Source: Hamiltosporidium tvaerminnensis FI-OER-3-3
Taxonomy: Eukaryota; Fungi; Microsporidia
Assembly (NCBI GenBank): GCA_022605425.2
Contig: CM061253.1
Span: forward strand, 496,001-560,000
DNA length: 64,000 nucleotides
Direction: 5' to 3'
The notes below the pieces were generated by a model. It saw only the letters and a program-made list of their open reading frames with translations. It made no database searches and was not told the origin of the DNA. Shown in pieces: positions 1 to 64,000 of the stretch (position 1 is its first letter; the number at the start of each line of letters is the position of its first letter). A program made the translations under genes and the position numbers.

Positions 1-1234
1 AAAGCTACAAAATCATCTTTAATATTGCACTTTCAAGATATTTTAAACAAAACCACACCTAAATTTTGATTTTACACAAATAAATATACTGAATCCTCGT
101 ATTAAAATTCAAAGAAATGTTATGTAAATAGAATTATTACATTTACTTTTTTTGCGACATTTTAAGTTAAATATGCATTAATATAATTATAATTTTTAGA
201 AAACATTTTTTTTCAAGAATTTAAATTTTAATGTTGTATTAAATTTAAAATCAAATTTGTATTTATTAAAGAAGTATTTTATACCAACCGAATTACTTAA
301 GCTCTTCGAAAAATTTCATTCTTTGAATATTTAATTATAAGAAGTATATATGATCAGCTTATTAAATTCAAATGTGTATCTATCATATTATGCTTAATTT
401 CAAAGGTATATAATTTATAAAAACTTACAATAAAGAGCCCATCTTATTTCTTGTTACGTCACTTTGATAAAACTCTTGCCATAATTTAGGATATTGATAT
501 TTTGTTTCTTAACCAATCTATGTTTTCTTAAGATTATTCATGGATTTTCATGCGATTTATTATTGTATCGATCACATACTTCAACCATTGCTTATTATAA
601 AAATAAAGTAAAATGAGCCATGCGATTCAAACAGCAATTCATAAAATTATAGACGCTCAAAATTTTTAAATCCAAGAATCGCCGGGAAGCATATTTAGCG
701 AGAGAAACCATTTATGACCATTTTGCTGCTATATACAGCAACTTGGAAATATTTGAAAGTACAGGGCTAATATCGAGGAACATGATAATGGTAATACAGT
801 CATAGAATCAAATTTAACTAAATACTTTGTAAAATAAAAAAAATGCCGATGTTAATGGTACCAAAACCAAAGCTGTTTCTTAAGATCTTGCTATTCTTGC
901 AGGAGTTTTGATAAACAAAAATATAAGGAAGTCAAAATTCAGGGCGTTGTCCAAGGCTGTTATTTGGAACGTTGTTGAGCTTGTTAGTGATAATTTTTTT
1001 TGCTTTAAACGAAACAACGAAGTGTGTATTTGGAAAAGAATCTCACACAAAGTATCCAGTGTATAATCAATTATCTAAAATGGATTTTCTTCATTTATTC
1101 CATTTTATTTCTTTTCTTACTATTTTTTCACTCTATTCGACTTTTATACTATTTTACTGTTATTTGAGTAAATTATGGCTTAAATTGAATTTGAATTTTA
1201 TATTATATAATTTCAGTTGATAACACCAAGGTTA

Positions 1235-1367
1235 AAATAATATTCCCACCTTTAATCATTTACTTCACTCTCTTTAACCATCATTTTTTCTTCTTATGAA
1301 TCCAATTCTTCATTTATATTTATTTTCAGTTTCCCTAGTGGGTTTCTCTCATCTGAAATAAAATATA
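1235..1367 (-). mobile_element. 3'-terminal remnant of an RLE-type non-LTR retrotransposon (left part; continues at 3118-3270 after the mariner insertion)
   Basis: The reverse complement aligns by eye with ~29335-29450 (atttcagatgagagaaacc vs atttcagaagaaggaacc; gaagaattggatt vs gcagagttggatt). Confidence 0.65.
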
Positions 1368-3117
1368 CTCCCTCTGTCCGGAAATATGGTATACATTTCA
1401 AAAAAACTGTAGATTATCGTGAATATAAAAAATAAATAGGCAACCGTCATGATATTGACATAGTAAATATTCATGACAATATAACCGAAAATATTTGACT
1501 TTAGTAATATCATTCTTAGTTAAAAAGTTACCGCTCTAAAATCAGTGTTTCTTAAGTTAAAAAAATTAGTACCGCTGCAAGACGAATATGGAAAACGTGG
1601 AAGGAAATTTGTTGAATTCAGAAAAAAGAGATTAAAAATATAAAGAGTTCCCTAAAGAACAACGTCAAGGTATTTTAGAAAAATTATTACAGCAGATGAA
1701 GGAGAATAAGTTAAATCACGGTGCCATCAACGAAGTTTCTCCTGCTTTTCAAGTCTCCCGGCTAAACTTTTGCAGAATTTGGCATGCAGCACAAACAATA
1801 CAGAAAGGGCAAGATATATGCCGATGTTTCTTCAAAAAAGAAAAAAAAATGCCGAAGAAAACCTAAAGAATATTTAAACAATTTAGCGCAAATAAAGAAT
1901 ACACCATTAAAACGTCAGGAACGCCCTGCAGTCTTTTCTTTGCAATTGTATTCCAAATAGACTTTGTTTGATATATTCAAGTCGGGAAAGTATATCAAGA
2001 GAATATCTTCTACAGTTAAACCAACTTTAACAGATAAAAATAAAATGGACAGATTGAAATTTTGCTTGTCTAAAGTAAATCTTGCTAAAAATGGATAGGT
2101 TGTTTTTGATGATTTGTACGACTACGTTCACGTTGATGAAAAGTGGTTTTATCTAACCAAAGTTAAGCGCTCTTATTAATTAATGTTAAACGAAGAAAAT
2201 CCGGAGAGAAACTGCAAAAGTAAGCGATTTATTACGAAAATAATGTTCATGGCTGCAGTAGCTCGACCACGCTATGATGCACATCGAAAGCTTTATTTTG
2301 ATGGGAAAATTGGAATATGGCCATTTGTTTATTAAGAACCAGCTAAAGAAATTCTAAAAATAGGGCTAAAGGGACAATGATAACAAAAAATGTGGAATCT
2401 TTTACAGCAGTACATTGCAAAAACATGATTATTGATAGTGTAATTCTCGCAATTAAACCTTAATTTCCGCCAGCATATAAAAAGAAAACAATTTACGTAC
2501 AACAAGACAATGAAAAACCCTATTTTTCTGATAATGATGCAGATATTGTCGCTCTTGGTTCTGCTGATCACTGGAATATTAAATTTAAGGCGCAACCGAC
2601 AAATAGCCCCGATTTAAATGTTCTTGATTTAGGTTTTTTCAACTCCATACAATCGCTGCACCACGAAGCTTCGCCACACACAATTGACGAATTAATAAAT
2701 TGTGTTTAAGATGCATTTCATCAATTAGAAGCGAATACTCTCGATAACGTTTTTACAACATTGCAAGCATGTATGGAGTCAATTATGTTAGCAGATGGAG
2801 GAAATGGCTATAAAATACCTCATTTAAGTAAAGGAAAACTTCGTCGCGAAGGTCGACTGCTAGAAAAATATGATTGTTCCAAAGAAGCATACGTTAAAGC
2901 CAAATCAAATTTCGAGTGAACTTATTAATTTTAATATATATTTTTTTAAATTTTATTTAATATTTACATTAATATTTATTAAAATGTTCGAAATAAAGGT
3001 AATATAATAAACTTTTCATGTACATTTTTTGATTTATTTTATTATTTCGCAAATGTATACGATATTTCCGGACAAAACCATCTCTAAACTGTATACCATA
3101 TTTCCGGACAGAGGGTG
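1368..3117 (+). mobile_element. Tc1/mariner DD39D-family (plant-mariner/Stowaway-type TIR) DNA transposon, 1750 bp
   Basis: 28-bp TIRs: CTCCCTCTGTCCGGAAATATGGTATACA at 1368-1395 and its reverse complement (1 mismatch) at 3090-3117. TA on both sides (1366-67, 3118-19). Extra subterminal TIR copy at 3051-3074. Confidence 0.95.
1588..2919 (+). pseudogene. DD39D transposase pseudogene
   Basis: Motifs YVHVDEKWFYLT (D at 2135), KIMFMAAVARPRYD, FDGKIGIWPF, YVQQDN (D at 2506) and QPTNSPDLNVLDLGFF (D at 2626; 39 residues between the last two Ds). In-frame TAA at 2177, 2333, 2461 and 2707, plus frameshifts. Confidence 0.92.
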
Positions 3118-3270
3118 TATTTATTTTAAAAAAATATTTAACACCATCTTCCTGGTTTTTCGCTGGTTTTAAAGGAATTGCTGGTGCATGAGCATCTCGG
3201 ATTTTTTAGTAACACACTTGTAGGCTCTTTACCACCAGTAATCGGCATTTGATCTCGAATCAAGTACTCT
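3118..3270 (-). mobile_element. RLE-type non-LTR retrotransposon 3' remnant (right part)
   Basis: Reverse complement ccgagatgctcatgcaccagcaattcctttaaaaccagcg...gatggtgttaaa matches ~29245-29320 (ccgagatgcatgagtagccaacactccttttaaaacaagcg...gatgttaaa). Confidence 0.7.
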
Positions 3271-3939
3271 TATTTTAACAAAAAAAAATTTAGACTGTAT
3301 AATTGTATAATATCGAGATTTAAATGTATAACTAAAAACTTATCGATATTTTCAGTGCTTATAGGTATGACTTATAGTATTTTGTTACTTTCTTATTTTT
3401 TATTTTCTGTTATTTTTCTTATAAATTAGAAAGTTAAAAAAATTAATTGAATATAAAATAAGAGAAGATAGAGTTGATTCAATTTGTGTCATATATACCT
3501 GCAAATATTTATTTTTATCTAAACACATAATGGCTAAATATTTGCCTGGTTATTTAATTTGCTTTTTTAAGAATTTTAGAAAGATAGAAGAGAGGCGGTA
3601 AATATGAGAATAAGTTTAATGCATGTAATTGTTCATCAGAATTTCTCTGTTAGCCTAAAATGCTATAAATTATCTTATAGTAAGTTATTACTACGACAGT
3701 AATTAGATAAAAATACGAATAAAACGATAAATTAATCACGAAAAAAAAAATCAAGTCAGGTGAAATGAAAAACACACAGGTGCAATCAAAATTAGAAAAA
3801 AATATGATTTCAGCCTTAGATATACAATAAAACATAAAAAAATGAAAGTTTATTTTAAATTCATCTATAAAAAGTAAATTGTAAAAGTATTTAATAGTTT
3901 CAAATTCTGAAATTAAAGGATGAATTTATAAGAATAAAT

Positions 3940-5510
3940 ATGAAATATTTGCTTATATTTTTATTTATAATGTAATTAAGTTGACCGCCTTTGAAAATGA
4001 CGATAATTATTTTTTAACCTGGTTTATAAAGAAATTACGATGCTTAATAGACAAGAAGAACATCGGATTCTGTTTAGGAAATTTTCTAACAAAAGTAGCA
4101 GCCTATTCTTCTTTTCCAGGGAAAAAAATAAACTGTTTTTTACTAATTTTGGATAACGGCAATGATACTTCGGAATTTAGAGTGATAAAGTTATCCCTTT
4201 GATACGTTAATGTGCAAAAAAATACAAAAATATGTTTGTTAAAAATACCATAAAAATTTTGATAAGAAATAATACATTTATAGTTCCGTCGATAATAAAA
4301 ATTAAAAAACTTAAGGAATATATTGATGAATGTGAGAAAAGAGAACTGAAAAACGGAAAATTAATGGATCTACAAAAAATAATCTCTTTTATTTTATATT
4401 CGAATATGTTTACAAAATTAAAGAATGGATTTCAAAATCAGACTGTGGCGCGTATTTTACTCAACATTTTTTAAAAAAAACATGGGTTTAAGTATCAAGC
4501 CTCTGTTTGAAGATTTAAAGGAAACAGAGCCAATGACATTTACGTTCTCAAGTATCGAAAATAAATTGATGGATAAACATATTCATCCTATGTATTTTTT
4601 ATTGTTTTTGAATTCCAAATTAGAAGTAAATGATATGCAAGAACCAGCTTTTGAAATATTCAATTCAATATCACCTATTTCGAAGTTTTTCTTGTATGAA
4701 GTAATTAGTGATGGTATTTCGGCATTTTTTTCACTATTCAGTACCAAAATACTAAGAATTCTCAAAGAATCACAGAAAAAACTTCGAAAAGGCTAATAAT
4801 TGGATTGCTGTTAAAATAATTTTCCAACGGTTTTTATTATTCGACTTTTTTCGCAACACTACGATTGGCTGTTTTAAAGTCTGTTAAAGGAATTCTAGTT
4901 CACACATGCAGCTGAAATTAAAGTATTTGAAATTTTACATGATCTTCAAAATGGTTAGAAACCTTAATCAACTGAGAAATGACGAAAGTGAGCCTCTAGA
5001 AATTTATAAAAATGAAAATAATTTGACAACTCATATAAACTTCAAGAAAGATCCACGGAATCTAATCTAGTAAATTTGGTAAAAGGTTTACCGAAAAAAA
5101 TAGTTATAAGCATTCTTAAATATTGTTCCGAGATCAAAAATATTATATTTAAAGGTGACACAAATAAAATGAATAACAAAAAAACGAATACTCGTCTAAT
5201 AAATTGTTTAAAAATACCAATGAAGCAATTTTAACCAATAAAAAAGATGTTTCTAATTTCATAAGAAAATTTATTGCATACGCGATTTTTTATAATAAAC
5301 ATGATAAAATTGAATTTATAAAAGAATGTAGTGACTCCTTTGAAGCATTCAAAGATTCGAACTGGCTTTTTTGTTTATATATGTGGAATATACTAAAGAA
5401 TACAGTGATGCTCGTGGTTAATCTTCTATACCAAAGTTTTTCTTCTTAAAGACTGGAAGAAAAACGGGATCTGTTTGCACCGACTTTAGGCTTTTTCTAA
5501 TATAATTTAT
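3940..5510 (+). pseudogene. Fragmented lineage-specific gene with a signal-peptide-like N terminus (paralog A)
   Basis: Begins MKYLLIFLF, then successive same-strand ORFs 3981, 4232, 4425 and 5204 in shifting frames. Shares HIHPMYFLLFLNS / FINPMHFILLLIS with 11870-13240. Confidence 0.5.
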
Positions 5511-5880
5511 ATAAAAATTATCGGGATAAAATGGTTTTAATTTAAAGTAAAAATAATTATTTGATCTTAAAAGAAATCGCCTAATATACATTTTTTGATT
5601 TCAGCTTTATTTTCTTATTATTTCTATCTAATAATTCACTAAAATTTTATTAAACAAATATTGCATCTATTAAGCTCTTTAAACCAGATTTTAGAACCAT
5701 GTAACTTTCTACTTATGATAACTAGATAGAATGTTATCGAAAACTCGATTTTTTGAACTATATTACTAATTTTTTTTACAAATCCACCCATAACGCGTAT
5801 ACACGTCATTCCTTAGGAAGAATGATACAACTATAAATAAACAAAAATATTTGTAAAACTATTTTTATTCAACTTTATTT

Positions 5881-6528
<648 letters not shown>

Positions 6529-6807
6529 TTGTAAAACTATAAAATATATATTCAATAAATAAAAAATTTCGTTTAAAAGACGTTATAACAAGTAAAAATA
6601 GATTTCCACTATGAAAAAAGTTGTAAATAATAATTTTATTAATATGGAGGACACAAAAAATAAACTCGAAGTAGAATCTATAATTTTACGAAATAAATTA
6701 TCTTGTTATAAATATTAGAGGGAAACAATAAAATGGAATGAAGCTATACATGCTTTCTAATCAACATGTTGGTATTAATAGAATATAGAACTTTTTTAAT
6801 ATATACT

Positions 6808-7526
6808 GGTGGAGGGAGGATAACCACATAAAAAACTTTCTGCTTGGTAATGAGTGTGGGAAACTAGTGTGAGGTCATTGTTTGGATTTTTGGTGTGAAT
6901 AAACCACACTACATCTTTGGTTTTTCCCTCGGGGTTTTTATTAGGAGGAGAGGTCTAAGAAATGAAGAAACTTTTTCTACGATTTATTTGAGGTTTTTTA
7001 TGTAACTAGATGGCAGACCGCATCTGAAATTTTAGGTAAATACCATGTAAAAACATAGAAACCTAGGCTGCTCACTGGGGTCAGAAGACTTAGCGCTAGG
7101 GAAATATAAAAATTAAAACCATTAAAGCCGGGGGAGCTAAGTAGCGGGTTATACCTGTTGGTATGACATTGCCTTGTCTAGGTGGACTCATGTAAATCTC
7201 TGAAATATATCTTAGCTAGAAGTTTATTGGGTTCAGAAAGTGTAGAGTAAGTGGGAATGCTGCATAGTCTTGGGGGAGCCCAGAAGGGGCTTCGGCCTTC
7301 GATCATACTCCATGCAACTGAAATTAACGAAATCCAAGCAACTGCTTCGCCTAGTAATCAGGTTCTATACAGTCGGTAGATGAAAGGCTTTGGGATGTAG
7401 GTATCCTAAGGGATACTGATGTAGTGCTGGGGAGCGGTTAGATGTAAAACCAGAACTGGTTTAATGCAATGAAAAAAAATATAACTTATGCCACTGTTTT
7501 AAAAAGATGTGATACTTTTTAATAAA
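6808..7526 (+). mobile_element. ~720-bp structured non-coding dispersed element, copy 1 (subfamily A)
   Basis: Starts GGTGGAGGGAGGATAACCACATAAAAAACTTTCTGCTTGG and ends AAAAAGATGTGATACTTTTTAATAAA. Colinear with the other copies. Confidence 0.9.
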
Positions 7527-9459
7527 GAGTTATCAAAGAAAAAAATAAACCTATATACTTGTACTATAAGTGCTATATGTGTGTATTTTTTTGGTATTCG
7601 TAAAATTTCTAAATTGATTATGTGTTTTGAAAAAATTAAATATGCTTTTACGTGTTTTTATGATGTTGAAGATATCATTTTCAAACGCAAAATAAATTAA
7701 AAATAAAGAAACTTAAAACATCTGAAAACTCATCAAACTAAAGGTTCTAGAAAAGTTGAAATTTTTTTTTTGAGAATTTATCTTTCGCTGATTTTTAACT
7801 ATATCACCTTAAACGCATGTTTAGAATAAAAAACGAAGAATTTTCGAAAATTGACGTCATACATGGGATGCCTTGCAAATTTCACTCTATTGTAACGAGT
7901 CTTCATCTAAAAATTAACCTAAGATATGACGAACAACAGCATTCAACAATTATTTATTAACATACGGGCTCATACATTTACTGCTCATATTGAATAAGGT
8001 AGAAACAGTGAAAACGGTTTGTCTATCTCTTTTGTTTTTAAGAAAAAATAATTTTTTAAGAAATACCTAAAAAGACTTTTCAGAACTTTTATGGTGTTAC
8101 ATCGGCAGATTATATTTACCTCGATCATCAAAATAGTAAAACTGTACATTATAAAACATATTAAAGATATCGAAATATGATCGCTAAAATCAACCTTGAA
8201 ATGTAATTTTTTTTATCAGTTATACTTTTTAAACGAATCTGCTTGTTATTGACTTTAGATGATGAGTGTTTGAACATAATTAAGAAATATAGAAAAATTA
8301 ATAGGATAGTAGATTACAGAGAATTAAAACCTCCACCTAATAATTCAATAGTTTCGTTCAAATTTACTTTGCTTTCAAATGAATAGGCAGGTTTTCGCCA
8401 TTGATATAAACGCTCTGTAGTGTGTATTATTTAGGCGCAAATATATATAATGAGAAATAAAAAAGAAATGTTAACCTAGATTCGCCTATAAACAAAACAT
8501 ACAAAGTGAAATTACATAGCCTGTCGTAATAAAGATCTTTACGGTAAGATCCTGGTGTGAAAACTCTTGATCCTAAAAAGAAAAACTTGCGCCTGTCAAT
8601 CTAAAATAGTGCCGTTGTGATTTTTGAAAGGCTCTGTTTTTGATAATTGATTTTTTTAGTCTTAAAGCAAATAGCATTGAATATTAAAGTAAACGCGATT
8701 TAAAAATTTCGTAAGTTCTATCTATCTCTACTTAGAATTTATCGTAAGTTATCAGAACTTTGCAATCCGTGCAAATATATATTTTCTATGAGACTGGCAG
8801 TTTTGTTCCAAGGATAGATCAGGCCTTTGGGTATAAACAACAACAAAAAGCATCATACATGTTTTTTCTTAATCCTTTCGGGCCTTGTTTTTTTTGTAAG
8901 ATTTTTCAAATCTTTAACTTACTTCAAACCTAGAATCTTTCTTGAATTCATTTCATAATTGCATAAGAAAAGGCTTTTACGAAGTTAAATAAATATCTAG
9001 ATTTATTACGAAAATTATTAACTTGCAACACATCACAAGCTCCTCTTTTCTGTAGCAAGTTTATGTGTTATATTACAAAAAGAAGTTACTAAGAGAAACC
9101 AATCATTAAACTAATTTTCCCACGTTTGTATAATTATATGACAGAAGTACCATAAAAGATTTGGTTTGAAGGTCGAAAAATGAGGATTGTGTTCAGATAA
9201 CTAGTAAAAAGAGTAGAGAATGTCAAATCTCAAAAAAATTATCCCTCTGTTTTTACTTTCAATAAAAATACTATGAAAATCGAACGAAAATATTATAGTC
9301 AAACACAATTATGATTTTAGAAATTATGCTTATGTCATCAAAGAATTAAATAACAATCATGTTGGTCAGATTTTGATCATTATTGATTAAAAAAGAAAAA
9401 ATATATGTTTAAGTAGACCCGAAAGAATGTGAATATTAAAAACGAATATTAATACTACA

Positions 9460-11292
9460 ATGAAATAATTATTTAATTTTTATTTTTGTCTTTTTTATAA
9501 AGTTTCCAAGTCTCTTCTAAATATTAAATATACAGAAGTAGCAATACATAGAAAAGTTTTCTTTTTACGAATAATCATATTGTTAATTGATTTTCTGCGG
9601 TTTTTTTAAATGAAAGACAAAGATTGGGAATTATGATAGCGAATTAATTAAATTTTTTAGTTAAATTGGTAGCTAAATTTCATACAGAGCGTCAAAAGAA
9701 TGATGATAATGACTCTGAAGATACCGTTATTCTTGAAAGTATAATTATTTTTTTACGAATGAAAATAAATATTAGAAAATAGCAGTCAATAGTGAAATTT
9801 CTTAAATTAACAGAAAAAGTAGACAATCTGCATACACTCTACGAAAATGAATTTTTCACATTAAATGAATAAAAAAACATTATTTCATTAAATAATAAAC
9901 TTGAAATATCATTATTAAGCTATCATACAGGTCATTTTCAATTTAACTGCCGACTTATTTAGATACGAGTTTTACGTGAGATTTGATGACTAAAAAGTCA
10001 TATCTATAACACACTTTAGAGCGTAAATTAACTTCTTTGAATCCATTCTGATGATATCTGCACGATTATGAATTGCTTAGTGGATGTATAATTTGCAAAT
10101 TATTCGATTGGCTAAGATATTGTAAAAAAATATAAATTTTTTAAACATACGTTTTAAAGTGATAATATAGCAAACCAACCTTGCTCTGCTAAAATCTCTA
10201 TTTAATTCCAATATAGTATAGAATATAATATCACGAGACAAATATTAAGACCAAACTAGTGAATTTCTTGATTAAAATGAAAGTCTGAAACCAAATTTAA
10301 AGTTATATAATGCTAGACCTAAACGCTAGGATATTGATAATAATCAAAAGTCTTAATATCAAAAACAATTACAAAGACAAAACGTGATTTATTGCTACAT
10401 TCGAGAGAAATAGTATTCAGAGATGAATAGGAAAGATGTAACACAGTAAACATTTTAGATGTTCGGTAGAGCTCTATGCTACTGGTTCATGAAAAATACC
10501 CTGATCGGAATAAACTAGACCTTAAAATAAGGTAACTAGGGATTCAATTCTATTATATAGATATCATTTTAAGTCTTTAATGCGAATCATAAGTCATTTA
10601 ATTACAGAAAAACTTTAAATGCGTATAAAATTGTTTACACAATAACATTAATGTCAAAATTTGTTATAATAGGGCCATATATGTTATTCCAGGCGAGAGT
10701 ATAAACAAGATTGCACTCTTAATCTAAAAATTATACGAAATCATTCACTTGAAATCATTTAACCGTTTAAACAAGAAAGTAAGACCTATTTAATCAAGCG
10801 TTTCGGGTTCATTTATAAATTTTTATCGAGATAATTTTGAATGTGATAACTGAAGAGGTATTATGACAAATCCCTCTATATTGTATCTTTAAATCAACCA
10901 GATACCTGTAAAGATAGAAACTTTTATATCTGAAACAAATTGATAAAAATAATATAGAAACCAGTTCTCTTGAGAAAAGACTTGAATCCGAATCAAATAA
11001 AAGCCGAACAGAAATTTAAACGCATTGTTTAGATATCGTAAAAACCTCTAAATGTTCTCGTATCTAAATATTTATTCTGCTAATCACAATTCAGTACCGA
11101 TTATTAGTGCTAAACAGTCAAAAACATTACATTTATATTTTAGATAAACAAACCCTGATAAGAAAAACTAGAAATAGACATAAACCAAGATCTGATATAG
11201 AATATTTAAATAATATTGCTAATAAATTCGATGAGACAGAATATATTTATTCTGGAATTCAAAATACCAAAAAATATTTATTATTAATCTAA
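9460..11292 (+). pseudogene. Heavily decayed lineage-specific (LRR-like) gene
   Basis: Coding-like fragments rich in L/I/N/K with many stops. Only the 11107-11292 ORF survives, and the family assignment is weak. Confidence 0.25.
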
Positions 11293-11869
11293 ATATAAAA
11301 ATTCAGTTACGGGAATTTGAGATGATATAAATTCATTAAAAAAAACCTACAACAACAAATTTTCGTAATTCTTCATAAACATTTATAGAGGTGATACTAA
11401 TATTTATGAAGTTCATTTGAGAACTTTATAACATTCAAATTTATAGTAGCCTTACACGGAAACACTTTTTTTATTACGATTTTATGTGGAAAAATATAAC
11501 TATAATTTTTGTCTGTCTAAAATATATATTTTTGAAAGTATCAAATACAGAAGTTCGACTTTAGACAAAATCAAACGCAATAAGCACAAATAATGAAATA
11601 TTTTGCGAGTTTTTTCTCCATCAAAATGCCTAAAAACCAGCATCATGTTATAATTTCTAGGAAATAAAACATAATATTTTTTTTCGAAATCAAAAGTGAT
11701 TCTAATTAAAATATAAAGGAAATCAATTTTATTTTATCGGATTTTTGTTAAAAATATAGAAAATACCAAAAATATCGTTTGATTAAAATAAATTATAAAA
11801 AATAAAATTTTAAATACATTTAGCAGTTCCGAGTCTAAAACTAAAAAACGAAATTCGAAGGAAAAAAAC

Positions 11870-13240
11870 ATGAAATTTATTCCTATATTTTTAATATTTA
11901 TTAATTGTAGTAAATCAACTATGTTTGACAAATATTACTATACCAACCAAAGTTCTAATTGGATTTTTTCATGTGCTATACAAGAAATCTACGGTTTTTT
12001 TAAAGAATATGTCCAAAAAAATTGATAAAATTTCTTCTTTTTAAGAGAAAGAAAACATATTTTTGTTTGACTATCTTAGAGTTCACTATTTTGAATGAAG
12101 AGATTTTTTGTGATAAAATAGTGGCCTTGTATACGCATATGGAAAAAAATATAAGCTCGTTTTGAAAAATTTTTATAAATCATATTTAAAATATAATTTG
12201 TTTATTTTTCCGGGTTTAATAAAAATTAAAAACTTCGAGAATATGTTCTAGATTATAAACTGAAGGCTTCAACTAGCGAAAACTCATATTTTTTACAAAG
12301 AAATCAACTTTTTACTTTTATGAACGAGCACAATGATGAAATTTAGGATTTGATTTCTCAACAGAAACCGGCATTTATTTTATCAGAAATATTTTTATTG
12401 ATAACATCATGGAATTTAATAATAAATTTTTGTTTGGAATATCAATAAGAAGCGAATTAGTTAAAGAATAAATGCAGAAAATGAAATGAAAAATAATTTT
12501 ATTAATCCTATGCACTTTATATTATTATTGATCTCAGAATTTTTAGTAGATTATTTTTAAGATTCTACTATTTAAATTTTTAACTTATTACAATCTATTT
12601 CAAACGGATCTTCGTACGAAATCTTAGGTAATCTTATGAATAATTTTCAATCCTTTTTAATATTAAAAAAAAATCAGAAAATCATCTACAATACACTAAG
12701 GAAACCAATAAATAGCAAGGATTGTGTTGCTTCTGGTAAGTCCCACCTTCAAACTATAAATATTTCTTATTTTTTTGTAAAGCTTCGAGGTTCTGTCGAA
12801 AATTATTATAATAAAATAAAAAATTTGATATAAAAAAGCCGAAAAGTTATTTTAAAGTTTGTAGAATCCTGATTACACTATTAAGAATATAAATATTCGA
12901 ACAATGAAAAAATGTCTTCATTTCATATTTCAGAGGAAGAAAACTTCTATGGATTATCTCAACATTTAGATTCTTTTTGTGAAGATTGTTTGCATCAATT
13001 GCTTAAAATCCTATCCAAATTATTGTTAAGAAGATCTTTACAATTATTATGAACGGAAAAACGGTAGCAACGAAAATGAATACAAAAAAGAGAAAATATA
13101 AAAAATAATATATAATAAAATATCAGAAAATAAAGATATCCCGCTGTTATATGTGAGTAAAAAAATAAATAATTTTCACTTAACGAACAAGACAATACAA
13201 ATTTCTAGATTCTTTTAATAAGGTTTTTGAATTTAAATTG
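11870..13240 (+). pseudogene. Fragmented lineage-specific gene, paralog B of 3940-5510
   Basis: Begins MKFIPIFLIFINC. 12500-12550 (attaatcctatgcactttatattattattg) matches 4580-4620 (attcatcctatgtattttttattgtttttg). Confidence 0.45.
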
Positions 13241-13659
13241 ATATTTTTAGCAATATAAGATAAAAACCTCAAGACATTGATCATGATTCCTATTAATCTT
13301 GCATATAAATCCACCTTCATCCATGACATAGTACCGAGTACATCGTTGAAACGAACTTAAAGTTGCATTTAAATTGATTATTCAAAAATTTTGATTCAAA
13401 AAATTTCCAACGAAGTATATTTTTATTTTAGTGAAACAAAAGTTTAAACAAATAATTATTTTATTTTTAAAAAATAATTGTACCTTCCTTTGACTATTTT
13501 GAAAATTCTAGTAGTAACGCAATTTTGTTATCATAGAAATATCAAAACGCAATTCACAGCCCTTTATATATCATAAAAAATATATTAAACTTAAAATCCT
13601 GGTATTACCTTACTAAATTACATACTAATAAAGTTAAGAATATATTTAGAGGAGAAATA

Positions 13660-14372
13660 AAAATTAAAAAAAAACATTAATTTTTTTATGCACAGGGCAT
13701 ATTTAATATTGTTTTCACTGCACTAACTCAGCCGAGGTTCAATATAAATAATTGTGCACTATTTATACCATGGGTACTTACACTCTACCATACCTACGTT
13801 TCAATGATTTTGATTTAGCTATTTAGAACCTTATAATAGTGAAGATGTAGTTCTACTATCGTTAGTGTTCTTTGTATGGGGTTTTATAGCAAATAAAACC
13901 TAATCCTGTGTTATTTCCCACTACAGTATTCCCTTTATTCATACCTTCCTAATCCAATAAAATTCTGCTAAATATATCTCGACAACTTTCATACAATCAA
14001 ACTAGACGCTGTAATCTCATATCAACAAAATTTTCCTACTATTTAGCTCTCGTGGATTTAAAGAGTGTGTTTTTATAGCTTCAAGGCGTAAGTCTTATAA
14101 TCCGAGGGAACAAGGTTAGGTTTCCTTGCTTTTACATGACAATTACATACGATTTAATGAGCTGTCTATAATATACCCGCATAAAAACTACAAAAAAAAT
14201 TTATAGAGCTGGTTTCGTGATTCCTCAGACCTTCTGCTTCTCATACTAACCCATCCGGAAGAATCGAAAATACAGTTCAGTTATATTCCTACTAAAAATT
14301 CAAACAATGATTTCTACACCAATCATTATACTCTTTGCTAATTAGATAGTTTTTAATGATCATCTTCGTCTT
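13660..14372 (-). mobile_element. ~720-bp structured element, copy 2 (highly degenerate)
   Basis: Reverse-complement landmarks occur in the expected order, e.g. ggcgtaagtctt...aaggttaggtttccttgcttttacatgacaattac (14085-14147), tccaataaa, tacctacg. Confidence 0.75.
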
Positions 14373-14794
14373 TTGTAAGCTATAGTATTTAAGCTATTTA
14401 TTCTCTAAAAAAACATCTAAATATAGACTTGATTTAATTCTTGACAAAGAAAACTTAAATTTTAATAATTGTTCGTAAAAAATTATATTTCTTTTTGAAA
14501 AATATTAACTAGAAAATTTATAAACGAAAAATTTTTAGATCGAATTACAGACGGCAGATAATACAAGTATTTTTTTGATTGCTATATTTAGATTATGTAT
14601 ATTTCAAAGTAAAAATCAGGAATTATATTGTTTATAATAAAGTTAATATTAAATATTATTTTGGTTTTTAGAATACAGATTTTTACTTATCATGTCAACT
14701 ATAAGAATTAAAATATGCTTATAGAATTTTAAAGGCATGACGAAAGCCAAAAAACTCATTGTCAACCAAAAAAGCCTTTGTTTTTCTATATATT

Positions 14795-15140
14795 AGTACT
14801 ACTATCAGATTGCGCTACAGCTCTCAAAGAGCCCAGTCTTCTTTGAAGAACCCTCTTTATTCTTCTCTTTCCCCCTTCTTTTGTTCCACTGCCTCACAAT
14901 AAGCATTCTAAAATCATTTTCTACAGCGTCTATTCATCTGTTTTGTGTTTTACTCTTAATTATTTTTCAATTAGGTTTTATTTATATACTTGATGTGCCT
15001 CTCAATCAGGGGTTATTTATATTAGATGTCCTATTAATCGAAATCTTTCTCTTTTTATTTCAATAACCAAATTTGTTCCAAGGTAGAGATCATAAATTTT
15101 TTTATTATTTCACTTTTTTTGCTGTTTTTTTATGGCCTAT
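14795..15140 (-). mobile_element. 3' end of an RTE-clade LINE (RT C-terminal region and tail)
   Basis: The minus strand encodes LVIEIKRERFRLIGHL ... DAVENDFRMLIVRQW and ends GAGCTGTAGCGCAATCTGATAGTAGTA, a typical RTE 3' terminus with a short repeat tail. Confidence 0.7.
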
Positions 15141-15150
15141 TAATCATATA

Positions 15151-15372
15151 ATCATCATCCTAGGAACTACAGCCCTGCACAAGCCTTTGCCTTCCTCGGT
15201 AATTCCGCCTAACGGTTTTTTCAAAGGCTCGTTTACTTTTTTGAGTTTCATAACAAGGTTGTTTTAAAGGGAGGGTTGTTGGTCCTACGTTCAACTTGGA
15301 AGACTATCCTTTAGTCTCCTCTAGCGACAGGCAGAATATACTCCAAGCTGATTCGCTCTTGGCATGGTTAGG
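15151..15372 (-). mobile_element. ~230-bp RTE-derived non-autonomous retroposon, copy a
   Basis: Colinear with 22904-23137 and 44600-44828, with a (GAT)n tail. Possible TSD tattaat(c/a)atataat at 15138 and 15390. Confidence 0.85.
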
Positions 15373-16495
15373 ACAAAAAGTTATCTATATATTAATAATA
15401 TAATAGTATTCTTACAAAAATAATGATAAGTTTTTATACATTCGTATCAAAAAGTTTCATATTTGAAATATTTTGTAGCTTTTTACAAAAATAGTAATTG
15501 ATTTCTATACTTTCTTATTAATTCAATATAATTAGGATTTTTTTCATACTATGACTTTTTAGTTCTTTAAAATTATTATACCTTTTGAGTTCCTAATAAT
15601 ATTTAATCTGCTTATTAATTTATCATCTAATATCTTTACTCGCAATTTTACTTTCCAATTCATTATTCTGTTTAAACTGTAGTAAGCTCATTTAATATAG
15701 AAATTTAATAATTTGTTTTACATTTCTTCAAAAACCATATTCCGCTGCAAATATAATCTGCTATTATGTTGTATCGGTTTATATAAAGTTTTATGTCTAG
15801 ATTCAGCTGGTATTGTGTAATTAAACTAAATTTAATTCATTTATTTTTCTTACTTCTTTCTTTAGAAGTTTAAATTAAAAGAAATTTACAAATTATAATC
15901 AATATAATTAAACATAATTTGAATAAAATGGTATTTTGATGATTAATTAAAAATAAAATACAAAAATAGTATTTATTCTTTTATCATTTTTCAAAAATAC
16001 AATCAGGTGTATAAAATATATGACTTATATTTATTTTGCAATTGTAATGTTTTGCTTTTCTATATAAATGGATACCGAAAAGATTAAAATTTATATAAAA
16101 AAAACGTTTTTTCAGAATTTTTGACATTAATGTTAACATTAATGAGGCATTTTTGGGGATTATAAATTTTTTTTAGCATATTTTGTATTCTTCAGACGTA
16201 AAAGTTTTTTTATAATCATATTGCAAAGTGCTTTTAATTAGTAAATAATAATGCAATTCGAAAATAAATTTAAATAGATTTTGGTTGAAATATTTTGTGA
16301 GTTAAAAATGAATTTAAAAATGAAATTTCTAAATTTATTTTGATAAATATTTTGGTAAATATTTTGGTAAATATTTTGTAATTTAAAAATGTAAATAAAA
16401 ATTTACATTTAGAATTCCTAAATCTATTTGTTTCAAATGTTTTTGGTTCTATATGAAAATAAAAATTTAAAATAAATTTAAAAAGAAATTCAAAG

Positions 16496-16502
16496 CCCCT
16501 TA
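16496..16502 (+). promoter_or_regulatory. CCC motif immediately upstream of the start codon (microsporidian-type initiation signal)
   Basis: gccccttaATG. A CCC also lies within ~15 nt of the ATG of APC10, VMA4, ARP5, DRG1 and eRF1. Confidence 0.65.
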
Positions 16503-17120
16503 ATGTCAGACATTTCAACACATTATGGAGGTTCTGTTTTAGCGATTAAAGGAAAGTCTTCTATATTTATCGCGGCAGATAAAAGATTAGGACAAGGTTC
16601 GATAACAGTAAATAAGGATTTTGTGCGTATACATCGTATATCACCACATCTTTATATATCACTGACATGCTTTGTCCCGGATGCACAAGTATTATTAAAA
16701 AATATAATAAAAAATTACAATCTTTTTGAATTAAAAGAAGGTAGAAAAATGGAACCACAAGAATTTACTAAAATGGTTTCATTTATTTTATATTCTAAAA
16801 GAGGTCAACCTTATTATACCGAACCCGTAATTGCAGGTGTAGATAGTTCAGGAAAACCATATATTGCAAATATGGATCAGCTTGGTTGTATTAGTGAGCC
16901 AGATGATTTTGTATGTGCTGGAACAGCAGACAAAAATCTTCTTGGTATCTGTGAAGCATTATGTTCCAAAGAAATGGAAGACGAGGAGTTGCTGGTAATC
17001 GGTGGACAAGCTTTTCTAAATGCACTTGATCGAGATGCACTTTCTGGATGGGGTGGTGAATGTTATCTAGCAAATCGTGATCGTGTTGTGAGACGTAGTT
17101 TTAAAGCAAGACAGGATTAA
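16503..17120 (+). CDS. PUP3: 20S proteasome subunit beta-3
   Basis: YGGSVLAIKGK..IAADKRLG, RGQPYYTEPVIAG, MDQLGC, DRDALSGWGG and a C-terminal ..RQD, as in PSMB3/Pup3. 205 aa. Confidence 0.95.
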   Translation: MSDISTHYGGSVLAIKGKSSIFIAADKRLGQGSITVNKDFVRIHRISPHLYISLTCFVPDAQVLLKNIIKNYNLFELKEGRKMEPQEFTKMVSFILYSKRGQPYYTEPVIAGVDSSGKPYIANMDQLGCISEPDDFVCAGTADKNLLGICEALCSKEMEDEELLVIGGQAFLNALDRDALSGWGGECYLANRDRVVRRSFKARQD

Positions 17121-17190
17121 ATTTCATGTGTTAAAATCTATTTTTTTTGGTAAATTATTTTATTTTAATTGTGCGTAAAGACATTAATTT

Positions 17191-17910
17191 AGTGGATAAG
17201 AGGATAACCACATTAAAAACTATCTGCTTGACAATGCGTATGTGAAATTGGTGTGAAAATAATTAATTGGATTTTAGGCCGAACTAAAACCAAACTTATT
17301 TTTGTTGCTCCATGGAATTTTTATAACGAGGAAAGATTATAAGGAATAAATGAAAATATTTCTAAAAAGTTAATTTGTAGTTTTTTTTGTAACTCGATTT
17401 GGAAACCATTGGTGAACTTTATGTTTATTACTATGCACAGGCATCTAAACCCAATTTTTCTTATTTATATCAGAATACTTAGCATATATGTGAAATTCAA
17501 AAAAAATATTCTTTAAAAAGCCGGGGATTCTAAGAAGCAGACTGTGCCTGTTGGTATGACATTGCAACGTCTAGGTGGCCTTATATAAGTCACTGAAATA
17601 TCACTTGATTTGAAGTATATTCGGTTCTTCAGGTGTAAAATGAATGAGAACGCTGCAGATTTTAAATCAGCCTAAGGGTGGTTTAGATCTGCAATCATAC
17701 TGCATGCAAGAAGAATAACGAACACATGGCCAATGAATGTCTAATAAATATGTTCCACAAATTTTTATATGAAAATCTTAGCGATATAAGTATTGTTGGC
17801 CATACCGATTATTTATTAGGTGTGTATTTATCTATGTTCAACCTAGAACCTCGTTATTGACATGAAAACAATATGTCACATGCCATTCGTACAAAAAGCT
17901 GTGATATTGA
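17191..17910 (+). mobile_element. ~720-bp structured element, copy 3 (degenerate)
   Basis: gaggataaccacattaaaaactatctgcttg ... cctgttggtatgacattgcaacgtctaggtgg ... aacctagaac ... aaaaagctgtgata. Confidence 0.85.
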
Positions 17911-19069
17911 TCAAGTTATTTCCCAGCTAACCTTAATTTTATGTTAATTTGTAAAAATTTTTATTTTAGGTTTGTTTTAGGATGCTTCGTTTTATCACTT
18001 TAGCCTTGAAATATATCTTAAAATAATATTGTTAGCGTAATGATTTTGGCTTTAAAAAATTCGTTACATAATATTACACATATCTAAGGCATTTGAAGCT
18101 AAAACATAATAATATATTGATTTCCGTTATACAATTTATATGGCTTCATTAATTTCTCCACATTTTAAAGTATATAGAAATCTAAATTATTTCTATTCCC
18201 AAATGTGTTTTGTCATAGTTTATTTAAAAACGAATAAAATATATTTTTGTTGAGGCAATGAAATGTTAAGAAGTATTTTTTTCGGTTTCATAAATTTAAA
18301 ATTAAATGTCAAATGTTTTTTTGTAATTTTTTTAGTATATTGGTAAACAATGATCTTAAAACTATATTCTAATGGATATAAATTATTTACTTAAAAATTA
18401 TGGGCTTAGATGAGAATTATTTAAAAATGACAAAATCTTATATAATATAAGAATATTATTTAAACATGCAATTTAAAAAAATTAATTGATATTTGATATC
18501 TGATTTTTTATGTGTAATAATTTATTAAAATCTCCTAAAAATGGTAATTTTTTCTATTCGATTTATTTATTATGAAGGAAAATATATTTCATCGATAATT
18601 ATGTATATTCTATATTATTTAATTGAAATATATTCAACAAATATTCTTATATGATAATTTTATAAGACTATTGATCTGATTGACTAGGATTAGAATAATA
18701 GAAATAAAATATGAACTAAACAATCAAATCAATGAATAGTTAATTTTAAATTTCATTTAAATTATGTCAGAAAATAGTTAATGATACAATTTCCTTAGGT
18801 TTTAAAGAGTTATTATCTTTTAAATTCAGTTTACTGGATTACAGCAATACATGTTTTATGCAATTCATAATTTCTTAAAAGCATATGATGAATCAATAAA
18901 GAATTTTTTATTTTTGTATTGCTCAAGTTCCTTTAAAGAAAATTTTTTAAAACTTTTTTTTGAAAAACCAGTGTAACTCAAAACTGTCATTTTGCTATTT
19001 TACTTTTTTTGGAAAACTGAAAAAAAATAATTTTTTTTCTCTTTAAAACAAATTTAATTAAAGGACTTG

Positions 19070-19522
19070 ATGGCTAATAACGATCCAAACATTGTTTTTA
19101 TAGAACCCGGTGATGAGGTAGTATATTTTATGATGGATTTTACTCAAAATAGAATTTTTGATAGCAATGAAACACTGATTAACTCGAAAGTTAAATTATA
19201 TTTTTATCGTTTAAAAAAATTCATCCGTTCAAAAGATAATCAGATATTTAAAACTATGTTACTTGTATACATTTTGATAGTGTTATTCCTTAATCTACTT
19301 TATTATGTTTGGAAACAGAATTTTTTTCTGTTTAATTCATATATTTTTATTGGTGATGTAATTATTTTGATATTTGGAATTATTAATTCGTTGCTATTTA
19401 AAAAACTTAAGTCCAGAAAAAACTGTCTAATGTTCTATTTTATTAGTGATGTTTTCCTGCATTTTTTTGTTTTTATTTATTTTATTTTTTCAAAAAAATA
19501 CAGGTATTTCTTCGGATCATGA
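19070..19522 (+). CDS. Hypothetical multi-pass membrane protein (possibly truncated by a frameshift)
   Basis: ATG at 19070, ~150 aa, three hydrophobic segments. No family recognised. Confidence 0.45.
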   Translation: MANNDPNIVFIEPGDEVVYFMMDFTQNRIFDSNETLINSKVKLYFYRLKKFIRSKDNQIFKTMLLVYILIVLFLNLLYYVWKQNFFLFNSYIFIGDVIILIFGIINSLLFKKLKSRKNCLMFYFISDVFLHFFVFIYFIFSKKYRYFFGS

Positions 19523-19911
19523 CAAAATATTTACGTTTAATTTATCATTTAATAATAAAAATAATTTTCCTATTTTAATATTGAAAATTTTTTTTAGCAA
19601 AAAAATTGATTGGTTTTAATTTTACAGGGTAGTACTATTTTGTGCGGTTAGAATTTATCTAAAACACACAGTCTATTATCGCATCAGGCCATTTCTTTAT
19701 TACTTAAACACATTCAAGAGCTTGTGAATTTTATTTGAATCAAAAAAAATTATGAAAATTTTACTAGATTTAGATACATTTTTTAGTGAATAAAAGTTTT
19801 TTTTTAATTAAAATTCGAATTAATAAACTTTCTCTGTTTTAAATAAATTTCTTCCACTATTTTGACCACTTCATTGCACTCCTAAAAATCCGACTCTTCG
19901 TTGATATTTAT

Positions 19912-21567
19912 TGTCGCGGTCCATAATGCCCCGATGTCCTTTGTACCCCGGTTATTTCTAATACCCCCCCTTTATTTTCAATATATTTATAACCCCCATA
20001 TTTTCTATTCATTAATCTTTAACACCCCAGATTAAAATTTGAAGTACTTTGTTTCTAAATATAGTAGGCGTCAATTGAAAATAAATGCTTATATACTTTT
20101 AATGTATTTTTCCCGCAAAAATTTTTTATTCCAAGCAATTTTAAAAATAAAACCATTTCCTTCTATCTTAATATTTCTTATTTTAAAAATAATACATATT
20201 TAAAAAAAAAAATTAAATTACCTCCGCTTTATTACGCCTTTGTAGACAGTTCTTCTTTCACCATTAATGTTCTCTAATTCTATCCTATTATTAATAAAAA
20301 TATTTTTACTGTAAAGACAGAATCATCATAAAAAGAATCAAACGGAGCGCATTTAGCCTTTATATTCATGTCAAAATCCTTTTTTTATCAAAACCTTATC
20401 ACCAATAAGAAGATTTCTTATTGTTTTATTTGGATCTTTACTTTCTATGATTCTTTTTTTATATTTTTCAAAATGTTTATTTACTTATGTATCAGTTTCA
20501 AGATTCTTATCAATTTCAGAAGCAGTGGTTGTCGAAGATGAAGCAATATATTTAGGCTCATTTATTCATTATACATTATAGACGCAATCTCTAAATTCCA
20601 CTTGTTCTTTATATCTCAGATCATGTTTTCTTGCTGTCATATATCAGAGCTTATTTCTTCAACAAATAATAAATCATATTTTAGTTACTCTAGCCCTATA
20701 TTACCAGAAAGAATATTATAAATACAAGTTGACCATAAAAAGGTTGAAAATATAATTTATTTGAGGCAGTGTGTATTGTTCTATTATAAGCCCATATACA
20801 TCATCGTTAGAACAGATACATCTTTTTGTAACAGTAAAATATCCCTTTTTTGCTGACTATATTTTAATGTTTGATTCATTTGTTCTATTTGTCCCAGTGT
20901 CTTTGGATTATGTGATCTTACATATATAATTTGAATGTTAAGAGCAGTTGAGTATGTTTCCAGAAATTAATTTTGAAATTCTATATCATTAATCTATTAA
21001 ATAGTTAATGGAATACAAAACCTATAATAGAAATTAATATGAATTTTTTACGAACTGTGAAGTCGTATTGATCGTCTTAAAACTCCAGGAATGCGTTGTA
21101 TAAGTGTAGGTTATGTTTGGATTTCAAAAATTTCATCATTTTGATCAGCGTATCTTCTACAATCCACACAATCAATCATAAATAAATTATATTATTTTTG
21201 TGAATTTATTCATTGGTAAGAGTCATTTGCTTAGAAATTTGTTTCCTTATAACATGTTATTGCATTTTAAACATTTATCCGGTCTATAATATCAAACAAT
21301 AGCAAGCCATAAAACTTTGCATTGAGACAATTTGTATATATATTGCCTGTTAATCGTTTAGTTTCAAAGACTGTAATCCGACTATATAAATATAAAAATA
21401 TCATAGGACCAATAGAAGGTGGAGTAAATACGAAATAACCCGAAAATTATAGGATAGAAATATCTTACAAAATACATATATCGATTATAAATGCAGGTGT
21501 TTTTATATATAAAACTGCATTAGAAATACGGGGCACGAATGACATGGGGGTACTAAAAACCGTGACA
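19912..21567 (-). mobile_element. Ginger-type DNA transposon with a decayed retroviral-like (rve) integrase
   Basis: Imperfect ~50-bp TIRs (TGTCGCGGT...CCCCGATGTC...ATTTCTAAT vs the reverse complement ending ...ACCGTGACA). 5-bp TSD TTTAT at 19907-11 and 21568-72. Minus-strand peptides IDCVDCRRYADQND and IQIIYVRSHNPKTLGQIEQMNQTLK. Confidence 0.85.
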
Positions 21568-21880
21568 TTTATTGTCGGTTCCTCGTTCCTTTACCGTGGT
21601 TATGCCATTCAAAATAAAGGGTTTAATATTTTTCTTATTTTATGTTCTAACACCGACTTCCTCGTTGTCTACTTGTGTTAAAAGGGGTGTTGGCTGTTTA
21701 TCCATCCGAGTTCCTAAAATAACACAAATGGCGCTCGTTCCCAGCTCTCTTTGAAATTTAGTCCTGACTAAAGTTTTTTTCGTTTATCAAAGGAAATTGT
21801 TTCGATTGCCTTCTCGAATACTATGAATTGTATATATGCCTTTAATTTCATAGGTAATGTACCTTTTAAGTGAATATCAT
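21568..21880 (-). mobile_element. RLE-type non-LTR retrotransposon 3' remnant hosting the Ginger (continues at ~19850-19911)
   Basis: Reverse complement catagtattcgagaaggcaatcgaaacaatttcctttga matches 29131-29169. gagctgg, ccaacacc and gaggaaccga follow in order. Confidence 0.8.
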
Positions 21881-22903
21881 TAAAATTTAATTAATAGAGA
21901 CATAATATAAAGTTAAGAAATTTAGAACACAAAATTTTATTGAATAGTGTTTCAAAAAAATTACTGTTTCAGATTTTTTAAAATTGTTATAAATGTAATT
22001 TTTATTTTAGGTATTATATAATACCAACCATGATACTATTATAAGATTCGCATAATATATCTTCATTTTATGTAACTCTTAGCCACATACTCTTTTTAAA
22101 AGCCGATCGACTTGACCCTAAAAATATCCGTTTTTTATATGCTATTTAAAATTGTGTATTTTAAATTTTTTTTCTTTATAAAAAAATTTGTAATTTTTCA
22201 GTTTTTCTTTATTTGGCATTACATCTGTTCATTAACAAGCCAAAAAATGTAAATATTTATAAGAATAAATAATAAATATTTAAATCCAGTTTTTTCAATA
22301 TATTTTTCTACGATTAAACATTTAACTAGCAAAAAAAATCATAAAAGATAAATATTCTTGATCCATACATGTGTTTATAAGACCATCGGTAGGATGTATC
22401 GCCAATATATTTTGAGTAATTTTTTATTTCAATATATCTCGCCTAAAAACATCCAAAAAAAAATGTCTAAAATTTGATAAATTTAAATGCTACAGAAAAA
22501 ATAGAAAGTATTCATGGAAAGAACTAATCATTAACCTTATACAAAAAATTTAAGGTGAGTCTTGAAAGAACATTCGAATAGGCAATTTTAGAAGAAGATT
22601 TGGAAATTTAAGTATTGAAATTTTATATGAAGATTTCTTCAAAAAAGAAAAAAGTTAGCTAAAAGATTTTTTTACTGGAATCTGTTATGGGCCTATTCTT
22701 TTCAGAAGAGGGAAAAATTCTCTTGCGTATGTGTCCCGATCTTGTAAAAAAGAATGAAGAATTAAAGTATATAATATCTTTATCAGAAAATATATGAAAT
22801 ATGTATCATTTCTTTCTCGATTCGTAATCTTTCGTGCAATTGAAAAAAAACAAGGATGCTAAATATCTATTGTTTAAATTAATTCTCATCCAAAATAAGA
22901 TAT

Positions 22904-23137
22904 TCATTCATTCATTCTTGGAACTACAGCCCTGTACGAGCCTTGACCTTCTTTAGTAATCCGCCCACTGGTTTTTTTCCAGTGGATTTGTTTACTTATC
23001 GGGTTTTGTAACAAGGTGGTTTTAAAGGGTGGGTTGTTGGCCCTACACCCAACAATATGGAGTATCAGTCTCTTTTAGTCGCTTTTATGACAAGCAGAGA
23101 ATACTCCAAGCCAATTTTGCTCCCGGCATGATGGGGA
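22904..23137 (-). mobile_element. ~230-bp RTE-derived non-autonomous retroposon, copy b
   Basis: 12-bp TSD AAAATAAGATAT (22892-22903, 23138-23149). 3' end AAGGCTCGTACAGGGCTGTAGTTCCAA(GAAT)n. The 5' part carries TGTCATAAAAGCGACTAAAAG and TTGGGTGTAGGGCCAACAACCC. Confidence 0.92.
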
Positions 23138-23319
23138 AAAATAAGATATATTTACATTAATTTTTGTATAAAAAGAATTACCGGGAGAATATCTAATTCA
23201 AAATTACGATTTATAAATTGCCGTCATTTATGGTTCCAAATAATTAACTATGTGACCAATAGGTATTTTAAGATTGTCAAAAAATCGATAAATATTCGGT
23301 AAAGTTGGAAAATTTACTT

Positions 23320-24009
23320 AAATTTTAGAAAATAGTGGCAAGTCTTTTATTTTTTTGATGACATTAAGCCGCTATAGGTTTAACATAAATGATTGCTTCC
23401 TTTACTCCATCAGTATCCTTAGATATCTAATCCGAATCTTTTTCTTCTAACCGGCTAGTAACACCCAATTAATGACTGAAGCAGTTGCCGGGAGTTCTTT
23501 TATGTCCATTGAATGGACTGTGATCATGGGTAGCTACTCACCTTGCCCCCCTCTGAAACTATGTAGATTTCCCTTTTACTCTACAAATTCCGACCTAAAA
23601 ACTTCTGGCTAGGATATATTTCAGCGACTTAAATTGGTTAACCTAGACAGTACAATGTAATACCAACATATATAACCCGCTACTAAGCTTTCATGACTTT
23701 AAAGGGGAAATTTTAAATTATTTTCTTTGGCGCTAAGTCTTCTAATCCGAGTGAGTGAGAGTAGATTTCCATGCTTTACATGATAATTATCTATTGATTC
23801 AGCAGCGGTCTTCGATCTAGTTACATAAAAAATTACAAAATAAATTTTTAGAGAAGGTTTCGCCATTTGGTAGGCCTTCTCTTCTTCATAAAAACATCAA
23901 TGGAAAATCAAAAATTTAGTGTGGTTTTATTACCATCAAACCCCAAACAAAGGTTTTCAGTTACCATTACCAAGCAGATAATTTTTAATGTGGTTATCTT
24001 CTCTCCAAC
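23320..24009 (-). mobile_element. ~720-bp structured element, copy 4 (subfamily B-like)
   Basis: Reverse complement of the consensus, from ggttatcttctctcc (5' end) to atagtggcaag (3' end). Confidence 0.88.
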
Positions 24010-24246
24010 AAATATAAGTGTGTAATGCAATATTCTCTAATATGTAGAAAAATTAAACAAACATTTATTATTTCAAACACCAATACGAATTTATAATATA
24101 TGGCTAATACAATGTAATTACTTCCAAATAGGATATATATTTTGTAAAATTTTCTATTCTATCCAAACTTTGCTTTTTTTATTTCGATAGAATATAATAC
24201 TTCCTTATATTTTTGACCCAGATTGGGATATAAAAATAAATTGTAC

Positions 24247-24555
24247 TAAATCACATTTTATTAAATATTTTACAACCTCACTTCTTATTCCATATAAATA
24301 TCTGATTCATTTCTCTTATGAATTACATTCTCGATTACATTTGTTGCCCCCTTTCCTTCATACCTTCACATACACATAATATTTATTTTTAAAAATAACT
24401 TATAATTTCAATTATAGTTACATTCTTACACCTTTAGCTACACATACACATAATATTTATTTTAATAAATAACTCATACTTTCAATTATATTTGTTGCCT
24501 CACTTATAAATCACATTCTATTAAATATATTTACATTTTTACACCTTACCCTCAC
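24247..24555 (+). repeat. Local duplications upstream of APC10
   Basis: taaatcacatt(t/c)tattaaatat at ~24247 and ~24507. acatacacataatatttatttt...ttcaattata at ~24368 and ~24442. Confidence 0.75.
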
Positions 24556-24960
24556 ATGGACATAAGATTAAGCTCTTTTAAACGTGGTCACGGTCTAAAA
24601 GAATTACTTTCATCAGAAACAGAAGAATTTTGGCACACCGATGACAATTTACCACACTACATCCAAATATCATTCAACAAAAGAACATACGTAGAAACAG
24701 TACAACTATTACTATTATACAGCAAAGATGACAGTTATACACCAGAAAAAGTAGAAGTTCGTACAGGTACAACCACAGAAACAATGTCTTTATCAACTAC
24801 CATGACATTTATAGAACCAGAAGGATTTGTCAATATAGATATTTCTTCTGATTGTTTTATATTACAAATTATATTTATTTGTAATCATCAAGAAGGCAGA
24901 GATTCACATGTCAGACAACTCAAAGTATTTACACATGGAAATAAAGAAATATTAATTTAA
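24556..24960 (+). CDS. APC10: Anaphase-promoting complex subunit 10 (DOC domain)
   Basis: LSSFKRGHG, FWHTDDNLPHYIQI, DDSYTP, NHQEGRDSHVRQLKV. Confidence 0.93.
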   Translation: MDIRLSSFKRGHGLKELLSSETEEFWHTDDNLPHYIQISFNKRTYVETVQLLLLYSKDDSYTPEKVEVRTGTTTETMSLSTTMTFIEPEGFVNIDISSDCFILQIIFICNHQEGRDSHVRQLKVFTHGNKEILI

Positions 24961-25138
24961 AATAAATTTGTAATTTTCCAAGTATTTATCAATAAAATTA
25001 AATTATTCTGTAAGTAAACAAGATGATTAAATAAATTTTAGGTGAATAAGAGATTCGAATTATAATTAATTATTTATAAAGTAATGTTTTTATAATTAAA
25101 TTACAATTTAATTATTTTTTATAAAACTGATAAAAAAA

Positions 25139-25400
25139 TTATTAATCGTTGTATTTTAACTTACCCATTGTTTTATTGAGATAAAACTTTTTAAAAAAAA
25201 TATTATTTTTTTATTAATCATTGTATTTTAAACCTACCTTTGTTTTATTGAGATATACCTTTTTAAAAAAAATATTATTTTTTTATTAATCATTCTAATT
25301 CTAACCTACCTTTGTTTTATTGAGATTTACTTTTTAAAAAAAATATTATTTTTTTATTAATCGCTGCATTTTAAACCTACCCATTGTTTTATGGAGGTAT
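25139..25400 (+). repeat. ~71-bp tandem repeat (3 full units plus a partial unit containing the VMA4 start codon)
   Basis: Unit ttattaatc..tgtattttaa(a)cctacc(c/t)..tgttttat(t/g)gag(a/g)ta..ctttttaaaaaaaatattatttt at ~25139, 25211, 25282 and 25354. Confidence 0.9.
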
Positions 25401-25975
25401 CACAGGAACAAGATATAGAAAGAATAGTATCCTTTATAAAACATGAAGCAAAAGAAAAAGTACAAGAAATATTAATTAAAGCATCTGAAGAATATAACAC
25501 AGAAAAAGCCAAAATAGTGAGAAGCGAGACAATGAAAATAGAAAGAGATTATTTACAAAGAAAAAAAAAATTAGAAATACAAAAAGTAATGAATGAGAGT
25601 GTAGTTCGTAGTGAATTGCGTATGAAAGAATTATTGAAGAAAGTAAATTTACTTGAAATTTTTTTTATGTCCGTAAAAAAATCTTTAAAAAATCGAATTT
25701 TAAAAGCTGAAAATATTTTAAAAGATTGTGAAAAAATTAAAGAAAATAAAATTCTTATTTTTTGTCTTAAAAAAGACGAAAAATATGTAAAAAATTGTGT
25801 TGGAAATAAATATGAAATTGAAGTTAAAGAACTTGGGGAGGAATATATTGGAGGGGTTATTGTCTGTAATAGTGATAGAAGTGTTATTATTGATAATTCT
25901 TTTAAAAGTCTTATTGAGATATTAAAAGAGAAATATATGTCTTTAATATGGAAAATATTAGTAAAAGGATGCTAG
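25391..25975 (+). CDS. VMA4: V-type ATPase subunit E
   Basis: IERIVSFIKHEAKEKVQEILIKASEEYNTEKAKIV and C-terminal IGGVIV...VIIDNSF. Confidence 0.92.
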   Translation: MEVSQEQDIERIVSFIKHEAKEKVQEILIKASEEYNTEKAKIVRSETMKIERDYLQRKKKLEIQKVMNESVVRSELRMKELLKKVNLLEIFFMSVKKSLKNRILKAENILKDCEKIKENKILIFCLKKDEKYVKNCVGNKYEIEVKELGEEYIGGVIVCNSDRSVIIDNSFKSLIEILKEKYMSLIWKILVKGC

Positions 25976-26289
25976 AGTTACTATCTATTCTCTTATTTAT
26001 TTACTTTTTTAAAAATTATAAAATTAAATATTCTGTATTTCTTTATTCTGTATTTCAAATTACTTAAATATTAAATTATATATTCTGTATTTCTTAAATA
26101 AGTTGAAATTATGATTTCTTCTCCTATTTATTAAATTATATATTCTGTATTTCTTATTTATTACATTTTATGATCTCCATTCTCTCGAATAATTAGTTAT
26201 ATTCTATACCTCTTAATATTAATATTTCCCTTCTATTCTATTCTTCATATTCTTCATTAAAATTCTTATAAATCTTTTAATCCCTTTAA

Positions 26290-28167
26290 ATGTTCATTTC
26301 TATCGATGAAATACACGAAGTAAAGAATTTTTATGCATCTAAAATAAAATATAGCGATACAATAATTATAGATAACGGTTCATATTTATGCAAATCAGGA
26401 TATAGCAATTCTGATAAGCAACTTGTATTTAAGAATAAATATTACAAAACAAAGACAGAAAATAGTATCGAACATGTAACACATGCATCTGTTAAAAGTA
26501 TGTTTGACGGAGATATAATAACAAATTTTGAGACAGCAGAATGTATTTTTGACAAAATATTTGAATTTTTGGAGTGTAAAAATGTAAAAAATTTAATTTT
26601 AACTGAATGTTTAAACAATCCATATTTTAGTAAAAAGAATTTAATAGAAATGTGTTTTGAGGTTTATAATGTTGAGAAATTACAGATTGGGCACGATTTT
26701 ATTTATTCGTATCTTTTTAATAGAAAAAGATTTGTTAAAAGTGAAAAATGCGTTTTGATTGTAAGTATGGGGCATTTTGGAACAGATGTTGTGGTTTTAA
26801 GGGAAGATAGAATTGTTGAGAAGTATAAATTAAATTATGGAGGGAAACAGTGTAGTGAGTATTTGTTAAAACTTTTACAGATAAAAAATACCAATTTAAA
26901 TTTAAAATTGAGTTTAAAACACACAAATTATTTATTGAAATATCTTCGATGTGCTCTTGATTATGAACAGGAGACATTAGAAATGTATAAAAATTTACAG
27001 GAGGGAAAGGAAGAAAGTGTTGTAATTGGAAAACCAGAAAGAATACAAACTAGTAATTTTGATAAAATTCCTAAAAAAATTAAAAAAAATAGCAAATTCG
27101 GTAAATCTAAAGAAAAAATAATTGAGACTAGTAGTGTTGAAACCACAAGTAGCAGTATTAGTGAGGAAAGTGATTCTGATGAGAATATCGAGGAAGAAGA
27201 GAGTGAAATTACTGAAGAAAATTACGAAGAAGAAATAAATATTGAAGAGGAGAACGTTGAAGAAAATATTGAAGAATCAAATGAAATAATTAGAGAAAAT
27301 ATTGAAGAATCAAATGAAAAAATTGAAGAAAAAACGAAAGAAGATGAAAAAGAAGAAAGAAAAAACAGAATGCTTTATTTTTCAGGTATTTACAGATTCA
27401 AAGTAAAAATAGAAAAATGTTTAAAAACTTTAAAAAGTAATTTTGAAAATCTATCAGAAGAATACGAAAAATTATCGGATATAAATGGATATATTGAGAA
27501 GATACGAAACAAATATTCAAAAATAAAAAAAGAGATAAAATTTAGAGAAAATATAAGAAATCAACTTAAAAATAAAAAAAGTAGAGAATATAATTGTAAA
27601 TTCAAAATTTCTTATGGTATGGAATTTAATGGAGAAGAGGAAGAAACTTTAGCGATGAAAATTGTAGAGTCTGAAGATATGGAAATGGAATCTGTATTGA
27701 CAAATGAAATACAAAAATATATAAATATTTTGATGGAATACGATAAAAACTTTAAGCCATTCGAATATAATGTAATTGAAGTTTTGAAAGGTGAAAATAC
27801 CAATTTAAATGGTTTATTTATAAATATTGAAAGATTAAAAGCGGTAGAAATTCTTTTTGAGCCAGGAATAGTAAATTTAACTCAACCTGGTTTAATAGAA
27901 ATATTTGAACATGCCTTTTCTAAATTTGAAATTGACAAAATATTTGTTACAGGAGGATTTTCTAAAATAGAAAATATCGAAAAAAGAATTTATAATGAAG
28001 CAAGAAAAGTAGCTTTTAATGATATTCAAGTTATTGTATCCGAAGATCCTCAATATGATAGTTTGAAAGGCGCATGTTTTTCTGATATATTTCCTGTTAT
28101 AACGAAAGAAGAATATTTTACTTTGGGATTAGACGCAATCATGGAAAAGTATTATTTCAACAGATAA
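26290..28167 (+). CDS. ARP5: Actin-related protein 5 (INO80 complex)
   Basis: Actin motifs IIIDNGSYLCKSG, ERLKAVEILFEP and IFVTGGFS, with a long acidic/coiled-coil insertion typical of Arp5. 625 aa. Confidence 0.85.
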   Translation: MFISIDEIHEVKNFYASKIKYSDTIIIDNGSYLCKSGYSNSDKQLVFKNKYYKTKTENSIEHVTHASVKSMFDGDIITNFETAECIFDKIFEFLECKNVKNLILTECLNNPYFSKKNLIEMCFEVYNVEKLQIGHDFIYSYLFNRKRFVKSEKCVLIVSMGHFGTDVVVLREDRIVEKYKLNYGGKQCSEYLLKLLQIKNTNLNLKLSLKHTNYLLKYLRCALDYEQETLEMYKNLQEGKEESVVIGKPERIQTSNFDKIPKKIKKNSKFGKSKEKIIETSSVETTSSSISEESDSDENIEEEESEITEENYEEEINIEEENVEENIEESNEIIRENIEESNEKIEEKTKEDEKEERKNRMLYFSGIYRFKVKIEKCLKTLKSNFENLSEEYEKLSDINGYIEKIRNKYSKIKKEIKFRENIRNQLKNKKSREYNCKFKISYGMEFNGEEEETLAMKIVESEDMEMESVLTNEIQKYINILMEYDKNFKPFEYNVIEVLKGENTNLNGLFINIERLKAVEILFEPGIVNLTQPGLIEIFEHAFSKFEIDKIFVTGGFSKIENIEKRIYNEARKVAFNDIQVIVSEDPQYDSLKGACFSDIFPVITKEEYFTLGLDAIMEKYYFNR

Positions 28168-28229
28168 ATAGTTCCTTTTTAATCTAATTAAAATTTTTAT
28201 TATTCTATTTAAATTTAGCTTTATATATT

Positions 28230-29460
28230 CTCGATTTAGACGAGTCCAAAAGCGAACATATGCTTTTGCAACTCTTGGATTGTCTGGAAAAATATAAAGA
28301 TACATCGACCAGAAGAGTAGCAATCCTAAAGGTTGAGAATGATAATAAAATCTACCCTTCACTAATTAAAAACTTTATAAAAATAAAATACGGGTTGGAA
28401 GAGGAAGTCACAAAAAAGAAATTGGAAGAAGCTCAACTAGCTAACCTATATAACGAAATCGAAAACCGGAAACTATATTCAAAGTTATATAGTGCTAGAA
28501 ATAACGAGCTGGTAAGTGTAAATGACTCTTCTAGATGGCTAAAGAAGGGGAATATTAGGTCACGTGATGAAGCTGTGTTCTGCTATCAGGATAGAAATGT
28601 ATTATGGGATGCAGATGGTGTGTATCAACACTTCGGCAAGTCTAATAAAACCGTAGATCATTTGGCAACTAGATGTGAAAAATTAGTTAGCCATGACTAT
28701 AATAGACGACATGAGGATGTGGTTTGATACCTAAACTTCTCCTGCAAATATATATAAATTCAAGTCTTCGAAACGGATTATAAGCAGCCAAAGGCCAGAA
28801 ATTCTTGATAAAAAGTACGCGGATATATCGGTTATCAGATAAAACCGATGTTAGGATTCGGAATAATATTCCGACATATTTATTTTAGATAAGAAGAATA
28901 AAAATATAACACACATTAAAGAGGAATTACTTCCCAGGATTTAACTCAAAGAGTTGAAACAGAGAAACACAGGAAGTATGATTTTCTAGCCGATGATTTG
29001 GGTCTTATTTATAAGTTTAATGCGGAAATAATTCCGTATGTGATGCCTTGGAACAATATTGTGAAAAAATATCATAAGTCACATTTTTAAAACTGCGAAT
29101 ACTAAATAATGTACAGGAATACATTCAGTCCATAGTATTCAAGAAGACAGTCGAAACAATTTCTTTCGACCGACGAAAAGGACTTGATCTGGAACCTAAT
29201 GCCGAAGAGAGCTGGTAAAGTGGGCCAACGGATGTTATTAAGAGAGCCGAGATGCATGAGTAGCCAACACTCCTTTTAAAACAAGCGAATAGAGATGAAA
29301 ATGATGTTAAACAGTTTAAAATAAAAAATAATACACACATTATTTCAGAAGAAGGAACCACGTTTGAGGAACCGAAGATAAAAGACAAAGCAGAGTTGGA
29401 TTTAGAAGAAGAAACGATGGTGGTAAAATAGGTAGAAGAAAATATATACAAAGCATAAAA
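28230..29460 (+). mobile_element. 5'-truncated, decayed RLE-type (R2/R4/NeSL-like) non-LTR retrotransposon
   Basis: ORF 28260-28727 ends in a decayed CCHC knuckle (KTVDHLATRCEK...YNRRHEDVV). Frameshifted PDI and ETEKHRKY endonuclease motifs and IQSIVFKKTVETISFD follow. Confidence 0.88.
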
Positions 29461-30196
29461 AAAATGTTTAACACCGAAATTCTCAATATAAATTTTATTT
29501 AATTTTCTTTTTATTTCATATCTAAAACTTTTTTTTGTTAGAATCATAATATTTATTAAAATTTGATCGAGATAATAATTTTTTGTTGTAAGTGAGCAAG
29601 AAACTTTCTATATCTAAATTTATATTGTTTTAACATATTTAAAGATGTTAAATATTGCTAAAAATATTTGGAAAAAAAACATATTTTAGTAAAAATCTTG
29701 AATAATTAATAAAATGAGGTATTTATTCTAATATTCTCTTTTAAAGAAAAGTTATTATTGGTAAAAATTACTAATAATTTCTCTGATTGGAATATAAAAG
29801 TTATATTTTTTAAAAATTATCTTCATATGATAAACAAAAACAGACTTGACTATTTTGTGAGGGGGTTTATTATGCATTCTATCATTTAGTACGATTCATT
29901 TACTTTTGATATCAATACATACATTTACAAAAAAATTTACAGAAGTTCAAAACTATTACATTCTTAGTATATTCCTTTAAGAAACTTTCTCTGAAATTAG
30001 TCTAAATTAAAACTTGTTGGATTAATAATACAATTCCATCAATGAAGTAGACTATTTTATTTTTGCGCTTGCAGCTTTTTAAATTATTGCGTTTGGATTT
30101 TTACAAGCATAAACCTCGAAGTTTTACTTTTTAAAGCTCGGTTTAAAACAACTTTTGGGTAAATTAAAGGGATTGTTATATTAAATAAAGAAAATT

Positions 30197-30340
30197 GATA
30201 ACGGTTGTTAGTAAACTAAGCGCCAATTATCTGGTGGTGAAGATATCTGAATTTGCTTCCGAAGGGCCGAATTCGATCTCCGGTTGGTTCGCTCTTTATC
30301 TTTCGTTCGGAAAGGTTGCGTGGGGCTGACAACTTAAATA
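30197..30340 (+). other. GC-richer structured segment ending in an RTE 5'UTR-like motif
   Basis: GTTGTTAG (~30204) can pair with CTGACAAC (~30326). GGTTGCGTGGGGCTGACAAC resembles the TTGGGCGTRGGGCTAACAACCC motif of the short retroposon. Confidence 0.4.
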
Positions 30341-31617
30341 ATCAAAATAAAATTGTCTTTGGAACGCCTATAACCCGGTACAGCTATGATTCATCGTTGG
30401 ATTGTGTTATATCTATAGTAAATGACCGAGCTATTAACAATATTATTAAATTAAATACTAACTGGTTTTCCACGAATGATTGTTTATTTTAAATTTTTTA
30501 TGTTCGATAATTAACTTAGAAGTATTCAGATACAAAAAAACTTCAAATATTAAATTAGTGTGTCTTTATAGTTGAGATTTAGATAAATTATTTTCAAACA
30601 CACTTGAGTATTTTAATCCATTAAATTGGCTTCTCAGTAGTAAGAATTGTTTTACATTGCTTTGAATTGAATTTCTTCCCAGAATATTAATTGCAAAGTT
30701 TTTTTTTCAACGTAAAGCAACATAAAACTCTAATATAGTATTTCGAAATTTCCTTAATTTATTTTGTCATATTCTTTAAGTGCAAGCAAGAAATTCAAAA
30801 AAAATAGTTATTTCCTATGATAATACTTCCAAATATGATTAGACTAAATATATAGCCGAAACTTCCTTATAATTGTTAAAAATGATCCTATCAGATGATG
30901 TGATGTCTTGCGTTTTTTAAGCCAAATATAAAATAATATTTTAAGCGATATTAAAGCGTTTTACTATTTATACAAAATCACAACCATAATTAAGCCTTTA
31001 CTAACAATTTCAATGCAGTCAAGCTTATTTCGTCTGTATTTTAAAAAATTGAAAAACTTTAGTTATTAATTATTTTTTTAATACAAAATATTCCACTTTG
31101 AAATCTTTAAATTGAAAAGGCCTGTATTTATTTACTCTAAAATCATATTTAGATATTTATATTTAATTAGTAAAAAAAATATTTTTTTTTAATTTGTACA
31201 TTTTTGTTTAATCATTCAAATATCTATAACTTTCTTCAATTTCTTAAAATTTAATTTTTAGTTTCAATGTAAACCAGTTTAAAAAGATAAGTTAATATCT
31301 AAACTATTAAGTATCATTCACTATAATTAGGCTTTTTAGAAATTATTTTAAAATTTTAATTGATAAATATATTTGTAATTTAAAGATTTAAATTCCGGAT
31401 ATTGTACTAAAAAGTTCTAATTTAAAAAAAATGTACTAATTTTATTTTTTAACTAAAAAATTATATTAAAATCACAGCTGTTGATTTACAACATTTTTAT
31501 TTTCATATTTTATAGAATTTTTTTTTATTTGATAGCTATCAACAGACAAGATAAGAATATAATCAGATCATTATAATATAATTACATTATTTAATAAGAA
31601 ATATAGATTTGGTTTTA

Positions 31618-31818
<201 letters not shown>

Positions 31819-32049
31819 AATAATTTTTTACACCAACAAAATATTAGATATATATTCATAAAATTAAATAAATTCTAAAAAAATATTTTTATTTATTGAA
31901 TATTAACCAAAAAGGAAATAAACAAAGCCAAAAAAAATCACTAATATTTTATTTTAAATTTTTACGATTTTTTAAGGTTTTAAACTGCTATCTTATTCTA
32001 ATCTTAACTAAAGACTCAAATTTAAATGTTTTTTGAATAAATTTCTAGT

Positions 32050-32400
32050 TAAAATGTTTTTTTCACATTTTTATGAATTTTCTTTTAGCTCTTCAACAAC
32101 CATTCTTTCTTCTTTTAAACCCGACTCTTCATTTATGTTTATCTTCGGTTTTTATAGTGTGGTTCTTCTATCTGAAATAAGTGGTGTATTAGTTTTTTGT
32201 TTTAAAATAATTAACACCATCTTTCTCGATCATGTCTTATTTATAGAAAATGTTTTGATTCCTCGTCCTTCTCAGCTCTCTGAATAACATACATTGAAGC
32301 TCTTTTCCTGCTTTTCGGCATTTTATTCCCGATTCAGGTCCTCTTCTTCAATTAAAAAAATCATTTTAACTGTGATCAAAGGAAATCTTCAAGACTATTT
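32050..32400 (-). mobile_element. RLE-type non-LTR retrotransposon 3' remnant
   Basis: Reverse complement atttcagatagaagaaccac...ccgaagataaacataaatgaagagtcgggtttaaaagaagaaagaatggttg matches 29342-29424. Confidence 0.75.
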
Positions 32401-32640
32401 AATCCTAATAAAAATTATTTATTTCTGATTTGATATCAAACATATTTGATGATATATTTATCGTTTTATTTTTTAAAACATATTTACTTATTCCTTTCCA
32501 TATTTAACTCTTGGTGTCGAGGACGAACAAATGAAAGTATTCCATTTTTTTCATTAAATCTGTTGTAACCCGGAATTACAGAGGATAGTCTATAGATTCG
32601 GTGCGGTCTATATCCCATAAAAATGTTAACAGCCATTTTT

Positions 32641-32702
32641 ACACAAATTTTATGCTCTCATTGCCAAGCAGATGGTTTTTAATGTGGTATCCTCCCTCCA
32701 CC
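32641..32702 (-). mobile_element. 5'-end fragment of the ~720-bp structured element (copy 5)
   Basis: ctcattgccaagcagatggtttttaatgtggtatcctccctccacc is the reverse complement of the element's 5' end. Confidence 0.85.
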
Positions 32703-32915
32703 ATTCTTGTTTAGATATCATACAAAAAATAAAATATTTTTTAAATCTAATACAGCAAATCAAGTAAAATATTTTCATTTCTTTGCAATATATTAAGATT
32801 TATGAATAGCTAATATGGTAAATCAAAAAAATCGTTAAAAAAATTCTGATGGGTCTTGAATAAAAAAATTTGTGAAATAGAAATATTTTTTAAAAATTAC
32901 CGTTATTAGAAATCG

Positions 32916-33746
32916 ATGAAACATATTTTTATAGCGGTAAGAATTATTGATAACATATTCGAGGAGAAATTACATTTGAGAAAATCTCTTTTACCGATAT
33001 TTTATATAATATTTGATATATCTAGAATCATTCTTAAACTAGTTAGGCCTGCTCTGATACAAGAAGACGGATGTCATATTTTTGATAGAAATAAACGTAG
33101 ATGGAATATAATTACAGTAATTTATAGAATAATTGGTATCAAAAGAAAAGATCCTTTTATGACATTAGAGATATTTAGAAAAATAGGGGATATACGAAGC
33201 AATGGAAATGACTTAACTAAGAAAATTTTTGTTTCCATAAAAAATATTCAACTGATTTTTAGAAGCTTGCTTCTATTTGTTTTTATTATTTCAAGAATGT
33301 TCTTCGATTTCAATTTGATTTTTATTCTTATAAAATATTTGTATCTGATAAATATCGATTATAGACTTATATTTATAGAAATTTTACTTATGGAAATAAT
33401 AATATTTTCATCTAGAATTGAATTAAAATTGATTATATCAGTTATATCTTTTGTAAGAAAGTGTGACGATATATTAATATTTTCAAATACATTGTTTAGA
33501 AATACAAACGTCCTTCTTCGTATTCTTTTCAAGGCTCAAACGTTAGCATATCAAAAAACGGCTTTGGAAAACATTACATTTTACGATATCACATTTTTTA
33601 TCTTAAAAATTATTAAAAAAAAAATTGATATAATAATATTTCTCAATAAAATACTTAAAACAGTTCTTGAAATAATAAATGATATAAATACGAATCTCAT
33701 GCACTTAGAACAATTTTTAAAATCATCTTATAAATTAAATTATTAA
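32916..33746 (+). CDS. Hypothetical protein, 276 aa, Ile/Phe-rich
   Basis: A long ORF for DNA this AT-rich. No recognisable motif. Confidence 0.4.
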   Translation: MKHIFIAVRIIDNIFEEKLHLRKSLLPIFYIIFDISRIILKLVRPALIQEDGCHIFDRNKRRWNIITVIYRIIGIKRKDPFMTLEIFRKIGDIRSNGNDLTKKIFVSIKNIQLIFRSLLLFVFIISRMFFDFNLIFILIKYLYLINIDYRLIFIEILLMEIIIFSSRIELKLIISVISFVRKCDDILIFSNTLFRNTNVLLRILFKAQTLAYQKTALENITFYDITFFILKIIKKKIDIIIFLNKILKTVLEIINDINTNLMHLEQFLKSSYKLNY

Positions 33747-34298
33747 AATATAGAATTTAGATTTGAAAAAAAAAACATAATATATTTATGAATAATATTT
33801 TTAGTATTTGTTCAGATATTTAAGATTTGAAGAAAGTTTTGAATAAATATATTATTATATTATTTTAATTTATATAGATGAGTACTTAAGTTTTGAAAGA
33901 ACACAAAAATATAATATTATATCTTCGTCTTGTTATAATTGCAAACACAACTTACAATAAATTTATTTTTCTTAGTTAAAATATAATTTCAAACTATATT
34001 TATTTAAACTTCTTTCATTCGTAAAATATTTCATAATTAAATATTCCAATTGAGGAAAAAATATAAAAAGCAAGTTTATCAAAATTTAAAAACTAGCCAT
34101 ATAAAATAGGAAAAATATTTGGTTTATACATCATAATTAAAAGAAATAATAAAATATAAAAATAATAAAATGTTTTCTTGAATATATAGATTTTTATTAA
34201 CGATAAATTAAATTTCTTTTTGCAGTTCTAGAAGATTAAGATTTAAACAGAAACTTAGATTTAATATAATTTTTTAAATCTTTTTATATGAACTAAAC

Positions 34299-35022
34299 GT
34301 GGAGGGAGGATAACCACATAAAAAACTTTCTGCTTGGCAATGAGTGTGTGAAACTGGTTTGAGATCATTGTTTGGATTTTTGGTGGGAATAAAACCACAC
34401 TACATCTTCGGGTGTTCCATGGGAGTTGTTATGAGGAGTAGAGGTCTAAGAAATGGAGAAACTTTTTCTACAAAGTTATTTGTAGTTTTTTATGCAACCA
34501 GATTGCAGACCGCAGCTGAACATGTTGGTAATTGCCATGTAAAAGCATGGAAACCTAGCCTTGCTCACTCGGGTTAGAAGACTTAGCGCCTGGGAGATAT
34601 AAAAAAAAACCATTAAAAGCCGGAAAAGCTAAGTAGCAGGTTATACCTTTTGGTATGACATTGCATTGTCTAGGTGGACCCCATGTAAATTTCTGAAATA
34701 TATCTTAGCTAGAAGTTTATTGGGTTCAGAAAGTGTAGAGTAAGTGTGAATGCTGCATAGTCTTGGGGGAGCCCGGGGGGGCTTCGGCCTTCGATCACAC
34801 TCTATGCAACGGACATTAACGAACTCCGCGCAACTGCCTCGCCTATTAATTAGGTTCTACACACCTGGTAGATGAAAGGCTTTGGGGCGTAGGTATCGCA
34901 GGGGTTACTGATGGAGTTTTGGGGTAGCAGTTATTTATGTTAAACCTAGAACTGCGTTAATGTCATAAAAACAAATATAACACTTGCCACTGTTTTAAAA
35001 AGATGTGATACTTTCAAATAAA
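34299..35022 (+). mobile_element. ~720-bp structured element, copy 6 (subfamily B, best preserved)
   Basis: Full 5' and 3' landmarks. ATGAACTAA lies on both flanks (34288-96, 35028-36) and may be the core of a TSD. Confidence 0.92.
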
Positions 35023-35192
35023 TTTTCATGAACTAACATATTTAAAAATTTAAATCTAAGATTATTTTGATTTTTATAAGAATTTTTAGTCAATAATTTT
35101 TTTTTTGCATTTTTAAATGAATCGAATTGAAAGCAAACATATTTTTTTACTTCTTTTAAAAAAACAGAATATAATTGTAATTTGAAAAATTT

Positions 35193-35906
35193 AGGGAGAA
35201 TAACCACATAAAAAACTTTCTGCTTGGCAATGAGTGTGTGAAACTGGTGTGAGGATCATTGTTTAAGTTTTGGTAGGAATAAAATCACACTACATCTTTG
35301 GTTGTTCCATCGGAGTTGTTATGAAGGGGAGAGGTCTAAGAAATGGAGAAACTTTTTCTACGATTTATTTGTAGTTTTTTATGTAACTAGATTGCAGACC
35401 GCAGCTGAAAATGTAGGTAATTGCCATGTAGAACCATGGAAACCTAGCCCTGCTCCCCTTGGTTAGAAGACTTAGCGCCTGGGAGACATAAAAATAAAAA
35501 CAATTTAAAGCCGATAAAGCTAAGTAACTAGTTATACCTGTTGGTATGACATTGCAGTGCCTAGGTGGACTCCATTTAAGTCTCTGAAATATATCTTAGC
35601 TAGAAGTTTATTGGATTCAGAAAGTGTAGAGTAAGTGGGAATGCTGCATAGTCTTGGGAGTGCCCAGGGGTATTCGGGTTTCGTTCACACTCCATGCATC
35701 TGACATTAATGAACTCTGGGCAACTGCCTCGCTTATTAATTAGGTTCTATATACTCGGTAGATGAAAGGTTTTGGTATTTAGGTATCGTAAGGGATACTG
35801 ATGTAGTGCTGGGGAGCTGTTAGATGTAAACCTAGAATGCGGTTATGCAATGAAAAAAATATAACTTATGCTACTGTTTTACAAAGATGGGATACTTTTA
35901 AATTAA
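35193..35906 (+). mobile_element. ~720-bp structured element, copy 7 (subfamily A)
   Basis: Colinear and ~170 bp downstream of copy 6. Shares the diagnostic gggatactgatgtagtgctggggagc with copy 1. Confidence 0.92.
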
Positions 35907-35970
35907 AATATTAAAGAAAAAAATATTTAAAACGAGTTTTAATCTTTTATATGTTTCGATAATATTTGCA

Positions 35971-38147
35971 TTAATATGTTTTAAGTAATATTTTCTTGCA
36001 TTTTCTTAAATTAAGAAATCTATTGGGATCTAAGAATATTGAACATTTTTCAAAAACCAATGTTTTATATTCTTTTATCATGTCCATAGTTGTTTTAAAT
36101 TTTTCAAAATTTTCACATTTAATATTGAATCCAATAAATTTAAAATTCTTGCATTCTTTAAGCAAAAAACAAAACTCTAAATTAGAAATATCAATATAAT
36201 CATTAATTATTCTAATTGATATACAAATCATTTTTAAATACTTTACATTTTTAACAATGTTTGTGATATTTATTATTTCTTTTGTAAATAATATATTTTC
36301 AAAGTAAATTTCTATTTCTTTGAGGTAGTAAAATTGATGAAGAAAGGTGTCAGAAAATTGGATAAAAAATTATAGTCTGTTGTTAATTTCTCAATTGTAG
36401 TTAGCTAGGAAATATCATATATTTGTTTTCCGGTATAATTTAAAAGCGTAGCGGATCATAAAAAACTTAAATCTAAAAATATGTTTAAAATCACCAAATC
36501 ATAACTAAAACATTTAAGATATAATTCTTCGAGATTGGAAGTTATAAATTTTATTTGTTTTTTCTGTAAAATTTCATATGAATTTATTTTACAATTTTTA
36601 AGTTTAATGAAAGTTACGTTATTATTTTTTAATATTATAAATAGGCAAAAAGCATCGACTGTAATATTTTCTAAAATCAATTCTTTTATATTCTTATGAT
36701 TTTCCAACTGTGGTATTATGTCGAAAAAATTATTATCTGATCTTTTAGAATAAAAACCAAATTTATCTTCACTGATAAATATATTATAAACATATGTACA
36801 TATTTCTATTGAATGTATTCGGTTTGCAAATTTTCATCTAATAAACTTAAAAATTTTAAAGAATAATTTTAAGATATGGATATTCTAATCAAAAGATTTT
36901 TTTTCTGAATTAAATTATTTAGAAAGGATATTGTCCTAGTGTTTAAATCTGTTATATCATTAAACTTCAAATCAAGCGTATGTAATTCTTTAAATTTTAT
37001 GTTTCTGATATTAGTGAAATATGAAAAACGACTTAATTTAATAAACACCGATGTGTCTCTAAAATTTTGAAGATATAGAAATCAAAACAAGAATTGCTTT
37101 CAAATATATTACGAAAACAAAAACATTTTAAATTCCTAAAATACGAAAGATAAAAAGATATTTCTGTTGATAAATATGAGGCAATTTCAAGGTTTGTAAT
37201 TTTTTGAAACTGTTGGTGTAAATTATATAAAGAAATTGAAACAATCTTATTGTAATCTGCAGGAAAGATGTTACAAGATTTATTTGATATTACATTTTTT
37301 TTGTTCTTCAGTTGAAAAAAATGACGGATATATTTTTAATTAAATGATCTGTAATTTTTCACAAAATAAAAGTAATAAACTGAGCTCCTGTAGTTCTAAT
37401 GCTATAAACTTCACTTTAAAACCATATAACCACTCATTTTTTTTTGCTAATATCTTTTCTTGTAATAAAAATAAAAGATTTCAAATTACTATCAATCAAT
37501 TAGAGAAATTCAATAAATGTAATTAAAAATCTTTCATCTTTACATAGTCGATTAGGGAAAGATCCAAATAACCAAGTAAAAAAACAAGAATCAATTTCCA
37601 AAGTATTTTTAAAGAATAAAGAACAATTATTGAAAAGTTCTCTAAATATAACTTCAAAAAAAACATCTTCAAATTCAAATAGAAAATAATCTGTTATAAA
37701 ACAAAATCTGAACATAAAATCTTCATTAAATTTTTCAGATATTTTTTTATAATTTAATAAAGCTATAAAAACATTAAAATAATCGATGTTGAAATAGATT
37801 GGTAATAGAATTGATTCCTTTTTATACTTTTTTTCTGGGTTTAAATAAGTATCTATCATTCCAGATTTATATCCATTTTTATTGTCATAATCAAACTTAA
37901 CAGTTTTATACTCATTTGAATCTCGTTTTTCCAAACATTCAATATTTTCTTTTTCAAATTTTAAGTTATAATCGTAAAACCATTCTTCGCTATAAAGACT
38001 ACTCACTTCTTTATTTATAAATCTGAATTCTATTTGCTCAGAAGTTATTTGGTTGATTATAAAAACTAAAAGAAAACAAAAACGAATAAATTTATTTTTA
38101 CTACCGTATTTTGAAAGAATATGTTGATTCATCCAGTAGATTAACAT
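35971..38147 (-). pseudogene. Fragmented secreted LRR-like lineage-specific gene
   Basis: ORF 37500-38147 has a hydrophobic N-terminal segment (FCFLLVFIINQITS). Downstream same-strand ORFs 36456-36707 and 35971-36231 contain IKELILENI, IKLKNC and LEELYL, which are LRR-like. Confidence 0.55.
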
Positions 38148-38680
38148 TCAAGCCTCAATGTAAAAATTATATAAATATTTTTTTTATTAATTTAATGACA
38201 TTTTGGCGCGTAATATAGCTTTTTTTTAATTCCGGAAATGTCATATTGAATCCTAAAAAAGATATTTAATATATTTTTACATAAAGAACTAATTTTTATA
38301 ATTATATCAAAAAAATAAAGTAAGGATAATTCTTTTTTGGGTAAATATGATATTTCCCACAATGTTTATTTCTACCGATTTTTTTTACAGTAATAAATTT
38401 ATAAATTATTAAAGTTTATGGGAATTTTAAAGTCTTTATTTTGAGCCTAACGAATGTCTATTTAACATATAAAATATGCTTTAAGAAAAATTTATTTCTG
38501 TCTGATTGCATATTACAAAAAATAGTCAATGCTGAATTATTTTAATTGTAACAATACCAAAGAGGTTAGTACATCTGAAAAAATAAGAGAAAATATTTTT
38601 ATTCGATCTTATTCAAAGAATTATCAAGCTAGAAATTAAGTCAGGCTTAACATTTTATAATTCCGAGTTCCTAATATTTA

Positions 38681-40149
38681 CAGTAAGTCAAAACAAATCC
38701 AGATACCTATGTATTAATCAAATTTTTCATATATAGAACTTCGTAATTTAAAATGTTTTAAAAAGTAAAATAAGAGTGTATTTTAAGCATACAACTAAGA
38801 TAATTCTATAAAATATCCTCTATATAGAACAAAAAGATTGAATTCTCAAAATTCTATTCAAAAAAGTTTAGATACTTCTATTTAATTCTTAGTATGTCCC
38901 CCACGAGCCCTTAAGACAGATAACCCTCGCTTTTCCTAGACATAGAAAGTTATTACACAGACTCAATAGGAATTCCATTCCAAATTTCGATTATTTTTTG
39001 CATTACCTCATTCAATACTTAAAACTAAAAGTACACGATTTTTTTCACATAAGCCTAAGGATGTTCTATTCGGTTTAAATTATGTGATTGGGTTGGCCCA
39101 TGAAGTATTTCAATACCCTCTCTTTCAAAATATTCCACAAAAACCTTTGATGTATGCTTAGGATCATTACCTTGCGTAAGAATATACTTTATAAACCATA
39201 TTTCTAGCAGATAATTCCATGTGTTTGCAAGAACATAAACGTATTGAAATCGGTCTAGATTAGTATCAATTAAGGTCAAATTTTCAACACCTTGGTATGG
39301 CATACATACCCAAACCATAAGTTTCCTCCAATGTGTCTAATTATTGGGATCATATATTTAGGATTTAGGCGTTATTCTGCTCCCTTCATACATAATGCCT
39401 ACATCTGAATTAAAGAGGTTGAAGTTGCCTGGATCACTAAATATTGTACATTTCAAATCGTATATGAAATCGATAAAAATAATTTTGAAATTTTAAATCC
39501 AGCAACAATATTATTTGATTAAAACAAAAGTTTTTGAGCAGAGGAACGGGAATAGACACCAACCGTATTTAAATTCTTTCTCATAATCTAGACATTAACA
39601 TTATAATTAGATATGCATTAAACTTTTTAATTATTTCTGTTAGACTAATTTTAGGATTTTTTCTTCTAAATTAAGAAATTTAATGGCCATGGTAATATCT
39701 ATAAGATGCGGTCGCCTAGACCCATGTTTAAGATTTGTATCTTTTCCAATTCTATACTTTTTCAAGGCAAAGGGATTTAGACTTAGCTACTCAAACCAAG
39801 TAAGAAATTTTTCATATTGAATAACCTTTTAGGCATAACCCTAGAATAGCATTCTTCTTTCTGGCTGATTGAATATAACTGAATGAAGAGGGATTTAAAA
39901 CTCAAAAGAAATAATTAGCTTATCTATGAAGGAAAATATCTAATGATTTTTAGATGTCTGGATTTATTTTTGACATTTTAAGAAGATATATAGGCCAATA
40001 TATACCTAGATTATAAGCATAATCACTAAAGTACAATACAGATATACCGTATAATAACTCATTTTTTATTACGAAACGATTAAAAATTCCTATTGAAAAT
40101 CTATGAAAATGTAATATTTTTTGATTTTCCGGATTTTTTTAACATATTG
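38681..40149 (-). mobile_element. Decayed Tc1-family (DD34E-like) transposon with IR/DR-type ends
   Basis: Peptides GRP, IFSD..NFNLFNSD, MVWVC, QGNDPKHTSK, PTQSHNLNRIEH and VLRARGGHTK. Ends TA|CAGTAAGTCAAAACAAATCCAG and the reverse complement TA|CAATATGTTAAAAAAATCCGG. Inner motif copy at 39952-39975. Confidence 0.82.
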
Positions 40150-43103
40150 TATGTAAAGTCTAGGTCTTATGTCATCAAAGAAAAAATTATTGGCTTTGGT
40201 CCATGAAACAAATAATAGTATATTTCAAAAAGTATTTTTTATAACTAAAATCCATTGAAAGCTTAATAAGTTCTAAGATTATCAAAGTACATCACAAACT
40301 ATAAGAAAAATTTATAATCAGATAGAATATATCCAAAATAGCTAGTCTCAAAAAAAAATTTAAGGATAAACTATAAATCTCAAATGTTTAATAAAAAGAA
40401 AAATTGTATACATTTCTTATATTATATGGTTTAAGATAGTATTTAAACAGTATTGCACTATTAACTTTCAATTTTCATCATAGGTTTTATATATTACATG
40501 AGAAAAGAAGACGCCTAAATATCAAATAAATTTTCTAAAATATATAAGAATAATAATAATTTTATATGATTGGCTGTGAAAACCAAGAAATACTTGAATT
40601 TAGGAAAGTAATATACTATATTTTACATTTTTAAAAGGATATGATATTTATTTTCGTTCCCATATGGTCGAATTTATCCATATGGAGTGTTTTTGCCCAT
40701 ATACGAAGATTACAATGAAGACAAATGAAAAATATATAATAGGGCAACAATAAAAAAATGTAAAATACACCTGCGAAAGAATGATTTTATATATAGCCTC
40801 CTTAGTCTGTTTTACATATAACTTTCGATATTCAAAGATCTTAGTAATTAAAAACTTCTCAATCAACAGAACTAATTACTATATATGCAACCTACTCTTC
40901 TTTATAGAAGCTATTTGTTTGTTTCTTGGGATCATAAAGTTAAACAAAGAATTTTTGAACTACTACCACGTCTTCTAGATTGAATATGATGCCATGGCAA
41001 TAAACTCCGTATCTTCGACCATTCTTGAAATATACGCATATTTTTGCTCCTCGTAAATCTTAAATGACCAAACACAAAGAATATTGGCTGAAATTTCTAT
41101 CTGCCACTAAATGTTTTTTTTTAGATATATACTATTCAGAATCTAATGATATATTATTGTTTGAGTTTAAAATTTTTCTTGATAGTCGGTTGAATTGATC
41201 CGGAAGGCGATATATTTATATATGTTCGAACTTTAAATACCAGCATTGGGTCATTTTATTGGCCTACTCCATGATGTATAGTATGCAAATATAATATTAT
41301 CAAAATCTTCACTGCAAATTTTCGACATCAGAAAATCTATTCGCAAAAAATTTAAAACTTTTGAGCAAGTTTTTCGATTAACCCTTAGTCATGGGAAAGT
41401 CTTGGTACCCCTTTAAACCCTATCATACGCCTAAAAATATAAATTCTTCTACGATTGAATAGATTCATTCAATCGTTATCGCTTTCCAATTAAGCTGCGT
41501 GCCTTCATATTTAAATATTTTCTTTATTTCCAATAGAAAGTCTGATCGTTTAATTCTTGAATGCAAACGAAACAAGAAGTTTAAAATAAAGTCTAAAACT
41601 TTTACACTTATTCATATCTTATTTTTTTGTATTCCCGATTTCTTTGATCAACACAATATATCTGCATGATGTACCAAGGATGCGGTTAAAATATGAATAT
41701 TATGTAAAAAATAAAAATGAATTGTGGTTATTTTTTGCAATTAAACATTTGTGGTCATGATTGTTTTTCTATCGTCTTTGAATTGTATAAACTATTTTTG
41801 GGGTTTTATAGTCGCATTCATCGTTTGTGGCCAGGTATACGAAGCGTGTCAAATATTGCATGCCTTTTTTCAAAGTTATTTTCAGCAATTGGCTTTTTAT
41901 AATGTTTTCATTTTCGTCATAAAACAATCTTCGCCTTTTAACCTGTAGTTTTGTTTCTGGAGAAATTTTTTTTATTTGAAAAAAACCTAAAAAACGCACT
42001 ATTTTTATTTTTAGGTGAAGTTTTATAATTTTTATATATATCATAATTAATTAAATTCTACGCGAATGAATTATTACCATGTTTCCACTTCGAAAACCAT
42101 TTCAATCAAAAATTTATAAACTCTATTGAAATTCTGCCAACATATAAAGCATCATAGGTTTAGCTATAAAATATCATATTAATTTAAACAAAGGAAGCTT
42201 GAAGAACATTATCTATCTAATCAATCTATGATATGCACTGCATATAGGTTTGAAAGTATTCAAATAAATAAAATACCTCAATTATAGAATTGGTTGTATT
42301 GAGCATTTTGTTTCTAAATTTCGTATGTTATTGATGATTAATTGGGTATATACTTATCTGTGAAAATACTGGCAAATAAACCTCAGCTATCAGCTATCAA
42401 AATGAGATTATAATCAATCATTTTATCGAGAGGATAATGGTTAATGCATATATTAAACTTTTTATTCTGGTTTTGGTCTAAAGTACATTGTATTTTCACC
42501 ACCATAATCATCTCATTTAAACTAGTTAAAATATGGTTAAATTTATATAAAAAATAAATTTAGCATAAATTTCAAATAAAGAAAAATCTAAAATCAATAT
42601 TTTTCTGAATGGAAATTTAATTTCTGAATCTTTAAAAAAATCAGTTGATTTGGAAAGTAAAGATCGCCCTTGTGTTAAAGAAAAATAAATGTGCTAATAA
42701 GAATAAACCAGTGACGCTTTTTATTAAAATTGTATATTTAGTATTGTCAAAAATTATCACTTGAATGTATAATGCAAATGTATAAATACTTACTACAACG
42801 AATATTATTAAAAACATGGCTGAAATACCATATAAAAGGTTTATTGAATATAATAATTTATTACAGAATTTATATTCCTCAAATTTCGACATTACAATTC
42901 TTTCATTTATCTAATTTTATACTTTCGCGAAATATTTTTTTTAAAAAGTATATATCTTCAGAAAAATTTATCTAACTATGACTCAAATCATTGGCAATTT
43001 TATTCAAGCTTCATATTTTCTTACGTTTTTTGCAAGATAAAATATAAATTTAGTTTTAAATTTTATTGAGATTTAGTTTTAAACAAAAATGTTTAAATTA
43101 CGA

Positions 43104-43830
43104 TTTATTTAAAAGTATCACATCTTTTTGAAACAATAGCAAGTGTTATTTTTGTTTTCATGACCGTAACGCATGTCTAGGTTTACACTAAATAACTGCT
43201 ACCCCAACACTCCATCGGTAACCCCTGCGATACCTACGTCCCAAAGCCTTTCATCTATCAGGTGTGTAAAACCTAATTAACTGGCGAACCAGTTACCCGT
43301 AGTATGTTAATCTCGGTGTATGGAGTGTGATTGAAGGCCGAAGTCTGCTCTGGGCTCTCCCAAGACTTTCCAGCATTTCCACTTACTCTATCTATACCGA
43401 ACCCAATAAACTTCTAGCTAAGATATATCTCGAAGACTTACATGGGATCCACCTAGAAAGTGCAATGTTATTTCAACAGGTATAACCCGCTACTTAGCTT
43501 TCCCGGCTTTAAAGGTTGTTATTTTTATATCTCTCGGTCCCTAAGTTTTCTAATCCGAGTAAGCAAGGCTAGGCTTCCATGCTTTTACATGGCAATTACC
43601 TTCAAGTTCAGCAGCGGTCTGCAATCGTTTCACATAAAAAATAACAAACCAAATTTGTAGAAAACATTTTTCCATTTCGAAGACCTTCTCCTTTCCATAC
43701 AATTCCCTTGAAACAACAGAAGATTTGGTGTGGTTTTATTCCCACTAAAATTCCAAAAAATTATCTTCATACCAGTTTCACATGCACATTGCCAAATAGA
43801 AATTTTTTTTATGGTTATCCTCCCACCACC
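43104..43830 (-). mobile_element. ~720-bp structured element, copy 8 (subfamily B)
   Basis: tttatttaaaagtatcacatc ... ggttatcctcccaccacc, i.e. a full reverse-complement copy. Confidence 0.92.
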
Positions 43831-44599
43831 CTGCCATAATTGTATAAATATAGAAAAATTTCGACTAAAGATTAATATAAATGTAGATTTAAGTAAAATT
43901 TTGAAATTAAAGCCAAGAAAAAGACAAATATTTTTCTATATATACGTGACTAAGAAAGCACATGAATATGTGTAATTTTACTGCAATCGGTTGTGACAGT
44001 TCAATGAAGAAATTTAAATTCTCAAGAATAATATTAACCTTAACTTGGGGCACTAAAAAAATGGTTTAATTTTTTTTACGTAGAGAATATCTAATTGTTA
44101 CTCTCTGTCAACAGAATTATAGACAAGAATAGACTTAGAAATCTTAGCTATCATCTTAATGATAGGTGTATAATATATAACCTTTTCATATTGACTTATT
44201 TTCCAAATCTTTTTATATTTTTTGTAAAAATTTTGAAAACATAGTCGAAGATTCATTTGGATCAAAAGAGAGAAAAATTTATTACCTTTTTCACATGAAA
44301 AAAACAAATTTTATTATTTCTTGCTAAATAATATTTTAAGAATTCAAATTAACTCAACGAATGTGGTTTTTCATATGAATAGAGGAGATAGTAGGTGATC
44401 TTAATTAAAAAATGTTCCTTCTTTAAAACACACAACTAAATCTGACAAAAATATTTTTAAAATATTCTTAGTTCTTCTTTCTTTAAATAATACAGTATGT
44501 TCTTCATTGAAAGTGCATGACCAGCTTTTTTTTGAGCTTTTCCTGATATTTTATGTAAATTTAACAATTTAAAAATTTTTCTCTACATTATTAGCCTTT

Positions 44600-44828
44600 C
44601 ATTTATTCATTCTTGGCATGGAAGCCTTGGTTTTCCTCTGTAATACCGCCTACAATCTCTTTCCAATCGGTTCGTTTACTTTTTTGGGTTTCGTAACAAG
44701 ATGGTTTTAAAGAGCGGGTTGTTAGCCCTACGTCCAAACTCCCAACCTGAAGGAACAGTCCCTTTTAGTCGCCCCTTATGACAAGTGGAAAATATTATTA
44801 GCCAAGTCTTCTCCCGACATGGTTGGCA
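44600..44828 (-). mobile_element. ~230-bp RTE-derived non-autonomous retroposon, copy c
   Basis: 13-bp TSD ATTATTAGCCTTT (44587-99, 44829-41). Contains gttgttagccctacgtccaaactcccaacctgaagg and ttttagtcgccccttatgaca. (GAAT)-type tail. Confidence 0.92.
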
Positions 44829-45406
44829 ATTATTAGCCTTTACCTGCGATATTTAAATCTTTTTCAACTTTCTGCTGACTACTTTTGGTGGGAAAGAAAA
44901 CGAAAAAGACTATCTAAACCATACCAACATCAACCCTAAGCCAATATATTATAAACATCTTTTTATGGATATCACAAATATTTGCTTTCTTCTTGGTTTT
45001 TTTAATAGTTTAAACATTTTCAGAAAAGAAATATAAATCGAAGAAAACATAAAATATTCGATTTTATGAATGAAACTTATAAGCAATCTCAATATTTTTT
45101 CAAACAAGTTATAAGTTATAATACACGGCTAATATTCAAAGAAATTTAAACCAAGATACCGAATAAGCATATAAAGACAAATATTTACAACCGGGGTTCT
45201 GTCATCACAACAAACCCGTATCTTGTGTCATGGAAATACAGCCTCAGAAAAGCGTTTGGATTTTTAAAATAAATCTTTATATTTGTACGAATTCTATATT
45301 CCAAAAATAATATAATGAATAACTCAAAATACAACCAATTAATTAAGAATAAAAAAAATTTGAAAGAATGAATTCATAAACGATGGAATTAAAAAAATCA
45401 AATTTT

Positions 45407-45583
45407 TCGTGAAAAAATTTATCAAAAATAAAAATTTAATAATTTCAAAAGTAAAATACTGGCTAATTCAGATGAAAAGTATGAAATCCTGTGGTTTCAT
45501 GAAAAAATTTATCAAAAGTTAAAATTTAATAATTTCAAAAGTAAAATACTGGCTAATTCAAATAAAAAATATTAAAAATCCTG
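45407..45583. repeat. 90-bp tandem duplication downstream of DRG1
   Basis: gaaaaaatttatcaaaa...aaaatttaataatttcaaaagtaaaatactggctaattca at 45411 and 45501. Confidence 0.9.
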
Positions 45584-45634
45584 TAAAAAAATAAATTCAT
45601 TTTAACAAAAAATCCACACCAAAAATATTACTAA

Positions 45635-46738
45635 TCACACACCTTTAACAATTTGAACGACATCGCTATCATTTAAAACATGATCTTTACCCACTCGTTG
45701 AGGATTATGTTTGACAGATGTTCCCCAAACCAATGCATATTTAAATTTACTCATAATTGATTTATGTATCGAATTACAAAAATCTTCTATTTTTTTTCTT
45801 TCTTCTCTTAAGATTACAGGATCTTCATAATCAATAGCCATTCCTCTGGGTTTGGCATACACTCTTATAAGTTTCAAATAATCCCAAGATTTTGATAATA
45901 AATCATCAAAATTCCATCCTAAATGTGCACATACCGGCACACAATTAGGTATTCTATAAATCAAATCCAATTCTTTTATCCCAATACAATCTATCTTATT
46001 CAAGACGTATAAACAAGGAACGTATTTTCTATTTCCATCAACACAATCAATAAATTCATCAACAGAACATTTTTCATTAAAAACTACTTCTGCATTATTT
46101 ATACGGTATTCTGTTAGAATACCTTTAACTATTTCCACTTCAACAGCATCTTCATCTTTACTTTGATTATAATTGTAGATAACTGTTATTCCACCTTTTT
46201 CTTTTTTATTGATTTTGACATTTTTTGGCTTTGTATTTAAACGAATACCGAAATGTTCCAATTCTCTCTCAATTACTTTTTTATGTGTCAATGGTTTGGT
46301 ACAATCCAATACGATAAGTAACAATGAACATGTTTTAGCTACACCAAGCACTTGTCTACCCCTTCCTTTACCTTCCCGAGCACCTTCTATTATTCCTGGA
46401 AGATCAAGAATTTGTATTTTGGCACCTCTATATTTAAGGACACCAGGAACAGTGGTCAACGTAGTAAATTCATAATCGGCTATTGCACTATATGTACCTG
46501 TCAGTTTAGACATGAGTGTGCTTTTACCTACACTTGGAAATCCTATAAATCCTATACGAGCAATTCCTGTCTTGCTCACATCAAAACCCCCTTCAACCGT
46601 AGATTTATTTTGTGGTAGGTTAAGTTGTTCTCTTCTTAATTTAGCCAATCTTGCCTTCAGTAATCCCATGTGATGCGCAGTAGCTTTGTTTTTTTGTGTT
46701 CTTGCTATTTCATTTTCTATTTCTTTAATTCTATCCAT
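45635..46738 (-). CDS. RBG1: Developmentally regulated GTP-binding protein 1 (OBG family, TGS domain)
   Basis: [24 protein letters not shown] (DRG1-type), G1 [29 protein letters not shown], and a TGS tail [13 protein letters not shown]. Confidence 0.95.
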
Positions 46739-46782
46739 TTACAGTTAAAAGGGATGTAATTTGATTTTATTTAACGATTGTA

Positions 46783-46946
46783 TTTATAATACAAAGACTG
46801 TGGTTATTTAGATGATTGTAAAATTGTGAAATTTGTTAGAAATTTCTTTAAAATTGTTTATAATACAAAGACGGCGGTTATTTAGATGATTGTAAAATAT
46901 TTAAATTTGTTAGAAATTTCTTTAGAATTGTTTATAATACAAAGAC
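46783..46946. repeat. 74-bp tandem repeat (2.2 units) upstream of DRG1
   Basis: tttataatacaaagac at 46783, 46857 and 46931. Confidence 0.9.
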
Positions 46947-47765
46947 AAAATTTATAAAGTCGAATATAAAGATTCTGATTTAAAAGAAAAAATTAGAAAT
47001 ATTTATTGTTTTAATTATATTAAATATTTAAAATATATGTGAATAAATTTTAGAACCAAAGTCTGATTGCAGTATGGCTGTATATATCTTGATTGGTTTT
47101 TAGAGAGGATTTATGTGTAGATTTGGCTTGTTTCGAGGAAAAATAAAACGAATTTTATTTTCATTTCAAATAATAAGTGAATAAAAATAAAAAAACCAAT
47201 TTAAAATTAAATTCACCGTAGAATTTTATATAAGATAAGTAACTCAAGATAACTTAAAAAATCTAAAATAATTTGAAATATTATAAATCTAATGTGAAGA
47301 TTAATATATTTTGATCGAAGCAAAGGAATTGAGCCTAGACTTATGATGAGAACTTGTAAAAAGTATCTTTTGATGTCATATAAGAAACCTAGAGATATGA
47401 ATAGCCCATATATTTCCTACACATGAATACAATTAGAAAGAACATGTTAAATAAACAAATACTAGAATTAATGAAAGCCAAGCGTGGATAAAATAATCTA
47501 AATCGAAGCAATAACTAAAATATTGAAAATTTAAAACTATAAAAAACGATTAAAACAAAAATAAGAAAAATGTAGAATGAACCATTTAAAACATCCAAAT
47601 ACCCTTATTCAAGTATAAATCTAAATCCTTTGAAATATCAAATATTATTTTTTAATGACTTTTTTTTCAAAAATATAAATTTTTTATTTTCGAGAAAATA
47701 ATCTACAGATAATTTCTTGTTATTTTTAAAAATACGCTACTAGTAAAAACGACCCTCTCAGAAAA

Positions 47766-48926
47766 ATGGATGAAGTACAAATTTGGAAAACAAAAAAAAT
47801 ATTAAAAAATCTAAAAAATGCGCGTGGAAATGGAACGAGCATGATAAGTTTGATAATTCCACCCAAAGAATGTATATCCCGTTCTACTAGATTACTTACC
47901 GACGAATATGGAACTGCTTCAAATATAAAATCGCGTGTAAATAAAAACAGTGTATTGAGTGCCATCGTATCAGCACAGGCAAAATTAAAAACCTACAGTA
48001 AAACACCAACCAATGGATTGGCTATTTATGTAGGTACTGTTGTAGAAGATACTAAAGAAAAGAAAGTAAGTATTGGTATTGAACCTATCAAACCTATAAA
48101 TACTTCTTTATATATGTGTGATTCTAAATTTCATGTTGATGATTTGCTTAGACAATATGAAGATGAAAGTAAATTTGGTATTATTGTTATGGATGGACAC
48201 AGCACATTGTTCAGTACTGTACAAGGAAATGTTAAAACAATTTTACAAGAACTTACAGTTGATCTTCCTAAGAAACATGGAAGGGGTGGTCAATCGAGTG
48301 TAAGATTTGCTCGATTGAGATTAGAAAAGCGGTTAAATTACATTAAAAAAGTAGCTGAGATTATGAATGGTATTTATTTGACAGACAGTAAAATAAATGT
48401 GGAGGGGTTGATTTTAGCAGGCCATTCTGATTTTAAAAATGAATTAAAAACGTGCGATGTTTTGGATCATAAAATACGTGAAAAAATAGTAAAAATTGTA
48501 GATGTGAATTATGGAGGAGAAAATGGGTTAAATCAAGCCATAGAATTGAGTGAAGATGTGCTTAAAGAGTTAAAACTCAGTAAAGAAAAAAATATTCTTA
48601 AAAGATTTTTTGAAGAGATGGCTTTGGACGGGAAATATTGTTACAGTATAAAAGATACTATACAGTGTCTTGAAAGTGGATGTATTGAAACTTTGATTGT
48701 GTGGGAGAATCTTGCAGACAAGAAAGACGAAGAAGATTTTGTAGATTGGATATCAGAGAATTATAAAGAATTTGGATGTGAATTGATATTTGTAACAGAC
48801 AAAAGTGCAGAAGGAACACAATTTGTTGAAGCATTTGGAGGAATCGGCGGTATTCTAAGATATAAAGTAGAAGGAATCAATGATTTCAGTGATTATGAAA
48901 GTATAGATGACAATGAAATTTTCTAA
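47766..48926 (+). CDS. SUP45: Eukaryotic peptide chain release factor 1
   Basis: GTSMISL, TASNIKS, YMCDSKF, GRGGQS, GGIGGILRY. 386 aa with a shortened domain 3. Confidence 0.97.
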   Translation: MDEVQIWKTKKILKNLKNARGNGTSMISLIIPPKECISRSTRLLTDEYGTASNIKSRVNKNSVLSAIVSAQAKLKTYSKTPTNGLAIYVGTVVEDTKEKKVSIGIEPIKPINTSLYMCDSKFHVDDLLRQYEDESKFGIIVMDGHSTLFSTVQGNVKTILQELTVDLPKKHGRGGQSSVRFARLRLEKRLNYIKKVAEIMNGIYLTDSKINVEGLILAGHSDFKNELKTCDVLDHKIREKIVKIVDVNYGGENGLNQAIELSEDVLKELKLSKEKNILKRFFEEMALDGKYCYSIKDTIQCLESGCIETLIVWENLADKKDEEDFVDWISENYKEFGCELIFVTDKSAEGTQFVEAFGGIGGILRYKVEGINDFSDYESIDDNEIF

Positions 48927-49748
48927 AAAAAATCATTGAAAGAATGACTTGGTTTATTTCGTAGTTACTTTTAAGACAAATTAAATTCCGAATTTCTATT
49001 AAATAAATTAAAAAATATTTTTTAGTTGAGAGAAATATACTTTTAAGCTTAAAAAAGTTTTAATTCAGACTTTTCCTTTGAAGAACCTTTTTATGGTTTT
49101 CTGATTATTTCTTCTTGGATTAAACAATGCAATTCGAATAAAAGTTTTTCTCTTTTACATATTTTCATGTGGTTTTCGCAAATATATTTTAAAGTTAAGC
49201 TTTGCATTTTTTTATAAAAATATAAAATTCTTGGTAGAATTAAAAATTGTGAGTGTTTTAGTTGCATTTAAAAACCCTTTTGTAAATTTTTAAGTGAGAA
49301 TAGTCGTCTAGTTATACTCGGAAGTCATTGTGCATAAATTATGTGCCTTCGCTTTATGATTTTTTTTGCCAAAACAGGATATTATTTATCATTTTTCGGC
49401 GCTTCTGTATATTTCTTTTAAGGTTTTATATTAATAAGCATACTGCTTTTACTGATTTTCGGAATGATTTTTTTTGTGATTCTCATAATTATATATTGTC
49501 CACCACAGGCTTGTATCTTTGTAACGATAAAAAAATCAATTTTTATTTTTTTGGTGTTTATCAATTGTCTTTTATGCCAAAAAACCATTTGAAATATCAA
49601 AAATATGCATTAGAAACATGATTATAATTTTTAAACAACCGAAAATTAGATAAAAATTCAATTATATGAATTTTCTTTAGAAATTAACAATTTTTCTGAA
49701 TTTGAAGATTTTTAATTTCAAAGTTTATCAAAATATTAAAACAAGTTT

Positions 49749-50819
49749 GGAGCAAGGGCTCCTTTTATAGTTCTAAATTTCCTTTAAAAGCATTAATTTA
49801 AGACCAATGTCATTAAATTTATATTTATAGCATTACAATCCTAACTTACTAACATTTTACAACACTAACCAATAAATTAAATACAAATTTAATGATAAAT
49901 CTAAGAAAAGAATATTTTTAAACGCTTTATTAAGAGCTAAACAATCTTGACATTAGTTACACCTAATAATTCAGTTTCTTTTTTTTCCAACAGCAAATTT
50001 TAAAGGTAACCGAATTTTTTCTTAAATTTTCTATCGTTTGGAATGAAATTCTTAAGCGGTGACCGATTTGCCTCAATCGTGTTGGTATGAACAGCTGAGA
50101 TAGAATCAATAAATCCGCGCGAGTGATTTACTGTTTTGTGATCAAGATATTTTTTCGAATCCTTATAACTCTTTCAACAGTCGTATAGATTATACTATTG
50201 AATTTACAAGTTGTAATATTATGCGGTAAGTGTTTCTTTAGTTCTACCAGAGATGGGTATCAACATTATCTATCTTACGAGCTGGTGTTCCTTCAACCAA
50301 TCTTAAAACCCAAATACATACAACTCTATGCCCCCTGTTGTACTTTAGTTTACCAAATTTGCATTCGTCAAATTAAACGCTGATCTCATTACCTCCAATA
50401 TAGTCATTGGTTGCAATCAAATTATTTTTGGGTTTATCATTCATTTGATTAACTTATGACTTTAATCCCTCTTTAGTATATTCCTATCAGAACATATTGT
50501 TCACATTTGTGTGTTATTAACTAAACCACAATTGTTTTATAAAAGATTTCAGGACTTTTTTTATACTTCTCAAGCAATGTACCTTTAAAACCAGAAACTT
50601 TCTTTTTATATGTAGACCATGTACAAATCAAAGTGAATGATGATTTTGGCACGAAGCTTGTTAAAGAAATACAAGCACTGCGTTTTGGGGCTAAAACAGT
50701 TAATATATGTAATTTAAGCCAATTACTAAATTCATTGAAACTAAAACTCATTTAAAATGGCAAAAAATTAAAAAATTTCTGAAGCAGGGTGAAATGTACT
50801 ATAAAGGTACCTTTCGCCT
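49749..50819 (-). mobile_element. Decayed Merlin (IS1016/ISXO2-like) DNA transposon
   Basis: Minus-strand peptides GGNEISV*FDECKFGKLKYNRGHRVD and HKTVNHSRGFIDSISAVHTNTIE. Imperfect TIRs GGAGCAAGGGCTCCTTTTATAGT / AGGCGAAAGGTACCTTTATAGT. 9-bp TSD AACAAGTTT (49740-48, 50820-28). Confidence 0.88.
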
Positions 50820-53800
50820 AACAAGTTTATAACTCAAATCATTTGTTTTAAAATTTTATTAATAATTGTGGTTACATAGTCTTACTGGGATATTATGCCG
50901 GATGTATTGTAATTTTATATATTCTTGGTAGATTAATATTCCAATAATTCTTGTAGAGCACAGGCTTCTAGTTTTTTTCAAGAATGTCTTATATTGATTA
51001 TTAAAGACCATAAATACAATCTATTCTGAAAAGTGTGTTCAATTTAGAAAAATATATATATTTAAAAACTTAACTAGAAAATTAGAGGTGTGTTTTAAAA
51101 TTTTATAGTTTTGATTGCCTTCGACTCTCAAATACATACTTGTGCCCAATTTATAAATAATAGGCAGTCATCAAGCCATAAAATCTTATTATATAATCTA
51201 AACAATATTAATTTCGAAACAACATAATCGAGGCTTTAAACATTTTATAAAAAATCAAAATTTATATAATTCAGTAAAATGTGCAACAACAGTCTTTTAA
51301 ACAATAATCCAAGTATGGAATTCTAAATATAAAGAAATATAAAAAATATTCTCATCCCAATCGCATTATTGATTCTAATAAAGTCAACATATTTGAAAGG
51401 AATCATTATTCGCTTGCCAATAATTTAAAAACAAAGGAATTCCATATAAAGTTTGTTTCTAGAAAATTATATTGGCTATAACACCAAAAAAAAATGAACT
51501 ATTTATTACGTTAAAGGCTCATAAAAATGCTTGCGTCTACCTTTCTTTGATCTCATTTAGCCAAAAAATATTGGTGAGGTAAGAAGGTGAAAAGGCGCAT
51601 TAAATAATTTAAACTAATGAGTGGGACAATTCAAGATGCAGTCGAAGTCAACATATTAGTGATATACTCCACATTGTAAAATACTTACAATTTGAAAGTA
51701 ACTTGAAATTCCACTTTTTATTGATATTATAAATGTAATATATTATATTTTGTAAATTATAATGCTATAATAAATATACTTTAGAAATTAGCTTATTTAA
51801 AAAAAATTCAAGTATATTTAAACGTGGTTTCTAATCGAAAAAACCAAACAAAACTTAACACGACAAAATCTCTATTTTAACCCAGAAAAATATAACTTTC
51901 GTTTACGAGCCTAGCTCATATTATTCCTATTTAAGCTAAAATCTTCATCAATCATGACACTTTTACATGCGAAAAGAAAAATATATCACATAATGCTTCT
52001 TTGATCTTATATTCGCGTCGATATCTATTCACGGTTAATTCGAATATTCTAGTAATTATGAAATATGCCATTAGTGAATGGGTAATTTGATAATTTTTTT
52101 AGAAACAAAAACAAGATGATATTATTTTAAACTAAATATGTATGATAAACACGTATATTAAAGAAAAAATATATACTTACTCAAAGAAATCAAGTAAAAA
52201 ATATTTAATCGTAATAGCAGCTTTCGCTTTGGTGAAATTTCAAGTGGCGTACGTTGTTTATTCAAAAGTCTTTCTTTTTCAGCTGCAAATCCAAATCTGG
52301 AGCCACGGAGACTATAGCGTTGGCCCGAGATTAGATGATATTCATGCAATTCTCTCTATCAGTCTCTGCATATGGAATTTCTTCGGACTCATAAACTTTT
52401 CATGATATATTGTCACTTCGTTCATCGCTTAATCGGATTTAAGTTTCGATGGTTTGTGTCAAATTAATAAAATTTGAGATCTGTTATTTTTAGAAAAAAG
52501 GCCACAGTCTTCCTTGCCTTGGGAGACTATTGTCTTCATCCGGAACACATGCACTTCCCTATCTTAGCAACAGAGTATTCTGATTAGAGATTTCCTTCCT
52601 TTTTTTCAGCTTGTTGTTTAGATTTTTTGCGGAGCACTCCACAATTTTTAAACTTGTATTGTTTTCTTTTTTTTTAAATTTGAATTTATAGGTAGGTAAC
52701 AGAACCATCATCCGCACATTTTTAGCCACAGAAACGCATATTTGGAATCTTGAAAACATTTATTTCCCTTGGATTGTTATGAAAACAAGCACCTGATTTG
52801 GATGACGAGGTTGGGTATTGAAAACAGCTATCAAATGAAGATGCTTGCTTTTCTTTATGTGGTGATGTTTTTATGTTGCTTGGTAATTTTGCAGTACGGA
52901 TTTTTTTTGACTGTAAATTATTTAAATCTTTGGTATTATTTCTAAGTTCTCTTGATTATTCATATTAGAAGGAAACTTCTGTTGGTAAAAAAATATTTAC
53001 CAAACTATAATTTTTTTAAAAACATGGCTTCATATGAAGATAATTTGCGTCACATGAATAGGTATTTTTATAGTCAGAGTAAAAGGGAAGCTTCTTGTCT
53101 ATTTTCCTCTGTTTGTGTCTTATTGCCAATAAGAAAAATAATTACTTGATTCTTATTTTCATCTTCCAATGGAAATCTGACTTCGAGTGTGATTAACTCC
53201 TGTTACACTATCTATAACTCGAGCAACATTTTAATAGTTAATCAGCAAGAATGAAGGCAAATTATCTACCTTGTCAATTTAAAAATTGTAGATGCGCTGA
53301 AATTGGTAAAAAAAATCCAAAATAACACAAGCTTCTTTCTTTGATTTTTAGAAGTCGAACCAAAGACATTATCAAATGATTTTTGTATACTAGTATGAAG
53401 GTATATTGATTATAAGGTTATGAATGTTTTTGGTTAAAGCTACTTGAAATTACGATTTCTTGTTTTTACTTAGTATCGGTTTTACTACTATACTTTTTCT
53501 ATTACACATATCAAATTTTTGCACGGCATACATAAATTTTTTTTTAGCAATTTTTCATGCAACACTTTCCCTTTTTATTTGGCTTTTTTCCGATAATCGT
53601 AGCATATGTGCTTAATCTTAATATGAGCATCATGAAAAATTTACCCCAATGTATACAAATTGAATCTGTATTTGTATTTCTCCTCTGCTAAGTTATCATA
53701 TTAGACTTGCATAAAACCCGATATTCCTGTGTTTTTTTGGTCAATAACTTGCTTTAAGACGCTTTAAGCTTTATATTAATTCCAAGCGTTGTTTTTTTTG

Positions 53801-55270
53801 CGAGGATTTGTACACTATGGTCTATAGATCGGCCTGTTGTATTCCGTAGTTTACCACAAGGATTCTCACACCAAAAACATATATTCGGTTTTTTATGTTA
53901 CTTTAGAACAACTAACACACAAGTAAGAAAAAACCGAAACAATCTGCAATTCAGTTAAGTGCAAAATGATACGAGGGACAATCCAGAACGATTGCTGATG
54001 GGTCTGCGAATCACACCAGATGCAGAATACCACGTTGCTATCAGTATATTAAACTGACCAAAAAAGTTGTGGCGATATTTATATTGACTTGGAGTGCAAT
54101 AAATTATTCTAGATTGTCGTAAAATTTCAAAATCGACACAGTTTGATACAGCATTATTTACAATGCTCGATTATTTAAATTGACCGAGGCAATTTAAAAA
54201 CTGCTGTATGTTGAGGGTATGAATTATGAGTGTCAATAAAGGTGTTGGTTTTTTATATTAAGCTATATTAAAGAAGGAGTTTATAGTAAGATTTATATAA
54301 AGTTTTAATATATAGCGTCGCAAGAAAAGCTGTCAATTAATAGTAGTACTTTAATGTGCATTAATATCAGCATGGTGAATTAAAGAAGGGTAATACAAGA
54401 GATGATGATTAAAAAAATATGATTTAAGAAGCAGTAGATTAAAACGTACTATTGTAATAAGCGAGTAGGCTAACAAGATGGAAGGGTGGATTATTGGTTG
54501 TAGTAGTATGCCTAAAGATGTTTATAGCAGAGAAAATAAAAAATAGGAGTTATTAGAAACTGTAGGTAAAAAAATATATTTTCAGGCACAAATATAAACG
54601 GTGAAGAGTTATTTATACTTAATCTTAAACATCTATTATTTTCTCGTTTTTAAAAGTAAATATACAAACCAGTTTTCACATGTGAATTTTGCTTCCCTTT
54701 TCATTCGGAAAAGCATTAATCTATTTACAACAAAAAAAAATACGAAGAAATATTACTAGTTTTAGAAAAGGCAGTTTATCAAGATCGTACATGAAAAGAA
54801 ATCCATTGCGAATGCCTCAAGACAACTTAAACAAAAGAAAAATGAAATTGGATATAAGATTTGAAGTAAATCGATTATTAATTGCTCGAAACATTCAAAT
54901 AGAACACAAAAAAGTATAATAAACATTAAGAGCCTGACGATTTGCACTGCTCGAACTCGTTCGGATGAACGAGGTTACCAAGAAGAACTAGACTAAAAAC
55001 AGATTGTATATGCAACATTACAATTATATGAAAAATGCACGGTGATTTAAATCTTTTAGGGTTTCATTAAGATTTTAATTATGATTATAGCTTAAAGGTG
55101 GTTACATCTTTAGATAATAGACAAATTATGAAGATCTCGAAATTTTAAATAAAAAACAGGATTTAAAATTAGAAAGTGCTCGCGTATAAAAAAAGACAAC
55201 CCACTAATATTATATTTAGCACCGTACTATTATCAAAGTTAGTAATACGTAAACTAATCCAGTCAAAACA

Positions 55271-55620
55271 TTACTGACAAACATGCAAGTAAATTCATCT
55301 TTCGGTGTGACAGAAACTATGAGTAAAAATCAATCTAAACTCTAGACGTACGAAAAAAAAATTATCATGCGCTAATCCTTCTTCTGCTGTCAGATTCAGC
55401 TTATAAATTTTAGAAATTCGTGTTAACGAACCAAATATAAACAATTTTATATAGTACCTAGATACAACACTAGCACTGCTTGATAAATTGTGGTGCGTTA
55501 CAAAATTTTTAAGATCTAACATTGACTTAGTTGTTGTATTAAGTATGGCATCAAGCGAATACAAGCCGATTCTTACTTTATTTGCATTAAAGTTGACAAA
55601 GCACAGTCCAGTCAAAACAA
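55271..55620 (-). mobile_element. Fragment of a LINE apurinic-like endonuclease (RTE-like)
   Basis: ORF peptide VNFNANKVRIGLYSL...LKNFVTHHNL resembles GDFNAKVG..IG..SL...NFA..HNL. Flanked by the direct repeat TCCAGTCAAAACA. Confidence 0.4.
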
Positions 55621-58600
55621 AAAAATACAATTTATTTACAATTAACAAGTGTAAATGATTAAAATGGATTATAAATAGCCTGCTGTTGTATTTGTTTTTT
55701 TTGTAGCAATAGTTATGCTCCGTAAGTCATCACCTCTGAGGCTCTTTAACGCATTGCAATATTCTTTTTATTCTTGATATTAGAATTTGAATATTATTTC
55801 AATATTAAAATCAAATATCAATAAACCAGTACGATATCAGCTCTAAAACAGGGCCATGATCCTCAATTCATATCGACTGAGGACGAATATTAATAAAAAT
55901 CAAGAAAAACAAATTATGATATGTCGGAAATGTTATCTCGATGAATTTTTTCTATTAATGTCAGCGTTTCAATTATATGATCACTTTTTATTTTATTAAA
56001 TCAAGCCAAACTCTGTTTAAGTACAAATTTATTAAAACAAGGTTCTAACAATAAAAATCCTAACCAATCGAAAAACGGTTGTAATGCCGGCTAAATAAAC
56101 AAGAAGCCCCATGGAATTCATGAATACGCCCAAGATAAATGACTAATGTTTGTGCTTAAGTGTGTGCAAAGTTTTTCATAACATTCACTATGAGCCTATC
56201 ATAATGAACCCCTAGAAGTTCGATTGTCTGACATTGTCTTTAAATTGCATGACTTTGTCGCACACGTATTTAAACAAAAAAGTGAATTTTAAGTTGAATT
56301 TGGTTCAAATTTCATGTTTTTGCAAGAAAGAGATTGAAAGTATTCCATCGAGTAATAGAAAGAAAAGACTATTGCTCGAATTATATACTTTTATTGGATT
56401 GATTGATAAAATCATCCCGTTCAAATTGATGAGACCATCCAGGAGAAATTTTTAACTGCTGAATTGGTCTGCGTTACTTAAAATATCTAAAAATGATTTA
56501 AAATATATCCAGGGCAATCAACAATGATTTTTCGTGGATGAATGATTTAAAATAAACGATGCGCCCTATTCAAATGACCCATTCTTTAAAGTTCAATAGA
56601 AAATAGCAGGTTTTTTCCCCCCTATAATATTACGAAGAAAAAAATCATCCTTATAGAGTTCTCAAAATGGCTTAAGCCAATTACTGGTGGATTATTTCAT
56701 TTTTCCTACTACACTAAAAAGCTTTATAAGCCCATATGAAAGTTAAATATTGCGATCAGTTAAATAATTTACAATATTCTTACATATAGCTCACAAGAGT
56801 GAAAATGTTATTTATGAGTTAAAATACAACTGCAAAAATCTATGAAATCGAAAAAAAAAACATTTAGATTGTCATTTTTATTCTATGAGTCTTTGGAATA
56901 TTTTTTTATTTTAAATTCATGAACGCAAAAAAAACTCAATTTTTACTTGGCAGTGATTCTTGAAAATAAATAATTTGTGTTTTGACTTACAAAACCAGCT
57001 CGAAATCTATATTTTGACAGTGCCAACAAGCCCAGCACGTTCTCTGATTCTACAATCTTAATTTAATAGGATAGATTCCACTATACTTAGAATCCCAAAT
57101 AGTACAGATGGAAATCAGAACCGGAAATATTTTCACGTGAGTAACAGAGCAGCATGATGCAAGGAATATTTAAACAATACAACTCTGACTCAGTAGGCTT
57201 TCTATATACAGTTCATCTAAAAAATAATTCGGTTTTAATTTAAAATTGCTATTATTAACCCATATAAACTAAATTATTTTAAAAAACTTCGCAAACTAAA
57301 ATTGAAATACTGCGGCCTATCAAGCTGAAATCTTAAAAATTAATTTTTCTTTAATTCGATTCCTACCGAAATAAGGCGCCTTCTTTTGTATAGAAAACTG
57401 CATACTTCAGCAAATATACACGCTATTTTTAATAAAATTGACAATATTTTCACCATATAATCACAATGATATTCTAAAAGAAACAAGATCAAGAGAATAT
57501 TGACATACTATTTCGATTGAGCATCGTAGGTGAATATTTCCCTATACCAAAAGTATCCAATCAAATCTCGCCTTTGCTAAAAGATGTTTTTTGGGAAAAG
57601 TTAACAAAATATACTGATGAACAGGTGGGTTTGTGCTGAATCAAACAAAATTTATGCTTATGATTGTTATTTTTTAACAGGAAAAGGGCTTAAATATGGA
57701 TGCATTATTGACATTTATTGAAAAGAATCTCCCAAAATGAATTACAGAATAATGCATTTTATATGAAACAATTCAGCAAAAAATTTACAACAAGCAGCTA
57801 ATTAAATTAATAGGTCCCACAGATATATATGAAAAACTTTATTATGAGAATTTTTTTGGCAAATATACGATCATCGTATAGAATCGCATAGAAAATGCAA
57901 CATCTGAAATTTCGAATATACATTTTTATGGTTGCCGAACAACACATTTAGGCATGAACTTGCATCGCATTCACGAAAAGAAGAGAGAATAGCATGCAAA
58001 AACACCATAGACGTCGAATAATCAAATTTATCTAAACATTATACATATTATATGAAAGAAATTGTAGATGACAGACAAAATAGTATGCAACGGCTTGATC
58101 ATATTCTGCAAGATCTAAGAGAAAATTTTAAAAAGTATGGTGAAGCACTAATTCGGTTGTTCTCTTTTGTCTAAACCTAGCGGTTATTTTACGTTCTACG
58201 GCAGATGATGACTTAATGCATGTCTCAAATTATCAGTTATGCCGAAATGTAAAGAAATTCATTTCGAAACCCAATATGTGTGATCACTCCAGAATGATGC
58301 ATCCGAAATCATTCGCAAAACAATTGCTTGCCATATAGAGTTGGGAAGATTAGTTTCGGCAAATGATACAATGTATAATTTTCAATAAATTTTTAAATAG
58401 ACATTAACTAGATTCCACTTGATTAGAAACAATTTTCGAAATATCCCGTAAATTATCAAAATAATCGGCCGCTTTTGCAAGGGCATTTTCGTAACCTCTC
58501 TTGCGGCACCCAGATAAAAGACATCTTTGATAGAGGCAGGCTCTATCATTTGAATAAAAGGGTTAGTTAACCCGTTTAACTAAAGTTTTAGTTTGATCAA

Positions 58601-60228
58601 CGAGAGATTTATTTAAATTGTTATTTAAGCTTTTCTTTTTTCTTTCTTCCACTATTGGGGTTTTAATAAAAGGTAAATTTATATTTTACAAGGGAATTCA
58701 ATAACCTATAATCATGTAGTTGAATACTACAGGCATATTGGCTACTAGCGAAAATTTTATAAGTTTTATCAATTTTGAAGTTAAAAATATAATACTAGAG
58801 AAGCGAGAACATATAAGTTCATAGTATAGTGCTAAACAATGCAGAAGAAGAATTGCCCGAAAAATCTTATCACTTACCGAATTTTACAGGCATTCCACCG
58901 TACATGTCAATTTTTAAATTGCAATGCGTATCATTCTTCTGCAAAATACCGATCCACAACAACTTTGTAACGAAACGAAACTTTCGGTTAAAAAACGTAT
59001 GAGAATGTCATCGAAGCCACCGTATTTAACTGAAAAATTGAAATGAGGGGCATTATTTTTATTATGAATTCCAAAGGTTCTAAAAATATTCTATTTAAAT
59101 ATAAACGTTTACTATTTAGTGTTCGACTCGTTTTTATAATGCTATAAACAAAGAACAAGAAAAACCCAGCAAACAAGTAGAATAGCTATACAGAATCCGT
59201 GCTCTTGTTGGAGCAACTTCATGGCTAGTTCATGCACGGTAAAATTCTCGTTTATAAATATAAATATCAGACGAAAAAAATAAAAATATTGTGTATATTA
59301 ATGCCCTCGAATAAATTTATAGCGTAAAACAGTATTAAAATATAAATTCAAAGTATTTTTTTACCTTTGGATGCTTTGTAGTTCCTCTATTAAAATATAT
59401 CAACAATCATTAGAGGTTAAGATAATTTTAAATTTTAATTACATTTTGTCAAAGAAGTACATGTTATAAACATTGAACGTTGAATATTTATATTTAAATG
59501 AATAGAATCTTGCATATTAGCTAGTAACCTAAATCTCATTTATAAAATAATTAGACATCAAATCTTGAGCCACTCAAAATTAATAATTTTATTGCAATAT
59601 AATTAAACTTATATATTTAATATATATGAAGCTGTTATTTAGATTTTATTAAGCTTATTTGAAAGGGAAAAGGATATGTTAAATTAAAGTAATTAATTAC
59701 CGGGATATTATATTTAATTATGTTACTAATTATATTAAAGATTTTATCCAATTAAATTCAGCCATAATATATTTTATATCTTGTACTGAAGTAAAATTTA
59801 ACTTGCAATTGTAACAGAAATATTTTAATATAAAATTTCGAATCTTCTTAAAATATTTGAATATATTAGTTGTTATAAGCTAAAAAGACAAGTTTCTTTT
59901 TATATTCCTGTTTGTGATTTTTAAAGTAAAGAATATGATTGTTTATGCCTAATAAAAAGATATTTATATTGCAATATAAGACAGAAATATCAATTTACTT
60001 TAACAAAAATGATATTTTAATATAAATTTAAATTCCTTTAAATCAATAATAATAATATAACAGTAAAGACAAAGCAGTTTGAGATTTGAATAAAAAATTC
60101 GGTTAATAATTTTATTATTATTCCCAAAAGTTTATATTATTAAGTACCCGTTATATTTAATTATAGAATTTAGATTAATAGTTTTAATTACGATTTATAA
60201 CTATAAATAGACGGAGAAATAGATAGCT

Positions 60229-63200
60229 ATGAAAAATATTTTGATTTATTTTTGTTTACATTTGCACGTTTTAATATTTCATTCCCACTATATTTATTGT
60301 GAAAAAGTTTCTAAATCCAAAGGCCACGAAATATCTTCGGGTAGAAAGCATGAAATAAACCAACCAAATAAGATTCAAAATTCTACGTTAAAAAATAAAG
60401 ATCTTGAAATAAAAAGATTTAACGTACAGAATATGTTTGAAAAAGGTTTTCCAATGAATGATATTTTAATTGAAGAAAAAATACCGAATAATAAAAAAAT
60501 GACACATATAACCAGCAATCAAACAAGTTTAAAAAATAAATACTCGGATTCGAGAAATAATCAGAATATTGATAAACAGCTGAAGTTGATCGATGAATTA
60601 AATATTTCTTCAAAATACTACGATCCTTTAAAATCCAAACCTTAAATTTTAAACCCAACAGTTTGCAATATACAAGTACAATTCCGAAAATACTTTCAAA
60701 AAAAAGCTTCCCGAATTTACCATAACACCGAATTTAAATCAAATTATTGATTCTAAATGCAATAAAATGGAAGAAAATATTTTTAAATTGGCAAATACAG
60801 ACAAAAATTCAAATTTTCGGCTTCAATTTGGTGGATATTTTCCTCTTGAAACTAAAATTAATTTACCATCAGAAAATTCTTTATCTGCATCTTATCGTCC
60901 TTATCGTGAAAAAGTCTCCGATAATGTTTTAAACCAAAATCCCAAACTGCATCAAAAAAGAAGCAATGTAACTGCTAAAGATACCAAAACAAATAAAGAC
61001 TCGAAATCAAACAACGAAACAATAAAAACGTCTATAGAGCCAAATGATAAAACCTTCGAAGACACTAGATTAAATTCATATAAGCCCAAAATAAGTAATA
61101 GAGAACCTATTCAACAAATATTAGAACCGATATCGGAGGATTCAAAAACTCGCGGAGATGAAAAAAAATATCCAATAAAAAATTTTTCAGAATCTTTGAA
61201 AAATGAAATAATACATGAAAATAATAATGAAAAATGACTTATTAATTACATTTCCTATACATTCAAATGATAAAGATATTTCAAATAACACACATAATAC
61301 ACAGCTTATCTTATCTGGTAATGTTCAAAATGAAATAGTAATCCCGAATTATAATAAACCACCCAATGATATAATTACTGAAGAAATAAAAGCAGAAGAT
61401 CAAAAAATACCTATCATACAAGTCGAAAACCCGAACTCTTTTTTTACCAACAATTTTACCCAAAACGAAAATATAACTAAACAAGAAATATCTTTAAAAC
61501 CAAGTGTAACAGAAATTTTTAATGAACATGGCGAAACTACAATAGACTCAAAAATAGAATATATAGATAAACGCACTGGTATGACTATTTATCATCTCAT
61601 TGATAGTAAAATAAAGTTAAAAGACATCAATGAGTCTAAAGGAATAGTAGATAGTGTGCATGCACAACATATTTCCGAAGATAGCAATGAAAAAGAAAAA
61701 GGTGAACCGACTGTCTTTAAACTAGATGATAACTGTTTGCATTCAATTGATAGGAAACAATAAAAAAACCTTCAAAATTTACATGAGATTCAGCCTTCGA
61801 TCGCAGAAAATAAAAATGAAATCTTAAACAAGTACTTTAATTGGTATAAAAAGAATGTAAATGAAGATACGCAATATAATGATATATTATATGTTTTGCA
61901 CGATTCTACACAGAATGAAGCTTTAATGAATCATAATATCGATATAAATACTATCGTAGACCAAAATGGGAATCCGATTCCAGATGCAAAAAGTAAACGC
62001 GAAATATTAGTAAACTTCTTGCTGTATTATAAATCTTTTGTAAATCCAAATGGACAGGATCGTGACTTAATGTATTTTTTACAGACTTTAATAATATAGG
62101 ACACCCTCATGCGAAGAAAAGACATGATATAATCAAAAAAACATATGCTATTTCGGATATAAATAAAAATTTTAAAGAAGATGTAAACCAAAATATTCAA
62201 AAGCCAATAAATTACTCTGATTTAGATAGTGCAGAAACGCATTCAAATGAAAAATATGATAAATTTGTGCAAATCTTCCAAAATCAAGAAAATCCCAAAA
62301 CATTAAACTCTTTAAATAACAATAATTTTGGTATAAATAGAGACTATTTTCCCAGTCTTAACATAATTCCGAGTTCCCAAAAATATACTGAGAATGAAAA
62401 TCATGATATTTTTCCGCCACAGTACTTTTCAAATACCTATCCTGGTGCTACGGAAGATAAGATAGATTTTTATCCAAATACTACTGAAAGTAATATGACA
62501 AAATCAAAATATCCAGACAATAAAAGTTATATGCCCGGGGTTCATTCAAACATCTACAGATTTTCAAACACGGATGATAAAATAGACGATTCTGGTATTC
62601 CGTATGTATTTGATCGAAATAATCTTGAAGTGAATGTTATGTTTAGAGAAGAAGGAGCCGATAGTCATTCGAATATAGGTTCTGAATACAAAAATCCAAA
62701 TGTTTCTTATACAAATTATTTCAATATTTTGAGCGGTCTTGACTCAAATACAACCAAAAATACAAGTTCGAAACAAAATGCTAGAAATATGGAAATGTTG
62801 ATACCAAAGGATCTTAATAATTTTTAAGAGAACATGCACTATGGAGAAAATACAGATAAAGCCATAAAAAAATTTGATATAGCTCATCAAAAAACACATT
62901 TAGGTACACCAAATATGAGCGAATCAGAATATTTTACATATGGTAATCCAAATTATGGCGTAATAAAAGAACAAGGAGAAAATAATGATGCAGGAATAGT
63001 GGGTAATATTGAATCTGGCAACACACTGAATAGAAATCCTTATTATAATTCTTTATACCATGATATCAATTCTAATACAACCAAAGATAGTGAATCTACA
63101 AACCTATCAAACAATGCTATATTTCCAGTTCAAAATCCTAGCACGGATTCCAGAAATTTTCTACAGCAAAAAATGAAGTCCGTGCATAAGAAAAGCAAAT

Positions 63201-63530
63201 GAATTTAATAACGCAAAAAAACCAGGAATTAAATATGGAACAAATGAAACCGAAAGCCTAAACACTTTTAAAGGAAACGGAAGATACGATGAAAATAATA
63301 TATCCAAAGCAACTGATTATATGCCGTGGGATAGCCCCAGCTTAAATATATTAGAACAAAAAACCGAAGGAATAAATGCAAAAGATATAACCGTAAACAA
63401 TATTAATGATACTATTCGAATGCCTGGTTACAAAGGAAAATATGACAGGGGAACGAACGAAAAAAAAATTCTATGAATAACCAACAAGAATCTTATCTCT
63501 ACGGATGGTCGTTACTTAAATGTCGGTTAA
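60229..63530 (+). pseudogene. Large Asn/Lys/Ser-rich putative secreted protein gene, broken into at least 7 ORFs
   Basis: Hydrophobic N terminus MKNILIYFCLHLHVLIF. Consecutive same-strand ORFs 60229, 60767, 61215, 61896, 62267 and 62834 have uniform composition. Confidence 0.65.
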
Positions 63531-64000
63531 TTTCAGATTCAGATCTAGAGACGATACAAAACCATAAAAAAAGGCGTTTATATCACCTTTGGAATAACAA
63601 TTCTGACTTAATTGCTTAAAATTGTTTTACTAGCAATAAATACAGTTTACATTAAATGGCCTCAATCTAACACTATTGATTAAATAATATTTGTAATTAT
63701 TATAAAAATGCTTTAATATATTTTTTAAAAATTACCAAATTCGGTAATTAATAATAATCCTTTTTAATTACTATTTTATGTTTGTCTTTTCCTTATTCAT
63801 TTCTAACTTTTAATACTTTTCAAATCGTATAAAAAATAAGTAGCGCTAGACAAAAAAATGTGTACTTGAAAGCCTTTGATAAGTGCATAGTTTGAATTAT
63901 AGTAGAAAGATAATCTAAAAATAATTTTAGAAAGTCGCTTTAAAATTTGCGTTTTGTTTTCTGTAAAAGCATTGATTCATCGAACTCTATATATTGATCT

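Follow-up and report, generated by a model that had tools for sequence, protein, structure and literature searches.

The repeat at positions 34,299 to 35,022 of the window, the 64-kb stretch of Hamiltosporidium tvaerminnensis DNA that was analysed as a whole, is very probably a non-coding, non-autonomous non-LTR retrotransposon of about 727 bp, which has the lifestyle of a SINE and lacks a Pol III head. The family to which it belongs is real, abundant and recently active. It is new to Microsporidia as far as the searched literature shows, although its kind, the non-autonomous non-LTR retroposon, is already known, and it is ordinary in kind and of modest interest for microsporidian genome biology.

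Copies in the window

A local blastn search of the 64-kb window with positions 34290–35030 as the query returns six copies of near-full length, a partial one and a 5′ fragment of 45 nt. The copies are 69–87% identical to the one at 34299, and the whole set amounts to ~4.7 kb. A preliminary description of this DNA had counted seven near-full copies and a 5′ fragment. Six of the near-full copies and the fragment stand, the copy that it placed at 13660 on the minus strand is only partial in the blastn search, and the share of the window taken up by the repeat, given there as ~8%, is about 7.4%. The copies and their associated sites are listed below, with percentages referring to the majority sequence of the young genomic copies where this is indicated.

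34299..35022 (blastn 34299–35026), plus strand: probable SINE-like retroposon, full length, 97% identical to the young majority
Termini of the 34299 copy: start GTGGAGGGAGG, end TTTCAAATAAA
34288..34296: left target-site duplication of the 34299 copy, 9 bp ATGAACTAA, followed by two extra bases (AC) and then the element
35028..35036: right target-site duplication of the 34299 copy, ATGAACTAA, after five extra bases (TTTTC)
35193..35906, plus strand: older full-length copy, 86% identical to the young majority, 170 bp downstream of the 34299 copy
6809..7527 (blastn 6809–7526), plus strand: older full-length copy, 88% identical to the young majority
43103..43829, minus strand: older full-length copy, 85% identical to the young majority
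23329..24007, minus strand: ancient decayed copy, 71% identical to the young majority
17200..17906, plus strand: ancient decayed copy, 69% identical to the young majority, ~80 bp downstream of a proteasome-subunit gene
13943..14358, minus strand: partial ancient copy, element positions 19–436 (blastn)
32657..32701, minus strand: isolated 5′-end fragment of 45 nt, 91% identity
49500..49509: empty target site CCACCACAGG, filled in H. magnivora BE-OM-2

Anatomy of the element

The element is ~727 bp long (~725 nt as RNA) and non-coding, and the longest open reading frame in a young copy, of 77 amino acids with a GTG start, is not conserved. Its G+C content is 41%, compared with 26.6% in the window. 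The ends are sharp (GTGGAGGGAGG...TTTTAAATAAA), and an alignment of 30 oriented genomic copies shows the common ends GTGGAGGGAGGATAAC...GATACTTTTAAATAAA(G) between unrelated, AT-rich flanks. The termini and flanks in this alignment reveal neither terminal inverted repeats nor an LTR structure, and no inverted similarity exists between the two ends of the element in the 30 copies. The preliminary description, which had reported a G+C content above the background, no conserved reading frame, no terminal inverted repeats and no LTRs, was right on all of these points.

The comparison with Rfam that had been proposed there was run and leaves the element without a match to any Rfam family: there are zero matches in the whole window at the gathering score, and none between positions 34100 and 36000 at E ≤ 10. 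A search of 20 LINE loci against Rfam likewise gives nothing for the element, ARAGORN finds no tRNA, and exact-pattern scans of metagenome contigs yield no match. The sense strand carries runs of T5, T5 and T6 at element positions ~79, ~164 and ~187. A canonical Pol III SINE was considered and rejected, since neither ARAGORN nor Rfam detects a tRNA, 7SL or 5S head and the T5–T6 runs would terminate Pol III.

Copy number, subfamilies and decay

A search of the H. tvaerminnensis genome returns 1429 first-look candidates, and about 1000 are obtained when older copies serve as the query. All 40 of the genomic matches that were scored are full length and 95–97% identical to the window copy, and the young copies that were fetched are 98–99% identical to their own majority sequence. 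Measured against this young majority, the copies in the window fall at 97%, at 85–88% (three copies) and at 69–71% (two copies), and such tiers of identity point to several waves of activity.

The copies at 6809 and 35193 share a 4-nt deletion and many changes, including the same changes at the 3′ end, and therefore represent an older subfamily. The two oldest copies, at 17200 and 23329, return only the main family when used as genome queries, at 70–76% identity, which argues that they are old dead insertions and not members of a separate living subfamily. In old copies, A/T positions are retained at a rate of 0.86 and G/C positions at 0.75. Thus, inserted copies drift towards the A/T-rich composition of the genome, while the source copies stay G+C-rich.

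Target sites and spread through RNA

Target-site duplications flank 24 of the 30 young copies, with lengths of 9–26 bp and a mode of 12–15 bp, and in the same 30 copies the left duplication is separated from the element's first base by 0–2 untemplated bases. Variable duplications of mostly 12–15 bp, untemplated 5′ bases, fixed ends and the absence of terminal repeats together indicate target-primed reverse transcription by a LINE enzyme, and the same junction signature rules out LTR elements, MITEs and Helitrons. Insertion just upstream of start codons is not preferred among the 30 young copies. The precise 5′ end seen in nearly all copies is unusual for retroposition driven by a LINE.

A filled and an empty version of one target site can be compared directly with the help of the sister species H. 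magnivora. Window proteins have identical sequences in the draft assemblies of H. tvaerminnensis and H. magnivora, and exact-protein look-ups lead to contig PITI01000043.1 of H. magnivora BE-OM-2 (for the strain name, see PMC6944219), where a copy occupies positions 6584–7311. This insert has the target CCACCACAGG on both sides, and the same target is uninterrupted at 49500–49509 of the window, so that the pair gives a duplication of 9–10 bp. The sites of the copies at 34299, 35193 and 43103 are occupied in the draft assemblies as well. The element spreads through an RNA copy. The part of the preliminary description that proposed a mobile RNA amplified by retroposition is accordingly upheld by the variable duplications, the untemplated 5′ bases, the fixed ends and the orthologous empty site.

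The resident LINEs and a probable partner

Searching the genome for the reverse transcriptase domain RVT_1 gives 466 candidates, many of which are intact reading frames of ~1255–1300 amino acids. The dominant LINE is 3.8 kb long and has a single reading frame, and its subfamilies are 82–99% identical to one another. Pfam recognizes only the central reverse transcriptase domain in this LINE and detects no APE domain. Its best relatives among solved structures are L1 ORF2p and the R2 proteins, both matched through the reverse transcriptase, which scores closer to L1 ORF2p than to R2. The translated C-terminus reads CQHCG...HLATRC...RRHNEVV, followed by RPDIFILD...IEVG...EKLRKY. This C-terminus can be read as the CCHC and PD-(D/E)xK signature that marks LINEs with a restriction-like endonuclease (R2, R4, Dong), and this reading agrees with the published Dong-R4 label, which in the published RepeatMasker tables is the main LINE class in Hamiltosporidium.

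Copies of the dominant LINE start at the ATG, without a 5′ UTR, and end in ...TTTTATTAAATAAA or ...AACCCAGAATTTTATTAAATAAA, with TAA-like tail units; their target-site duplications measure 15–16 bp. The SINE-like element ends in ...ATACTTTTAAATAAA, and its last 9 nt (TTAAATAAA) are identical to the terminus of the Dong/R4-like LINE. As a free local alignment, the 9-nt match is not significant, and it carries weight only because it lies at the extreme 3′ terminus of both elements; our own estimate from the tail composition puts the chance of such a match at both extreme 3′ ends at ~10^-4 to 10^-3. Beyond these 9 nt, blastn and Smith-Waterman comparisons find no similarity between the element and the three LINE groups. 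One of the other groups, an RTE-type LINE, has a (TTTTA)n tail and a partner of its own, ~220 bp long, that shares its 3′ UTR, and the third group has a long 3′ UTR unrelated to the element. The shared terminus, the matching duplication length and the differing tails of the RTE-type and third LINEs assign the Dong/R4-like LINE, with moderate confidence, as the likely partner among the three LINE groups compared, and another partner is possible.

It is quite unlikely that the element depends on a different driver, whether an RTE-type LINE, some other APE-type LINE or a Penelope-like element. Such a driver could be suggested by the brevity of the common 3′ terminus, just 9 nt in an AT-rich setting, and by the presence in the genome of at least three LINE groups, two of which have 3′ ends that are undefined in the DNA compared. 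The (TTTTA)n ends and separate ~220-bp partner of the RTE-type LINE and the unrelated 3′ UTR of the third LINE speak against it, as does the fact that Rfam detects no hammerhead ribozyme, a Penelope-like feature. The Dong/R4-like LINE, by comparison, is the most abundant of the groups, has many intact reading frames and leaves duplications of the same length.

Proposed mechanism of retroposition

With the Dong/R4-like LINE as the partner, a source copy would be transcribed from its first base, probably by Pol II, because the T5–T6 runs on the sense strand would stop Pol III. Of the 14 independent 5′ extras, seven have G as their last base in this G-poor genome, as expected from the copying of a cap, but this is only a hint, given that the boundaries of the duplications are uncertain by 1–2 bases. 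The enzymes of the 3.8-kb LINE, its reverse transcriptase and its restriction-like endonuclease, would then act in trans on the 3′ end of the RNA (...UUAAAUAAA), as the shared terminal 9 nt and the matching duplication lengths suggest. The endonuclease would nick AT-rich DNA, and the RNA would be copied by target-primed reverse transcription. A second nick, 12–15 bp away, would give rise to the target-site duplication, and 0–2 untemplated bases would be added at the 5′ end; the duplication and the extra bases themselves are visible at the insertion sites. Inserted copies are dead on arrival, and they decay with the G/C-to-A/T bias described above. Probably, the body is G+C-rich, the ends are conserved and self-complementarity is mildly raised because the RNA needs such features to be stable or to bind protein; none of this counts as evidence for an RNA with a catalytic or cellular function.

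Self-complementarity and the question of a structured RNA

The preliminary description had taken the repeat for a large multi-domain, pseudoknotted RNA, on the strength of dense, nested long-range pairing. All seven helices that it named and the GGC-UUCG-GCC hairpin lie exactly where it had placed them, and the sequence does contain more perfect inverted words than 200 dinucleotide-shuffled versions of it: 122 against 80 ± 11 for words of six bases (a count that 0 of the 200 shuffles reach), 36 against 21 ± 6 for seven bases and 13 against 5 ± 3 for eight. By these counts, chance alone would already supply ~80 inverted matches of six bases and ~5 of eight at such a length and composition. The 34299 copy folds to -213.4 kcal/mol, compared with -192 ± 6.8 for 20 shuffles (z -3.1), as opposed to z -0.8 for the antisense strand. 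In tests with 60 shuffles, z is -1.7 (sense) and -0.9 (antisense) for a young copy and -1.8 (sense) for the 6809 copy. The sense strand, therefore, does fold better than its shuffles, but only marginally (z -1.7 to -3.1). Even after shuffling, the sequences reach about -190 to -197 kcal/mol, and some 80 six-base matches arise by chance, so that dense nested pairing is to be expected of any sequence of this length and composition.

Comparisons between copies point in the same direction. The covariation term of RNAalifold is only -0.23 kcal/mol, with no excess of compensatory changes. Across eight older copies, a change on one side of a helix mostly breaks the pair, and double changes keep the pair in 24 cases and break it in 29, close to the chance rate of 37–43% obtained with slid partners. 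The named helices lose pairs in the older copies and gain 0–1 compensatory pairs per copy. In place of CCGCTGC/GTAGCGG, which was described as closing a multibranch domain in two of the window copies (numbers 4 and 8 of that description), the young active subfamily has CCGCAGC/GTAGCAG, with two pairs lost and uncompensated, and the GCAGTT strand of the supposed pseudoknot is disrupted in the older subfamily. Minimum-free-energy folds of the 34299 copy, the young majority, the 6809 copy and the 35193 copy have only one 8-bp hairpin in common, at element positions 344–363. Because dead copies decay neutrally, these covariation tests are low in power.

A different comparison makes use of variants common to at least three copies, which must have existed in source copies. 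Among 30 young copies, 26 of 32 such variants are unpaired or pair-keeping, against 53 of 93 private ones (Fisher p = 0.019); the corresponding test in the older subfamily is not significant (p = 0.29).

Catalytic candidates were also considered. The 5′ hairpin pairs element positions 3–10 with 28–35 and leaves no room for P2 and P3 of the HDV type; an HDV-like 5′ ribozyme was rejected, as no P3 hairpin fits between the P1 strands in the first 35 nt. Rfam likewise gives no match to a self-cleaving ribozyme, whether HDV-like, hammerhead, twister or of another class, or to a group I or II intron, at the gathering score in the whole window or at E ≤ 10 between positions 34100 and 36000. A new self-processing ribozyme at the 5′ end is unlikely.

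It is very unlikely, in view of these results, that the repeat is a functional large RNA, such as a ribozyme or an RNP scaffold, under selection for its multi-domain, pseudoknotted fold and amplified besides. The sense-specific folding of the window copy, the surplus of inverted words, the 41% G+C that active copies hold against a genome-wide drift to A/T and the behaviour of shared variants in the young copies would all fit such an RNA. They are outweighed by the lack of an Rfam family at either threshold, the near-zero covariation and the near-chance rate at which double changes keep a pair, the uncompensated erosion of the named helices, the mere eight pairs shared by four folds, the older-subfamily result and a 5′ end without HDV-like topology. 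A ribozyme or a conserved multi-domain architecture is unsupported, and the support for a large functional fold is weak. The helices seen by eye are mostly what chance provides in 725 nt at 41% G+C, and a false lead is thereby removed.

A further role for the RNA, drawn by analogy with R2, whose protein binds its own RNA at two sites, is conceivable, if rather doubtful: the G+C-rich body and the invariant ends might form a selected, folded RNP scaffold with 3′ and 5′ binding sites for the protein of the Dong/R4-like LINE. If true, this would account for the full length and exact 5′ end of almost every copy. Microsporidia would, in that case, have their first characterised SINE/LINE pair, in which the non-coding RNA naturally mimics a LINE template while matching it in sequence over just 9 nt.

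Other origins

It is highly improbable that the family consists of retropseudogenes, made when LINE enzymes accidentally copied the transcript of a single-copy gene for a cellular non-coding RNA such as an unrecognised lncRNA or RNP RNA. The sequence is non-coding and G+C-rich with fixed ends, and no homology to any of the LINEs compared was found, all of which such a gene could account for, but there are ~1000 or more copies in several age classes, with subfamilies that share diagnostic changes, and a match to an Rfam family is absent. Copy number, age classes and subfamilies indicate instead a lineage of source copies that evolves as a transposon family.

A solo LTR, a TRIM or LARD, or a MITE can be dismissed: the size is LTR-like and the copies at 34299 and 35193 lie 170 bp apart in the same orientation, but these two, with only 86% identity, come from different subfamilies and have no internal region between them, the ends are GT...AAA (GTGG...ATAAA) and not TG...CA, the duplications are 9–26 bp and not a fixed 4–6 bp, and there are no terminal inverted repeats.

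Place in the genome and significance

The H. tvaerminnensis assembly comprises 21.64 Mb (21,638,905 bases) in 17 contigs, with 39.6% interspersed repeats, of which 25.45% are classed as “other” (PMC10542269). The SSU rRNA bears out the microsporidian nature of the genome, since it fits the microsporidian model over its full extent (1208 bits over 1303 nt). A SINE class is absent from the published transposable-element tables for Hamiltosporidium, where the LINEs are given as Dong-R4 and RTE-BovB, and two microsporidian transposable-element surveys make no mention of SINEs. At 1000–1400 copies, if this rough count holds, the family alone would account for ~3–5% of the 21.6 Mb of this parasite. 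Genome expansion in large-genome microsporidia becomes easier to explain once the family has been named together with its ends, its duplications and its likely Dong/R4-like partner, and insertions present in only one of H. tvaerminnensis and H. magnivora could be used as presence/absence markers.

Comparison with known elements

Pol III SINEs such as Alu and B2 resemble the Hamiltosporidium element in being short and non-coding, in having target-site duplications, in reaching high copy numbers and, probably, in depending on a LINE. Unlike them, it lacks both an A-rich tail and a head derived from tRNA, 7SL or 5S RNA, and at 727 bp it exceeds their usual length.

R2 SIDEs, ingi/RIME and L1Tc/NARTc are also alike, as non-autonomous non-LTR elements of a few hundred base pairs that are moved in trans by a LINE protein, as is likely for the Hamiltosporidium element. 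R2 SIDEs are internally deleted derivatives of R2 that keep LINE sequence, and both R2 SIDEs and L1Tc/NARTc keep an HDV-like ribozyme at the 5′ end. RIME and NARTc of trypanosomatids are deletion derivatives that retain the 5′ and 3′ sequences of their LINEs (PMC2996970). Unlike RIME, NARTc and R2 SIDEs, the Hamiltosporidium element shows no similarity to the LINEs compared beyond the 9-nt tail and no ribozyme match.

The resident LINE has the features of the Dong/R4 clade in its single reading frame, its central reverse transcriptase and its C-terminal CCHC and PD-(D/E)xK-type motifs; it differs in that it begins at the start codon, without a 5′ UTR, and in that its reverse transcriptase scores nearer to L1 ORF2p than to R2.

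The closest analogue is the EhSINE1/EhLINE1 pair of Entamoeba histolytica, in which EhLINE1 is an R4-clade LINE with a restriction-like endonuclease. EhSINE1 is a non-coding element of 500–600 bp with conserved ends and without a Pol III head, and its body is unrelated to EhLINE1 except for ~70 bp at the 3′ end (PMC2996970). This stretch of ~70 bp compares with only 9 nt shared between the Hamiltosporidium element and its probable LINE. EhSINE1 contains internal 26–27-bp repeats, and the Hamiltosporidium element has none. The hosts differ as well, Amoebozoa in one case and Microsporidia in the other, and there is no sequence similarity between the two elements. In their organization, however, both are non-coding elements of 500–700 bp without a tRNA, 7SL or 5S head and without poly(A), and both have conserved 5′ and 3′ ends, variable target-site duplications and AT-rich insertion sites (PMC2996970). 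Moreover, both are present in hundreds of copies in a small, AT-rich parasite genome, with a body unrelated to that of a LINE (PMC2996970).

Genomic setting of the element

The host genes of the window encode a proteasome subunit, V-ATPase subunit E, an actin-related protein, a DRG-type GTPase and a Pelota/eRF1-like protein. They are compact and intronless, and are separated by long AT-rich spacers full of repeats.

Features of the window
16503-17120, 25391-25975, 26290-28167, 45635-46738 (-) and 47766-48926: host genes, as a group
5817-6800: long A-rich low-complexity tract, directly upstream of the element copy at 6809
31611-31813: very AT-rich stretch of ~200 bp

The A-rich tract is made of overlapping periodic repeats of ~8-15 bp, with a G+C content of 18% and an AT skew of 0.56. 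The very AT-rich stretch, whose surrounding kilobase has a G+C content of 13%, is missing from the draft contigs of H. tvaerminnensis IL-G-3 and H. magnivora BE-OM-2, and the FI-OER-3-3 contig starts at its boundary; the stretch is polymorphic as an indel, or else the assemblies differ.

Beyond the site that is empty in the window and filled by the element in H. magnivora BE-OM-2 (L055, contig PITI01000043.1), window 49501-56116 aligns to L055:4-6583 with only 83% identity over 6.6 kb, whereas the neighbouring stretches are 96-99% identical. This drop in identity suggests that divergence rises sharply in this block, or else that the region is paralogous or haplotypic.

Element copies and the Dong/R4-like LINE

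Elsewhere in the genome, the copies at loci L004 (G000:C1:938542) and L019 (G000:C1:1028672), in the window's own assembly, share the same flanks and the same 12-bp duplication; they represent a segmental duplication, ~90 kb apart, and not two insertions that arose independently. A further locus (L005:~1475-1500) carries, just 5' of a full copy and separated from it by AT, a second copy of the element's first 21 nt (GTGGAGGGAGGATAACCACAT); the pattern resembles a template jump, or a restart, at the 5' junction.

The dominant Dong/R4-like LINE, examined in copies of the same genome outside the window (L043:4048-7863, L044, L046, L047, L049 and L050), has a single ORF of ~1256-1385 aa and lacks a 5' UTR: the copies start at the ATG of the ORF or 0-3 bases before it, directly preceded by the target-site duplication.

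rRNA genes and an APE-type LINE

SSU rRNA genes are scattered over at least two contigs of the assembly, in both orientations, and do not form a single tandem array. At another locus, L045, an APE-type LINE lies ~330 bp downstream of where an LSU rRNA gene ends; this LINE may be co-transcribed with rRNA.

rRNA genes and features of L045
G000:C14:884776, C14:917769, C1:628303, C1:1202433 and C1:1236878: SSU rRNA genes
L045:9694-10000 (-): LSU rRNA gene, 3' end
L045:4407-9358 (-): APE-type LINE, two ORFs
L045:~3800-4230 (-): (TTTTA)n tail of the APE-type LINE and mini-element beyond it

The APE-type LINE terminates 3' in the (TTTTA)n tail, and ~160 bp past it lies the mini-element of ~220 bp, which carries a repeat of a block of the LINE 3' UTR (TCTAGAACCGAAGTC...GGTGGCT.TACA.AGCCGGGTCGGTTT) and itself ends 3' in an A/T repeat resembling the LINE tail. 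Together, they look like a second, separate pair of a LINE and a mini-retroposon.
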